Shown: positions 1 through 64,000, counted from the first letter of the stretch. The stretch is 64,000 bases of DNA from an uncultured Candidatus Binatia bacterium (GCA_965242525.1 OZ251459.1:3200001-3264000); one strand, 5' to 3'. Numbers and translations: made by a program. The notes: generated by a model not told the origin, from the letters alone.

Positions 1-1324
1 AGGGCCGGAGCTCGTCGTAGCGGAACCGTTCCAGGGCCTGTTCCAGCGCGCTCGGATAGTCGCCGCTGTCGAGGATCGTGGGGTTGGTCCCCGGCCGGGT
101 CTGCCCCACCTCGTAGGGGATCTCCGCGGGCTGCACCAGGTTCTTCCGCCGCAGCTCCACCGCGTCCATGCCCAGGTCCCGCGCCATCATGTCGAGCATG
201 CGCTCCCGGTAGAAGCAGGACTCCACCCGCCCCGGGGCCCGGAGCGTACCCAGGCCGGTCTTGTTGGTCATGACGCAGTGGATCTTCGCCTCGTAGTTGG
301 GGATGCGGTAGGGGCCGGTCAGCAGCGCCGCGGTGGAGCAGGGCACCAGCCCGCCGTGGGTGCGCACGTACGCGCCCATGTCGCCGTATATCCGCGCGCG
401 CAGGGCCAACAGCGTCCCGTCCCGGCGCGCGGCCACCTCCAGTTCGCAGGTCACTTGGCGCGAGTGGTTGGCCGCCAGCAGGTGCTCGCGCCGGTCCTCG
501 ATCCACTTGACCGGAAGCCCGAGCTTCATGGACGCGAACGGGACCAGGAAGTCCTCGGGATAGAGTTCGCCGCGGATGCCGAAGCCGCCGCCCACGTCGT
601 TCTCCTCGAAGTGGCACTTGTGCTCCGGGAGGCGCAGGAAGGCGGCGATGGTCTGCCGGTTCAGGTGGGGCAGCTTGGTGGCGCCATAGACGCTGAGCTC
701 GCCCTTGCCGCGGTCGAAGTGGGCCACGATGCCCCGGGTCTCCATGGGGTTGCCGGTGAAGCGGTGGACCCGGAACTCCTCGCGGCGCGTGTAGTCGGCT
801 TCCTCGAACGCCTTGTCCGCATCGCCGATGGAGACGTGGTGGACCCCGGCCAGGTTGGTGCCGTTGGGTTCGTGGACGAGCACATGGTCCCGCAGCGCCT
901 CCCGCACGTCCATGACTTCCGGCAGCACCTCGTACTCCACCTCGATGGCGTCGATGGCGTCCTCGGCCAGGTAGCGGCTCTCGGCCACGGCCACGGCCAC
1001 GGGCTCGCCCACGTAGCGCGCCACGTCCCGGGCCAGGGCGGGTTGCAGGTACTTTTCCAGCCCCGGGATCTTGTACATGCGGATGGGCACGGTGGCGTCG
1101 AGGTCGCCGATGTCCCGGAGCGTGAACACCGAGAGCACCCCCGGCAGGGCCTCTGCCCCGCGGGTGTCGATGTTCAGGATGCGGGCGTGGGCATGGGGGC
1201 TGCGGAGGATCGCGGCGTGCGCCATGTGGGGCAGCTTGATGTCGTCCACGTAGGTGCCGCTGCCGGTGATGAACCGGACGTCCTCGCGCCGCTTGATGGG
1301 AGCGCCGATGTAGGGTTGCGCCAT
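1..1324 (-). CDS. Xanthine dehydrogenase/CoxL-family molybdopterin-binding large subunit (3' part runs off the window start)
   Basis: Not in the ORF track; read manually from ATG at 1324: MAQPYIGAPIKRREDVRFITGSGTYVDDIKLP...VGGGFGIRGELYPE...TNKTGLGTLRAPGRVES; lies downstream of the CoxM- and CoxS-like genes. Confidence 0.9.
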   Translation of the reverse strand, partial: MAQPYIGAPIKRREDVRFITGSGTYVDDIKLPHMAHAAILRSPHAHARILNIDTRGAEALPGVLSVFTLRDIGDLDATVPIRMYKIPGLEKYLQPALARDVARYVGEPVAVAVAESRYLAEDAIDAIEVEYEVLPEVMDVREALRDHVLVHEPNGTNLAGVHHVSIGDADKAFEEADYTRREEFRVHRFTGNPMETRGIVAHFDRGKGELSVYGATKLPHLNRQTIAAFLRLPEHKCHFEENDVGGGFGIRGELYPEDFLVPFASMKLGLPVKWIEDRREHLLAANHSRQVTCELEVAARRDGTLLALRARIYGDMGAYVRTHGGLVPCSTAALLTGPYRIPNYEAKIHCVMTNKTGLGTLRAPGRVESCFYRERMLDMMARDLGMDAVELRRKNLVQPAEIPYEVGQTRPGTNPTILDSGDYPSALEQALERFRYDELRP

Positions 1325-1400
1325 TTCAGAACTTCCCGTTCCAAGCCCGCGGCGGCCGTCCGCGGCGGCATTGCCGCGGCTCGCCTCCCCGGGCGCGCGA

Positions 1401-1892
1401 TCAATCCTCGTCCGGGCCGGGGCCGAGCTCCGGGGCCGCCTGCGCGATGGCCTCGATGATGGGTTGGTAGCCGGTGCACCGGCAGATGTTGCCCGAGATG
1501 GCTTCGCGGATCTCGGCCTCCGTGGGATCGGGTTTCTCCTTGAGGAACGCGGACGCGGTCATGAGGAACCCCGGTGTGCAGAAGCCGCACTGGAGCGCGT
1601 GCCGGTCCTGGAACGCCGTCTGCAAGGGGTGCAGGCGGTCGCCGTCCGCGAGGCTCTCGACGGTCTCCAGGGCGGCGCCTTCCGCCTGGACCGCGAGGAG
1701 CAGGCACGAGCGCACCGCCTCGCCGTCCATGACCACGGTGCAGGCCCCGCAGACCCCGTGCTCGCAGCCCAGGTGCGTCCCGGTGAGGTCCAGCTCGTTC
1801 CGCAGGAAGTCCGCCAGGGTCATGCGCACTTCCACCAGCTTCTCGTAGGCCTTGCCGTTCACCTTCAGGTTGAGGATGCTCCGGGTGCTCAT
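1401..1892 (-). CDS. (2Fe-2S)-binding small subunit, CoxS/XdhC-like
   Basis: GCEHGVCGACTV and QCGFCTPG...NICRCTGY motifs. Confidence 0.95.
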   Translation of the reverse strand: MSTRSILNLKVNGKAYEKLVEVRMTLADFLRNELDLTGTHLGCEHGVCGACTVVMDGEAVRSCLLLAVQAEGAALETVESLADGDRLHPLQTAFQDRHALQCGFCTPGFLMTASAFLKEKPDPTEAEIREAISGNICRCTGYQPIIEAIAQAAPELGPGPDED

Positions 1893-2824
1893 GGCGTTGC
1901 CCTCCGTGCGGCCGCGGCCAGCGCGCGCCGGGTCAGGACGCCGCCCACCTCCTTGCGGTAGAGCGCGGAGGCGTGGATGTCCGAGTCGGGGTCGAGCTCG
2001 TCCGCCACGATGCGCTCCACGTCCCTCAGTGTGGCATCGTCGAACGCGGTCCCGTCCAACGCGGGTCCGTCGTCCAACCCGGACTTGTCCAACGTGAACC
2101 CGGACCGTAATGCGGCCCCCTTCAGGCGCTCTTCCGCCTTCTCGACGCGGACGGGCTTTCCGCCCACTCCGAACAGGACGACGCGGGCGTCCTCACAGGC
2201 AGCGCCGTCGATGTCCACCCACAGGGCGACGCCGACCATGGCGAAGTCGCCCTTGCGGCGCGACACTTCGTCGATGGCCCAGAGCCTGCTCGGTTTCCAG
2301 GGCGGCAGCCGGACCTCGGTCAGGACCTCGTTGGCCTCGATGGCCGTGGCCATGTAGCCCAGGTAGAAATCTTCGGCGGGCACGACCCGTTCTCCGGAGG
2401 CGCTGGCGAGGACGAACTCCGCGCCCAACGCCACGGTTACCGCGGGCAACTCCGCGGCCGGGTCTGCGTGGACCAGGCTTCCCCCCACGGTGCCGCGGTT
2501 GCGGATCTGGAAGTGGCCGATCAGGGGCACGGCCGCGGCCAGCAGGGGATTCCCTGCGGCGAGACCCGCGTCCCGCTCCAGCGCCCGCTGGCGCGTCAAC
2601 GCCCCGATGCCGATGCCGCTGTCGCCGCCGTCGGCGATCCGGTCCAGACCGGGAACCCGGTTCAGGTCGATGACGGCCGCGGGACGCGCCAACCGCAGGT
2701 TCATGAGCGGCATGAGGCTCTGGCCGCCGGCCAGGACCTTCCCGTCCTCGCCGTGCTCGTCGAGCAGGCGCACCGCCTCGTCGAGGCTCTCCGGACAGTA
2801 ATAGGCAAAGGGCGCAGGTTTCAT
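1889..2824 (-). CDS. FAD-binding medium subunit, CoxM-like
   Basis: MKPAPFAY start, AGGQSLMP, IRNRGTVGGSLVHADPAAELP. Confidence 0.95.
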   Translation of the reverse strand: MKPAPFAYYCPESLDEAVRLLDEHGEDGKVLAGGQSLMPLMNLRLARPAAVIDLNRVPGLDRIADGGDSGIGIGALTRQRALERDAGLAAGNPLLAAAVPLIGHFQIRNRGTVGGSLVHADPAAELPAVTVALGAEFVLASASGERVVPAEDFYLGYMATAIEANEVLTEVRLPPWKPSRLWAIDEVSRRKGDFAMVGVALWVDIDGAACEDARVVLFGVGGKPVRVEKAEERLKGAALRSGFTLDKSGLDDGPALDGTAFDDATLRDVERIVADELDPDSDIHASALYRKEVGGVLTRRALAAAARRATP

Positions 2825-2955
2825 GGGGATGGACGCTGCTTCTCGGGCGCGTAGCCCGATTTCCGCAACCTATAGCATGGCTCTACCAACACGCCAAGGC
2901 CGCGTTGCAGGAGGGCAAGGTAGCCGGGAGGCAGACGTCGCGGACGCCCCACCCA

Positions 2956-3092
2956 CGTCATTCCCGCGAAAGCGGGAATCCATCCGTGTTCGTACAACGA
3001 GAACGATGAAACTGGATTCCCGCTTTCGCGGGAATGACGTGGTGCGGCTTTCGCGGGGATGACGGGATGGGGAGTGTCGCAACCCACACGAA
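2956..3092. repeat. REP-type palindromic repeat family A (CGTCATTCCCGCGAAAGCGGGAATCCA), inverted doublet plus conserved tail
   Basis: Inverted copies at about 2956-2982 and 3013-3039; the tail GGCTTTCGCGGGGATGACGGGATGGG-AGTGTCGCAACCCACACGAA recurs at about 57755-57802. Confidence 0.9.
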
Positions 3093-3147
3093 AGCCGGAA
3101 GAGCCATCAAGTCCTCTGTCAAAAGAGAGAGCGCCCATCCCCTCGCG

Positions 3148-4719
3148 CTACCGGGCCGTGACCCGCTGGCTGATGGCGTTCGCCGCGGCGTGGGCGGCCA
3201 GCACGGCGCCTTCCTGCCAGCCGGGCAGGACGGTGATCTGGTCGCCGGCGATCCAGATCGCGCCGTCGGGCTTGGTCAGCGCTTCCGGTGCCCCGTCGCC
3301 GTATTCGGGCCAGCCGCCCTTCTGGAAGGGGACCTTCGCCCAGGCCCGGCTGACCCCGGATTCGATCTCCGACGCATATCCGCGATGGATCCGCCCGCCC
3401 TCGGCCATGGCCGCCTGCAAGCGCTCCGGCGGAGGCATCTTTTCAAAGCGCTTGCAGGGCTCGTCGTCCCAGACGTAGGCGCCGAGGATCACGCCCTTGT
3501 CGCGATGGTAGCCGTTCGCCGGATACCAGATCTGCGTGATGTCCTGGTCGGTCCACGAGATCCCGCCGTAGATGGCGTGATCCTCCTCCCAGAAGCGGCG
3601 GCGGGCCTGGAAGGCGATCTTGACGGCCGGGACGAACTTCACGGACGCGAGCGCCGCCCGCACCTCCGGGGAGAAGTCGTTGGGGACGTCCTTCAGGACG
3701 GTGGCGGGGATGGTGCAGATCGCGAAGTCGGCGTCGACGGCCTCGTCGGCGCCGGTGCGCGTATCCCGGCAGACGATGCGGGCCCCGCCGGGCGTCTTGC
3801 GGATCTCGGTGACGACGCGCCCGTACCGGATGAGGGCGCCCACGCGCTGTTCGAACGCCCTGGCGATGGCGTCCATGCCCCCGACCGGCTGCATCAGCGT
3901 CGGGTTGGAGTCGAGGAACTGGCTGTAATGGAGCTTGTATTCCCAGAATTCGGACCGGAGCAGCTCGCTGAAGTCCAGGGGGTCGTGCACCTCCCCGGCC
4001 TCGAGCCCCGCGTTGATGCGTTCGCCCCGGTATCCGCCGCGGCTGGAGCCCTTGTAGAGATGATCCGGGTCCAGGTCGCCGAAGCTGCGGAGCATGGCGA
4101 GGACGCGCTCCTTGTCCTCGCCCGAGAGCGCGCTGTCCAGGGCGTTGCCGTTCACCGACTTGGCGAGCAGCTCGGCGACGTACCCGCGCAGATCGGTCGT
4201 GACCCGGCGGCCCGGAACGGGCTCGCCGCCGAACCGCTCCCGGTTGTGGAACAGGGCCGCGCGGTTGTCGTTGGTGAAGACCTCCAGCTCGACCCCGAAC
4301 TCCTTGCAGTAGCCGAGGATCGCCCGGTGGTGGTAGGGGATGCGGGCCGGCCCGAGGTTCGCATACATGTGGTCCTGCCGGTCGAAGTCCACCCATTGGC
4401 GGCTGTCGGTCTCCCGGACCACGTCGCCGCCGCGCACGGTGAGGTTGCGCCCGCCGGCCCGGCCGGTGGCTTCCAGGATGGTGCAGCGGTAACCGGCTTT
4501 CGACAGCTCGTAGGCCGCGGTCATGCCGGAGACGCCGGCCCCGAGGATGGCCACGCTCTTGCCCTGGCCGGAGCTGCGAGGCAGGTCGAGGGGCGCGGCG
4601 TGGGCCTCGCCCATGCCCGACAGGCCCAGGGCCTGCATGGTCCGATAGACGGCGTCCACCCCGGCCACCGCGCCGACGGACTGGATGAAGTTCCGTCTGG
4701 TCATCTTCATGGTCTTCAC
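3148..4719 (-). CDS. Tat-exported flavin monoamine oxidase / L-amino acid oxidase family protein
   Basis: TRRNFI twin-arginine signal, GAGVSG Rossmann motif, EATGRAGGR, NLGPARIP, GWQEGA. Confidence 0.9.
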   Translation of the reverse strand: MKTMKMTRRNFIQSVGAVAGVDAVYRTMQALGLSGMGEAHAAPLDLPRSSGQGKSVAILGAGVSGMTAAYELSKAGYRCTILEATGRAGGRNLTVRGGDVVRETDSRQWVDFDRQDHMYANLGPARIPYHHRAILGYCKEFGVELEVFTNDNRAALFHNRERFGGEPVPGRRVTTDLRGYVAELLAKSVNGNALDSALSGEDKERVLAMLRSFGDLDPDHLYKGSSRGGYRGERINAGLEAGEVHDPLDFSELLRSEFWEYKLHYSQFLDSNPTLMQPVGGMDAIARAFEQRVGALIRYGRVVTEIRKTPGGARIVCRDTRTGADEAVDADFAICTIPATVLKDVPNDFSPEVRAALASVKFVPAVKIAFQARRRFWEEDHAIYGGISWTDQDITQIWYPANGYHRDKGVILGAYVWDDEPCKRFEKMPPPERLQAAMAEGGRIHRGYASEIESGVSRAWAKVPFQKGGWPEYGDGAPEALTKPDGAIWIAGDQITVLPGWQEGAVLAAHAAANAISQRVTAR

Positions 4720-5119
4720 CTGCCTTTCCGCCGGCCGTCCCCAAGGGGGCCGGTCCGAACACGGCGCAGGAAGCGGATACCCGGACGGCGAGGGTCTTGT
4801 CGCGCCTTCTTGCAGGGGCCTTATTGTTTCACGGACTATTGCACGGACGCGCCCGCAAGAAAAGCGTGGGAGGGGCGTCGAAAGGGCGTTGGAATGCCGG
4901 GTTCGAGCCGCTGCGCCGACCCGGATCAGCGCTGCGCGCCGCCGCCGGATCCCCCTGTGGACGGCTTGGCCCCGGGGCCGCGGCCGTTCTTGACATTTGA
5001 GAACGGGGAAAGTAGTTTCAGCATCTTTGGCCGTCCGGGGCGCCGCGCACGAGGCGCTTCCGGCAGTCCGGCAGGGTAGTCCGGTAGGGTAATCCGGCAG
5101 ATCGGAAAGGAGTTCTCCA

Positions 5120-6082
5120 ATGCGGCGACGGAAACGGTTTCAAGTGGTCCTGTTCATCGCGCTCTTCGTCGGGAGCCTCGCGGTTGCGCCGTCCGTCCTG
5201 GCGGACAGCTACAAGTTCGGCGTGTCGAAGCCCGGCGGCTCCTGGTATCCCATCGGGACCGTGGTCCAGCGGCTGGCCGAGAAAAAGGACGGAGACAAGG
5301 TGTCGCTGGACATCGGCGGAGGAACGTCCAACCTGCTGAACGTCATGGCCGGAAAGCTCCACTTCGGGCTGACCAGCGCAACCTCGGTGTCCGAAGCGCT
5401 CAAGGGCCGGGGAAAGTTCGCGGGCAAGGAGGAAGCGGCGAAGAAGGTGCGGCTGGCCGCGGTGCTGTACCCCAACTACCTGTTCTGGGTGGTGTGGGCC
5501 GATTCCGACATCACGTCCTACGAGCAGCTCAAGGGCAAGAGCGTCAACGTGATGCCCAAGCGGTTCTCGTTCCAGGCCCTGAACCAGCAGATGCTGGGCG
5601 CGCTGGGCATCGAATACGAGGACTTCTCCAAGGTCAACTACCTCGGCTTCAACGACGCCGTGGCCCAGATGAAGGACAAGCACATCGACGCCTACCTCGG
5701 ACCCGGCGAGGAGAACTACGCCCCCATCGTCCAGTTGGCCGCCCACGCGCCCATCCGGATCCTCTCGTTCTCCAAGGAAGCCCAGATGAAGATGAACACC
5801 GCCAACCCCGCGGCCGTGCCCTTCACCCTGGACAAGAAGTACTACGAGCAGACCGCGGACGTGAACACGGTCCAGACCTTCGTGACCATCGTCACCAACG
5901 CCGACGTTTCGGAAGAGCAGGTCTATAAGTTCACCAAGCTGGTCTATGACAACCTCGGGGAGTTCGCGGGCGCGGTGAAGGCGTTCTCACGGGTCAAGGC
6001 CGAGAACGGCGCCGCGGACATGGGCATCGTCCGTCATGCCGGCATGACCCGCTACCTGAAGGAAAAGGGAATCCTCAACTAG
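5120..6082 (+). CDS. TAXI-family TRAP transporter solute-binding protein
   Basis: Signal peptide, PGGSWYPIG, GGGTSNL, HAGMTRYLKEKG C-terminus; adjacent to a fused permease. Confidence 0.9.
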   Translation: MRRRKRFQVVLFIALFVGSLAVAPSVLADSYKFGVSKPGGSWYPIGTVVQRLAEKKDGDKVSLDIGGGTSNLLNVMAGKLHFGLTSATSVSEALKGRGKFAGKEEAAKKVRLAAVLYPNYLFWVVWADSDITSYEQLKGKSVNVMPKRFSFQALNQQMLGALGIEYEDFSKVNYLGFNDAVAQMKDKHIDAYLGPGEENYAPIVQLAAHAPIRILSFSKEAQMKMNTANPAAVPFTLDKKYYEQTADVNTVQTFVTIVTNADVSEEQVYKFTKLVYDNLGEFAGAVKAFSRVKAENGAADMGIVRHAGMTRYLKEKGILN

Positions 6083-6097
6083 GCGAGGGACTCCTCG

Positions 6098-6135
6098 AAG
6101 AGGGGCGGCGCGGAAGCGCTGGCCCCTCTTTTTTT
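6098..6135 (+). terminator. Rho-independent terminator/attenuator between TAXI receptor and permease
   Basis: AAGAGGGGC...GCCCCTCTT stem followed by a T run. Confidence 0.65.
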
Positions 6136-6235
6136 GCTCCCGGGCGCCTCGGCAGCGCCCGGGAGAGCGGCCTTCCGCAACTTCGCGTCTTCGCACCGCG
6201 TCGGACACCGGCTCCGGGGCGCACGGGCAGCACAC

Positions 6236-8131
6236 ATGCAGCGTCGTCTCACAGGCATCCCCGGCATGGTCCTGAGCCTCGTGGCTCTCGCGGCCTCCCT
6301 CTACCACCTCTACACCGGCTTCTTCGGGCAGCCGGAAGCCTACCTGCACCGGGTGATCCACGTCACCCTGATGATCTGGATCACGCTGATGAGCTACGCC
6401 GCGTTCAAGCGGCCGGACGACGGCAAGCTCCCCTGGTACGACGCGCTGGTGGTCCTGGGCTGGCTCCTGTCCATGGGCTACATCTTCTACGAATACGACT
6501 GGATCGTGGAGCACATCGGCCACACCGAGACCTTCGCGCCCTACCAGATCGTCCTGGCCTTCGGCGGCGTCGCGCTGGTGCTGGAGGCGTGCCGCCGCGC
6601 CATCGGCTGGCCCCTCATGGCCCTGGCCCTCGTCGTCTTCCTGTTCGCCTTCGCGGGGCCGTACCTGCCCGGGTTCCTGCACCACGAGGGCTACTCGCTG
6701 TCGCTGGTGGCCGACAACCAGTACTTCCTCACCGACGGACTGTTCGGGCTCCCCACCCACATCTCGGCCAACTTCATCTTCCTGTTCATCGTCTTCGGCG
6801 CCTTCCTGGAGAAGTCGGGCTTCGGGCAGTTCACCATCGAGTTCGCCACCGCGCTGGCGGGCCGCTTCCGGGGCGGTCCGGCCAAGATCGCGGTGTTGTC
6901 CAGCGGCCTCATGGGCTCCATCTCGGGCAGCAGCACCGCCAACGCGGTGATCACCGGCTCCTTCAGCATCCCGATGATGAAGAAGATCGGGTTCCGGGGC
7001 TACATGGCGGGAGCGGTGGAGGCGTCGGCTTCCACCGGCGGGCTGATCATGCCGCCGGTGATGGCGTCGGCCGGCTTCCTCATGTCGGAATACACCGGCA
7101 TCCCCTACGTCAACGTGATGCAGTACATCCTGATCCCCGCGGTGCTCTACTTCCTGGCCGTGGGCATCATGGTGCACATCTACGCGGTCAAGGAGAAGAT
7201 CCCCACGGTGCCGCGGGAGGAGCTGCCGAGCCTCAAAAAGACCCTGATGGACCGGGGCCACCTGGCGCTGCCGCTGCTGATCCTCATCTACCTGCTGGTG
7301 GCGGGCTTCAGTCCGGGCTACGCGGTGGTGCGCTGCATCATCGCCATCGTGATCGTAAGCTGGTTCCGCAAGGAAACGCGCATGGGACCCAGGGCCGTCT
7401 GGGAGGCGCTGGTCCAGGGCGGGCTCCAGGCCACGGTGGTGGCGGTGGCCATCATCACTTCCGGCATCATGGTGGGCATCTTCGACCTGTCCGGGGTCGC
7501 CATCCGCTTCTCTGGCCTGATCGTGGACTTGGCGGGCGGGCAGTTGTTGCTGGCCCTCGTCTATGTGATGATCACGGCCATCGTCCTCGGCATGGGGCTG
7601 CCGCTGTCCTCCGCGTACATCGTCCAGGTGGGCATCGCCATCCCGGCCCTGGTCACCATGCTGAGGAGCATGGGCCTGGACGCCGACGCCATCGTGCCCC
7701 AGGCGCACCTGTTCGTGATCTTCTTCTGCGCGTTCTCCTCCATTACCCCGCCCACCGCGCCCACCAGCTATGCGGCCGCGGCCATTGCCCAGTCGCCGGT
7801 GGTGGCCACGTCCGTCGAAGCCGTGAAGCTCGCCTTGCCGGCCTTCGTGCTCCCCTACGCGTTCGTGGCCAACTCCGCGCTGCTGACCATCGGCACGCCC
7901 CTGGAGGTCACCGTGACCGTCTTCTTCGCCGTGTGCAGCATGGTGGCCATGGGGGTCGCGGTCCAGAGCTACTGCTTCCTGCGCCTGGACGCCTTGAGCC
8001 GCGTCCTGTTCCTCGCGGTCAGCCTGGGAATGGTGGCGCCGTCGATCCAATGGAACGCGGCGAGCCTGGCGCTGGGCGCAGCGCTGGGGGTTTACTGCCG
8101 GTTCCGTTCCCGCATGGCTGGCGGACCGTAG
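6236..8131 (+). CDS. TRAP transporter fused 4TM/12TM permease
   Basis: GGPAKIAV, SGSSTANAV, STGGLIMPPVM, LGMGLP, SSITPP motifs; start chosen at MQRRL. Confidence 0.93.
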   Translation: MQRRLTGIPGMVLSLVALAASLYHLYTGFFGQPEAYLHRVIHVTLMIWITLMSYAAFKRPDDGKLPWYDALVVLGWLLSMGYIFYEYDWIVEHIGHTETFAPYQIVLAFGGVALVLEACRRAIGWPLMALALVVFLFAFAGPYLPGFLHHEGYSLSLVADNQYFLTDGLFGLPTHISANFIFLFIVFGAFLEKSGFGQFTIEFATALAGRFRGGPAKIAVLSSGLMGSISGSSTANAVITGSFSIPMMKKIGFRGYMAGAVEASASTGGLIMPPVMASAGFLMSEYTGIPYVNVMQYILIPAVLYFLAVGIMVHIYAVKEKIPTVPREELPSLKKTLMDRGHLALPLLILIYLLVAGFSPGYAVVRCIIAIVIVSWFRKETRMGPRAVWEALVQGGLQATVVAVAIITSGIMVGIFDLSGVAIRFSGLIVDLAGGQLLLALVYVMITAIVLGMGLPLSSAYIVQVGIAIPALVTMLRSMGLDADAIVPQAHLFVIFFCAFSSITPPTAPTSYAAAAIAQSPVVATSVEAVKLALPAFVLPYAFVANSALLTIGTPLEVTVTVFFAVCSMVAMGVAVQSYCFLRLDALSRVLFLAVSLGMVAPSIQWNAASLALGAALGVYCRFRSRMAGGP

Positions 8132-8338
8132 TCCGCGGTTGCCCGGTTTACGCTGCGGGGTTGCTGGCGTCACCTCTCCCCTTGTACCGGCCGCATAAAC
8201 GGGCTGGATTGGCACAAGAGACACGATCGGGTCAGTGCATTCGACACGAAAACCCATTTGTCTGCGCTGCTCAAGGAGTCGGACAGGGGCGTCCGTGCAC
8301 GCTGTCGGCGCAGATTGCGGCACGAAAGGTTCCCTTGT

Positions 8339-8728
8339 ATGGATTTCGTGATTGAAAACACCAGACTGCGGGAGCTGGTTGCCGTCGTAGGCGAGAACCG
8401 GACCTTTTTCGAGGACTTCGTCGATTTCCTGAAGGGCCAAGGTTATACAGGCCTGCAAGATTTCGTCAATTCCGATGACGATACAAAAGCGCTCTCAACC
8501 ATTTCCATCTATCTGGCCAGGGAATCCGATGCGAGGCTATTCGACGGCCTCGGAAATCCATATGTCAACTCGAAAGCCCGGTGGTTCTTTATCTCCTGGT
8601 TGTTTCGTGACGCCCCAGCCCAACGACTGGGACCGTTGGTTCATCTCATAGGGAGAGCGTGCGCTGGACGCTCTGCACCCGCCTTTTTGTCATATTGCAG
8701 TATTGTTCCGAGCACTCGATCCCGATGA
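8339..8728 (+). pseudogene. Truncated low-GC ORF, probable N-terminal fragment of a restriction endonuclease
   Basis: Protein-like sequence (MDFVIENTRL...WLFRDAPAQRLGPLV) stops making sense at about 8645, where it runs into the antisense 3' end of the MTase; endonuclease identity is inferred from context only. Confidence 0.4.
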
Positions 8729-9538
8729 ATTGCCTGTTCAGCTTGAGGGAAGCCAGAGCGGTGGCTCCGCTCCCCATGAACGGATCAAGGATGATGCCTT
8801 TCGAAGGGCTTCCCGCAAGAATACATGTTTCCACGAGCTTTTCCGGGAAAACGGCAAAGTGGCCGCCGCGGAATTTGGAAAGCGGAATTTCCCATACTGT
8901 TCGTTTGTTTCTCCCCTTGGGATGAAACGCCTGGTCCCAACGAGCATCATGGAGATTCGAGTTTCCACTGTTTTTCCCGTTTTCGGGAGTCCCGTTCGTC
9001 CTCCCGAAGTGATTCCGGCCTCCTTTCATGCGGCTCTTCTCCGTGAACGTTACATGTGGTTCCCTTACAGCATCTGCATCATAATAGTAATTGCTTGTTT
9101 TTACGAAGAAAAAATGTATTCGTGATCCGTTGTCGGTCTATTTTTGACTGACGACGGCATTGCATTCGGTTTATACCATATAATATCCGAGCGCAGAATG
9201 AACTTTCCCTTGTCTTGGAGTTGAATAGCCAATCGCCAGGGAAGGCTCGCTAAATTGCCATTCAGATACTTGTCGCCAATATTGAGCCAAAGACATCCTG
9301 AAGGCTTGAGAATACGCCGGCATTCAGAGAATACACAAAATAATCTTTCCAAATATTTTTCAATCGACCCCTCCGTTCCTATCTGCGCCCCATTCTCGTA
9401 ATCCCTTTGGCTATAATAGGGAGGGCTGGTTACCACCGCATCTACGCAGGCATCAGGAAACTTGACAAGTTCAGAGTAAGCATCCCCGAGGACAACCTGA
9501 TTCGTTAGTTCCTTGACGCTGTAACAAGCCTTGTTCAT
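8646..9538 (-). pseudogene. Beta-class site-specific DNA methyltransferase (N4-C/N6-A), frameshifted at A6 9109-9114
   Basis: TSPPY in the 5' ORF and HFAVFP...LDPFMGSG in the 3' ORF; adding one T on the minus strand restores HEYIFFFVKTSNYYYDADAVREPH. Confidence 0.88.
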
Positions 9539-9580
9539 CTTCAGTTTCTCCCTTGGAAGTCTCTATCTTACGCCATCCTT

Positions 9581-9814
9581 TTACTCCATACAACGTTGAA
9601 CCATGAGCTTGAGTTCCTCGATCACTTCGGTCAATGGCCGCGTCGGTTCGTGTCGGATCTGCTTCAACTCCTCGATGTCTTCGAGTTCCTCGAGGCGATC
9701 GAACAGCGCCTTTTGAATGAAGTGGTTCATGACGACGCCCCTCGACTTGCAGTACCGCTCCAGGGCGTTCTTCAGGGCTTCGTCCACCCTTGCATCGATC
9801 TGCACTTTTCCCAT
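9581..9814 (-). CDS. Ribbon-helix-helix antitoxin-like protein with no toxin partner
   Basis: MGKVQIDARVDEALKNALERYCKSRG...RLEELEDIEE, RelB/CopG-like pattern; the 3' end abuts the low-GC MTase region. Confidence 0.6.
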   Translation of the reverse strand: MGKVQIDARVDEALKNALERYCKSRGVVMNHFIQKALFDRLEELEDIEELKQIRHEPTRPLTEVIEELKLMVQRCME

Positions 9815-9954
9815 GGTTGCTCCGCAAAGCGATTCAGCGTATGCCAGCAAAAGCTAACATCCGTCGGCAGGAAGGGCAACCGCGCCGCTATCCCGATGAC
9901 CGGGAGGGTACCCTTTTGACCACGGTGCACAAGGGAGGGTATGGAAGCTCCCGG

Positions 9955-10452
9955 ATGATCCATCGTTCGACCTCGAACGTGGGGGACGACCCCCGTGCGC
10001 ACATGGACCTCACCTGGATACGCTGGCTGCTGGACAGCCATGCGCGATGGTTGAAGCGGGATCTCGTGGAGCGGACGGGCGCGCTCGAGGAGCAGGGGGA
10101 ACGGCTCTACCTCGCGCCTTTCGTGGCGGTGTCCCACGCCCTCGGCGAAGACCCCGTCCTCAACTACGGCAACCGGCAGGCGCTCGCGTTGTGGGAAATG
10201 ACCTGGCGGGAGTTCACCGCGACCCCTTCGCGGTTGACCGCGGAACCCTTGGAGCGCACGGAGCGGGCCCGGATGCTCGAACGGGTGGCCGCGTACGGCT
10301 TCGTTACCGATTACCGGGGCGTGCGCGTCTCGCGGACGGGCCGCCGCTTCCTCGTGGAACGGGCCACCGTATGGAACGTCCTGGACGAGCGCGGGAACGA
10401 ACGAGGCCAAGCCGCCTGCTTTTCACGCTGGACGCCCCTCGACCGGGCTTGA
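9955..10452 (+). CDS. MEKHLA domain protein (start could be 10003)
   Basis: LLDSHARW, APFVAVSH, DPVLNYGNRQAL, PSRLTAE, YRGVRVSRTGRRF, VWNV motifs. Confidence 0.88.
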   Translation: MIHRSTSNVGDDPRAHMDLTWIRWLLDSHARWLKRDLVERTGALEEQGERLYLAPFVAVSHALGEDPVLNYGNRQALALWEMTWREFTATPSRLTAEPLERTERARMLERVAAYGFVTDYRGVRVSRTGRRFLVERATVWNVLDERGNERGQAACFSRWTPLDRA

Positions 10453-10470
10453 CCGCCGGGGCATCGCCCC

Positions 10471-11511
10471 TCAGGCCCGGCGCGCCGCCCGCACCCGGGG
10501 CATGACTTCCTCGGCCATGAGCCGTATGACGGACTCGACGCCGCCTCCGGGCGGGGCCAGGACCCAGACGCCGAAGCGCCGTATGCCCATGTCGGCGATG
10601 CGGCCGATCCTGGCGGCCACCTCATCGGGGGTCCCGGCCCAGGCGAAGGCGTCCACGAACTCCTCGGGGACCAGGGGGCCGGCCTCGAACATGAGCTCGT
10701 AATCGCGCCTGGCGATCAGGGTCTCCAGCTCGGACGGGACCTCCATGCCCAACTGCGTCACGAAGTCGCGGTTGGGGTAGCTGCTCCACAACAGGAAGGC
10801 GATCATCTGCCGGACGCCGGCCCGGGCCTTGTCCCGGTCCGGGTCCACGCACGTGTCCACGCGCGAGATGACCTCGATCTCCTCGGGGTCGCGGCCTGCC
10901 TGCCGCGCGCCCTGCCGGATGAAGTCCCAGGCCGTGGCCACGCCCTGCGGGGTGGCCATGGTGGCGATCATGGCGCCGTCCGCGATGCGCCCCGCCAGGC
11001 GGAACACCGCAGGCCCCCGGGTGGCGATCACCACCGGGATGGGGGTCCGGGCCGGGAACCCCAGCACGCCGCCCCGGACCCCCACGACCTCGCCTTCCAC
11101 GGTCGCGGGCTTGCCGGACCACATGGCGCGCATGACGGCGACGGCGTCCCGCATGGCGGCCACCGGGCGCTCCCGCCGGATACCCATGGCGGGAAAGCCG
11201 GATCCCCCGGCGCCCATGCCCACGATGACCCGGCCGGACGCGACCTCGTCCACCGTGGCCATGGCCGCGGCGGTGAGGGCGGGGTGGACGCTGTAGGGGT
11301 CCGTGACCGCGGCGCCGATGCCGATGCTGTGGGTGTGGACGGCGCTCAGGGTCATGTTCGCCACCATGTCGCGGCCGAACTTCTCGTTGGAATGCCAGAG
11401 GCGGTCGAACCCCAACGCTTCCGCGCTCTCGACGATGGCCACCCGCCGGGACAGGGGATAGGCCGCCACCGTCCTGGAGCTGAAGCCGAGGTCGAACTGG
11501 AGGTCGCTCAT
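10471..11511 (-). CDS. LLM-class (Mer-like) flavin/F420-dependent oxidoreductase
   Basis: AEALGFDRLW, GAAVTDPYSVHP, GRVIVGMGAG, AGRIADG, AGTPDEV. Confidence 0.88.
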   Translation of the reverse strand: MSDLQFDLGFSSRTVAAYPLSRRVAIVESAEALGFDRLWHSNEKFGRDMVANMTLSAVHTHSIGIGAAVTDPYSVHPALTAAAMATVDEVASGRVIVGMGAGGSGFPAMGIRRERPVAAMRDAVAVMRAMWSGKPATVEGEVVGVRGGVLGFPARTPIPVVIATRGPAVFRLAGRIADGAMIATMATPQGVATAWDFIRQGARQAGRDPEEIEVISRVDTCVDPDRDKARAGVRQMIAFLLWSSYPNRDFVTQLGMEVPSELETLIARRDYELMFEAGPLVPEEFVDAFAWAGTPDEVAARIGRIADMGIRRFGVWVLAPPGGGVESVIRLMAEEVMPRVRAARRA

Positions 11512-11647
11512 GTCGTTGGTCTCCGATGCCGAGCCGCGCGGTTACTCGGATTCTGACGGCTGCTGCTCGCATTCACGAACGCCAGATCGATGCCGGTTCT
11601 CCTTGGGAAAGCGCGTCCTTTGGATTCGCTTCGACCCTCTCTCTCTC

Positions 11648-11814
11648 GAAACCCCTGAACGATCGAGACATCCGGGATGGATTCCCCCACCCTGACACTC
11701 CTGTCCCCGTTCGTCCTGAGCGTAGCGCAGCGGAATCCCCCCATTCATCCTGAGCGTAGCGTAGCGGAGTCGAAGGACGCGCTCTTGCCTCTGTCCCGAT
11801 CGTTCAGAGGTTCC
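11648..11814. mobile_element. MITE-like unit: about 23-bp terminal inverted repeats enclosing a REP family B doublet
   Basis: GAAACCCCTGAACGATCGAGACA...TGTCCCGATCGTTCAGAGGTTCC; a related unit lies at 59196-59340. Confidence 0.7.
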
Positions 11815-11830
11815 TCTCATCGGTCGCTGG

Positions 11831-13105
11831 TCACCCGTTGCAGACTTCCGGACGTTGCTCGATGTATTCGAGCAGGGCCTCTGCGGCCCACTGGTGGCCG
11901 GCGGGGCTCCAGTGGTCATCGTGGGGCCATCGGGCGTCCGAGAGCGCGGCGCCCTGGCGGAGGATGTAGTCGGCCTGGTCGATGACGGGAATGTCCAGGG
12001 TTGCGGCCATTTCGCTCATTCGCTCGAACATGCGGGTTCCGCTGGTCTTCAGCGTGTGTGTCGCCAGGATGACCAGCTCGACGCCGTCGCGGTCGGCTCG
12101 CTGCCGGAACTGCTCCAGCGCGAAACGGGTGTATTGCAGGGCGTCCTCGAAAAGGGGCGGCAGGTCCCTTCGAGCGAACATTCGACGGAAGTCGGGCCGA
12201 CGGGTGGGCCGCCATCCTTCGAGCAGCGCAGCATAGCCGGGCTGCCGCCTCAGAGCCTCCACGTCCCCCATGTGCCAGGCTGCCCAAGGAAACAGGGCGT
12301 TCTTCTTGGCGCGCAACCAGCGGGCAAACCACGAATGGTGCGTCAGCTTCCTTGCGGCGCGGACGACCCACAACGATACCCGGTCCCGAGCAACGGATGG
12401 CAACGGATGGGGGAGGGACCATTCCAATTCCAACTTCCCGTCCGGGAGTCTTCTCACGACAGGCTCGAAACGGCGTTTCCGGCTCCCTGCCTGTAAATCC
12501 AGCGATCGCAGAACCGGCGCGTTGTTGATGAAATCGTTGTAAACGAAGACCAGCACGAGCAGTTTGGGATAGAGCCGCCGGGCATATTCGTCGTAGAACG
12601 GCAGTTGCTGGACTTGGCCGATATTCCCTATCCCGAAGGCCGAAGTCGTGACGTCCAGGTGGGGCAACCGGCCGGCGGCGAGTTCTTCGAGGCGGACATG
12701 GAGCTTGCGGTGGATGGGGACTTGCAGCGCCTCCACGAAAGAGTCGCCGATGATGGAGATATGGCAGGTTGCTGCGGCGTGTTCGGGAGTCGAGGGTTCA
12801 CGGTCGAGGAAGCCCAGGCTGTTGGTGCGGGAGACGTTCCAGAAGTCGAGTGCGTTGGTATGGCGTATCTCCGTGTTCGGCGGCCTGAGATAGCCTACGT
12901 TCGGGACGAATACGATGGGTTTGTACGTCGGCGCCAGGAACGGCATGGTCAGGCGGAACCAGGCTTCCCCGGCCAACGCCGCCAGCGCGACGCCCGCGAC
13001 CATGAGAAGCACGTTCCAGCCGATGAGTTGCAACGCCCGGCGGAACCGGCCGCGCCGGGGGGCGGGGGGAGAATAATCGATATCATCCATGGCGCGGGGT
13101 CGCAT
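11831..13105 (-). CDS. Membrane-anchored SGNH-hydrolase-like protein (paralog 1)
   Basis: N-terminal TM helix, IIGDSFVEA, YNDF, DDHWSPAGH; start at MRPRAM chosen by alignment with paralog 2. Confidence 0.75.
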   Translation of the reverse strand: MRPRAMDDIDYSPPAPRRGRFRRALQLIGWNVLLMVAGVALAALAGEAWFRLTMPFLAPTYKPIVFVPNVGYLRPPNTEIRHTNALDFWNVSRTNSLGFLDREPSTPEHAAATCHISIIGDSFVEALQVPIHRKLHVRLEELAAGRLPHLDVTTSAFGIGNIGQVQQLPFYDEYARRLYPKLLVLVFVYNDFINNAPVLRSLDLQAGSRKRRFEPVVRRLPDGKLELEWSLPHPLPSVARDRVSLWVVRAARKLTHHSWFARWLRAKKNALFPWAAWHMGDVEALRRQPGYAALLEGWRPTRRPDFRRMFARRDLPPLFEDALQYTRFALEQFRQRADRDGVELVILATHTLKTSGTRMFERMSEMAATLDIPVIDQADYILRQGAALSDARWPHDDHWSPAGHQWAAEALLEYIEQRPEVCNG

Positions 13106-13150
13106 GGGATGCCCGGTGAAGTTCCGGGAAGGGGCAGGGCTGAACGACCG

Positions 13151-13190
13151 TCCCCGTTCGTCCCGAGCGTAGCGAAGTCGAAGGACGCGC
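13151..13190 (+). repeat. REP family B copy (CCGTTCGTCCTGAGCGTAGCGAAGCGAAGTCGAAGGACGCG consensus)
   Basis: Matches the other copies in the window, with a shortened centre. Confidence 0.85.
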
Positions 13191-13253
13191 CTCGTCGAGA
13201 AAGCGACGAAGATACCACGGCGTCCCGCCGGCGCCAAGCCGCGCCGAGGGCGG

Positions 13254-14408
13254 TCACCCGTCGCAGACGTCCGGGTGTTGCTCGATGTATTCGAGCAGGG
13301 CCTCTGCGGTCCATTGGTGGCCGGCGGGGCTCCAGTGGTAGTCGTGGGGCCATTGGGCGTCCGAGAGGTCGGCGTCCTGGCGGAGGATGTAGTCGGCCTG
13401 GTCGATGACGGGAATATCGAGGGTTGCGGCTATTTCGCCCATTCGCTCGAACATGAGGGTTCCGTGGGACTTCATCGTGTGTGACGCCAGGATGACCAGC
13501 TTGGCGCCGTCCCGGTCGGCGCGTTGCTGGAACTGCTCCAGCGCGAAGCGGGTGTATTGCAGGGCGTCCCCGTAAAAGGGAGGCAGGTCCCTGTCTGCTC
13601 GAGGAAACAAGGCATTCTTCTTGGCTTGCAACCAGCGGGCAAACCACGAATAGTGCGTCGCCTTCCTTGCGGCGCGGACGACCCGCGGGGTCGGAGCAAC
13701 GGATGGCGACCGAGGCGGGAGGGACCATGCCAATTCCAACTTCCCGTCCGGGCGCCTTCTCACGATGGGGCCTCCAGGTTTCGGGATCCCTTCCGACCAT
13801 CTTCTCAGAAACGGCGAGTTGTTGATGAAATCGTTGTAAACGAAGACCAGCACGAGCAATTTGGGATGGAGCCGCCTGGCATATTCGTCGTAGAACGGCA
13901 GTTGCTGGACTTGGCCGGTACCACTCAACCCGAAGGCCGAAGTCGTGACGTCCAGGTGTGGCAACCTGCTGGCGGCGAGTTCTTCGAGTCGGACCTGGAG
14001 CTTGCGGTGGATGGGGACTTGCAGCGCCTCCACGAAGGAGTCGCCGATGATGGAGACGTGGCAGGTTGCTGCGGCGCGTTCGGGGCTCGGGGGTTCCCGG
14101 TCGAGGAAGCCCAGGCTGTTGGTGCGGGAGACGTTCCAGAAGTCGAGCCGGTTGGTATGGCGTATCTCCGTGTTCGGGGTCCTGACATAGCCTACGTTCG
14201 GAACGAATTCCATGGGTTTCCAGGTGGGCAACGGGAACGACATGGACGACATGGTCAGCCGGAAGTATGCCTCTCCCGCCAGCGCGACGCCCGCGACGAT
14301 GGCGACGGTGAGGAGTGTATTCCATCCGATGAGGCGAAGCGCACGGCGGAGCCGGCCGCCTGAGGGGAGGGAATCATGGTCAATGCAATCGATGGTATGG
14401 GGTCTCAC
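13254..14408 (-). CDS. Membrane-anchored SGNH-hydrolase-like protein (paralog 2)
   Basis: Same motifs (GDSFVEA, DYHWSPAGH); long near-identical stretches shared with paralog 1. Confidence 0.75.
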   Translation of the reverse strand: MRPHTIDCIDHDSLPSGGRLRRALRLIGWNTLLTVAIVAGVALAGEAYFRLTMSSMSFPLPTWKPMEFVPNVGYVRTPNTEIRHTNRLDFWNVSRTNSLGFLDREPPSPERAAATCHVSIIGDSFVEALQVPIHRKLQVRLEELAASRLPHLDVTTSAFGLSGTGQVQQLPFYDEYARRLHPKLLVLVFVYNDFINNSPFLRRWSEGIPKPGGPIVRRRPDGKLELAWSLPPRSPSVAPTPRVVRAARKATHYSWFARWLQAKKNALFPRADRDLPPFYGDALQYTRFALEQFQQRADRDGAKLVILASHTMKSHGTLMFERMGEIAATLDIPVIDQADYILRQDADLSDAQWPHDYHWSPAGHQWTAEALLEYIEQHPDVCDG

Positions 14409-14472
14409 GAGACGCCCCGCTGATAGCTCGTCGAGAAAACGATGAATATGCTGCCACAGCCTCCCGCCTGCC

Positions 14473-15456
14473 TCAAGCCGCGCCGAGGGTCGTGACCGCG
14501 GCGATGACGCCGGCCACGGTGACGCTGGAGAAGACGGTGGTCCAGAAGACCACGTCGCCGGTGAGCTCCGCGTCGCCGTCGAGCTCCAGTGTGAGGATGA
14601 GCGTGTTGACCGCGGTGGGCGCGGCCGCGCCGATGACGAGATGGGCCCCGGGCCACGGCCAGAGGCCGAAGGCCGCCACCGCCGCGGCCGTGGCCGCGGG
14701 CAGGACCAGGAGCTTCACCGCGGCGATGGGCGCCACCGCCCGCCACCGGCGCCAGCGCGCGCCCTTGGCGAGCTGGGCGCCCAGGGCGATGAGCATCATG
14801 GGCACCAGCGCCGCGCTCAGGGAGCGCAGCGGGAAGCCCGCCCACGCGGGCAGGTAGTCCGCGCCCCCGAACGCGCGCAGGCGCGTCTCCCGCAGGACGA
14901 AAGCCGCGGCCAGCGCATACGGCATGGGGAGCCTGAAGATCCCCAGGGCGTCCCGGGCCCGGCCACCCTTGGCCAAAGCCAGCACCACGTACCCCAGGCA
15001 CCAGATCAGCAGGTTGCTGAGCATCACCACCAGGGCCTGGACCTGCAACCCGGCCTGCGCATCGGGTTGCCCTGCGAACCGGGCGCCGCCTTCGACGTAG
15101 AGCAGGTGGGCCACCGGGATGCCGAAGTTCCCGGCGTTGAACACGAGCCCGCCGAGGATGGCGGCGGCCACGGTCTCGCTGGGCGCCCCCGCGGCGCGCA
15201 GGCCGCCGAACAGCAGCAGGCCCAGGACCCCCAGGGGGACCATGACCACCAGGGCGATGCGCCCGATCTCGTCCCAGGGGATGTCGCTGTCGTAGATCTG
15301 GACGAGCAGGAACGACGGCACCAGCAGCCACATGGCGACCCGGCCCAGGGTCTCCACGCTCAGGGGCCGGCAAAGCTGCATCAGGGCGCCGATGCCGACC
15401 ATCAGCAGCAGGGGCAGGACGATCTCGTGGAAGATGTGGCCGGTGTGTTGCAGCAT
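14473..15456 (-). CDS. AEC (auxin efflux carrier) family transporter
   Basis: FNAGNFGIPV, PMMLIALGAQL, AAPTAVN, VFWTTVFS. Confidence 0.88.
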   Translation of the reverse strand: MLQHTGHIFHEIVLPLLLMVGIGALMQLCRPLSVETLGRVAMWLLVPSFLLVQIYDSDIPWDEIGRIALVVMVPLGVLGLLLFGGLRAAGAPSETVAAAILGGLVFNAGNFGIPVAHLLYVEGGARFAGQPDAQAGLQVQALVVMLSNLLIWCLGYVVLALAKGGRARDALGIFRLPMPYALAAAFVLRETRLRAFGGADYLPAWAGFPLRSLSAALVPMMLIALGAQLAKGARWRRWRAVAPIAAVKLLVLPAATAAAVAAFGLWPWPGAHLVIGAAAPTAVNTLILTLELDGDAELTGDVVFWTTVFSSVTVAGVIAAVTTLGAA

Positions 15457-15700
15457 GGGTGCAGGTGACGGTCCGATTTCCCCTCCCCCCTTCGAGGGCG
15501 AGGGTCGGGGCGGAGGCTCGTCGGTTCAACCGGATGGATGGGGACCGGCGCCGACGGACGAACAGGTTGGTCTGGCGTCCGTCCGTGCGGAGTCCCGCTG
15601 TGGACGGTCGGTGCGGACAGGCGGAACGGAACCTGCCCCTCGAACGAACGGGACCTCCGCTCGAAGGGCAGGCGCTACGGGACCCTGGACTGCCCGGCGG

Positions 15701-16189
15701 TCACCCCGCGGACTCGGCGAAGAACTTCCCGGGCATCTCGATGGGGGTAAGGGTCTTGTTCTCCGCCGAGTCGGACAGCAGCGGAGCGCCGTCGGGGCGG
15801 ATGCGCATGTCCTCGCCCCCCTGCGGCCGGGCGTTGATGCCGCACCCGATGCGCAGCACCACGAGGTTGCCGTCGCCGGTGTTGAGGTAACGATAGAAGG
15901 CGCCCTTGGGGATCATGACGCCCTGGTACTTCTCCAGCGTCATCTCGTCGCCCTTCTCGTCGAACACCGACATGCGGCCTTCCAGCACCACGAACGAATG
16001 GTCCTCGTCCAGGTGGCAGTGGACCGCGTTCTCGCCCCCCTCGGAATTGATCTTGGTGTGGATCCACATGTTGTCGGTCTGGGCCACGAGCTGCGTGACC
16101 CGGCCCTGCTGCATGTAGGGGGTCTTCAACGAATACCGGTAGGCCTTGGGGCGTTCCCGGACCTCCTGCTTCTCTGCCACTGCTTCCAT
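15701..16189 (-). CDS. Cupin domain protein
   Basis: GGENAVHCHLDEDHSFVVLEG...IPKGAFY; GGAG RBS before MEAVAE. Confidence 0.85.
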   Translation of the reverse strand: MEAVAEKQEVRERPKAYRYSLKTPYMQQGRVTQLVAQTDNMWIHTKINSEGGENAVHCHLDEDHSFVVLEGRMSVFDEKGDEMTLEKYQGVMIPKGAFYRYLNTGDGNLVVLRIGCGINARPQGGEDMRIRPDGAPLLSDSAENKTLTPIEMPGKFFAESAG

Positions 16190-16263
16190 GGTGGACTCCT
16201 TTCCGAGCTTTGCCTGCTTTCGGGCGCCGGCTCCCCAACGGGCCGGTTCCGGCGCCGGTCTCG

Positions 16264-17352
16264 TCATGCGTTGATGCCCGCCAGCTTTAGGTCGTAGAGC
16301 CGCAGGACGTTCTCGCGCACCACCTTGCGGAAGACGTCCGCGGACAGGTGGCCGAGCTCGTCGGCGATGACCTGGCGGGAGTGCGGCCAGGTGGACGCCG
16401 CATGGGGGTAGTCGTTGGACCACATGCACGTATCGCCGCCCCACCAGTCCAGCAGCCGGCCTCCGGTGGGGTCGCTGAAGAACGTGGCGTAGAACTGCTC
16501 GTTGCAGTACTCGCTGGGGAGCTTCTTCATGTGCGGCAGCGGCGCCTTCTGTGCGTGGCGCTTGAAGTACTTGTCCCATTCGTGGAGGTAGAACGGGATC
16601 CACGAGATCTCGTTCTCCACGTACACGAACTTGAGGTCCGGGTAGTTGGACATGGGGCCGCCGAAGACCAGCTCGAACAGCGTGTTGGCTGCGTCCGCCA
16701 GCTTCTGGTTGACGGTCATGCGGTACACGTCCAGGCCGTGCCGCTCGAAGCGGCTGTAGTTGAACCCGGTCAGGATGTGGAGGTTGACGGGCATCCGGAG
16801 AGCCTGGGCCGCTTCCCAGAAACGGTTGTAGTGGTCGCTGGTGAAGGGCAGGTGCGGCGGCGGGACCTGCCAGATCAGGCAGCCCACGAGCCCCGCCTTC
16901 TTGCAGCGCTCCAGCTCCCGGATGGCGTTGTCGATGTTGTAGAGCGAGATCATCGGCACGCCCACCAGCTTGTGGGGATGGACCTTGCAGTACTCGATGA
17001 GCCAGTCGTTGGCGATCTCGAAGCAGGCCTCCTGGAGCTCCGCGTCCTCCAGGGCGAACAGACGGAGGCCCAGGGTCGGGTAGAGCACCTCCGCGGACAC
17101 GCCGTCCACCGCCATCTCCCGGACCCGCGCCTTGGGGTCCCAGCCCCCGGGCTTCTCGCCCACCGCGTTCCGGGGCGGAAACTCGGGGTAGCGGCCCTTG
17201 AAACCGGCGGGCAGGTTGTTGGTCCACAGGTCGGTGGGCTCCATGACGTGGGAGTCCGCGGACACGATGATCTCGTTGGCTACGGCGTTCTCGGTAGTTG
17301 GCATGCTCACGCTCACGGTCGTTCCTCCTCCGGTTTCTCCGGTCTCGTTCAT
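16264..17352 (-). CDS. Amidohydrolase_2 family protein
   Basis: SADSHVMEP, EVLYPT, PVNLH, MWSNDYPH. Confidence 0.9.
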   Translation of the reverse strand: MNETGETGGGTTVSVSMPTTENAVANEIIVSADSHVMEPTDLWTNNLPAGFKGRYPEFPPRNAVGEKPGGWDPKARVREMAVDGVSAEVLYPTLGLRLFALEDAELQEACFEIANDWLIEYCKVHPHKLVGVPMISLYNIDNAIRELERCKKAGLVGCLIWQVPPPHLPFTSDHYNRFWEAAQALRMPVNLHILTGFNYSRFERHGLDVYRMTVNQKLADAANTLFELVFGGPMSNYPDLKFVYVENEISWIPFYLHEWDKYFKRHAQKAPLPHMKKLPSEYCNEQFYATFFSDPTGGRLLDWWGGDTCMWSNDYPHAASTWPHSRQVIADELGHLSADVFRKVVRENVLRLYDLKLAGINA

Positions 17353-17517
17353 GGGCTCGCCACTCCTTATGCGCGTTTTTCGCCGCTTTGTCCACCGCTG
17401 CGCCGCGCGGGCGGCGCACTGCCGCCATGCGCTCGCGGGTCCGTTGTGTTATGAGGACGGCTGCAACGCGGGACGCAGGTGGACGCGCCCGCGGAAAACC
17501 CCCTTCGGAGGCGACTC

Positions 17518-18477
17518 ATGACGACCATGATTACGGGCGCGGGACTGGTCGGGTCCCAGGTGGCGCGCATCATCGCGCAGCAGGGCGAGAAGCCGGTCCT
17601 GTTCGACATCGCTCCCAACCTCACCGCGCTGGCCGACGTGGTGGAGCCGGACAGGGTGGCCCTGTTCCGGGGAGACCTGCTGAACCCGTTCGACCTCGGC
17701 CGGGTGATCCGGGAGCACGGCGTCACGCGCGTGGTCCATACGGCCGCCTACCCCAACCTCGGCGCCGGCGCCCAGGAGAACCCCTACGGCGCCATCCAGG
17801 TGAACGTCATGGGCACCGCCAACGTTCTGGAAGCGGCCCGGCTCCACGGCGTGGAGCGGGTGGTGATGATCAGCACCGCGGCGGTGGCCCGGGGCGTGGC
17901 CGGCGGCGAGGACGACGGCGACCGCAGCAAGGAAGAGGCGCTGCCCCGGCCCAGCTCCTTCTACTCCGCCACCAAGCAGGCGGGCGAGAACCTGGGGTTC
18001 AACTACGCGCGGTCCCACGGCGTGGACTTCCGCGCGGTGCGTTTCCCCAACGTGTGCGGGCCGTGGATCCCGGGGGGCGGCGGGCGGCCCAGCGCCATGT
18101 TCCGGACCCTGGTGGAGCGGTCGGTGGACGGCGTCGAGCACAGCATTCCGCCGGGCGTCATGGAGTGGCTCTACTCCAAGGACGCGGCCCGGGGCGTGGT
18201 CATGACGCTCCAGGCCGAGGGCGTCCGGAGCCGCGTGTTCAACATCGGCATCGGCCGACCCTACACCGCCCGGGAACTCATCGACGTGTTCAGGCAGGTG
18301 GTCCCCGGCGCCAGGCTCGGCGTGGACGAGGGCGCGGCCACGTCCCAGACCTCCTCGGTCTTCCTGGACCTCACCCGCGCCCGCACCGAGCTGGGTTACG
18401 AAGCCGAATACGACCTGCCCGCCGCAGTCGCCGACTACGTGGCCTGGTACCGCCGCCTCAAGGCGAAAGCGGGTTGA
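17518..18477 (+). CDS. NAD-dependent epimerase/dehydratase (extended SDR)
   Basis: ITGAGLVG, HTAA, YSATK catalytic motif. Confidence 0.88.
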   Translation: MTTMITGAGLVGSQVARIIAQQGEKPVLFDIAPNLTALADVVEPDRVALFRGDLLNPFDLGRVIREHGVTRVVHTAAYPNLGAGAQENPYGAIQVNVMGTANVLEAARLHGVERVVMISTAAVARGVAGGEDDGDRSKEEALPRPSSFYSATKQAGENLGFNYARSHGVDFRAVRFPNVCGPWIPGGGGRPSAMFRTLVERSVDGVEHSIPPGVMEWLYSKDAARGVVMTLQAEGVRSRVFNIGIGRPYTARELIDVFRQVVPGARLGVDEGAATSQTSSVFLDLTRARTELGYEAEYDLPAAVADYVAWYRRLKAKAG

Positions 18478-18529
18478 GCAAGCGCCACGCGGTGTTGCCG
18501 GACGCGGAGATCGACTCGATACCGTTCCG

Positions 18530-18726
18530 CGGACAGATGGACTAGGTCCAGCAACGCTTTCTCGGGGGCCGCCACGAACGCCTGCTGGCCTTCACCCGGA
18601 TCCAGCTCGTGTCCAGCGCGAAAGCTGGCGCTGGATGTGGGCTGGGTCGCCCGGCCCGGCCAACAGCAACCCCGTTTCGAACACCGGCTCGTCAGCGACG
18701 ATGGACACCAGATCCTGGAATTTCAT
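18530..18726 (-). pseudogene. Internally deleted AbiEi-type (type IV TA) antitoxin remnant
   Basis: Manual translation: MKFQDLVSIVADEPVFETGLLLAGPGDPAHIQRQLSRWTRAG joined almost directly, out of frame, to EGQQAFVAAPEKALLDLVHL. Confidence 0.7.
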
Positions 18727-18763
18727 AGCGTTAACCTGCTAAAAATGGCTGGTTAACGCTATG
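18724..18763. promoter_or_regulatory. Perfect 13-bp inverted repeat overlapping the AbiEi remnant start (putative autoregulatory operator)
   Basis: CATAGCGTTAACC-N14-GGTTAACGCTATG. Confidence 0.55.
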
Positions 18764-19001
18764 TTCTATCACAGAGGGAGGCAGCCGAAAAATCGGCTTT
18801 CCTGCAAAATTGCCTGCTCACGGACGTTGCGCGAGCCGATAGACCCGCGCCGCGGTACATGGCGTCGCATTCCACCGCCACGCTCGACACGATGCGGTGG
18901 CCGCCGCCCGCGTCGCGCCTGAAGTCGGCCGACAGGTCCGTCCGTGCTCGCGCAGGTCCGCCCGGTTGCCTTGATCGACCCCCCTCCCCCATGAGCGTCG
19001 G

Positions 19002-20276
19002 TCAGGACGGGACGGCGCTGACGGGCAGGGACTTCAGGCCGCGCAGCACGATGTTGTCACGGAACACGGGGCGCTCGGTGAGCAGACGCATGGACGAAAA
19101 CCGTTCCAGCAGTGTTTCGAGCACGATCCGGCCTTCCAGTCGCGCGAGGGGCGCCCCGAGGCAGTAGTGGACGCCGAGACCGAACGAGAGATGGCCGCGG
19201 GTCTCGCGGCCGACGTCGAGTCGGTCCGGGGCCTCGAACTTCTCCGGGTCGCGGTTGGCGGAGCCCATCAGCAGGGTGAGATTCTGGCCCCGGCGCAACG
19301 GAAAGCCGTTCACCTCGCAGTCCTGCCGCACCCCGCGAAAGTCCGTCTGCACCGGCGAGTCGTAACGCAGCAACTCCTCTACTGCGGCGGGGACCATGTC
19401 CGGGTCGGAGCGCAGCCGCTCCAGTTGATCCGGGTGGCGCAGCAGCGCCAGCACGCCGTTGCCGATGAGGTTGGTGGTGGTCTCGTTGCCGGCCGCCAGG
19501 AGCAGGTGCAGCATGGTGAGCATCTCGCGCTCGGAGAGCGTGTCCCCCTGGTCTTCCGCCTGCGCCAGAGCGCTGATGATGTCGTCTCGCGGCTCGGCGC
19601 GGCGGGCCTGGATGATGGGCAGGAAATAGTCGTCCAGGGCCTTGGCGGCGTCCTTGGCGAGGTCGTTGTCCGCGGGGCTGATGATGGGTTCCAGCAGGCG
19701 GGCGCGCCGGTTGGACCAGGTCCGGAACCGGGCGCGGTCCTCCGGCGGCACCCCCAGCATCTCGGCAATGACGATCACGGGCAACGGATTGGCCACCGCA
19801 TCCATGAGGTCGAACCCTGCCGCGGGGTCGTCCACATCGTCCAGCAACGAGTTCAGGAGTCCGCGCACGTGCGGCTCCAGTGCGTTGACGGCCCGTTGGG
19901 TGAACGCCTGGTTCACCAGGCCCCGAAGCCGCGTGTGGTCCGGCGGGTCCAGCACCAGCATGCCGAAGTCGTCCGGGGAGGGCAGGACCATGCCTTGCCA
20001 GGACTGCCAGGCCGAAAATTCGAGGATGCGCGGGTCGCTGGAGAAGTTCTGGTAGTCGCGCAGGATGGCGTCCACGTCGGCATGGCGCGCGAACACCCAC
20101 GAGTGGGTCAACCGGCTGCGATGGATCGGAGCCTGCCGCCGCAGCTTCGCATACTCGGGGTAGGGGTCCTGGAACATCCGCTCCGACAGCGGGTTGTAAG
20201 CCACCCCGCTCTGCCAGCGCTCCCGCATGAGCACGGCGTTGATCACCAGGGATCGGAATGCCTGTCCGAGGGTCAT
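19002..20276 (-). CDS. Cytochrome P450
   Basis: DPPDHTRLR, AAGNETT, EELLR, FGLGVHYCLG. Confidence 0.95.
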   Translation of the reverse strand: MTLGQAFRSLVINAVLMRERWQSGVAYNPLSERMFQDPYPEYAKLRRQAPIHRSRLTHSWVFARHADVDAILRDYQNFSSDPRILEFSAWQSWQGMVLPSPDDFGMLVLDPPDHTRLRGLVNQAFTQRAVNALEPHVRGLLNSLLDDVDDPAAGFDLMDAVANPLPVIVIAEMLGVPPEDRARFRTWSNRRARLLEPIISPADNDLAKDAAKALDDYFLPIIQARRAEPRDDIISALAQAEDQGDTLSEREMLTMLHLLLAAGNETTTNLIGNGVLALLRHPDQLERLRSDPDMVPAAVEELLRYDSPVQTDFRGVRQDCEVNGFPLRRGQNLTLLMGSANRDPEKFEAPDRLDVGRETRGHLSFGLGVHYCLGAPLARLEGRIVLETLLERFSSMRLLTERPVFRDNIVLRGLKSLPVSAVPS

Positions 20277-20564
20277 GGTCGTCTCCTGCCCCTCAACGTG
20301 GTCGGTTCCGAACCGGACCCCCTCCCGGAGGCGCCGATGGGACGGAAGCAGTCCCTGATACTCTCACAGGCCGGTCTTCACGGTCAAGGTCGGCGGCGCA
20401 AGATCGGTTGTCCCACGTGGTGGTATGAATCGATCGTCGAACGGGCCGGTTTGGCCCGCGGGTGACGGGTCGATGGGGCTTCTCCCGTCAGGCTCGGAGG
20501 GCAACGGTGACGCGGAGTTGTGGGGGCATGTCGGTCCGTCCGGCTCGGGGTCGTCCCGGGCCGG

Positions 20565-21668
20565 TCAGTCGGGTCGTTCGCGGGTGGCTCTCGTCCATTC
20601 CAAGCGTGCTTTCAGACGGTTCAGGGGCGTGCTCCAGGGTAGATGGCTTTCATGCTGGAGCCTTCCGACGATGATGCCCGGGGCTATCCCCTGTTCCCTG
20701 GCGAATCGGCGAACGGAGTCCGGATTGCGGATATCCGTAGCAAGAAACCGTTTCCACCGTGCGCGGGGAACGAGAAAATCACGCGCCCACCTGTCGGCTT
20801 CCAACTCCGGCTGTGAGTCTTCACCTTTCGCGTCCGTCTCGACGAAAACGGTCTTCTTGCTGTGCAGCAGAACGTGAGCCGCCTCGTGGAACAGGCTGAA
20901 CCACAGGTGGTCGTCCCTCTTGTGGCGTGCGGTCAACGCGACCACGGCCTTCCGCGGCGTCAGCCACCAGGCGGCTCCACTGAGAGCGGTCCGAGGTAGA
21001 GGTTCGATGAGCGCCAGCACGACGCCGGCCTCGTTGCAGAGGTTCCGCGCCGTTGCCAAGGCTTCCGGCACGGGCGTTCGTGTAAGGGAGCGGATTTCCG
21101 TCAGCGCCCTCTTGAACCGGGGTGCGTGGTAATCGACGCATCCCTGCCGTTCGGCCTCGATTTCTCCGAGACGGAGCCACGTTGCCAGCGCTGCCTCGTT
21201 ACTCTTGAAGCTGGGCGAATGGCGGTACGCGACCGGCATGGCGTCGTACTTCATGCGCCACGCTTCCACGGACCCGACCCCGAAGAAAGCCAGTAGCTCG
21301 GACAGGGTCTCGGACTCGGACAGGGATTTTCTCATCCATCCGCGCTTCACCAGTTCCTTGAGAGGAAAGGACCGCGCCCAGAGGGTTTCTCGCGTCCGGG
21401 ATTCGCGCGCCCGATGAAGCTGGTAACCGGCGTCGATGCCGAGCCAGATGCTGGCATCGACGCCCAGGACGCGCTCGAATTGCAGCGCCGTTTCCGGCTC
21501 CACCGTCGCCTTTCCCGTCATGATCTCGCTGATGAGCTTTGCGGAACGACCGCAGCGCCGGGCGAGTTCCGCCTGCGACATCCCGCGTGCCTCGAGATGC
21601 TCCTCCAGGACCGCTCCGGGCGGGACGGCGTAGTCCGGTCGGTATGGATGAGTCGTCTCCGTGTCCAT
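20565..21668 (-). CDS. higA: HigA-family HTH antitoxin fused to an ImmA/IrrE-type metallopeptidase domain
   Basis: VPPGAVL, HTH region, WFSLFHEAAHVLLH (HEXXH), ELEADRWA. Confidence 0.88.
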   Translation of the reverse strand: MDTETTHPYRPDYAVPPGAVLEEHLEARGMSQAELARRCGRSAKLISEIMTGKATVEPETALQFERVLGVDASIWLGIDAGYQLHRARESRTRETLWARSFPLKELVKRGWMRKSLSESETLSELLAFFGVGSVEAWRMKYDAMPVAYRHSPSFKSNEAALATWLRLGEIEAERQGCVDYHAPRFKRALTEIRSLTRTPVPEALATARNLCNEAGVVLALIEPLPRTALSGAAWWLTPRKAVVALTARHKRDDHLWFSLFHEAAHVLLHSKKTVFVETDAKGEDSQPELEADRWARDFLVPRARWKRFLATDIRNPDSVRRFAREQGIAPGIIVGRLQHESHLPWSTPLNRLKARLEWTRATRERPD

Positions 21669-21682
21669 GTCGTTACCCTCCC

Positions 21683-22018
21683 TCAGTGATAATCCACTAT
21701 TTCGACGATGGTGATGGCAGTCACCTGTCCCGTGTCGATTCCGCCGTCCGCGTCACGCGGAACGGGTTCGCAGGCGGGTTCGAAAACCAGCCGGCAGGGA
21801 TGCACGAGATCGACGGCGTATCGTCCCTTCCGGTCACTCTTCAGCAAGTGACATCGTTCCGGCTTGCTCCTCGGCGCCAGCGCCAGCGTTCGGGCATTCT
21901 CGAGGACTGCCAGGCGATTCATGATCGCCTGAGCCATGCGGTCGCCGTACGCCCTCCGGAGCGCGCTGGCGGAGTTGAACGCTTTTGCGAGCTTTCCGGT
22001 TCGGAAGACGATTTCCAT
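21683..22018 (-). CDS. higB: HigB/RelE-like toxin (killer-suppression family)
   Basis: MEIVF..., PERCHLLKSDRKGRYAVDL, C-terminal IVDYH; directly upstream of higA. Confidence 0.85.
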   Translation of the reverse strand: MEIVFRTGKLAKAFNSASALRRAYGDRMAQAIMNRLAVLENARTLALAPRSKPERCHLLKSDRKGRYAVDLVHPCRLVFEPACEPVPRDADGGIDTGQVTAITIVEIVDYH

Positions 22019-22034
22019 ACGGGCTTTGGATTTG

Positions 22035-22051
22035 GTTACCTATCAGGTAAC
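22035..22051. promoter_or_regulatory. Palindromic operator upstream of higBA
   Basis: GTTACCT-ATC-AGGTAAC. Confidence 0.55.
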
Positions 22052-22226
22052 AATTTACCAGGCTATCGGCAAGATGCAAACGGAGCAGATCGAGGTCTCG
22101 GCAAGAGGATCCGAGGGCGAGCGGGTCGAGCCGCGGCGCCTGCCGACCCCGGCGTCGGACGGTCGGACCAATTCGGAGTATATTCCGAACCGGCTCGACC
22201 GAATCGGAACAGAGTACGGGTTGGCA

Positions 22227-22310
22227 ATGTACGCTCGCACGCTCGGCATCGATCTACCGCGCGGACAATCGGCGTTCCTGTGGGGGGGCTCGCAAGACGG
22301 GCAAATCGAT
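22227..22310 (+). pseudogene. 5' remnant of an AAA+ (DUF4143-type) ATPase
   Basis: MYARTLGIDLPRGQSAFLWG + ARKTGKS Walker A once one G is removed from G7 (22282-22288); the frame ends at a REP B copy. Confidence 0.65.
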
Positions 22311-22324
22311 CCCGGCGGGAGAGG

Positions 22325-22367
22325 GCGTCCTTCGACTCCGCTTCGCTACGCTCAGGACGAACGGGGA
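22325..22367 (-). repeat. REP family B copy
   Basis: GCGTCCTTCGACTCCGCTTCGCTACGCTCAGGACGAACGGGG. Confidence 0.88.
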
Positions 22368-22423
22368 CAGGAAGGCCACGTGAGGGAATACCCCCGTCCA
22401 CGGCTCGATCGTCCAGGGTTTCC

Positions 22424-23749
22424 CTACGTCAGCCATGTGTTCACGCCGGTCAGGACCAGCGTGGACGCCACTGCGAACAGGACTGCGAACCGGAGGTTCG
22501 GCCCCAGGATGACGTTTGCCACGGAGACGCGGAACAGCGCGGTGGCGGTGGCCACCATGATGGCCGAGAGGCCGATCATGGACGAGCAGGCCCAGGCCAC
22601 GAGGACGCTCTCCATCAGCACCACGTCCGCCACATGGGTCGATAGCTCGGTGAACACCGTCAGCAGGAAGGTCACCGATACGATCTGGTGGACGCCCACG
22701 AGGGCTCCCAGCGTCGTGACCCCGACCATGAGGCCGATGACGGTGACGGACGGGAGGTCGAAGGCGCGGCTCCAGTCGAGGAACCCGGTGGTCATGAAGA
22801 CGTGCCGGACGACTCCCCCCAGGGCCAGCGACACGGTGAGGATGGCGATCTCGTTGCCGATGTGGGCCGTGCCTCGATACGTCTTGTCCAGCGTGGTCCG
22901 CAGCGCCGGCCACCCCTTCCCGGCCAGGACCAGGAAGCACAACGTGGGCACGCTCACGACCAATGCCTCCTGGGTGGACAGCTCGGTGAGGCCGGAAAGG
23001 ACCGCCACCATCAGGACGCAGAGGGCCACCGGCGGGACCATGGGCTGGAGGCTGCGGAGCGCGCGCCAGAGTCGGGCCATGCCCGCGTCCTGCGAGTACA
23101 TGAGGTGGGAGGCCGCCAGCGCGCCCGCGCCCAGGGACATCCCCAGCGCCATGACCTGCCACAGGGGAACCCCCGGGACGTACTGCGACGCCAGGGCCAT
23201 GGCGATCCAGAACGGCGACCACAGGCCCCCGAGGCTCCCGCCCCGATGGCAGGCCCGTATGGCCGCCAGGTACTCTTCCTTCGCCTTGCTCTCGCCGATG
23301 ATGGGCGCGGTGATGGCGTAGGCGCCGGGTCCCAGCACGACCGCCAGCAGGTGGCTGCCCACCAGGAAGCCGCCCAACCGGTGGTCCGGTTCGAGCCGCT
23401 CGAAGAGGGCGCGCGCGTTGACGACCTGCCGGAGCTGGTCTGCGGTTGCCCGCAAGAGGACGATGGCGCCGAAGAACCCGGCGAACATGGGCGCGGACCG
23501 GAAGCCCATGAGGACGGACGGAAGCCCCCCGTGGAGAAGGATGAGCAGGGCGGCCAGGGCGGTGAGGGAGCCGCAGAGGATGAGGGTGGGCCGGCGCAGG
23601 TGGACGAACACGCGCAGCAGGTACAACATCGCAACCACGACGCCCGCCTGCTCCAGGAGGTCGGAAGGCCATGTCTGCCTGACGAGCTGAACCGCCCAGA
23701 GCAGCAGCACCAGCGACTCGGGCCGCGTAAGCTGTCTTGCGAGCCCCAT
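22424..23749 (-). CDS. Multi-pass membrane protein, probable secondary transporter
   Basis: Many hydrophobic helices, LWSPFWIAMA motif; start chosen at MGLARQ. Confidence 0.7.
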   Translation of the reverse strand: MGLARQLTRPESLVLLLWAVQLVRQTWPSDLLEQAGVVVAMLYLLRVFVHLRRPTLILCGSLTALAALLILLHGGLPSVLMGFRSAPMFAGFFGAIVLLRATADQLRQVVNARALFERLEPDHRLGGFLVGSHLLAVVLGPGAYAITAPIIGESKAKEEYLAAIRACHRGGSLGGLWSPFWIAMALASQYVPGVPLWQVMALGMSLGAGALAASHLMYSQDAGMARLWRALRSLQPMVPPVALCVLMVAVLSGLTELSTQEALVVSVPTLCFLVLAGKGWPALRTTLDKTYRGTAHIGNEIAILTVSLALGGVVRHVFMTTGFLDWSRAFDLPSVTVIGLMVGVTTLGALVGVHQIVSVTFLLTVFTELSTHVADVVLMESVLVAWACSSMIGLSAIMVATATALFRVSVANVILGPNLRFAVLFAVASTLVLTGVNTWLT

Positions 23750-23844
23750 GCTTGTAGAACCCGGTCGGAATACGGCGCGTCGGGCCGATCTTCCGGCGCA
23801 GGTCCGCGGCGGCGCGAGACGGTTCGGCTCGAGAGCCGCTCCTG

Positions 23845-24312
23845 TTACCTTCCCTCGCGCTCGTGCAGGTTGGCGTGCTCCCTCGGTGTGGTGGGGCGCG
23901 TGTCCTTGCCGCGGCCCCTGGTGAACCGGAGCGTGCCCACGAACTTGACGTTGGCGCAGGAGTCGGCGCCGCCGGTGGCGCAGCCCTCGTCGGCGGGTAT
24001 CAGGAAGCGCAGCGGACCGCCCTTGTCCCTGGGCAGGGGCGCGTCGCCCATGCGGTAGGCGATGACCGCGTTGCGCAGCGCTTCCAGGGGCACGCTGGCG
24101 GCGAACCCGCCGTCGGTGGACTCCACGGTGAGATGGTCGAGGTCCGGGCTCGGCTCCACCCGATGGACGATGGCCCGGAGCGTCACCGCGCCGCCCACGC
24201 GACCCGGGACCAACGCGCCCACGTCCTCGATCTGACCGTCCAACGCCGCGAGTTGCCCGAAATCGAGATCCTGCGGCGGCTTCCCTTCCTGTTCGATGCG
24301 AAGGCCGCTCAT
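23845..24312 (-). CDS. Small molybdopterin-oxidoreductase-like domain protein
   Basis: STDGGFAASVPL, PLPRDKGGPLRFLIP, NVKFV. Confidence 0.7.
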   Translation of the reverse strand: MSGLRIEQEGKPPQDLDFGQLAALDGQIEDVGALVPGRVGGAVTLRAIVHRVEPSPDLDHLTVESTDGGFAASVPLEALRNAVIAYRMGDAPLPRDKGGPLRFLIPADEGCATGGADSCANVKFVGTLRFTRGRGKDTRPTTPREHANLHEREGR

Positions 24313-24384
24313 GGTCCGCCTCCTGTGGGTGAACCGCCGACCGCTGCAGGGCGGCGGCTCCCGTCGCCCTGCAAAGTCGCGGAG

Positions 24385-24816
24385 TTACCCCGGCATGCCG
24401 GTGCAGGGAGGGCACACGCCGTACAACACCACCTGGTGGTCTTCAAGGCGGAAGCCCTTGGGCGCCAAGTTCCCGAGACCGGGGGGGCAGCCCTGGATCT
24501 CGAACACGTCGTCGCACTCCCGACAGCGGAAATGGTGGTGGTGCTCCTTCCCCGACGCCTCGTAGCGAGGCGCTTCCCCGGGCATTTCCACGAGCACGAG
24601 CCGACCCTCCTCCACCATCCTGTGGACGGTGCGATAGACGGTGGCGATGCCCAGGCCCGGGGCCTTCGCCTGTGCGGCTTCGAGTATCTCCTGGGTGCCC
24701 AGCGGCCGGTTCGCTTCGAGCAGCACCCGCTGGATGACGCTGCGCTGCCGCGTGCGCCGGGAGCGGGGGCGATCCCGGGAAGACGTGTCGTCGGAAGGGG
24801 CCTTTCCGTCGGTCAT
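24385..24816 (-). CDS. Fur/Zur-family transcriptional repressor
   Basis: RTRQR, GIATVYRT, HHHHFRCREC, GVCPPC; divergent from the metal uptake operon. Confidence 0.9.
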   Translation of the reverse strand: MTDGKAPSDDTSSRDRPRSRRTRQRSVIQRVLLEANRPLGTQEILEAAQAKAPGLGIATVYRTVHRMVEEGRLVLVEMPGEAPRYEASGKEHHHHFRCRECDDVFEIQGCPPGLGNLAPKGFRLEDHQVVLYGVCPPCTGMPG

Positions 24817-25138
24817 TCGGGTCCTCCGGTCCTGCCGTGGCAGTCCAGCGTGCGGTTGGCCATCCCTGTCCCAGCCACGGATGAGAGTATACACCACCGC
24901 CCCTCGAACATGCAAAGCGAGGCCGCTGCGGAAGCCCGAGTGGTGTCGTGCGCGCACCCGGCTTGGCGAGCGGACGGAGGAGGCGACGGCGCCATCGACG
25001 CGAAGCGTCGTGCCATACATGATAAACGATATTCGTCTATCGTCAATCCCTGCCGTGCCGGGACCCATGGAGGCTCCAACCCTGCACAGACAAAGGGTTG
25101 AGGGACATGGGCCAGGAAAGTTTCCGGGACCGCTTGAC

Positions 25139-25162
25139 TAATTGATAATTCTTTCTTATTAA
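25139..25162 (+). promoter_or_regulatory. AT-rich Fur/Zur-like box upstream of the metal uptake operon
   Basis: TAATTGATAATTCTTTCTTATTAA in a GC-rich context, next to a TTGACT -35-like hexamer. Confidence 0.55.
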
Positions 25163-25197
25163 GGGCGGCAAGATTCCCCCTCGGTGAAGGAGGCTCT

Positions 25198-26649
25198 ATG
25201 AGAAGGTCTTTGGCAATGCCCGGATTCATCCTGGGCTGCGTGGCATGGGTGATGTCCGGCGCGGCCCCGGGAATTGCGGGCGCGGACGAGTCGGTGGACG
25301 CCCTCAAACGGCAATTGACGGAGATGCAGGAGAACATGGATGAACTGAAGGAGCGCATCCATCGACTAGAGGAAGAGGAGGAAACCGAATCCCAGCGGGT
25401 GACGCGGGTCGAGGATTCGGTGAAGGCGATCCAGAAGAGTCCGTCGATCGTGAACCCCTCCATCGGCATGGTCATCGACACCAGTTTCGATCGTCGAGGC
25501 GAGGACAAGGGGTCGTTCCATTTGCGGAGCGCGGAACTCGGTATCGCCGCGGAGGTGGACCCCTATGCCCGGGCCCATGCCTTCATCGTGGCTACGGACG
25601 ACGGTATCGAGCTGGAGGAGGCGGCCGTCACCACCACCTCCCTGCCCTACAACCTCACCGGTCAGGCGGGCCGGTTCTTCGCCGCCTTCGGGCGCTTGGC
25701 CCAGTTCCACCAGCACGAGCTCCCGTTCGTGAACACGCCGCTTTCCATCAACCGCATGGTAGGCGGCGAGGCTCTGGCCACCGGAACCCAGTGGACCTGG
25801 CTCCTCCCGACGCCGTTCTATCTCGCCCTCACCGGCGGGGTCTATAACGACATCGGCCATACCCACGGCCACGGCCATGCCGAGGGAGGGGAGGACGAGC
25901 ACGAGGGAGAGGGAGGCGAGCACGAAGGCGAGCATGAAGGTGAACACGAAGGCGAACACGAGGGAGAGGAAGGCGAGCACGAAGAAGGGCATGACGAAGA
26001 AGAAGGCGAAGACCACGACCACGATGAGGAGGGTGAAGATCCCGGCCACGAGGAGACGGGGCATGACCATGGAGGGGAAGGGGGCGGCGTCCGTTTCCTG
26101 AGCGAACTCACCTACCTGGCGCGGCTGCACACCTTCTTCGACTTGACCGATACCTTCAACCTCGAATTGGGCTCCTCGCTGGCTTATACGCCGCGGATGG
26201 ACGTCGACGAAGATTCGACGGATGACCGATCCCGGTTCGGCCTGGACCTCACGTTCCGGCACCGGCCCCTGACCGCGGACCTCTACGAGGGGTTCACTCT
26301 GGCCGGCGAGCTGTTCGGCAACGACCAGCGCTTCCATGACGTGGGACGACAGAAAGCCTGGGGCGGCTACGCCTACGCGCAGCTCGATTTCAATCCCGAG
26401 ATCCTGGGACGCTGGAACCTCGGTCTGTTGCTGGACGTGGCGCCGGACCTGGAGAAACCCGCGGCCAAGACCCGGAGCCTGTCTCCCTACATCTCGTGGT
26501 GGCCCAGCGAGTTCCATCGACTGCGCCTGCAGTACACCTACGGCTGGGACAAAGTGATGGAGACGCCTGACCACGAGGGCAGTCAGATCTATCTTCAGTG
26601 GACCGCGGTCCTGGGCAGCCACTCCCACGGTTTCCGCGAGCGGCAATGA
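25198..26649 (+). CDS. Metal-regulated outer-membrane protein with a coiled coil and a His/Glu-rich insert
   Basis: Signal peptide, coiled coil, NPSIG, VDPY, FGRL..HQHE, PSEFHRLRLQY, C-terminal GSHSHGF. Confidence 0.75.
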   Translation: MRRSLAMPGFILGCVAWVMSGAAPGIAGADESVDALKRQLTEMQENMDELKERIHRLEEEEETESQRVTRVEDSVKAIQKSPSIVNPSIGMVIDTSFDRRGEDKGSFHLRSAELGIAAEVDPYARAHAFIVATDDGIELEEAAVTTTSLPYNLTGQAGRFFAAFGRLAQFHQHELPFVNTPLSINRMVGGEALATGTQWTWLLPTPFYLALTGGVYNDIGHTHGHGHAEGGEDEHEGEGGEHEGEHEGEHEGEHEGEEGEHEEGHDEEEGEDHDHDEEGEDPGHEETGHDHGGEGGGVRFLSELTYLARLHTFFDLTDTFNLELGSSLAYTPRMDVDEDSTDDRSRFGLDLTFRHRPLTADLYEGFTLAGELFGNDQRFHDVGRQKAWGGYAYAQLDFNPEILGRWNLGLLLDVAPDLEKPAAKTRSLSPYISWWPSEFHRLRLQYTYGWDKVMETPDHEGSQIYLQWTAVLGSHSHGFRERQ

Positions 26650-26714
26650 AGTCCCGGGGCGCGTGGAGGAGCGGACCGGCTTTCGGCCGCGTCCGGAAGA
26701 AAGGAGTCGTGTTC

Positions 26715-27647
26715 ATGAAACGCTTGTCGAAACGGGGATCGGGTGCGGTGGTCGTCCTGTCGTTCCTGCTCACCTTCGGGGGCTCGGCGTTGGCGGAGAA
26801 GATCCGGGTGGTCGCCACCATTCCGGATCTGGCCGACGTCACGCGCCGGATCGGCGGGGACCGCGTGTCGGTCACGAGCCTGACCCGGGGCGTCCGCAAC
26901 ATCCACGCGGTGCAGGTCAAGCCGAGCATGGTGGCGCAGCTCAACCGTGCGGACGTGGTGGTGCTCATGGGGTTCTACCTGGAGCACTCGTTCCTGCCGG
27001 CCTTGCTCGACGTGGCCAGCAATCCGCGCATCTCTCCGCGGGGCATCGGCTACATCGACACTTCCCGCGGCATCGAGCCCATCGAGGCCCCGGAGACGCT
27101 CTCGCGCCGGGGAGGCGACGTCCACCCCATGGGCAATCCCCACTACAACCTGGATCCGGTCATGGGCCGGCGCATGGCCCGGAACGTCGCCGAGGGCCTT
27201 TCGAAAGCCTACGGCGAGCACCGTGCATTCTTCATGGAGAACCTCGACTCCTACCTGGCGGAGTTGGACCGCCTCATACCCCGGTGGCGGGCCAAGGCCC
27301 GGAGGCTCGACGGCGTCTCGTTCGTGAGCTACCACAAGAACTGGGGTTACTTCGCCCGACGTTACGGGATGCGGCAGTTCGACACCCTGGAGCCGGCCCC
27401 CGGGATCGGGCCGACGCCGGCCCACCTAGTGCAGTTGATCCAGCGGATGAAGGCCGCGAAGGTGCCGCTTGTGGTGTACGGCGCCTATCCCGCCCGCGTG
27501 CCGAAACGGGTGGCCCGGGAGACCGGGGCGACACTGGTCCAGGCGCCGCTGTACGTGGGCGGCCAGCCCGGCGTGGATACCTACGTCGGGTTGATCGACC
27601 ACCTCGTCACGAAGCTTTCCGAGTCGGTGGCCCCGGGAGGGTCATGA
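26715..27647 (+). CDS. Zn/Mn ABC transporter substrate-binding protein (ZnuA-like)
   Basis: VVATIPDLA, NIHAV, GDVHPMGNPHYNLDP, YHKNWGYF. Confidence 0.9.
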   Translation: MKRLSKRGSGAVVVLSFLLTFGGSALAEKIRVVATIPDLADVTRRIGGDRVSVTSLTRGVRNIHAVQVKPSMVAQLNRADVVVLMGFYLEHSFLPALLDVASNPRISPRGIGYIDTSRGIEPIEAPETLSRRGGDVHPMGNPHYNLDPVMGRRMARNVAEGLSKAYGEHRAFFMENLDSYLAELDRLIPRWRAKARRLDGVSFVSYHKNWGYFARRYGMRQFDTLEPAPGIGPTPAHLVQLIQRMKAAKVPLVVYGAYPARVPKRVARETGATLVQAPLYVGGQPGVDTYVGLIDHLVTKLSESVAPGGS

Positions 27648-28339
27648 CCCCGAACGGGGTCCGCGGACTTCCCGTCATCGAGTTTCGGGGAGCGTCTCTG
27701 GGGTACGACGGCGAGACCGTCCTCCGGGGAGTCGATCTCGATGTCCATGCGGGTGAGTTCGTGGGGCTCTCGGGAGCCAACGGGTCCGGCAAGACCACCC
27801 TCCTCCGGTCCATGCTGGGCTTCCTGCCGCTCCTTGGCGGACGGTCGGGAAGGGCGCTCCCTCCTTCCCGTATCGGTTACGTTCCCCAGGGCGCGACCCT
27901 CGACCCCTGCTTCCCGTTGAGCGTGGATGAGGTGGTGGCCATGGGCGCTTACGGTCGGCTCCACCCCTTGCGGCGGTTCCCCCGCGGGGAACGCAAGCGC
28001 GTCGAGGCGGCGCTGGAACGGGTGGGGCTGGCCCACCTGGGGCGAGCGGCGTTCTTCGAACTCTCGGGTGGACAACGGCAAAGGGTGCTGGTGGCCCGGG
28101 CCCTGAACCAGGACCCCGCGTTGCTGCTCCTCGACGAGCCGTTCTCGGGGCTGGATCGGGATTCCCGGGAAGCCGTCCTGCAAGGACTCGCCCTCATCAA
28201 CCGGCAGGCCCGGGTGACCGTGGTGCTGTCGAGCCACGACCGCGAGATCCTGGACCGGGGGTGCGGACGGGTGGTGCGCCTCGCCGACGGCCGCGTCCAT
28301 GACGACGCGGACGAAGATCCCGCTCCCGGCAGCCGGTAG
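27644..28339 (+). CDS. Metal ABC transporter ATP-binding protein (ZnuC-like)
   Basis: GANGSGKT, GYVPQ, LSGGQRQR, LLDEP. Confidence 0.92.
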   Translation: MTPNGVRGLPVIEFRGASLGYDGETVLRGVDLDVHAGEFVGLSGANGSGKTTLLRSMLGFLPLLGGRSGRALPPSRIGYVPQGATLDPCFPLSVDEVVAMGAYGRLHPLRRFPRGERKRVEAALERVGLAHLGRAAFFELSGGQRQRVLVARALNQDPALLLLDEPFSGLDRDSREAVLQGLALINRQARVTVVLSSHDREILDRGCGRVVRLADGRVHDDADEDPAPGSR

Positions 28340-28348
28340 GAAGACGGC

Positions 28349-29308
28349 ATGGACACGCTTCTGGAGGTCCTGAGCCCGTCCTTCCTCCTCTTTCCCGCGG
28401 TCCTGGGAAGCGTGGTGCTGGGACTCGTCTGTCCCGTGGTGGGCGGGTTTCTGGTCCTGAGACGCAGCGTGCTGCTGGGTCTGGCGCTGCCGCAACTGGC
28501 CGCCGCGGGCGTCGCCGCCGCGTCGTGGGCCCATCACCTCGGGCTGGTTCCCGACTCGGGGCACACGGACCCTTTCGTTCACGAGTCCCATCGCCTGCTC
28601 GCCTACGGCGGCTCGTTGGCCTTCACCTTCGCAGGGATGCTCCTGCTGGGTTGCATCGACCGTAACGGCGCCGGGCGCACGGAGACGCGCCTGGCCGTGA
28701 CGTACGCCCTGGCGGGGTCGCTCACGGTCCTCCTGGTGGCGGCGCATCCCTTCGGCGACGCAGCCATCCTCGGTTTCGTCAAGGGGGAGGTCGTGGCGCT
28801 GTCCCTGGCCGAGCTCGCCGCCCTTGCCGCCGCCTGTGCCCTGGCGCTGTCGTGCGTGCTCGTCTTTCGTCGGGAGTTGCTGCTGTCCTCCTTCGACCGC
28901 GACCTGACCCTTCTCCTCAAGGGAGGCGTCGTCGCCTGGGACGTGCTGCTCTACCTGGCGGCGGGCGTGGTCATTGCGTCGGGGGTGATCGTCGCCGGGC
29001 CTCTGCTGGTCTTCGGCCTCCTGATCCTGCCGCCGGTGGCGGTACGCCCCCTGGTTTCCCGCATGGCGACCTATTTCATCGGGTCCGCGTTGCTGGGGGT
29101 CTTCATCGGCTTGGCGGGGTTCGTGGTGTCCTACCGGCTCGACTTGCCCTTGGCGCCCACGGACGTGGCGTTGGGGTGCGCCCTGATTCCGGTCACCTAC
29201 GCGCTCGCACGGCTCGGGCGGAAGGCCCGGTCCGCGGGTTTGCCAGGCGTGCTGCCGGCGCGAGGCAACGGGAACGAGCCGTCCGGCAAGCCGCCTCCGC
29301 GCCCCTGA
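28349..29308 (+). CDS. Metal ABC transporter permease (ZnuB-like)
   Basis: VGGFLVLRR, SFDR, GPLLVFGLLILP. Confidence 0.88.
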   Translation: MDTLLEVLSPSFLLFPAVLGSVVLGLVCPVVGGFLVLRRSVLLGLALPQLAAAGVAAASWAHHLGLVPDSGHTDPFVHESHRLLAYGGSLAFTFAGMLLLGCIDRNGAGRTETRLAVTYALAGSLTVLLVAAHPFGDAAILGFVKGEVVALSLAELAALAAACALALSCVLVFRRELLLSSFDRDLTLLLKGGVVAWDVLLYLAAGVVIASGVIVAGPLLVFGLLILPPVAVRPLVSRMATYFIGSALLGVFIGLAGFVVSYRLDLPLAPTDVALGCALIPVTYALARLGRKARSAGLPGVLPARGNGNEPSGKPPPRP

Positions 29309-29464
29309 CCCGCCTGCCGACGGAAACCGGGTCCACCGCGGACGTCGACGCGGACGCGCTGAGCCTCGACGGGCCCCGCCTGCCGGCGGAAACACTGGGT
29401 CCACCGCGGAAGCATGGTCCGGAGTCACGGTCCCGCTTTGGATTCCCTCGCCCCGGCCCCTGCC

Positions 29465-29508
29465 TCCGTTCGTCCTGAGCGTAGCGAAGCGAAGTCGAAG
29501 GACGCGAT
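29465..29508 (+). repeat. REP family B copy between convergent genes
   Basis: CCGTTCGTCCTGAGCGTAGCGAAGCGAAGTCGAAGGACGCG. Confidence 0.88.
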
Positions 29509-29528
29509 CCTGGCCTGCGCCGGCCTCC

Positions 29529-30905
29529 TCAGCGTGGACGGCGCGGTCCGGCCTCCCGGAGCGCCTGTTCGGCGTGGCGGGCCAGCAGCCGGTCGTTGGC
29601 GTGGTCGAGGGCGAAGACGCGGAACTTGACGATCTTGGAGGGGATGGAGCCGAAGAGCTCGGCCAGGGATTCCTTGGTGACGGCGTCGGTGGAGGGGTCG
29701 TAGGTGTGGATCTGCTTCTTGCCCATGGCCAGGGGGTCCTGGGGTCGGGAGTCCTGGGTGGCCATGTCCACCCGGAACGTCAGGTCCCGTTTGCCCGCAG
29801 GCAACCCGCCGCGGATGCGTCCTTCCCAGTCGTCCGCGGCGATGGCGTCCAGCCCGTCGCGCATCTCCGCGGGCTGCAAGGTCTTCTCGTACGCCAGCCG
29901 CCACTTGAGGTCGCGGTCCAGCACGCGGCCCCACTCGCGCCCCAGGGGAAGGCCCTGCCTGCGCCAGCGGGACACCTCCTGCAGCAGCGACCAGTCCGTC
30001 AGGTAGAGGTACTCGTCCAGGTGGTCCAGCGGGTTGCCGGGGGCGATCCTCTCCATGGTCTCGGGAAAGAGGTCCTGCAGGTGCAGGTCGATGGCCCGGG
30101 TGGTGCGGTGGAAATAGACGTTCTCGTAGAGGTACTTGCGGGCGTTCAGGAAGACCGTGAGGGCGCCGTCGCCCGAGCGGTGGAGCGTCAGCCCCTTGGG
30201 CGAGAAGAACGTGTAGTACATGAGCCGTTCCCGGTCGATGGGTCCCACCGCCACCCCGCACATGTACGAATCCCGTGACACGTAGTCCAGGTTGTCGAAG
30301 GTGAAGACGCCGTTGGTCAGGGGCTGGAGGAACCGGAGCCAGCGGGGCCGCGAGTGGTCGTCCGCGCCGTCCTTCTTGACGGGGAAGGCCACCTCGTCGG
30401 GGTCCAGCTCTTCTCCCGCGGCGAACGCTCCGTTGGGACTGCGCCGGAGCCGGCGGATGATCTCCCCCAACCGGTCACGGATGATGACCTGGGAGACGTC
30501 CTCGTGGATGAGGCCGTACCGGCTGAGGAAGTTGTGGTCGAAGAAGTGGCAGAAGGGGCCGTGGCCGATGTCGTGCAGCAGCCCGGTGACCCGCATGTAC
30601 TCCTCCACGTAGGCCGGGGAGGGGCAGTCGTCGCCCAGCGCCCGGCGGAGCGAGGGATACAGGCGCCGTGCCAGGGCGCCGGCCAGGTGCATGGCCCCCA
30701 GGCAGTGCTGGAAGCGGCTATGCTCGGCCGAAGGATAGACCCAGCGGGCGCTCTGGAGCTGGTAGATGTAGCGGAGGCGCTGGAACCAGGGGGAGTCGAT
30801 CAGGTCCTTTTCCGTGGCCTCGCCCGGTTGCCTGGGGACCGTGAACGGGACGTAGCGGTGGATGGGGTCGGCGATGAGGGAACAGCCCTCGTACTCGGCG
30901 TGCAT
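29529..30905 (-). CDS. HD-domain phosphohydrolase (dNTP triphosphohydrolase/SAMHD1-like family)
   Basis: DPIH, QRLRYIYQL, HSRFQH, LLHDIGHGPFCH, DNLDYVSRD, VYFH. Confidence 0.9.
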   Translation of the reverse strand: MHAEYEGCSLIADPIHRYVPFTVPRQPGEATEKDLIDSPWFQRLRYIYQLQSARWVYPSAEHSRFQHCLGAMHLAGALARRLYPSLRRALGDDCPSPAYVEEYMRVTGLLHDIGHGPFCHFFDHNFLSRYGLIHEDVSQVIIRDRLGEIIRRLRRSPNGAFAAGEELDPDEVAFPVKKDGADDHSRPRWLRFLQPLTNGVFTFDNLDYVSRDSYMCGVAVGPIDRERLMYYTFFSPKGLTLHRSGDGALTVFLNARKYLYENVYFHRTTRAIDLHLQDLFPETMERIAPGNPLDHLDEYLYLTDWSLLQEVSRWRRQGLPLGREWGRVLDRDLKWRLAYEKTLQPAEMRDGLDAIAADDWEGRIRGGLPAGKRDLTFRVDMATQDSRPQDPLAMGKKQIHTYDPSTDAVTKESLAELFGSIPSKIVKFRVFALDHANDRLLARHAEQALREAGPRRPR

Positions 30906-30923
30906 GGGAGGCCCCGCGGACGG

Positions 30924-31352
30924 TCAGAGCTCGAACCCCACCTGGGCGGTCCACTGGGCCCCCATCTTGCCCAGGTGGCTCAGGCGTTCGGCCACCGCCC
31001 CGATGGTCTCGCGCACTTCGTGGCGGTCCGGGTCGTATTTCTCTCCCCGGGCTTCCGCGCGCACGAAATACTCGCCGGCCTCGCGTATGTCGAACTCCTT
31101 CAGCACGTAGTCGTTGGCCTGGTAGGCGTAGAGCAGCTCCCGCATCCAGTTGACCATCAATTCGTCGTGGTCCACCCCTTCCACCTCCAGGGCGATGCTT
31201 TCCCGGGTCTCGACCGCGGCCAAGTCGATCATCACGTCGAACAGCGCCAACCCCGCATCCGCGAGGACTTGCGGCATCGAGTCGCCGGCCAGCCGGACGC
31301 TCAGTTCGTTGGAGCGTCTCAAGAGCTTGTATTTCTTGTCCTCGTCGGCCAT
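30924..31352 (-). CDS. Archease-family protein (divergent)
   Basis: EGVDHDELMVNWMRELLY, ARGEKYDPDRH, about 142 aa. Confidence 0.8.
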   Translation of the reverse strand: MADEDKKYKLLRRSNELSVRLAGDSMPQVLADAGLALFDVMIDLAAVETRESIALEVEGVDHDELMVNWMRELLYAYQANDYVLKEFDIREAGEYFVRAEARGEKYDPDRHEVRETIGAVAERLSHLGKMGAQWTAQVGFEL

Positions 31353-31414
31353 TTTCGGTGATTCCTCGATGGCGTCCCCGCCGCCGGGATTGCCCCATGC
31401 CGGGGATTCCCGGG

Positions 31415-32164
31415 TCAATCCCTGTTGATCAGCGACGCGGCGAAGCCGGCGCCGAACCCGTTGTCGATGTTCACCACCGTGACCCCCGCGGCGCAGGAGT
31501 TGAGCATGGCGAGGAGCGCGGACAGGCCGTGGAAGCTGGCCCCGTAGCCCACGCTGGTGGGCACCGCGATGACGGGCCGCCGCACCAGCCCCGCGACCAC
31601 GCTGGGCAACGCCCCTTCCATTCCCGCCACCACGACGAGGACCGCGGCTTCGGTGAGTTGCCGGTGGTGGCCCAACAGCCGGTGCAGGCCCGCGACGCCC
31701 ACGTCGTAGATCCGTTCCACCCGGTTGCCCATGACCTCGCCGGTCACCGCGGCTTCCTCCGCCGCGGGTATGTCGGAGGTGCCGGCGCACACCACCGCGA
31801 TGGCGCCCTTGCCTCTGGGCGGGGCGTCCTTGGGCCGCCACGTGGCGGCCCGGGCCTGCCGGTGGTAGCGGAACCCGCGGAGCCGGGGTTTCAGGGCGTC
31901 CATCTTCCCTTCGGACAGCCGGGTGATGAGCACGCTCACGCCGCGCTTGCGGATGGCGCGGGCGATGGCGGCGATGTCCGGGACCTCCTTGCCCTCGCCC
32001 AGGACCACCTCCGGGAACCCCTGCCGCAAGGCCCGATGGTGATCCACCTTGGCGAAACCGAGGTCCTCGAAGGGCAGGTGCTGCAACCGCTTCAGGGCCT
32101 GCTCCACCGTGACCGCGCCGCGTCGGACCTCTTCCAGGAGTTGCGCGAGCTTCTCCTCGTCCAT
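31415..32164 (-). CDS. larB: Nickel-pincer cofactor biosynthesis protein LarB (PurE-like)
   Basis: FAKVDHHRALRQGFPEVV, AGTSDIP, DVGVAGLHR, AGMEGALPSVV, VNIDNGFGAG. Confidence 0.92.
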   Translation of the reverse strand: MDEEKLAQLLEEVRRGAVTVEQALKRLQHLPFEDLGFAKVDHHRALRQGFPEVVLGEGKEVPDIAAIARAIRKRGVSVLITRLSEGKMDALKPRLRGFRYHRQARAATWRPKDAPPRGKGAIAVVCAGTSDIPAAEEAAVTGEVMGNRVERIYDVGVAGLHRLLGHHRQLTEAAVLVVVAGMEGALPSVVAGLVRRPVIAVPTSVGYGASFHGLSALLAMLNSCAAGVTVVNIDNGFGAGFAASLINRD

Positions 32165-32166
32165 GG

Positions 32167-33309
32167 TCACCGCCTGCCGGAGGCCTCGGGCATGGCCCGC
32201 GCCTTCACGCGCCCCTCGAGGAACCTCCGGTCCATGGGGACGGAGGGCATGGGCGGGTCCTTCGCCCCCGCTTGGCTGCGCTCGGGACGAACCGGACGGG
32301 AGGGTGCGGCCCGGGCGTCCGGGGGTTGCCTGAAGTGGTCATAGCCCGCCGCCGCGAGCGGGATCCGTTCGCCCCGGGGGTCCACCAGCACAAGGCCGCG
32401 CTTCCTGGGCACGCACTCCCCGATGCGGGTGATGGGGACGCCGGTGCGCCGGGCCACGCCCTCCACTCCCTCGCGCGCGCCGCTGGCCGCGGTGAAGAGC
32501 AGTTCGTAGTCCTCGCCCCCGGCCAGCGCGCAGGCCGCGTCCCGGGGCTCCGCGACCCGGACGAAAGCGGGCGACAGGGGCACGCGCTGCTGGCGCACCA
32601 CCGCGCCGATGCCGCTGGCCCGGCAGAGGTGTCCCAGGTCCTGGGCGAGGCCGTCGCTCACGTCCATCATGGCCCGGGCCAGCCCTTCCCTGGCCAGTTG
32701 CATGCCGGTCTCCACCCGCGCCGTGGGTCGGTGGTGCCGCCGGACCAGGTAGTTCCGGTCCCTTGCCGACACCCCGGGCCGGGGCTCGGAAAGCAGCGAC
32801 AGGCCCAGGGCCGAGTCCCCCAGGGCGCCGGTCACGTAGATGTCATCCCCCACCTCGGCGCCGGACCGGGTGACCGCGCCGTAGGGCGCGTACCCGGCCA
32901 GGAACACGTCGATGACGAGGCGGTCCGCGGCGCAGGTGTCGCCTCCCACCAGCGCCACCCGGTGCTCGGCGGCGAGGGCGTGGACGCCGCGGACCAGCGC
33001 GGCCGCCCGCCGGGCGTCCATGTCGGGCAGGGCCAGCGACAGCAGGAAATAGGCAGGCCGGCCGCCCATGGCGGCGATGTCGCTGAGGCTTGCGGTCAGG
33101 GACTTGCGTCCGAGGTCCGGCATCGAGATCCGGTCCGGGTCGAAGTGGACCCCTTCGACGAGCAGGTCCGAGGTGAACAGGAGGGAGTCCTCCGCGGTGG
33201 AGACCCAGGCGGCGTCGTCGCCGATCCCCAGCCGTACTCCGGTCCCGGGGGGCGTCTTCCTCCGGATCAGGTCGATGAGCCCGAACTCTCCCAGGTCCCG
33301 AAGTTTCAT
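32167..33309 (-). CDS. thiL: Thiamine-monophosphate kinase with a C-terminal extension
   Basis: GEFGLI, GIGDDAA, SDIAAMGG, GGDT, DVSDGL, GGEDYELLF, GYDHF. Confidence 0.93.
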   Translation of the reverse strand: MKLRDLGEFGLIDLIRRKTPPGTGVRLGIGDDAAWVSTAEDSLLFTSDLLVEGVHFDPDRISMPDLGRKSLTASLSDIAAMGGRPAYFLLSLALPDMDARRAAALVRGVHALAAEHRVALVGGDTCAADRLVIDVFLAGYAPYGAVTRSGAEVGDDIYVTGALGDSALGLSLLSEPRPGVSARDRNYLVRRHHRPTARVETGMQLAREGLARAMMDVSDGLAQDLGHLCRASGIGAVVRQQRVPLSPAFVRVAEPRDAACALAGGEDYELLFTAASGAREGVEGVARRTGVPITRIGECVPRKRGLVLVDPRGERIPLAAAGYDHFRQPPDARAAPSRPVRPERSQAGAKDPPMPSVPMDRRFLEGRVKARAMPEASGRR

Positions 33310-33356
33310 GGGCGTATCAGAACCGGCCCGCGGGTCCGGCTCGGCGCGCGGGCGGC

Positions 33357-35837
<2,481 letters not shown>

Positions 35838-35905
35838 TCGTTACCCTTGCGACCTGGCTGGCCCGGCGGGAGGCTCCGCCGGTGCGCCGCAAAGCGGCGC
35901 GCAGG

Positions 35906-37021
35906 TCAGTCGAACAGTTCCTTTACCTTCTCGAAGAACCCTTTGGCAATAGGCTGGGCTTCCTCGCCGCCTTCTTCGGCGAACTCCTTGAGCAGCCGCT
36001 TCTGGCGCGCGTTGAGCCGTGTGGGGGTCTCCACCAGCACGCGCACGTGCTCGTCGCCCCGGCGCCCCCCGTGCACGTCCCTGATGCCCTTGCCCTTCAG
36101 CCGGAAGACCGCGTTGGATTGCGTGCCGGCGGGGATCTTCATCTTCACCCTCCCCTCCAGCGTGGGCACCTCGATCTCGGCCCCGAGGGTGGCGTTGACG
36201 AAGCTGACGGGCATCTCGCAGATCACGTCCGAGCCGTCCCGGGCGAAGATGGCGTGGTCCTGGACGATGATGACCACGTACAGGTCCCCGGGCGGGCCGC
36301 CCCGGGCGCCGTTCTCGCCCTCGCCCCGCAGCTTCAGCCGGGAGCCGGTATCGACGCCTGCCGGGATCTTGACGTTGATGGTGTGGAACTTCCGTGACAG
36401 CCCCGCTCCGTTGCACGACCGGCAGGGGTGGGCGATGATCCGGCCCTGGCCGCCGCACTGGTTGCAGGTCCGGGACACGGTGAAGAAGCCCTGCTGGAAG
36501 GCGGTCTGGCCGGAGCCCTTGCAGGCGGGGCAGGTCTGCGGCGACGTCCCCTTTTCGGCGCCAGCGCCCTCGCACTCCTCGCAGGGTCCGTGGCGCGGGA
36601 TCTTGATCTTCTTCTCGACGCCGAAGGCGGCCTGCTCGAAGCTGATCTCCAGGTTGTAGCGCAGGTCCTCGCCCCGCTGGGCCCGGGCCCTGCCTCGGCC
36701 CCGGGCGGCGCCTCCGAAGAACTCCCCGAAGATGTCGCCGAATATGTCCTCGAAGCCGTGGGAGAAGTCGAACCCCCCCGCGAACGGGCCGGTCTCCCCG
36801 AAGGCGGCGTGGCCGAACTGGTCGTACTTGGCCCGTTTCTCCGGGTCGGCGAGCACCTGGTAGGCTTCGGACAACTCCTTGAACTTCTCCTCCGCCTGCT
36901 TGTCCCCCGGGTTCCGGTCGGGATGGTATTGCAGCGCCAGCTTGCGGTACGCCTTCTTGATCTCGTCCTCGCCGGCGTTGCGGCTCAAGCCGAGGACTTC
37001 GTAGTAGTCCTTCTTGTCCAA
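35906..37021 (-). CDS. dnaJ: Chaperone DnaJ
   Basis: HPD J-domain, four CxxCxGxG repeats. Confidence 0.97.
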
Positions 37022-37030
37022 TGGCGGGTC

Positions 37031-38950
<1,920 letters not shown>

Positions 38951-39020
38951 CTCGTGGTCTCCTTGTCGTTTTTCACTTTCGGAAGCTCCGAACGATTCCG
39001 GGTTGAACCCATCTTCCCGC

Positions 39021-39097
39021 GGGAAAGCGCGTCCTTCGGCTTCGCTACGCTCAGGATGAATGGGGATCCCGCTTCGCCACGCTCAGGACGAACGGGA
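39021..39097 (-). repeat. REP family B tandem doublet between grpE and dnaK
   Basis: GGGAAAGCGCGTCCTTCGGCTTCGCTACGCTCAGGATGAATGGGG...GCTCAGGACGAACGGG; same doublet layout as 11705-11783. Confidence 0.85.
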
Positions 39098-39234
39098 ACA
39101 ACCGTTCCGGGTTTCCTTTCGTGTGAATCTGGACCCTGTAACATTCACTCTGTCAGCAGGGATACAGCGCGAGACATGTTTGCCGTGCATGATGGGGTCT
39201 TCCACGCCAGCGACTTGGTCACCGTTACAGGATA

Positions 39235-39885
39235 CTAGTCATCGGGCGGGTCGCCTTCGACCGCGCCGTCTTGCCGCAAGGTCGCGGACTTGGCGACGCT
39301 CACGAGGGACGCGCGCAGCAGCCGGTCCGCCAGGTAGTAACCGCGGCGAACCTCGTCCATGACCATGTTGGCTTCGTACTCGTCGGTCTCGACATGCGCG
39401 TAGGCCTCGTGCTTTTCCGGGTCGAAGGGCTGTCCCTTGGCCGTGACCCGGGTCACGCCGTGCTTCTGGAGCGCTTCGAGGCAGCCCTTGAGCACCAGCT
39501 CGATGCCGTCCCGCAGCGCCCCCGCGTCGCCCTCGCCCCGGGCGTGCTCTACCGCCCGCTCCAGGTCGTCGATGACCGGCAGCAGGTCGCGCACCAGCGC
39601 CTCGTTGGCGTACCGTATGGCGTCCTGCTTCTCGCGGGCGACGCGCTTCTTGTAGTTCTCCGTCTCCGCGGCTTCCCGCAGCATCTGGTCGTAGTTGCGT
39701 CGGGCTTCCTCCCTCGCCGCCTCCAACTCCACCCTCAGCCCCTCGACCTCCGACGGCTCCGGGGCAGGGTCCCGCCCCTCCCCCTGCTCCGGTTCGGGGA
39801 CCTCCGGCGGAGTCGCCGCGGCCTCGTCCCGTGGAGCCTCCTCCTGCGGAGCCTCGTTCTCCGGATCTCTGGTCTCTTCCGCCAT
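39235..39885 (-). CDS. grpE: Nucleotide exchange factor GrpE
   Basis: AETENYKKR, LLPVIDDLERA, FDPEKHEA, RLLRAS. Confidence 0.95.
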   Translation of the reverse strand: MAEETRDPENEAPQEEAPRDEAAATPPEVPEPEQGEGRDPAPEPSEVEGLRVELEAAREEARRNYDQMLREAAETENYKKRVAREKQDAIRYANEALVRDLLPVIDDLERAVEHARGEGDAGALRDGIELVLKGCLEALQKHGVTRVTAKGQPFDPEKHEAYAHVETDEYEANMVMDEVRRGYYLADRLLRASLVSVAKSATLRQDGAVEGDPPDD

Positions 39886-40032
39886 CCCCTCGTCTCACCC
39901 CAAACGGTCGAGGAAAGCTAATCATCGCCCCTTGCCTTGTCAAGGTAGGCAAAACCGCCGAAACCGGGACCCTCCCACGCCCGGAAAGCGGGCCGACAGC
40001 GGGTTGAGGAAAAGGACTTTCCGGGAGGATTT

Positions 40033-40114
40033 TCCTGGGAACGCGGGCATCCTGCCCGCATTCCGCGGTCGCAGCCCTTGCCTGCGTGCGGGCAAGCTCC
40101 CCGTTCTCTCAGGG
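40033..40114. repeat. Imperfect palindromic REP-like doublet (third family) at the island edge
   Basis: CCTGGGAACGCGGGCATCCTGCCCGCA...TGCGGGCAAGCTCCCCGTTCTCTCAGG; single instance in the window. Confidence 0.5.
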
Positions 40115-40140
40115 TTCAGGACCGTTGCGGAGAGCGTGGT

Positions 40141-41034
40141 TCAACCGGTCCCCGTCTTGCCGAGAGGCTCCAGCTTGTTCCGCAACTCTCGTTCGAAGGT
40201 CTCGCGTTGAACCGTGGCCGCGGCAAGCAGTTTTTCACAGGTCTGCTCCAGTGTGAGTACTTCCCAGTGCCCTCGTGAGAGTCGATATTGCCCCTCGAAA
40301 CTGCACGTAAGTTCAGGAACCAACCAGATGACGTCGCCTTCGTTGAGATCCTGGCTGGGGGCAAGACTGGGACCGCCGATGGACTCGAAGAACGGTCGGT
40401 CAACCGCAACGGCTATCTTCGATCCCCAGCGCCGGAGAGTAGGAACCTTGATCTGCAACTGCGGCATAAGGCGTTTTGCGCTCGAAGAGCGCCAATCTGG
40501 ACGGCGGACCGCATCGGGAAAAGGCGGTGTTGGTTGATCGTCATTCCGCAGGTTCGTGAACTCGGATTGCATGGAGCTGCCCGAGAAGTAAACGGCCTGG
40601 ATTTCCAACCCGTACCACCTGACCTCACCATCGGAAGCCTTCGCGACGACAAGGTCGATTTTCCCTGCCGGTTTTCCCGTGCTTGTCCCCTGCATGAACG
40701 GCACCTCACGGGCTACCTTTGCCTCCTCCGGCCTGAACCCGACGATTTCCGCAAGCCAGCGTACCAACAACTCCGATTCTTCGAACCTGGCCGGACAAAC
40801 TATGGCGGGGTCACCTTCGGGCGGACCGAGGCGTCCGTTGTCACCCTGCTCGTAACGATGGAGAGAGCAGACGCCCCCGGGCTTCCGGCACGGTGGCCGG
40901 GACTTCTGGAACGGACACGGCAGGGCGCCGCGGCCTCTTCGTAGCGCAGATTCCGCCGACCGACGACGCTCGTTTACGGAAAGACCGAGAAGTGGTCTCC
41001 CGTACCATTCCGCAATGCCGTAACGAGCGGTCAA
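40141..41034 (-). CDS. NotI-family restriction endonuclease
   Basis: IAEWYG, CPF-x6-C-x6-CS...CPARF Cys cluster, IDLV...LEIQAVYFSG, RRPDWRSSSAKRLMPQL. Confidence 0.85.
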   Translation of the reverse strand: MTARYGIAEWYGRPLLGLSVNERRRSAESALRRGRGALPCPFQKSRPPCRKPGGVCSLHRYEQGDNGRLGPPEGDPAIVCPARFEESELLVRWLAEIVGFRPEEAKVAREVPFMQGTSTGKPAGKIDLVVAKASDGEVRWYGLEIQAVYFSGSSMQSEFTNLRNDDQPTPPFPDAVRRPDWRSSSAKRLMPQLQIKVPTLRRWGSKIAVAVDRPFFESIGGPSLAPSQDLNEGDVIWLVPELTCSFEGQYRLSRGHWEVLTLEQTCEKLLAAATVQRETFERELRNKLEPLGKTGTG

Positions 41035-41960
41035 TCGACGAACACCTCACGCGGGGTAATGACGAGTTCCGGTATGCGAGCGTGATGCGTGTTCTTCATC
41101 AAGACCTGGACGGCGTGGAAACGGTGTTTTCGGATCAAGGATTCGATCTCTTGCGCCCGGTTATAGGTCATGAGGAAGTCCGCGCCGCTGTCGGCAAGCA
41201 TTGCGAAGAGGCGGGAATGGTCCAGTTCGTTGCAGGCATAGAGTCGTTTGCCGGCTCGCTTGCCGCCCGCGGTATAAGGCGGGTCCACGAAAACAACCGA
41301 TCCAGGAACCCCCGACAGCGCCTTCAGCAGCGACTCTAGCAGCTTCATCCCCTCGGTCTCACAGAAACCGATCCGGTCCGCGTGCCGGGTGATGTCTTGC
41401 AGGCGTTTCGTGAGCGTCTCCGGATACCATCGGGACGCGACCCCCTTTCCATTCTCTCCCAGGCGGCTCAAGGACGCGCCTTCCGCGAGGATGCCGCCTC
41501 GGCGCGTGCGGTTCAACACGAGCGTGCGGAAGCCGTGGTCGACTACGTTTTGCGGACGTCTGCGCGATAGCCCGTTTACCGCCTCTCGCGTGGGATCGAA
41601 GACCGCGACCTTCTCGCGCAGTTGAGGGCCGTGGTTCAGCGCCGCATGCCAGAAGGCCGCTACGTCGTGGTCCAGTTCGGCCATGAGGCACCGCTCCGCC
41701 AACCCTTCCATGACCGCGGTCAGGGAAACGATCCCGCCGCCGCCGAATGGCTCGATCAGGAGACCGGGGCGAGGGTTGACGTCCTCGAGCCAGAGACGGA
41801 TATGGGGGATCAGCCACGTCTTCCCTCCCGGATAGCGCAAGGGACTGCGCTGCGGCACCGCGGCGACGTTCACCGCCGGAATCGGCGATACCCTGATGGG
41901 GTCCGGTCTCAGCAACCCGGCCATCGTGGTTTGCTTCGGTGTCCGTGTCTGGTTTCCCAT
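41031..41960 (-). CDS. Alpha-class (Dam-like) DNA amino-methyltransferase
   Basis: SPLRYPGGK, EPFGGGG, FVDPPY; 4-bp overlap with the endonuclease. Confidence 0.9.
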   Translation of the reverse strand: MGNQTRTPKQTTMAGLLRPDPIRVSPIPAVNVAAVPQRSPLRYPGGKTWLIPHIRLWLEDVNPRPGLLIEPFGGGGIVSLTAVMEGLAERCLMAELDHDVAAFWHAALNHGPQLREKVAVFDPTREAVNGLSRRRPQNVVDHGFRTLVLNRTRRGGILAEGASLSRLGENGKGVASRWYPETLTKRLQDITRHADRIGFCETEGMKLLESLLKALSGVPGSVVFVDPPYTAGGKRAGKRLYACNELDHSRLFAMLADSGADFLMTYNRAQEIESLIRKHRFHAVQVLMKNTHHARIPELVITPREVFVD

Positions 41961-42228
41961 GGCCGTTCAGCGGTCGCTATTTCCTTGGCCGGCGGGAAAC
42001 GGACGATGGTCGGGACGCTGTGGAGCGTCGTCATCGGTTTCATGGCGCCCATTGTTACCGAGCGCGGCCCGGTGTGCAAGCCTGATGGCGCTCAGGCGTG
42101 GCAAATGCATGGGTCGAGGTTAAGCAAATCCGGTGCCATCTGTCTTCAAGGCGCGCCACGGGTTCTTCATGGTATAGCTGATGGCATATTGGCTGGATGG
42201 GTCCTGTGCGAAGGGGAAAGTGGGCCGC

Positions 42229-42495
42229 TCATGCCCGGCAGCCTGTGATGGCGTTCACTGAGTGTACGAAAGCAAGCAAAACCTGCTCGTCCGGCAGATC
42301 GTTGTAGATGGGGAAATCAGCCGGAAAGGCACCTGGATGGCCCTGCGAACCGCACCGGACCACATTCAAGTAACGACGGGTTCCCGCCCAATCCTTCTCT
42401 CGGGTCCTGTGCTGCACCCATGCACGCTTGTATATGCCTTCAGCTTGTTCCCATTCAATATATGGCTGCCCGTAGTTGTCTTCCTCTATCTTCAT
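42229..42495 (-). CDS. Hypothetical protein (88 aa)
   Basis: AAGGAGG RBS before MKIEEDNY; lower GC; in frame with the upstream BrnA remnant. Confidence 0.6.
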   Translation of the reverse strand: MKIEEDNYGQPYIEWEQAEGIYKRAWVQHRTREKDWAGTRRYLNVVRCGSQGHPGAFPADFPIYNDLPDEQVLLAFVHSVNAITGCRA

Positions 42496-42504
42496 CTGAT
42501 CCTC

Positions 42505-42698
42505 CTTCATCTGTTCGACCGGCGGCCGGCCCAGGCCAACCGTCGCCTTGGCGAACTTCTCGGGCCAGCCGTCCCTGGAAAGGTCCGGCGCGGCGTCCCG
42601 ATCAAAATCGCGGGCCGTAGAGCGTTCGTTCCCGTTCATTGGCTTTCCTCATGCTGATGATCTGCTGCGCGCTTGGCCGCGTCGAACTCGACCGGCAT
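42505..42698 (-). pseudogene. BrnT/BrnA toxin-antitoxin remnant
   Basis: BrnT start MPVEFDAAKRAA joined out of frame to its end IISMRKANERERTLYGPRF*; BrnA N-half MNGNERS...PDLSRDGWPEKFAKATVGLGRPP is cut before the DNA-binding domain. Confidence 0.72.
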
Positions 42699-42727
42699 AA
42701 TTCATGTTACAACATTAAGTCCCTACG

Positions 42728-42778
42728 GGAAAGCGCGTCCTTCGACTCCGCTTCGCTACGCTCAGGACGAACGGGGAT
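42728..42778 (-). repeat. REP family B copy at the right edge of the R-M island
   Basis: GGGAAAGCGCGTCCTTCGACTCCGCTTCGCTACGCTCAGGACGAACGGGGA. Confidence 0.88.
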
Positions 42779-42964
42779 AGGACGGGGAGCGTTCCCCCCT
42801 TTCCGTGCCGGTGTCCGGAAGCCGCGGGTTCCCCGCAACCGCCGACCCTTTGGTACGCGTGACTTTCTCGGTTCCGGGTCTTCATGTATATCTGACAGGG
42901 TATGGGCGAGACGGGTCCCGGGCGGAGGGCGCACGGTCCGCCGGCGTCGCGGGGGGCTTGAGCA

Positions 42965-43801
42965 GTGCCGAAGATACGGTCGAGCCCGGCCATCGTGCTG
43001 CGGTCCTGGGCCTACGGCGAATCGGACAAGATCGTCTCCTTCCTGACGCGGGACTTCGGCAAGGTCCGGGGCATCGCCAAGGGGGCGAAGCGGTCCCGCA
43101 GACGGTTCCTGAACGTTCTGGAGCCGTTCACCCTCGTCCAGTTGCGGTTCCAGGAGCGCCCCCACAGCCCGCTGGCGTTCATCCATGCCTGCGACTGGGT
43201 GTACGTGTTCCGGGACCTTGCCCGGACCCTGGCCAAGATCGCACACGCCTTCTATCTCGTGGAAATCACGGACGAATTGACCCGGGAGGGCGACGACAGC
43301 CTGCTGCTGTTCGACCATTTGCGAAGCGGCCTGCACTTCCTGGAGAGGGGCCGCGAATCGGTGGAGTTCCTGGTGGCGTTCGAGTTGACGTTGCTGCGGC
43401 TGGCCGGGTACCAGCCCGCACTGGACCGTTGCCAGCGCTGCGGCGACAGGCCCCCTTCGGGGGATCCCGGACGCGGCAACGGCCGGTGGGGGTTCAGCCC
43501 CCGGGACGGCGGCGTACTGTGCCGCGGCTGCTGCGGCTTCCGCCGGGAGACGGTGCCGGTGTCGCCCGAGGCGTTGGGCATCCTGACCTACTTCCAGAAG
43601 CACGGCTGGCAGGGCGGGGAGACGCCGCGGTTCTCCCTGCCCGCGCTCCGGGAGACCCGCGGCGTCATGCCCTTGTTTATCCAGTACCAGATTAGTAAGA
43701 AACTCAAGTCCGCGGCCTTCCTGGAGGGTTCGTCCCGCCGGGACCCCGGGGAGCCGCGGCCCGCATCCCGGCGGCAGACAGGAGAACCGGAACACCCATG
43801 A
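42965..43801 (+). CDS. recO: DNA repair protein RecO
   Basis: [26 protein letters not shown], CxxC..CxxC zinc site. Confidence 0.93.
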
Positions 43802-45113
43802 ACGAACGCGCGACGATGGAAAAGGTCGTCAACCTTTGCAAACGGAGGGGCTTCATCTTCCCGTCCAGCGAGATCTACGGAGGACTCGGGAGCACCTGGG
43901 ACTACGGTCCCGTGGGAGTCGAGCTCAAACGCAACGTCAAGGAGGCGTGGTGGAAGGCTGTGGTGACCGGGCGCAGCGACACCGTGGGCCTGGACGCCTC
44001 GATCCTCATGCACCCGAGGGTGTGGGAGGCGTCCGGCCACGTGGCCGGCTTCTCCGATCCGTTGGTGGAGTGCAAGGAGTGCCACCTGCGCTTCCGGGAA
44101 GACCACGTGGAGGAAGGCCGGTGCCCCGAGTGCGGCGGCGAACTCACGCAGCCGCGGCAGTTCAACCTCATGTTCAAGACCTTCATGGGTCCGGTGGAGG
44201 ATACCGCGAGCACGGTGTTCCTGAGGCCCGAGACGGCCCAGGGGATCTTCGTCAACTTCCCCAACGTGCTGGACACCGCCCGCCGGAAGGTCCCCTTCGG
44301 CATCGCGCAGATCGGCAAGAGCTTCCGCAACGAGATCACGCCCGGCAACTTCATCTTCCGCACCCGCGAGTTCGAGCAGATGGAGATCGAGTACTTCGTC
44401 AAGCCCGGGGAGGACGAGGAAGCCTTCCGGTCCTGGCAGGAGGACCGCTTCCGCTGGTACGTGGACAACGGGGTCCGCGCCGAAAACCTCCGCATCCGCC
44501 CCCACGGCAGCGACGAACTGGCGCACTACGCCAAGGCCTGCGTGGACGTGGAGTACGAGTTCCCGTTCGGCTGGTCGGAGCTCGAAGGCATCGCCAACCG
44601 CGGCGACTTCGACCTGAGGCGGCACATGGAGTATAGCGGCAAGGACATGACCTACTTCGACGAGGCCGACCGGAGCCGCTACGTCCCCTACGTCATCGAG
44701 CCCTCCGCGGGGGTCGATCGCCCGCTGCTGGCGTTCCTGGTGGACGCCTACGACGAGGAGGAAGTGGAAGGGGAGCGGCGCATCGTGCTGCGCCTCGACC
44801 CGCGGCTGGCGCCGTTCAAGGCGGGGGTCTATCCGCTGCTTCGGAAGGACGGACAGCCGGAACGGGCCCAGGAGGTCCGGGACATCCTGAAGGAGCATTT
44901 CCCCGTGGTCTATGACCAGGCCGGGTCCATCGGCCGGCGTTACCGCCGACAGGACGAGATCGGCACGCCCTACGGCGTCACGGTGGACCACGAGACCATG
45001 AAGGACCGGACGGTGACGCTGCGGGACCGCGACGCCATGACCCAGGTGAGGGTTCCTGTGGACCGTCTCGTGGACGAGATCCGCGCCCGCATGGACCCGC
45101 GCACGAGGGCGCG

Positions 45114-45117
<4 letters not shown>
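43798..45117 (+). CDS. glyQS: Glycine--tRNA ligase, homodimeric type
   Basis: [53 protein letters not shown]. Confidence 0.96.
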
Positions 45118-47843
<2,726 letters not shown>

Positions 47844-47877
47844 GCAACGAGTCCCTCGTCCCCAGCGAAAGAACCCG

Positions 47878-48621
47878 ATGGCCGAGTTGCAGGAAATGCC
47901 GTCGCTGCGCATTCCCCGAACGATCCTTGCCGAATGGGGCGCGAAATGGTCGGGCAGCGAGGGAAGCCCGGACAGCGTTGGCGCCCCGACGCGAAAAAAG
48001 CCAAACCGCTTCGACAAGAAGCAGGGAATGGAGTTCGGCCGCATCTTCGACCAGGCGTTTGGCGAGGCTTTGGCCGAGATGCTCGGCGGCGTCCCTGTCG
48101 TTACGCCCAACGCAAACGCCCTGACGCCAGCGAAACCGGATTGCGTGGAAGTGGGGACGACCCGGGTCATTGGCGGAATCCGGCCCCAGAACTACGACGT
48201 AGCCTACCGCCCGGATGGCCCCCGAGTCGTTTTCGACAGCAAGACGTTGAACGATGCGGGGAGCATCCGCAAGAATTGGCAGAACATGATCAACGACCTT
48301 GCCTCCGAAGCGGCAACGGTCCACACCCGCTTTCCCTTCTGCATCGTCGCGTTCATCGTCGTTTTGCCCCTGCCCGCGTTGTTTGCGGCACAGCGTCGTG
48401 CGATACTCAGTACTCTGGAGCGTCTTGGTTCGAGAAAGGACGAACTGGATCAGCACCACTTGGCCGAGGCGATTTCCCTGGTGCTCTGGAAACCGGAAGA
48501 CGGTGGAATGGATGAGACTTTGCAGGACGAGGCGCCCTCGATCCACCTGCGGGCAATGAGCGAACGTATTCATGCCGCGTATGTCGATCGATACCAACAT
48601 CTCCCGCCGCACACGACGTGA
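47878..48621 (+). CDS. Putative type II PD-(D/E)xK restriction endonuclease
   Basis: NYDVAY...FDSKT catalytic-like motif; directly upstream of a DNA MTase. Confidence 0.6.
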   Translation: MAELQEMPSLRIPRTILAEWGAKWSGSEGSPDSVGAPTRKKPNRFDKKQGMEFGRIFDQAFGEALAEMLGGVPVVTPNANALTPAKPDCVEVGTTRVIGGIRPQNYDVAYRPDGPRVVFDSKTLNDAGSIRKNWQNMINDLASEAATVHTRFPFCIVAFIVVLPLPALFAAQRRAILSTLERLGSRKDELDQHHLAEAISLVLWKPEDGGMDETLQDEAPSIHLRAMSERIHAAYVDRYQHLPPHTT

Positions 48622-48643
48622 CGACGTGCTTCTGAAAAGCCGC

Positions 48644-50317
48644 ATGCCCGCCTTCCGGACCAACAAGCAATCGCCTACCTCACAGAAGCTGCGGGGAGGA
48701 TACTATACGCCCCGGGCCTTGGCCGAATACATGTGCCGGTGGGCTGTGCGCAGCCCATCGGAGCGGGTGATCGAACCGAGTTGCGGCGATGGCAGCTTCG
48801 TTTCCGCCGCCGCCCGCCTCCTGGACGGCAAGGGCCTGATAACCGCGGTGGAGATCGTGCCCGGGGAGATCGAGAAAGCCCGGGAATCCGTGGATGGCGC
48901 GCAGGTGCGGATGGACTGGAGATGCGGCAGCTTCTTCGACGCGGCTCCGGCGCTCCTGGAGGGGCGTCCCTACGACGTGGTCGTCGGCAACCCTCCTTTC
49001 ATAAGGTTCCAGTACTTCGACAAGGAGGAGCGCGAGCGGGCGTTTCGACTCGTCAAGTCGTCCGGCTACAAACCCACCGGCCTTGCCAACGCATGGACCG
49101 CGTTCGTCCAATTGTCCGCTGAATTGCTGCGCGAAGGCGGGCGCTTGGCAATGGTCGTTCCCGCCGAGTTGTTGCAGGTCAAGTACGCGGCTGAACTTCG
49201 TTGCCGTCTGCCGATGTTGTTCGAGGACGTCCATATCGTTGCTTTCGACGAATTGGTCTTTCCGCAGATACAACAGGAAGTGGTGCTGTTGCTGGGCGAG
49301 GGCCGGCGCCGCTATTCGGGAATCTGCGGCCGGCTGCACACCAAGCAGGTGGCCAACGGCGAGGCCCTCCTGGCCGAATCCACCATGTCCGAGGCCGTGT
49401 CCCACCTGCCGGAGCGGCACACGCACGGCGACATGAAATGGACGTCGCTTTTCCTGGAGGAGGAGGAGTTCCAGGTACTCAAGGAATGTGACGGCAACGG
49501 TTCCCTCGACCGGTTGGGGCGTCTGGCGGAAGTGGACGTCGGCATCGTAACCGGCCGCAACAGTTTCTTCGTCGTCAGCGAGGACCACGCGCGGAACCTG
49601 GGCGTTCGTGACTACGCGCTGGACGTGATCGGCCGGACCTCCGCGTTGCGGTCGGTTCGTTTTACCCGGCAGGATATGTTGTCCTACGCGAAATCGAACC
49701 GGTCCAAATTGCTCAACCTGAGCGGACTGGACCGCCGCCTGTTTCCCCGGGCGCTCGAAGAGTATATCCGACTGGGTGAGGCCCAGGGCGTGAGTTGGGG
49801 TTACAAGTGCCGCATTCGCAACCGGTGGTTCGACGTTCCGTCGGTTTCGGCGCCCGACGCCTTCCTGTTCCGGCAGATTCACCGGGCTCCCCTGCTGGTC
49901 GCGAACCATGCGGGGGCGACGGCGACGGATACGATCCATCGCGTAAGGGTGCACCGCAACGTGGACTGTGCGGCTTTGTGCGGTTCGATGGTGAACTCCC
50001 TTACTTTTGCATTGTCGGAGGTTTGTGGACGCAGCTATGGGGGTGGGGTTCTCGAGCTGGAGCCGCGCGAAGCGGAGAGCCTTCTGCTGCCGTACGATTT
50101 TGCCGACGGCCTGGACCTGGAGTACGTCGATGACCGTTTACGGGCTGGAGACCTGGAAGCGGCCCTGGACCACGGCGACGACGTCCTGCTGCGGCAGGGC
50201 TGCGGATTGTCGAAGGCTGACGTGGCGCGGGCGCGGGGGGCGTGGAACCGGCTGCGTCAGCGCCGGCAGAGGCGGAGACATGGCGCCCGACACAGGCAGC
50301 CCCGTGCGGATGGCTGA
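48644..50317 (+). CDS. Gamma-class N6-adenine DNA methyltransferase (Eco57I/PaeR7I-like)
   Basis: GGYYTP, EPSCGDGSF, GNPPF, GIVTG, GRSYGGGVLELEP. Confidence 0.9.
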   Translation: MPAFRTNKQSPTSQKLRGGYYTPRALAEYMCRWAVRSPSERVIEPSCGDGSFVSAAARLLDGKGLITAVEIVPGEIEKARESVDGAQVRMDWRCGSFFDAAPALLEGRPYDVVVGNPPFIRFQYFDKEERERAFRLVKSSGYKPTGLANAWTAFVQLSAELLREGGRLAMVVPAELLQVKYAAELRCRLPMLFEDVHIVAFDELVFPQIQQEVVLLLGEGRRRYSGICGRLHTKQVANGEALLAESTMSEAVSHLPERHTHGDMKWTSLFLEEEEFQVLKECDGNGSLDRLGRLAEVDVGIVTGRNSFFVVSEDHARNLGVRDYALDVIGRTSALRSVRFTRQDMLSYAKSNRSKLLNLSGLDRRLFPRALEEYIRLGEAQGVSWGYKCRIRNRWFDVPSVSAPDAFLFRQIHRAPLLVANHAGATATDTIHRVRVHRNVDCAALCGSMVNSLTFALSEVCGRSYGGGVLELEPREAESLLLPYDFADGLDLEYVDDRLRAGDLEAALDHGDDVLLRQGCGLSKADVARARGAWNRLRQRRQRRRHGARHRQPRADG

Positions 50318-50338
50318 CGACCGGAAGGGACGAACCCC

Positions 50339-51079
50339 ATGAGTGAACCGGACCATCAGTACGACGCCATTGCGGAGGCCTACAGGGACTCCAAGCAACT
50401 GTCGTTTCGGAAGTACGTCGAAGAGTACACGCTCTTCGAGATGCTGGGGGACGTCCGCGGGGCGGCGGTCCTGGACCTGGCTTGCGGCGAGGGGTTCTAT
50501 ACCCGCAAGATCCGGCAGGCGGGGGCGCGGGACGTCACCGGCGTGGACATTTCCGCGGCCATGATCGAGTTGGCCTTGCAGGAGGAACGCGCCCGTCCGT
50601 TGGGGTGCAGGTACCTGCAAATGGACGCGGCCCGGGTCGAGCTGTCCCAAGAGGTCGATGTGGTGGTGGCCATGTACCTCCTGAACTACGCCAGGACGGG
50701 GGACGATCTCCTCGGGTTCGTCCGCGCGGCCTACCGGAGCCTGCGGCCGGGGGGACGGTTCCTCGGGTTCAACGACAACGTCCGGAACGTTCCCAAAGGC
50801 GTCCAGGACTTTTCCCGGTACGGGTTCCGCAAGGAGTGCTCGGACGTCCCCGAAGAGGGTGACGCCATCGTGTACCGGATAACCAACGACGACGGGACCC
50901 GGTTCGAGTTCGAGAACTACTTCCTCCGTCCGGAGACCTATGGATGGGCCTTCCGGGAAGCCGGGTTCTCCGATTTCCGGTGGGTCGGCCCCCACCTGAA
51001 TCCGTCCCGGCGCAACGACCCCTTCTGGGACGACTTCATGGCCCGTCCCCCATTGATCGGGTTCAGCGCCTCGAAGTGA
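50339..51079 (+). CDS. Class I SAM-dependent small-molecule methyltransferase
   Basis: VLDLACGEG, GVDISAAMI, YLLNYA, LRPGGRF. Confidence 0.9.
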   Translation: MSEPDHQYDAIAEAYRDSKQLSFRKYVEEYTLFEMLGDVRGAAVLDLACGEGFYTRKIRQAGARDVTGVDISAAMIELALQEERARPLGCRYLQMDAARVELSQEVDVVVAMYLLNYARTGDDLLGFVRAAYRSLRPGGRFLGFNDNVRNVPKGVQDFSRYGFRKECSDVPEEGDAIVYRITNDDGTRFEFENYFLRPETYGWAFREAGFSDFRWVGPHLNPSRRNDPFWDDFMARPPLIGFSASK

Positions 51080-51101
51080 CGAGCGTCTTCGGTCTGCCCG
51101 T

Positions 51102-52232
51102 ATGCGAAACGACTTCCACCCCTGCACTTTCGCCCCTCCCCTGGTGTGGGCGCGCCTCATCCTCCGGAACCGGGGGGTGGCCAGGCCGTACTGGGGCAAG
51201 CTCGCGCGGGTCCTGGCCGTCACCGCCCTGGCCGCGCCCTTGCGCCTCGCCGAAGGGCTGCTCTATTCCCGGCAGCTCGCCAGGACCTCCATCGATCCGT
51301 CCCCGTTGTTCATCCTGGGTTTCGGACGTTCCGGCACCACCCACTTGCAGAACCTGATGACGCAGGACCCCGGTTACGGATACCTGGACGCCTTCCAGAT
51401 GGTGCTGCCGACCTTTTCCCTGGTCGGCCGGGGATGGTTGAGGCGGCTGATGGAAAAGGGCATGGGGGAGCAGACCCGCCCGATGGACGAAGTCAAGATC
51501 TCCATGGATGCGCCCCAGGAGGAAGAGGTGGCCCTCGCCAACTCGAGCCACCGGTCCTTCGTCCACCAACTCTCCTTTCCGCAGCAGGGCCGGCGGTTGT
51601 TCGACAAGTACGTGCTGATGGGGGCGGATCCGGACGGCGAGCCCCTGACCGAGAAGGAGCTGCGCCGGTGGGAGCGGGAGTGGCTCCGGGTCCTGCGCAA
51701 GATGACGCTCCACGCCGGCGGCCGACCCCTCCTGCTGAGAAGCACGACCCACATCGGCCGGGTCGATCATCTCTTGCGCCTGTTCCCCCAAGCGAAGTTC
51801 ATCCACATCGTCCGCAACCCGTACCACGTCTTCCCGTCGCTCCTGCACCTGTACCGCACGATGCTTCCCCTGTACCAGTTGGACCACTACGACTGGACGG
51901 AAGTGGAGGAGTTCCTCACCGCCGAGGCGTATCCGCGCGTGATGCGCAAGTACTTGGCGGACCGGGACCGGATTCCGGACGGCCACCTTGCGGAAGTGCG
52001 TTACGAGGACCTCGAACGGGACCCCCTGGGCGAGTTGGAGCGGCTCTACGCCGCCCTGGGCCTGCCCGGCTGGGAGGAGGCCCGGCCGCGCGTGGACGCC
52101 TACATACGGACCTTGGCCGGGTATCGCAAGAACGAATTCCGCATCGACCGTGCGGTCATCGACCGGGTGAACGACCAATGGGGGTTCGCGGTGGACGCCT
52201 GGAACTACCGGCTGCCGGAGGACGGAGCCTGA
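51102..52232 (+). CDS. PAPS-dependent sulfotransferase, Stf3-like
   Basis: FILGFGRSGTT 5'-PSB loop, RPMD..PQEEE, FPQAKFIHIVRNPY, RYEDL. Confidence 0.88.
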   Translation: MRNDFHPCTFAPPLVWARLILRNRGVARPYWGKLARVLAVTALAAPLRLAEGLLYSRQLARTSIDPSPLFILGFGRSGTTHLQNLMTQDPGYGYLDAFQMVLPTFSLVGRGWLRRLMEKGMGEQTRPMDEVKISMDAPQEEEVALANSSHRSFVHQLSFPQQGRRLFDKYVLMGADPDGEPLTEKELRRWEREWLRVLRKMTLHAGGRPLLLRSTTHIGRVDHLLRLFPQAKFIHIVRNPYHVFPSLLHLYRTMLPLYQLDHYDWTEVEEFLTAEAYPRVMRKYLADRDRIPDGHLAEVRYEDLERDPLGELERLYAALGLPGWEEARPRVDAYIRTLAGYRKNEFRIDRAVIDRVNDQWGFAVDAWNYRLPEDGA

Positions 52233-52234
52233 AC

Positions 52235-54220
52235 ATGGCGCTGCGGTTTGCCGAAGAGCTGCTCCTCCTGCTCCTGAACGAGGAAACGGGTGACTTGGCC
52301 GCGGTGCCCGAGACGCTCCTGGACCACACCCTGGCGGGCGCGGTGCTCATGGACTTGGCGCTGGAGAACCGTATCGACACGGACCCCGAAAAACTGGTCC
52401 TGCTCGACCCGACCCCGCTCCGGGACGACCTGCTGGACCCGCCGCTGGCGCGGATCGCGCAGGACGGGGGCACGCACGACGCCGAGCACTGGGTGCGCCG
52501 TATCGCAGGGGAAGGCGAACGGATCCGCGCCGCGGCGCTGTCCCGTCTGCTGCAAGCCGGCATCCTGGACTCCGCGGAGGAGGGCTCCATGTCCCTGTCC
52601 CACGGGGTGTCCCGGGCGCGCCGGTATCCCGCGGTGGACGGCAAGGCCCAGCGGGAGGTCCGGCTGCGGATCATGGGCGTGCTGTTCCGGGACGACATCC
52701 CCGAACCGCGCGACATCGTGCTCATCTGCCTGGCCGACGCCTGCGGCATGTTCGAGAAGATCCTGACCCGGGCCGAGCTGGAACAGGTGGGCGACCGTAT
52801 CGCCCTGGTCCGGCGCATGGACCTGATCGGGCAGGCGGTGGCCAGCGCCGTCCGCGATTCCGGGCAGGAGGCGGCGCCCGAGCAGAAACGGGTTCGCTTC
52901 AGGGAGATCCCCGTGGTCAAGGGGCTGCCCATCCTGGGGAGCGCCCGGGAGGCCGCTACGGACTTCGCCGCTTTCCTGACGTCCCGGTACCTGGAATTGG
53001 GGCCGGTGTTCCAGATCCGCCTCCTCCATCGGAAGCTGCTGGTGCTCGCCGGCCCGGAAGCCAACCGGTGGGTCAACCGGAAGGGTCGCTACCATCTCAG
53101 GTCGTACGAATCCTTCCGGGGGTTCGCCGAGGGGCTCGACGCGGTGTGGGCGATGCTCAACATGGACGGCAGGGAGCATGTCCGCTACCGCCAGGCTTTT
53201 GCCCCCGCGCTCTCCCGGGCGCGGTTCCAGGACCACCTGGGCCTCGCCGCGGACATTACCCGGCGCCACGTGGCGGCATGGCCGGTGGATCGACCGCTCC
53301 AACCGCTGCACGCGGTCCAGCGTGTCGTCGCCGACCAGATGGGCGTCATCCTGGCGGGCGCGTCCGCGGCCGACTACCTGGAGGACATGGTCTTCTTCCT
53401 GGAGACGCTCCTGACCACCGCGGTTGCGAAGCAGCTTCCCGCGTTCCTGTTCGCCCGCAGGTTCCGAAAGGCGCGCGCACGGCTGGAAGAGCTGGCCCGC
53501 AAGACGCTGGATGCCCATGGGCCCGGCGGGCCGCACCACCAATCCGGCGACTTGATCGACGACCTGATCGAGCTCCACCGCTCCGACCCGCAGCTCATGC
53601 CCGAGACCGACTTGACGGCCATGACGCTGGCGCCCTACCTGCTGGGGATCGAGACGGTGGCCAACACCATCGCGTTCACGCTTTACCCTATCCTGAAGCA
53701 CCCGGACCTGATGGAACGGATGACGGCCGAGGCCGACGCGCTCTTTGCCGAGGGCCCCCTGACGGTGGAAGGCCTGGGCCGGCTCGACGTGACCCACCGG
53801 GTGGTGCTGGAATCGTTGCGCCGTTACACCGTGACCCCGGTGGTCTTCCGCACCGTGGCCAACGGCTTCGAGTTTGCCGGCTGCCGCATCCCTGCCGGCG
53901 CGCCGGTCATCGTCGCCACCACGGTCACCCACCACCTGCCGGAGTTCTTCCCCGAGCCGGAACGCTTCGACATCGACCGCTACCTGCCCGGGCGCGCGGA
54001 GCACAGGCAGACGGACGCCTACGTGCCCTTCGGCGTCGGCACGCACCGGTGCCTGGGCGCCGGTTTCGCCGAGGCGGAGGTCCTGCTGACGCTGGCGGCC
54101 ATGCTGCACGGGGCCGAGCTCGCGCTGGACCCCCCCGGATACGAGTTGAAGATGACCACCGCTCCGACGCCGCGTCCGTCGAAGAGGTTCAAGTTCCGGG
54201 TCGTGCGGCGGCGCGGATGA
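52235..54220 (+). CDS. GPP34 (GOLPH3/Vps74-like) domain fused to cytochrome P450
   Basis: N-terminal about 210 aa: AEELLLL, LAGAVLMDLALENRI, DDLLD, RRYP, PRDIVLICLADACG. C-terminal part: GIET, ESLR, PERF, FGVGTHRCLG. One continuous frame. Confidence 0.85.
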   Translation: MALRFAEELLLLLLNEETGDLAAVPETLLDHTLAGAVLMDLALENRIDTDPEKLVLLDPTPLRDDLLDPPLARIAQDGGTHDAEHWVRRIAGEGERIRAAALSRLLQAGILDSAEEGSMSLSHGVSRARRYPAVDGKAQREVRLRIMGVLFRDDIPEPRDIVLICLADACGMFEKILTRAELEQVGDRIALVRRMDLIGQAVASAVRDSGQEAAPEQKRVRFREIPVVKGLPILGSAREAATDFAAFLTSRYLELGPVFQIRLLHRKLLVLAGPEANRWVNRKGRYHLRSYESFRGFAEGLDAVWAMLNMDGREHVRYRQAFAPALSRARFQDHLGLAADITRRHVAAWPVDRPLQPLHAVQRVVADQMGVILAGASAADYLEDMVFFLETLLTTAVAKQLPAFLFARRFRKARARLEELARKTLDAHGPGGPHHQSGDLIDDLIELHRSDPQLMPETDLTAMTLAPYLLGIETVANTIAFTLYPILKHPDLMERMTAEADALFAEGPLTVEGLGRLDVTHRVVLESLRRYTVTPVVFRTVANGFEFAGCRIPAGAPVIVATTVTHHLPEFFPEPERFDIDRYLPGRAEHRQTDAYVPFGVGTHRCLGAGFAEAEVLLTLAAMLHGAELALDPPGYELKMTTAPTPRPSKRFKFRVVRRRG

Positions 54221-54263
54221 CTGGCCTTCACGCCGAAAGCGGCCGCCGCAGGCCACGACAGAG

Positions 54264-54365
54264 TGGATTCCCGCTTTCGCGGGAATGACGGAGGTGGGGC
54301 GTTCGCGGTAATACGGGGCGGCGTCTGCGGGAATGACGGGTGTGTGGCTTTCGCAGGAATCACGG
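54264..54365 (-). repeat. REP family A copy with degenerate tandem half-copies
   Basis: TGGATTCCCGCTTTCGCGGGAATGACG followed by GCGGGAATGACG and GCAGGAATCACG variants. Confidence 0.8.
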
Positions 54366-54444
54366 AGGTGGGCCATCGTGAAAATGGCGGGTGTGGGCGT
54401 CTGCGGAAATTCCATTCTCGTGTCAAGGACACTCTGAACGACCA

Positions 54445-54495
54445 TCCCCGTTCGTCCTGAGCGTAGCGAAGCGAAGTCGAAGGGCGCGCTTTCCC
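54445..54495 (+). repeat. REP family B copy immediately upstream of the MmeI-like gene
   Basis: CCCCGTTCGTCCTGAGCGTAGCGAAGCGAAGTCGAAGGGCGCGCTTTCCC. Confidence 0.88.
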
Positions 54496-54518
54496 CCAGG
54501 TAGAAGGAACAAGGCGCC

Positions 54519-57331
54519 GTGAGGCTTTCCTGGAACGAGGTTCGGGCGCGGGCTGCGGACTTCGCCCGTGAGTGGGCGGACGCGGCCTACGAGAAGGGCG
54601 AGACCCACAGCTTCTACAACGACTTCTTCGAGATCTTCGGCGTCAAGCGGCGCACTGTGGCGCGCTACGAAGAGCACGTCCGACGCCTCGACGACACCCG
54701 CGGCTTCATCGACCTGTTCTGGCCGGGGGTGCTCCTGGTGGAGCAGAAGAGCGCCGGCCGCGGCCTTGCCGCGGCGCGGGAGCAGGCTGGCGCCTACTTC
54801 GACGCGCTCCCCGAGCGGGACCGTCCCCGCTACCAGCTCCTCTGCGACTTTCGGACGTTCGAGCTCCTCGACCGGGACGAGGGCGAGGAATGCCGTTTCG
54901 CCCTGGCCGACCTGCCCGCGCACGTGGAGAAGTTCGGCTTCATCCTCGGGGTGCAGCGGCGCACGTTCCGGGACCAGGACCCGGTGAACGTCGAAGCGTC
55001 CGAGTTGGTGGCGCGGCTGCACGACGCCCTCAAGGCATCGGGTTACGACGGCCACGACCTGGAACTGTTCCTGGTGCGCACGGTCTTCTGCCTCTTCGCC
55101 GACGACACCGGCATCTTCGAGCCCCGGGACATCTTCCTCGACTTCGTGGAGGAACGGACGGCTGCGGACGGCAGCGACCTCGGCCCCTGGCTGTCCCGTC
55201 TGTTCCAGGTGTTGCACACGCCGGAGGACCGGCGGCAGGCGAAGCTGGACGAGGACCTGGCCCGCTTCCCTTACGTCAACGGCGACCTTTTCGCCGAGCC
55301 GCTCCGCATCCCGGACTTCGACGCCGCCATGCGCCAGGCCCTGCTCGACGCCGGTGGGTTCGACTGGTCCGCCATCTCTCCGGCCATCTTCGGGGCGCTG
55401 TTCCAGTCGGTGATGGAGCCAGTGGAGCGCCGTGCGGCAGGGGCGCACTACACCACGGAGAAGAACATCCTGAAGGTGATCGAGCCGTTGTTCCTGGACG
55501 ACCTGCGGGCGGAGTTCGCGCAACTCAAGGCAAGACGCGACAGCCGCCGGGTTCCCGACCTCCACGCCTTCCAGCGGAAGCTCGGCGCGCTGCGGTTCTT
55601 CGACCCCGCGTGCGGCTGCGGCAACTTCCTCATCATCGCCTACCGGGAGTTGCGCGCCCTGGAGATCGAAGTGCTGCGGGAACTGAATCCGGGGCAGCGC
55701 CAGTTCGAGATGCTGGCGGACGTGCTGTCGGTGGTGAATGTCGATCAGTTCCACGGCATCGAGATCGGGGAGTTCCCTGCCCGCATCGCTTCCACTGCGC
55801 TGTGGATGATGGACCACATCATGAACAACCGGTTGAGCCTGGAGTTCGGACGGACCTATGCGCGGATACCCATCGAGAAGTCGCCGAACATCCGCAACGC
55901 GGACGCGTTGGAGACGGACTGGGCGGGGTGCTGCCGCCGGAGGAGTGTTCGTACGTGTTCGGCAACCCGCCCTTTGGCGGGTCCAAGTACCAATCGCCGA
56001 AGCAACGGGCGCAGGTGCGGCGCATCGCGGCTCTGGGCGGCAGCGGGGGCACCCTCGACTACGTGGCGGCGTGGTTCATCCGCGCCGGCGAGTACGTCCG
56101 GCGCGTGGAGCCGGGAAGGCCCTCTCCCCGCATCGGCTTCGTGGCCACCAACTCGATCACGCAGGGCGAACAGGCGGCGCAGCTCTGGCCGATCCTGTTC
56201 GATCGCCATGGCCTGGAGGTCGCCTTCGCCCACCGCACCTTCGCCTGGGGTTCGGACGCCCGGGGCATGGCGCACGTCCACGTGACGATCATCGGCCTGG
56301 ACGCCGCGGAACGCGGGTCAACCCAAAAGCGCCTCTTTTCCTACGAGGACGTGAAGGGCGAACCGCTCGAAAGCCGCCACGCGGTGGTCACGCCGTACCT
56401 GTTCGACGGCGGCGGACTGGCGAACCCGCACTTGGTGGTGCGGGAGGAAGGACGGCCGGTCAACAGGCTGCCGCGGCTCGTCATCGGATCGAAACCGATC
56501 GACGGCGGCCACTACATACTGGACGCCAAGGCGCGCGTTGCGCTGCTCGACGCCTGCCCGGCCGCGGAACCGTACGTCCGTCCCTACGTCGGCGCCTATG
56601 AATACATCAACGGCAAGAACCGCTGGATCCTGTGGCTCGGGGATGCGCCGCCGGAATTGCTGCGGCGCGAGCCGGCGCTCCGCGAACGCGTGGCCGCGGT
56701 GCGCGGGTTGCGCCAACGGAGCAAGAGCGCGCCCACCCGCGCCCTGGCGGAGACCCCGACGCTGTACCACGTCAACGTCATCCCCGACGCCCCGTTCCTG
56801 GTCATCCCCAAGGTCAGTTCCGAACGGCGCGAGTACGTTCCCATTGGCTGGTTGCAACCGCCGACCATTCCCAGCGACCTCGTTTTCGTCCTCGAAGGCG
56901 CCACCAAGTCGACGTTCGCCCTCCTGACCTCCGCCATGCACATGGCGTGGCTGCGGCACATCGGCGGACGCCTGGAAAGCCGCTACCGCTATTCCATCGG
57001 ACTCGTCTATAACACCTTCCCGCTCCCGTCCGTTCCGGAAGCGGACCTCGAAGCCCTGACGCCCCACGCGGACGCCGTACTCGCCGCACGCGCCAACCAT
57101 CCCGGCGCCGCACCGGCCGACCTCTACGCCCCGGACCTGACGCCGCCCGACCTTCGCCGCGCCCACCGCCAACTCGACCGCGCGGTCGATCGCCTCTACC
57201 GCAGAGCCGCGTTCGCCTCCGAACGGGAGCGAGTCGAGCACCTCTTCACTCTCTACGAGCGTCTCCAGGCCCCCCTTGTCGCAGAAGCCGCCAAGCGACC
57301 CAAGCGCAAACGCCGCGGCACGGGGCCATGA
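54519..57331 (+). pseudogene. MmeI/YeeA-like type IIL restriction-modification enzyme, frameshifted at G4 55925-55928
   Basis: FIDLFWPG..EQKS nuclease, GAHYT, FDPACGCGNFL; GNPPF, FVATNSITQGEQ, SSERREY and YNTFP lie in another frame; adding one G restores DWAGVLPPEECSYVFGNPPF. Confidence 0.9.
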
Positions 57332-57400
57332 GGCCCGGCAAACGTTCCCCGATGCCTACGGAACGTCCAGCCCGTTCCGGCTCGATTTCCCTCTCCACAT

Positions 57401-57467
57401 GGGAAAGCGCGTCCTTCGGAAAACGGGTCCTTCGACTTCGCTTCGCTACGCTCAGGACGAACGGGGG
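57401..57467 (-). repeat. REP family B copy downstream of the MmeI-like gene, inverted relative to 54445
   Basis: GTCCTTCGACTTCGCTTCGCTACGCTCAGGACGAACGGGGG. Confidence 0.88.
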
Positions 57468-57606
57468 CGGTCGCTCCGCCTTTCCATCCAGTTCGATGGT
57501 TGTTCCGCCCTTCCAGCTTGGTGGTTGCTCCGTCCTTCTCCAGTAAGGTAGAAGGCGAAGGGGGAGCAAAAAGGAGCAGCGGTCATTGCTCCGCAGACGC
57601 CTGCCC

Positions 57607-57802
57607 CGTCATTCCCGCGAAAGCATGTCCTCGCGGAAGCGGGGGCGGGAATCCATCCACTTTCCTCGCTCTTGTTGTAGAAACCTCTCATACGGGGCGC
57701 TATGGGGTTTGCTCGCAGGGTCTGGATTCCCGCTTTCGCGGGAATGACGAGACGGGGCTTTCGCGGGGATGACGGGATGGGAAGTGTCGCAACCCACACG
57801 AA
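57607..57802. repeat. REP family A inverted doublet plus conserved tail
   Basis: The left copy carries an internal insertion; the right copy and tail match about 3013-3092. Confidence 0.88.
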
Positions 57803-57858
57803 TTCCTGAAGCGCCCTTTTCTCTCCGGATAGCGCCCTTCCGGGTTGTCCGGGACCGC

Positions 57859-59085
57859 TCAGAGCACGCGCCACCAGGGGGCGGCGAGCACGTCCGGGGC
57901 CAGCCACTCGACCGCGGCCCCGGTGTGCAGCAACAGGCCCGCCCTGGCGGCGTTGCCGTACTCGGCGCGAAAGGCTCGCAGGTGGGCCGCGTCACGGAGA
58001 CGCGGGCGTCGCGTCGCCTTGACTTCGATGGGCAGCAGCCGGTTCCCGGCCTCGACCACGAAGTCCACCTCCTCGCCCGCCGCGGTGCGCCAGTAGAGGA
58101 CCTCGGCCCGGTCGAGCCGCGAGTCGCGCCAAGCCAGGATGTCGTGCAGCACGAGGTTCTCCAGGAAGGCGCCCGCGGGTTCCGCCTCCTGGGCGAGATG
58201 CAGGGCCACTCCGGTGTCGCCCCAGTACAGCTTGGGAGACTTGATCAGACGCTTGGTGCGGTTGACCGCATAGGCGGGAAGCCGCACGAGCAGGTACGAG
58301 GTTTCGAGCAGGTTGAGGTAGCGGCTCACGGTGGGTTGAGGCAGCGCGGCGTCGCGGCCAAGCTCCGTCTGGTTGACGAGTTGGCCCACGCGGAGACAGG
58401 CCGCCCGCATCAGCCGGCGGAAGTCGGGCAGTGACGAGATGGCGGAGAGGTTCCGCAGGTCGCGCTCCAGGTAGGTGCGCACGTAGCCGTCGAACCAGAC
58501 CGCTCGGTCGTGGTGCGTCCCGAGTTGGAGGGTCGGCGACGGGAAGCCCCCGCGCCGCGCCGTCTCGCGCCAGTCCTCCGGTTCTCCGGGCTGCGCGGCC
58601 ACCAAGTCGAGCCATTCCTCGTCGCGGGTTTCGAGGAGCTCCTCCCAGACGCCTCCTCGCCCCAGGCCGCGCTGCTCCCGTTGCGTCATCGGCCAGAGCG
58701 TCACGTAGCTTGCCCGGCCGGCGAGCGACTCGGAGATGCGGTGCATGAGGAGCAGGTTGGCCGACCCGGTGAGCAGGAATCGCCCCGGCTGGCGCTTCCG
58801 GTCGATGGCGCGCTTCACTGCGTGCAGGAGGTCCGGCACGCGCTGCACTTCGTCGAGGGTCACGGGCTGGACGCCGCCCAGCAGCGCCTCGGGGTCGCGC
58901 CGCGCCGCGTCCGCCACGTCGAGGTCGTCCAGCGAGAGGAACCGCCGACGGCTCCCCGGCGTCAAACGCTGCGCCAGCGTGCTCTTTCCGGTCTGGCGGG
59001 CGCCCGTCAGCACCACCGCGGGCATGACGCGGAGACGGTCTTCGAGGCTCGATGCAGCCAGACGCGGAAGGGCAGGATCATTCAT
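57859..59085 (-). CDS. AAA+ ATPase with DUF4143 (PD-(D/E)xK-like) C-terminus
   Basis: GARQTGKS, LDEVQR, LTGSA, ESLAGR, GGFP, KSPKLY, EVDFV..IEVK. Confidence 0.92.
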   Translation of the reverse strand: MNDPALPRLAASSLEDRLRVMPAVVLTGARQTGKSTLAQRLTPGSRRRFLSLDDLDVADAARRDPEALLGGVQPVTLDEVQRVPDLLHAVKRAIDRKRQPGRFLLTGSANLLLMHRISESLAGRASYVTLWPMTQREQRGLGRGGVWEELLETRDEEWLDLVAAQPGEPEDWRETARRGGFPSPTLQLGTHHDRAVWFDGYVRTYLERDLRNLSAISSLPDFRRLMRAACLRVGQLVNQTELGRDAALPQPTVSRYLNLLETSYLLVRLPAYAVNRTKRLIKSPKLYWGDTGVALHLAQEAEPAGAFLENLVLHDILAWRDSRLDRAEVLYWRTAAGEEVDFVVEAGNRLLPIEVKATRRPRLRDAAHLRAFRAEYGNAARAGLLLHTGAAVEWLAPDVLAAPWWRVL

Positions 59086-59088
59086 GCG

Positions 59089-59107
59089 GTGAATGATAAT
59101 CATTCAC
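59089..59107. promoter_or_regulatory. Perfect 9-1-9 palindrome with a Fur-box-like core at the start of the AAA gene
   Basis: GTGAATGAT-A-ATCATTCAC. Confidence 0.55.
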
Positions 59108-59195
59108 GGCATGAATGACAATGCCAAACGGGAACGCGCCGAATCGAGGTCTGCGACGCGGCGGCTCCCTTGCGGAGTTCGAGGAGGAGAGTCAG

Positions 59196-59340
59196 GGAAA
59201 CCCTGAACAATCGAGACATCCAGGACGGATTCCCGCTTCCCTCGCCATGACGCCCCTATCCCCGTTCGTCCTGAGCGTAGCGAAGCGAAGTCGAAGGACG
59301 CGCTCTTCCCCCCTGTCTGTCTCGATTGTTCAGGGTTTCC
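59196..59340. mobile_element. MITE-like unit: perfect 23-bp TIRs enclosing a REP family B copy
   Basis: GGAAACCCTGAACAATCGAGACA...TGTCTCGATTGTTCAGGGTTTCC. Confidence 0.72.
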
Positions 59341-59377
59341 TCAGTCGAGTGTGGGAGTTTTCCTGCCCGCGGGGCGC

Positions 59378-62300
59378 CTACCAGCGCCAGCGGGTATAGA
59401 GGGTGAGGCTGTTGGTCCTGCCGCCGCCGGCCCGTGTCTCGTGTTGGCCCTCCAGGTCCATGGCCATGGCCTTCCCCAACTTCATCCGGCTGCCCAGACG
59501 GTAGCCTCGGCGCCCCGGTCCGCTGATGGACACGCCGCCGTAGGGGGTCAGCAGGCCCGCGCCTTGGTGCGTCACCACTCCGTAGCCCACGTCCAGGTCC
59601 AGGCGCTGCGCGGATAGCCCCCGCGCCGCGTCATCGGGGTCCACGCCGGCCCGCAACCCCGACGGGCCGCGCCACATCTCCTCCAGTCGGCTCCCCTGTG
59701 CGCCCCACACCGGCGCCATGGTGAACCACAGACCTCCGCCGAACTCTCCCGGGTCCAGCCGCAGGGTCACGCTCGCGCCCCATTCGTCGAAGGACGACTC
59801 CTCGTGGAGCAGCAGGTACCGGCCCCGGGCCTCGACACTCAAGCCCAACTCCGTGTCCGCGAACTCCAGGCCGCCCCCCAACTCCGCGCCCAGACCCGTC
59901 TCCGCGTCGCCGCGGTCCCACCGGCCCCCGATCTCCAGGAACGGCGTCACCTGCGAGACCTCCGAGACCGGCCACGCGGTCCGGCCTTCCAGCATCAGCC
60001 GCATCCGTTGGGCATCGCCCGAGGCCTTCGGCAGCCCCTGTGCGGCGCCGACCTCCAGTCCGGCCAGGAAGGCGTCGGCCTTCATCGCCAAGTCGATCTT
60101 CCGCCAGGTGAACAACTCCTGCCGGGCGCCCACCGAGGCCAACAGCATCTCCAGGTCGGAATCCGCCTTCCCGGCCTCGTCCTCCAGGTCGGTATCGCCC
60201 CAGCCCGCACCCAGCAGACCCCACACGCCCAAGCCGGAGCGCGGGGTCCAGTGCACGTAGGGCAGCACGCTGGTCAGGCCCACGTCCACCTTGCCCCTGG
60301 TCACTCCGGTGGTCTCGTAGTCCACGTCGCCCCAGCTTTGGGCCAGCGCCATGCCCAGCAACACGTCCCGGCGCATGCGGTAGTCGAGGCCCACGTAGCC
60401 GGTGAACACGTCGCCGTCCATGGTGAAGCCGTCCACGGGCCGACCGCCGAACCCGTTGGCCGTGCCCCGGCCCCACAATGTCCAGCCCGTGGTCCGGCCC
60501 CGGGACTCCCGGTCGCTCAACGGCAGCTCGAACCGGCTCCCGGCCAGTATCCCCGCCGCGGACACCTGCCGCCGGCGCCACGTCCGTCCGTCCCTCCCGG
60601 CCCACGGGCCGGCCGCGGCATCGAAGTCGCGCCAGACCGTGGAAGCAGGCGGACCCGCAGGGTCGTCCCACGCGCCGTTGCCTGCCGCGGACGAGTGGAC
60701 CTCCACGCCCAGGACCCGCGCCATGCCGAAGACCATGTCCGCGGCGCCGTCGCGCCCCCCGGGGTCCAGCCGCAGCCGCTGCCCGCCCACGACCGCCTGC
60801 GCCTCCGAAGGCGCACCCGTGAACCGCCCGCCGATGACATCCACCGCGTCCGTCGCCAGCGTGCGGCCCACTCCCGCCAGCACCATGTGCAGCGCCCGAT
60901 GGCGCGCGCCCTCCGTGTCGTCGTCCGTGATCGTCACCGTTCCCGAAGCCGCCTGCGGGTCCGGCTCGGCGTTGGTGGCCTCCGTCAGCCGCACCCGGAA
61001 CGTCTCCGGGGGCTCCACCCGCAGGTCGTCCAGGGTCTCCACCCGCAACGTCTTCTCCCGGTCGCCCGGCCGGAACGTCAGGCGCCCGTCCGCAGCGCGG
61101 TAGTCCTCCCCCGCCTCGGCCGTACCGTCCTCCGTGGCCCACCTCACCGTCACCAGGACTTCGGAGGGCTCGTCCAGCACCACCCGCAGCTCCGCAACTT
61201 CGCCTTCCACCGCGGCGGCGGCCCCTGCGGCCCCTATCGTCGAGGCCCTCGTGACCGACGCGACGGCCTTGCGGTAGGGCGTGCCGGTAACCTCGGCGTA
61301 TTCGTCGCCGTGGCCGTTGGCGAACATGGGGGTGACGCGCACGGTGTACATGACGCCGGGGTCGAGGTCCTCGATGGTGTAGGTGACCCGGTTGGCCTCG
61401 GCGTAGGGGGTAGCCCGGACCGAGGAGATGGAACGCAGGGCGCTGGCGCGGTCGTCTTCGACGGAGATGCAGGTCCGCCCTTCGGGGACGCATCTGTCTT
61501 CCCGGTCCGGGTCGCCGCCGTACTCCTGTGCGTCGGACCTCCACTGTACGCGGTAACCGGTCGCGTCGGGGACCCTCAGCCACGATACGTCCAGGCTCGC
61601 CGCTCCCGGCGTCACGGACGCGGTGATCTGGTCCAGCGGCGCGCCGGTGGCCTCGGCAGAGGGGGCGCCGGCGTAAAAGGTCCCGAAGTCCGGCTTGACC
61701 CGCACCGTGTACGCGACGCCGGGGGTGAGGCCGGGAATCGTGTAGCTCCTCGTGTTCACGCCGCTCACCACGCGGTGCCGGTCCATGCCGGGGACGTCGG
61801 CGTAGTCCGCCGCGTACTTGTAGGTCACGGTGTCGCTCCAGTGTTGCGCGCCGGACCTCCACTGCACCTTGTAGCCCTGGGGTTTGGTGCGCGTCTTCGA
61901 GTTCTCGGCGTCCGGCAAAGGGTCCCAGGCGACCGTCAGTTGTCCCGGCCCGGGCGTTACCCTCACGTTCTGCACCTGCCATTGCCGCGCCTGCTCCACG
62001 TCTCCTCCCCACACCGTGACGCCCCTTCCTCGAAGGGTCGCGATATGGCCGGCGGCGTCGGCGTTCAGGGTCGTAACGTCGTCCAGCGAGACGATGTCCC
62101 CGGAACTCAATCCCGAGTTGAGGACCAGCGGCGAGATGTCTTCGACGCCGATGGCGTCGAGATCGAAATAGTAGATGCTGGTCATGCCGCTCAACGGCGA
62201 GAGGTCGCGGAGTCGATAGTTTTCCTGGAGTGTCAGGCGGGTCAGGGACGTCATCCCCCGGAGCGGCTCGATGTTCGTGATCCGGTTGCCGGCGAGGGTC

Positions 62301-63094
62301 AGCCGATCCAGGCCGGTGAGGCCGGCGAGGGGGGTGAGGTCCGAGATCCGGTTGTCGCTGAGGTATAGCCGGGTCAGGCCGGTGAGGCCGGCAAGGGGGC
62401 TGAGGTCCGAGATCCGGTTCACGGTGAGGCTTAGCTGCCTCAGGTTGGTGAGGCCGGCAAGGGGGGTGAGGTCCGAGATCCGATGGCTCTCGGGGAGTTG
62501 CAGGATTTGCAGGTTGGTGAGACCGGCGATCGGCGTGAGGTCCTGGAGGTCGGCATGTATGAGCGTCAGCTCGGTCAGGGAAGTCAGGCCGGCGAGGGGG
62601 GCGAGGTCCGAGATGGGATGATACCGGAGCCGCACGCGGGTCAGCCCGGTGGCGTGCTCCAGCCCCGTCAGATCGTGGATGCGGCCGGCCACGTTGAACT
62701 GGTCCGAGAAGGGGCCCACGAGCTGCAGGCAGCCGGTGGGGTCCGCATAGATGCAGGTCCTCAGCCCCGCCATGTCCGCGTGGGTGATGGTCGCTCCGCT
62801 GGCCTTGTTCAGCGCCGCCTCCACCTTCGCCCGCAAGTTGGCGTCGGGGATGTGCACCGGGTCGGTGGGCTGGGCCCCCGCGCCGGTATGCGCCGCAGCC
62901 TCATGCGCGGGCGCCGCGAACGAGACCACGACCGCAACGGCCCACAGCGCGAGCAGGACGCGAAGGGAACGCCCGGGGTTTCGACCCGCGGCGGCGCAAC
63001 CCCTTATCGGGGGGGGGGGGGGGGGGGCAGTGCATTCGGAAATCCCTTGCATGGTCGTCATGGCGTCCTCGGCTTGCCGGAGGTTGGTATCCAT
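59378..63094 (-). CDS. Autotransporter-like surface protein: internalin-type LRRs, two Fn3 domains, Calx-beta, C-terminal beta-barrel (start could be 63061)
   Basis: IPDANLRA cap, 22-aa LRRs (ISDLTPLAGLTNL), GYKVQWRSG..YTIPGLTPGVAYTVRV, TEDGTAEAGEDY..LTF..E.F, terminal aromatic YTRWRW. Confidence 0.85.
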   Translation of the reverse strand: MDTNLRQAEDAMTTMQGISECTAPPPPPPIRGCAAAGRNPGRSLRVLLALWAVAVVVSFAAPAHEAAAHTGAGAQPTDPVHIPDANLRAKVEAALNKASGATITHADMAGLRTCIYADPTGCLQLVGPFSDQFNVAGRIHDLTGLEHATGLTRVRLRYHPISDLAPLAGLTSLTELTLIHADLQDLTPIAGLTNLQILQLPESHRISDLTPLAGLTNLRQLSLTVNRISDLSPLAGLTGLTRLYLSDNRISDLTPLAGLTGLDRLTLAGNRITNIEPLRGMTSLTRLTLQENYRLRDLSPLSGMTSIYYFDLDAIGVEDISPLVLNSGLSSGDIVSLDDVTTLNADAAGHIATLRGRGVTVWGGDVEQARQWQVQNVRVTPGPGQLTVAWDPLPDAENSKTRTKPQGYKVQWRSGAQHWSDTVTYKYAADYADVPGMDRHRVVSGVNTRSYTIPGLTPGVAYTVRVKPDFGTFYAGAPSAEATGAPLDQITASVTPGAASLDVSWLRVPDATGYRVQWRSDAQEYGGDPDREDRCVPEGRTCISVEDDRASALRSISSVRATPYAEANRVTYTIEDLDPGVMYTVRVTPMFANGHGDEYAEVTGTPYRKAVASVTRASTIGAAGAAAAVEGEVAELRVVLDEPSEVLVTVRWATEDGTAEAGEDYRAADGRLTFRPGDREKTLRVETLDDLRVEPPETFRVRLTEATNAEPDPQAASGTVTITDDDTEGARHRALHMVLAGVGRTLATDAVDVIGGRFTGAPSEAQAVVGGQRLRLDPGGRDGAADMVFGMARVLGVEVHSSAAGNGAWDDPAGPPASTVWRDFDAAAGPWAGRDGRTWRRRQVSAAGILAGSRFELPLSDRESRGRTTGWTLWGRGTANGFGGRPVDGFTMDGDVFTGYVGLDYRMRRDVLLGMALAQSWGDVDYETTGVTRGKVDVGLTSVLPYVHWTPRSGLGVWGLLGAGWGDTDLEDEAGKADSDLEMLLASVGARQELFTWRKIDLAMKADAFLAGLEVGAAQGLPKASGDAQRMRLMLEGRTAWPVSEVSQVTPFLEIGGRWDRGDAETGLGAELGGGLEFADTELGLSVEARGRYLLLHEESSFDEWGASVTLRLDPGEFGGGLWFTMAPVWGAQGSRLEEMWRGPSGLRAGVDPDDAARGLSAQRLDLDVGYGVVTHQGAGLLTPYGGVSISGPGRRGYRLGSRMKLGKAMAMDLEGQHETRAGGGRTNSLTLYTRWRW
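63009..63027. repeat. G19 homopolymer (C19 on the coding strand) inside the autotransporter 5' region
   Basis: Read directly; encodes PPPPPP before the hydrophobic signal region. Confidence 0.85.
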
Positions 63095-63309
63095 CGGGTT
63101 TGCTCCTCTCCGGTCCGCCTTGGCCTTCGTCCACCCCGGAACCGGCCGCGAGTCGATGACGGAAAGGGAGACGGAACATAAGGACAACTCTTCATCTTGT
63201 CAAGGCCGAAACGCCGCCGCGCCGCCCGGACCCTATAGTTTTCCGGCCGCCGGCCGATCAGTCAGTTTTCAAGGGGTCGAAAAGGGGGAACCTCGTCGGA
63301 GCAAGGCGT

Positions 63310-64000
63310 ATGGAACGGTCCATGGGAGAGATCCTGGTTCGCGCAGGGGTCATCACCCGCGAGGAGCAGGAGAGGGCGGCAGCGGTGCAGCGGCGAACCG
63401 GCGCCAACTTGGTGGCGGCCCTGGTCCGGGACGGCGCCGCGGACGAGGACCGGCTCATGGCGTTCGTGGCCGAACGGTTCGGCCTCGACGAGACGGACCT
63501 GGGGCCGGCCGACATCGACGATGCGGCCCTCGGCCTGCTGCCGCTCCCCCTCATACAGAAGCGCCGCATGATCCCCTTCGCGCGCGCGGGTTCGGTGCTC
63601 CACATGGCCATGAGCGACCCCACGGACCTTGCGGCCATGGACGAGGTGCGGTTCCTGACGGGCTGTGACGTGCGGGTGAGGTTGGCGCGTCCGTCCACCA
63701 TCCAGAACGTCCTCAACGACCGCTTCGGCTCCCTGAGCTACGACGCGGTGCTGCGCAACGTGGCGCCGGAGAAGTCCGGCGAGGACCCCGCGGGAGAAGA
63801 GGGCCGGGCCGCCGCGGCCTCCGCCGAGGCCGCCGCGGAGACGCCGGTGGTGGCCCTGGTGGACGCGCTGATGAAGGACGGGGTCATGCGCCGCGCCAGC
63901 GACATCCACGTGGAGCCCTACGAAGAGAGCGTCCGCATCCGCTTCCGGATCGACGGGGTGCTGCAGGAGATCATGACCCCGCCGCCCGCGCTGAAGCAGG
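63310..64000 (+). CDS. pilB: PilB/GspE-family secretion ATPase (runs off the window end)
   Basis: Manual translation: MERSMGEILVRAGVIT (MshEN-like), AMSDP, RASDIHVEPYE..RIRFRIDGVL. Confidence 0.85.
   Translation, partial: MERSMGEILVRAGVITREEQERAAAVQRRTGANLVAALVRDGAADEDRLMAFVAERFGLDETDLGPADIDDAALGLLPLPLIQKRRMIPFARAGSVLHMAMSDPTDLAAMDEVRFLTGCDVRVRLARPSTIQNVLNDRFGSLSYDAVLRNVAPEKSGEDPAGEEGRAAAASAEAAAETPVVALVDALMKDGVMRRASDIHVEPYEESVRIRFRIDGVLQEIMTPPPALKQ

Follow-up and report, generated by a model that had tools for sequence, protein, structure and literature searches.

We identified a two-gene module, consisting of a PAPS-type sulfotransferase gene and a gene whose product combines a GPP34 domain with a cytochrome P450, in the window (the whole 64,000-nt stretch of DNA that was analysed, from an uncultured Candidatus Binatia bacterium). 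The pair appears to have been acquired horizontally, and its probable role is to hydroxylate a lipophilic substrate, which may be sterol-like and come from the host, and then to sulfate it. The features of the locus are as follows.

50339-51079, + strand: class I SAM-dependent methyltransferase gene (246-aa ORF; Pfam Methyltransf_25, 1.8e-19)
51102-52232, + strand: PAPS-type sulfotransferase gene (376 aa; Pfam Sulfotransfer_3, 2.8e-39)
52235-54220, + strand: GPP34-cytochrome P450 fusion gene, GPP34_L (661 aa, one uninterrupted ORF)
52250-52855, + strand: GPP34 (GOLPH3/Vps74-like) domain of the fusion (residues 6-207; Pfam, 3.6e-36)
52919-54136, + strand: cytochrome P450 domain of the fusion (residues 229-634; Pfam p450, 5.5e-49)
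54264-54364, no strand assigned: REP-like palindromic repeats, TTCCCGC-TTTC-GCGGGAA, directly after the fusion stop codon

The initial annotation had described three co-oriented genes with gaps of 22 bp (methyltransferase to sulfotransferase) and 2 bp (sulfotransferase to fusion), the last gene being one ORF that joins a GPP34-like domain to a complete P450, and this layout was confirmed. There is no stop codon within 52235-54220, Pfam recovers both domains and the P450 motifs are present. The fusion ATG, which has a GGAGG 13 nt upstream, sits inside a longer GTG ORF (51146-54220). Tight spacing is not peculiar to the three genes, since an Eco57I-like DNA methylase gene (48572-50317) ends 21 bp before the methyltransferase gene and all genes from 43798 onward in the window are co-oriented. 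The 2-bp gap and the conserved adjacency described below suggest that the sulfotransferase and fusion genes are co-transcribed. A scan of 43000-58000 gave no promoter-like sites and six terminator-like sites, compared with 8.5 expected by shuffling. The REP-like repeats mark the downstream edge of the module; the very high contig depth at this point in four metagenome runs shows that the element is repeated. The cluster contains neither a ferredoxin nor a reductase gene.

The P450 half has the features of a cytochrome P450 monooxygenase: the I-helix acid-Thr pair (G471-x-E473-T474), the ExxR motif (E526-x-x-R529) and a heme-thiolate loop, FGVGTHRCLG, with Cys606 (nt 54050-54052). Cys606, E526/R529 and T474 are kept in 81 of 81 fusions, and position 473 is Glu or Asp in every one of them. 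This invariance points to selection on catalysis needing heme, oxygen and a redox partner. The AlphaFold2 model of the fusion has a mean pLDDT of 86.4 and a pTM of 0.78, with low confidence in the heme loop (residues 598-608). The closest solved match to the P450 is Methylococcus CYP51 (E 3e-39, TM 0.83-0.85), followed by CYP184A1, human CYP51, BM3 and CYP3A7, the last in a structure bound to a steroid sulfate, and these nearest solved P450s bind sterols or fatty acids. CYP3A enzymes are also drug-metabolising. Although the sterol 14-alpha-demethylase CYP51 is the best solved match in both sequence and fold, assignment of the P450 to CYP51 was rejected. The identity is only 26-27%, and the I-helix (LGIETV) carries G-I-E-T, the acid-alcohol pair of an ordinary hydroxylase, whereas the CYP51 signature contains His. 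P450-only relatives, 42-54% identical, have neither GPP34 nor a membrane helix, which shows that this P450 lineage can do without GPP34. A simple anchor-swap argument, with a membrane helix replacing GPP34, found no support in 13 P450-only relatives, where the N-termini are short and hydrophilic (maximum 19-residue hydropathy 0.85) and no such helix was detected.

The sulfotransferase carries both PAPS motifs of the Sulfotransfer_3, mycobacterial Stf type. GFGRSGTT (residues 73-80, nt 51318-51341) we take to be the 5'-phosphosulfate-binding loop, and R238-x7-S246 (nt 51813-51839) is presumably the 3'-phosphate-binding motif. G73, R76, G78, T80, R238 and S246 are invariant in a 34-sequence family alignment, and the family profile matched the solved sulfotransferases 2z6v (1.1e-21) and 2zq5 (1.7e-16) with both motifs aligned. 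The Stf3 motifs quoted in the initial annotation (RSGTT, R-MD..PQE-E, FPQAKFIHIVR-PY and RYEDL) are indeed present, most of them on invariant columns of the alignment, and are common to the solved mycobacterial-type enzymes 2z6v and 2zq5 in general. Ahead of the sulfotransferase domain lies a conserved N-terminal extension of 65 residues. The gene is the sole one of its kind in the 4.23-Mb genome, which encodes an APS kinase and can therefore make PAPS.

A sulfotransferase homologue adjoins the fusion in 14 of 54 other fusion loci examined, on the same strand, upstream or downstream, and in one to three tandem copies; the other 40 have no sulfotransferase within 8 kb, and the locus sample is biased, since the 80 loci were the best 80 of 551 confirmed matches. 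Indirect evidence comes from contig sizes: among the matches listed, 18 of 120 fusion clusters and 19 of 120 sulfotransferase clusters have longest contigs of identical size. The window's fusion falls in a clade of seven entries with 100% support, all seven sulfotransferase-linked, with record titles naming Latescibacterota, Alphaproteobacteria, Bryobacterales, Pseudomonadales and Longimicrobiales. The identities of sulfotransferase and fusion drop in step across loci. The best same-genus fusions are 45-48% identical to the window's fusion, versus 71% for a Latescibacterota MAG and 93% for metagenome proteins. Judged from these comparisons, the two genes have spread horizontally among sponge-associated bacteria, and the window's pair would be one such acquisition.

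Related fusions have other partners as well, namely an EcKL kinase with an MFS gene (5 loci) or the membrane acyltransferase Acyl_transf_3 (5 loci and one more cut by a contig end). Within the window's major clade, 25 of 38 entries have one of these three partners (sulfotransferase, EcKL plus MFS, or Acyl_transf_3) and nine have no recognised partner, two of the nine being cut by contig ends. Sister fusions can swap partners; for example, locus L015 has the acyltransferase and L038 the sulfotransferase, with 100% support for the grouping. HlyD/OEP or MFS efflux genes lie alongside the partners in relatives, and at one locus with both fusion and sulfotransferase (L004), CysNC for PAPS synthesis is directly upstream. 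A sister clade of 16 entries, only 31-34% identical to the window's fusion, neighbours a Sterol_MT_C methyltransferase, a Rieske KshA_C oxygenase, an MMPL/Patched/sterol-sensing pump and an FAD oxidase; these sterol-type neighbours were found in the window's genus and in one Gammaproteobacteria MAG. In another subclade, the fusion lies downstream of a type III PKS, an ICMT methyltransferase and a halogenase, so the fusion family is not restricted to sterols. Overall, the neighbourhoods point to small-molecule chemistry in which hydroxylation precedes sulfation, phosphorylation or acylation; the sister clade lies in sterol-type cassettes.

The methyltransferase, which the initial annotation counted as part of the same operon, is, judging from its distribution, a strain-level neighbour and not a core part of the module. 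No homologue was found by tblastn beside any of the 54 other fusions, and among the matches listed only one of 120 methyltransferase clusters matches a fusion cluster in longest-contig size. It travels with the pair only in strains about 98% identical. In such contigs from runs X5 and X6 it stays beside the sulfotransferase, including where the DNA methylase upstream of it has been replaced. The evidence for replacement is the X6 contig, which continues into unlike sequence; contig-run depth gaps over 48038-50207 were not counted as evidence alone. NCBIfam matches to the methyltransferase are all far below cut-offs, with weak matches of the UbiE/UbiG/MenG type. A reading as a vertical lineage gene, based on 'Gemmatimonadetes' names on 64-66% identical matches, was dropped because 25 relatives gave no match at E<=1e-40.

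The initial annotation knew of no description of this system, which is wrong for the fusion. According to the main text of a 2025 paper in Microbiome (PMC11706023), the GPP34-P450 fusion is GPP34_L, a hallmark of sponge symbionts comprising 656 proteins and reported only from such symbionts, in many phyla. The window's fusion has the same arrangement, an N-terminal GPP34 (PF05719) and then a C-terminal P450 (PF00067) in one uninterrupted ORF, and shares the length class and habitat signal; both Pfam domains are carried by 120 of 120 fusion homologues among the matches listed (48-93% identity). Runs labelled sponge metagenome hold 38-51% of the sampled words, and contigs of run X6 cover 50328-54290 at about 98% identity. 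No gene signature reported for sponge symbionts is more striking than these fusions, and the sole published idea for them is host-phagosome manipulation.

In that published model, GPP34_L is a secreted effector that attaches to host PI4P on phagosomes through its GPP34 domain and keeps them from maturing, such that the symbiont persists in sponge cells, with the P450 as a helper (PMC11706023, main text). The reported restriction to sponge symbionts of many phyla fits this model, as do the near-identical contigs in runs labelled sponge metagenome and a large LRR, internalin-like protein of eukaryote-like kind encoded in the window. The GPP34 fold is also homologous to PI4P effectors: a profile of 25 fusions matched GOLPH3 (3kn1, 4.3e-09) and Vps74 (2zii, 1.9e-08), although a PDB search with the single GPP34 domain sequence gave no relevant match and the profile was needed. 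We nevertheless regard the model as very improbable. The PI4P pocket of GOLPH3 is formed by W81, R90, R171 and R174, and R90L alone abolishes binding (PMC3596250). When 81 fusions were aligned by profile to 3kn1 and 9qpq, the R90 position was Ala in 80, the W81 position was Pro in 65 with no Trp nearby, and the R171 position was Asp or Glu in 70; only R174 is mostly kept (Arg in 67). The fusions therefore do not have the effector pocket, and docking of the P450 to the membrane through PI4P, as the initial annotation had proposed, is doubtful. Moreover, the fusion has no signal peptide, its leucine-rich N-terminus being the first GPP34 helix, all P450 catalytic motifs are invariant, and the gene is packed among cytoplasmic or inner-membrane small-molecule enzymes and pumps. 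The flanking-gene analysis in the main text of PMC11706023 covered stand-alone GPP34 only, and in that main text neither 'sulfotransferase' nor any word starting with 'sterol' or 'sulfat' occurs, whereas the fusion studied here has a sulfotransferase as its partner and no PI4P pocket. The genome also has a stand-alone GPP34 paralogue (C1:1749967), which was set aside as its neighbours (UbiD, a permease and PPK2) are unrelated to the module.

We favor hydroxylation followed by sulfation of a substrate taken from outside the cell. The P450 domain, a complete heme-thiolate monooxygenase, would add a hydroxyl to a lipophilic substrate, and the sulfotransferase would use PAPS to sulfate that hydroxyl or one next to it. 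We infer this order, as did the initial annotation, since the sulfotransferase is a conserved neighbour of fusions; it also has a precedent in cyp128/stf3 of M. tuberculosis, where, in the account given in PMC7404182, menaquinone is hydroxylated and then sulfated. As the most likely substrate we see a sterol-like or other membrane lipid that the sponge host or its community supplies. The 99% complete genome has no squalene or oxidosqualene cyclase, so supply from outside the cell would be expected, and no sterol methyltransferase was found in it. The GPP34 domain may serve as an accessory module for membrane or lipid association or partner binding and is probably not a canonical PI4P reader.

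Two other known systems bear some likeness to this one. The sulfotransferase BT_0416 of the gut symbiont Bacteroides sulfates host cholesterol and adjoins PAPS genes (PMC9417993), comparable with CysNC at L004; the likeness is one of role and neighbours, and the BT_0416 cluster has no P450 and operates in the gut rather than the sponge. Sterol gene clusters with sterol methyltransferases are known from sponge symbionts (Nat Commun 2023, PMC10070321, whose main text does not mention P450 or GPP34). The sister clade resembles them in adjoining Sterol_MT_C and an SdmA/KshA-like Rieske oxygenase in the window's genus; the window's genome, in contrast, has no sterol methyltransferase or cyclase, and its fusion is distant from that clade.

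The Cyp128-Stf3 precedent could also be taken literally, such that the pair hydroxylates and sulfates the cell's own membrane lipid or quinone, with the methyltransferase adding a methyl. There, adjacent genes act in this order on menaquinone-9 (PMC7404182, as far as that account goes), and the window's sulfotransferase belongs to the broad family of solved mycobacterial-type enzymes; the systems are likened by layout and broad family. The weak UbiE/UbiG/MenG-type matches of the methyltransferase, its persistence with the pair despite the replaced DNA methylase, and the fusion subclade that follows a phenolic-lipid type III PKS set would also be accommodated. However, a recent horizontal import present in unrelated phyla would be odd for a core-lipid function, the methyltransferase is absent beside all other fusions and scores far below every NCBIfam cut-off, and the P450 is nearest to CYP51-like folds. 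CYP128 differs further in having no GPP34, in acting on endogenous menaquinone and, in the cases checked, in lying on a different strand from stf3 (PMC7404182, in the same account), and the window's pair is mobile across phyla. We consider this explanation remote. Detoxification overlaps with our preferred reading in mechanism, the differences being confined to the substrate and the purpose. Here a lipophilic xenobiotic that is toxic and arises in the sponge holobiont (a terpenoid, an alkaloid or a halogenated aromatic, for instance, but not a sterol) would be inactivated by the P450 as phase I and the sulfotransferase as phase II, and the product would be expelled. The swapping set of partners (sulfotransferase, EcKL kinase, acyltransferase, with MFS or HlyD/OEP efflux) mirrors animal detoxification, and spread across phyla is typical of resistance-like cassettes. 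Nevertheless, no pump gene adjoins the pair in the window, a sterol methyltransferase and a sterol-sensing-domain pump accompany the sister clade, and the nearest solved P450s include CYP51 and the steroid-sulfate-bound CYP3A7, so we rate it as rather unlikely.

A more specific version of the preferred reading, which we offer as speculative, is that such modules supply the missing enzymes for the polyhydroxylated sterol sulfates that typify sponges (for example the halistanol, topsentiasterol and gracilosulfate types). Host sterols would be taken up, hydroxylated by the P450 and sulfated by the one to three tandem sulfotransferases, while sister modules would give sterol phosphates (EcKL) or esters (acyltransferase), and GPP34, having lost PI4P binding, would handle lipids or membranes. 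If so, the GPP34_L 'symbiosis factor' would be a sterol-chemistry enzyme. The small-molecule reading of the neighbourhoods, if correct, would open a direct experimental path to where sponge sterol sulfates and other conjugated lipids come from. It would also reveal lipid exchange between symbiont and host, on a par with the sulfation of cholesterol by gut Bacteroides, and redefine the role of the bacterial GPP34 domain. The window encodes a second P450 (19002-20276, minus strand), which was rejected as a member of the module, being a distant P450 that adjoins an epimerase.

The initial annotation described three closely spaced, co-oriented genes, the last fusing a GPP34-like domain to a P450, and the reading frames and a Pfam scan confirm this, with intergenic gaps of 22 bp and then 2 bp:

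50339-51079, plus strand: class I SAM methyltransferase (246 aa; Pfam)
51102-52232, plus strand: Sulfotransfer_3 sulfotransferase, P0002 (376 aa; Pfam 2.8e-39)
52235-54220, plus strand: GPP34-P450 fusion in a single ORF (661 aa; Pfam GPP34, residues 6-207, 3.6e-36; p450, residues 229-634, 5.5e-49)

The trio is not alone in such spacing: the gene of an Eco57I-like DNA methylase ends 21 bp 5' of the methyltransferase. The co-oriented run begins at 43798, its first gene being of class II tRNA synthetase type and the next of pyruvate phosphate dikinase type. Restriction-modification genes lie on both sides of the three-gene stretch, the one 3' of the fusion being MmeI-like. We think it fairly probable that the sulfotransferase and the fusion would constitute a mobile P450-plus-sulfotransferase tailoring module, acting on a lipophilic, possibly host sterol-like substrate.

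The fusion itself is a known and widespread architecture. Both domains are present in all 120 homologues among the matches listed (48-93% identity). Scanning species-representative genomes confirmed 551 relatives; among the best 80 of these 551 loci, which were kept, 35 are full-length fusions, and the fusion-bearing taxa, as labelled, are Latescibacterota, Gemmatimonadota, Acidobacteriota, Binatia, Dehalococcoidia, Rhodothermales and Proteobacteria. The architecture has been in print since 2025 as GPP34_L, for which the main text of PMC11706023 gives 656 proteins, every one from sponge symbionts, and proposes a role as a secreted effector with host PI4P as its ligand, so that the initial statement that the system is undescribed was wrong for the fusion. 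That main text analyzes neighbouring genes for stand-alone GPP34 only, and contains neither "sulfotransferase" nor words starting with "sterol" or "sulfat". Within the literature searched, no paper linked GPP34 with a sulfotransferase, sterol or symbiont, and GPP34 with sponge gave one relevant paper; neither a conserved tie to sulfotransferases or other conjugating enzymes nor loss of the PI4P pocket was found there. Several same-genus GPP34 matches carry in-frame TAG or TGA stop codons (G004:C1:385808-386464, G012:C1:4732183-4732845, G024:C1:4375777-4376427 and G019:C1:528964-529680), which suggests decaying family copies.

Partner genes were sought beside 54 other fusions, 35 from the public genome scan (best 80 of 551) and 19 from 24 same-genus genomes, by tblastn (E<1e-8, at least 50% query cover, within ~8 kb), and named by Pfam on representatives.

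Genes found beside the 54 other fusion loci
Sulfotransferase, same strand, upstream or downstream: 14/54 (two tandem copies at locus L001, three at L003)
EcKL kinase and MFS transporter: 5/54
Acyl_transf_3: 5/54 (one more interrupted by a contig end)
CysNC (PAPS synthesis): 1/54 (L004, alongside its own sulfotransferase)
Sterol_MT_C methyltransferase, Rieske KshA_C oxygenase, MMPL/Patched/sterol-sensing pump and FAD oxidase: 12/54 (eleven same-genus, one Gammaproteobacteria MAG)
MMPL pump alone: 3/54
FAD halogenase, type III PKS and ICMT methyltransferase: 4/54 (Vicinamibacterales)
Homologue of the window's methyltransferase: 0/54

The three-gene hydroxylate-and-sulfate operon first proposed is thus partly right: the P450/sulfotransferase pair appears to hold, whereas the methyltransferase drops out as a conserved member. 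An indirect measure comes from the matches listed, where 18/120 fusion clusters and 19/120 sulfotransferase clusters have longest contigs of identical size, many of them short, and 1/120 methyltransferase clusters has a longest contig of the same size as that of a fusion cluster. In 25 relatives, the methyltransferase has no match at E<=1e-40. Metagenome contigs of ~98% identity keep it next to the sulfotransferase: one of run X5 reaches from 49429 to 51915, and one of the sponge run X6 covers 50328-51826, with ~1.7 kb further of window-unlike sequence just upstream of the methyltransferase start. Because it is joined in these contigs and absent beside other fusions, the methyltransferase is a strain-level companion of the pair.

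A tree of 54 fusions, omitting locus L031 (translated piece <560 aa), has two clades: A, with 16 rows and the sterol-type cassette, and B, with 38 rows and sulfotransferase (14), acyltransferase (6), EcKL (5), PKS (4) or no partner (9). A conjugating enzyme adjoins 25/38 clade B rows vs 0/16 in clade A. The window's fusion falls in a 100%-supported group of seven rows, all linked to a sulfotransferase; as labelled, these rows span at least five higher taxa. Loci L015 (acyltransferase) and L038 (sulfotransferase) are sisters with 100% support, a partner swap of the kind that fits one type of hydroxylated product being given different conjugates. The best same-genus fusion is 45-48% identical to that of the window, compared with 71% for a Latescibacterota MAG and 93% for metagenome proteins among the matches listed, and these identities mark the window's pair as a horizontal import.

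In P0002, the GxxRSGTT loop and the R238-x7-S246 motif are invariant in 34 relatives, and the family profile aligns both with the solved structures 2z6v (1.1e-21) and 2zq5 (1.7e-16). These entries are labelled just "putative uncharacterized protein"; we take them to be mycobacterial Stf9 and Stf1. The motifs initially termed Stf3-like are therefore family-wide as judged by these alignments with 2z6v and 2zq5. The window's genome (4.23 Mb, 99% complete) encodes an APS kinase; it holds a single sulfotransferase of this type, a single fusion and a single stand-alone GPP34.

On all sequence criteria, the P450 domain is a working monooxygenase: the heme cysteine, the ExxR motif and the I-helix threonine are invariant in 81/81 aligned fusions, the acid preceding the threonine always being E or D. 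A confident AlphaFold2 model of the fusion (mean pLDDT 86.4, pTM 0.78) is weak in two places, the linker at 213-218 and the heme loop at 598-608. The closest solved sequence and fold is Methylococcus CYP51 (E 3e-39, TM 0.83-0.85), followed by CYP184A1, human CYP51, CYP204A3, BM3-type enzymes and CYP3A7; the ligands of all these are sterols or fatty acids. Membership of CYP51 itself was rejected, at 26-27% identity to the Methylococcus enzyme. The sole other P450 of the genome (19002-20276, minus strand, Pfam 3.9e-30) lies ~31 kb from the fusion, with an NAD-dependent epimerase/dehydratase-type gene ~500 bp away on the opposite strand.

The GPP34 domain was initially assigned a PI4P-type membrane-docking role. 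A 25-sequence GPP34 profile aligns with GOLPH3 (4.3e-09) and Vps74 (1.9e-08), and the GOLPH3 contacts with PI4P are W81, R90, R171 and R174, binding being abolished by R90L (PMC3596250). At the W81 position, 65/81 fusions have Pro, and Trp is absent within five residues either side; R90 is Ala in 80/81, in a firmly aligned block (LAGAVLMDLAL vs LRGCMLIELAL); R171 is Asp or Glu in 70/81; and R174 is Arg in 67/81. Canonical PI4P binding by the fusions is thus unlikely, and this weakens both the docking proposal and the PI4P-effector model of PMC11706023. Relatives with a P450 alone lack both GPP34 and a membrane helix.

As to the substrate, Sterol_MT_C genes occur in 11/24 same-genus genomes, in 0/16 genomes of the order's other genera and in 0/14 controls, and the mapped copies lie a few kb from clade A fusions. 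Eleven loci (L100-L110; genomes G014, G008, G016, G015, G019, G017, G024, G022, G007, G001 and G020) carry a second GPP34-P450 fusion class, 31-34% identical to the window's. The genes around it are syntenic across these loci: an MMPL/Patched/sterol-sensing pump, an FAD amine-oxidase-type enzyme, a Rieske KshA_C oxygenase, a class II aldolase and one or two copies of a Sterol_MT_C methyltransferase. The window's genome retains the aldolase of that cassette (89% identical, C1:2799952-2800632) and weak matches elsewhere to the pump and oxygenase (22-33% identity), with no match to the second fusion class, the Sterol_MT_C methyltransferase or the FAD enzyme. A squalene or oxidosqualene cyclase domain was found neither in the window's genome nor in the five same-genus genomes tested from the L100-L110 set; any sterol modified must therefore come from outside.

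Polyhydroxylated steroids bearing one to three sulfate groups, and even halogens, are known from sponges (PMC6723502, PMC7551063, PMC8145587), and functional bacterial sterol methyltransferases are described in sponge-symbiont gene clusters (PMC10070321, whose main text mentions neither P450 nor GPP34). Host cholesterol is sulfated by a gut symbiont whose sulfotransferase adjoins PAPS genes (PMC9417993). Given these parallels and the sterol cassettes, a sterol-like substrate is the leading guess for the window's pair. Against it, the window's fusion is just 31-34% identical to clade A. A sterol-only range is further opposed by the PKS-linked subclade, by which the fusion family would meet phenolic lipids too. 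In this subclade (L021, L022, L023 and L033, Vicinamibacterales MAGs), at ~4.6-8.0 kb in each locus, the fusion comes after an FAD-dependent halogenase, a type III polyketide synthase and an ICMT-family methyltransferase, a set that we presume to resemble phenolic-lipid (alkylresorcinol-type) operons.

The MmeI-like gene (54519-57331) looks frameshifted: ORF 54519-56285 encodes MmeI_N, the helicase-spacer and a portion of the methylase domain, and the remainder would be read in another frame, that of ORF 54572-57331. After 55926, an additional A is present in contigs of runs X6, X10 and X11. The gene is bracketed by exact 27-nt direct repeats of a palindromic REP-like element (54264-54290 and 57723-57749) and by a 68-nt inverted repeat (54427-54494 / 57418-57485), and contigs of three runs skip it, joining 54291 to ~57721. 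Contig depth at these elements is higher than in the adjoining sequence, by factors from several to hundreds, and the elements are thus repeated in the community. Elsewhere in the window, GC content falls to 0.535 at 8001-10000 (0.62-0.72 in the remainder), and the minus strand at 59378-63187 encodes a protein of 1269 aa in which internalin-like leucine-rich repeats occur together with a Calx-type segment. Sponge symbionts are reported to have eukaryote-like repeat proteins of this kind.
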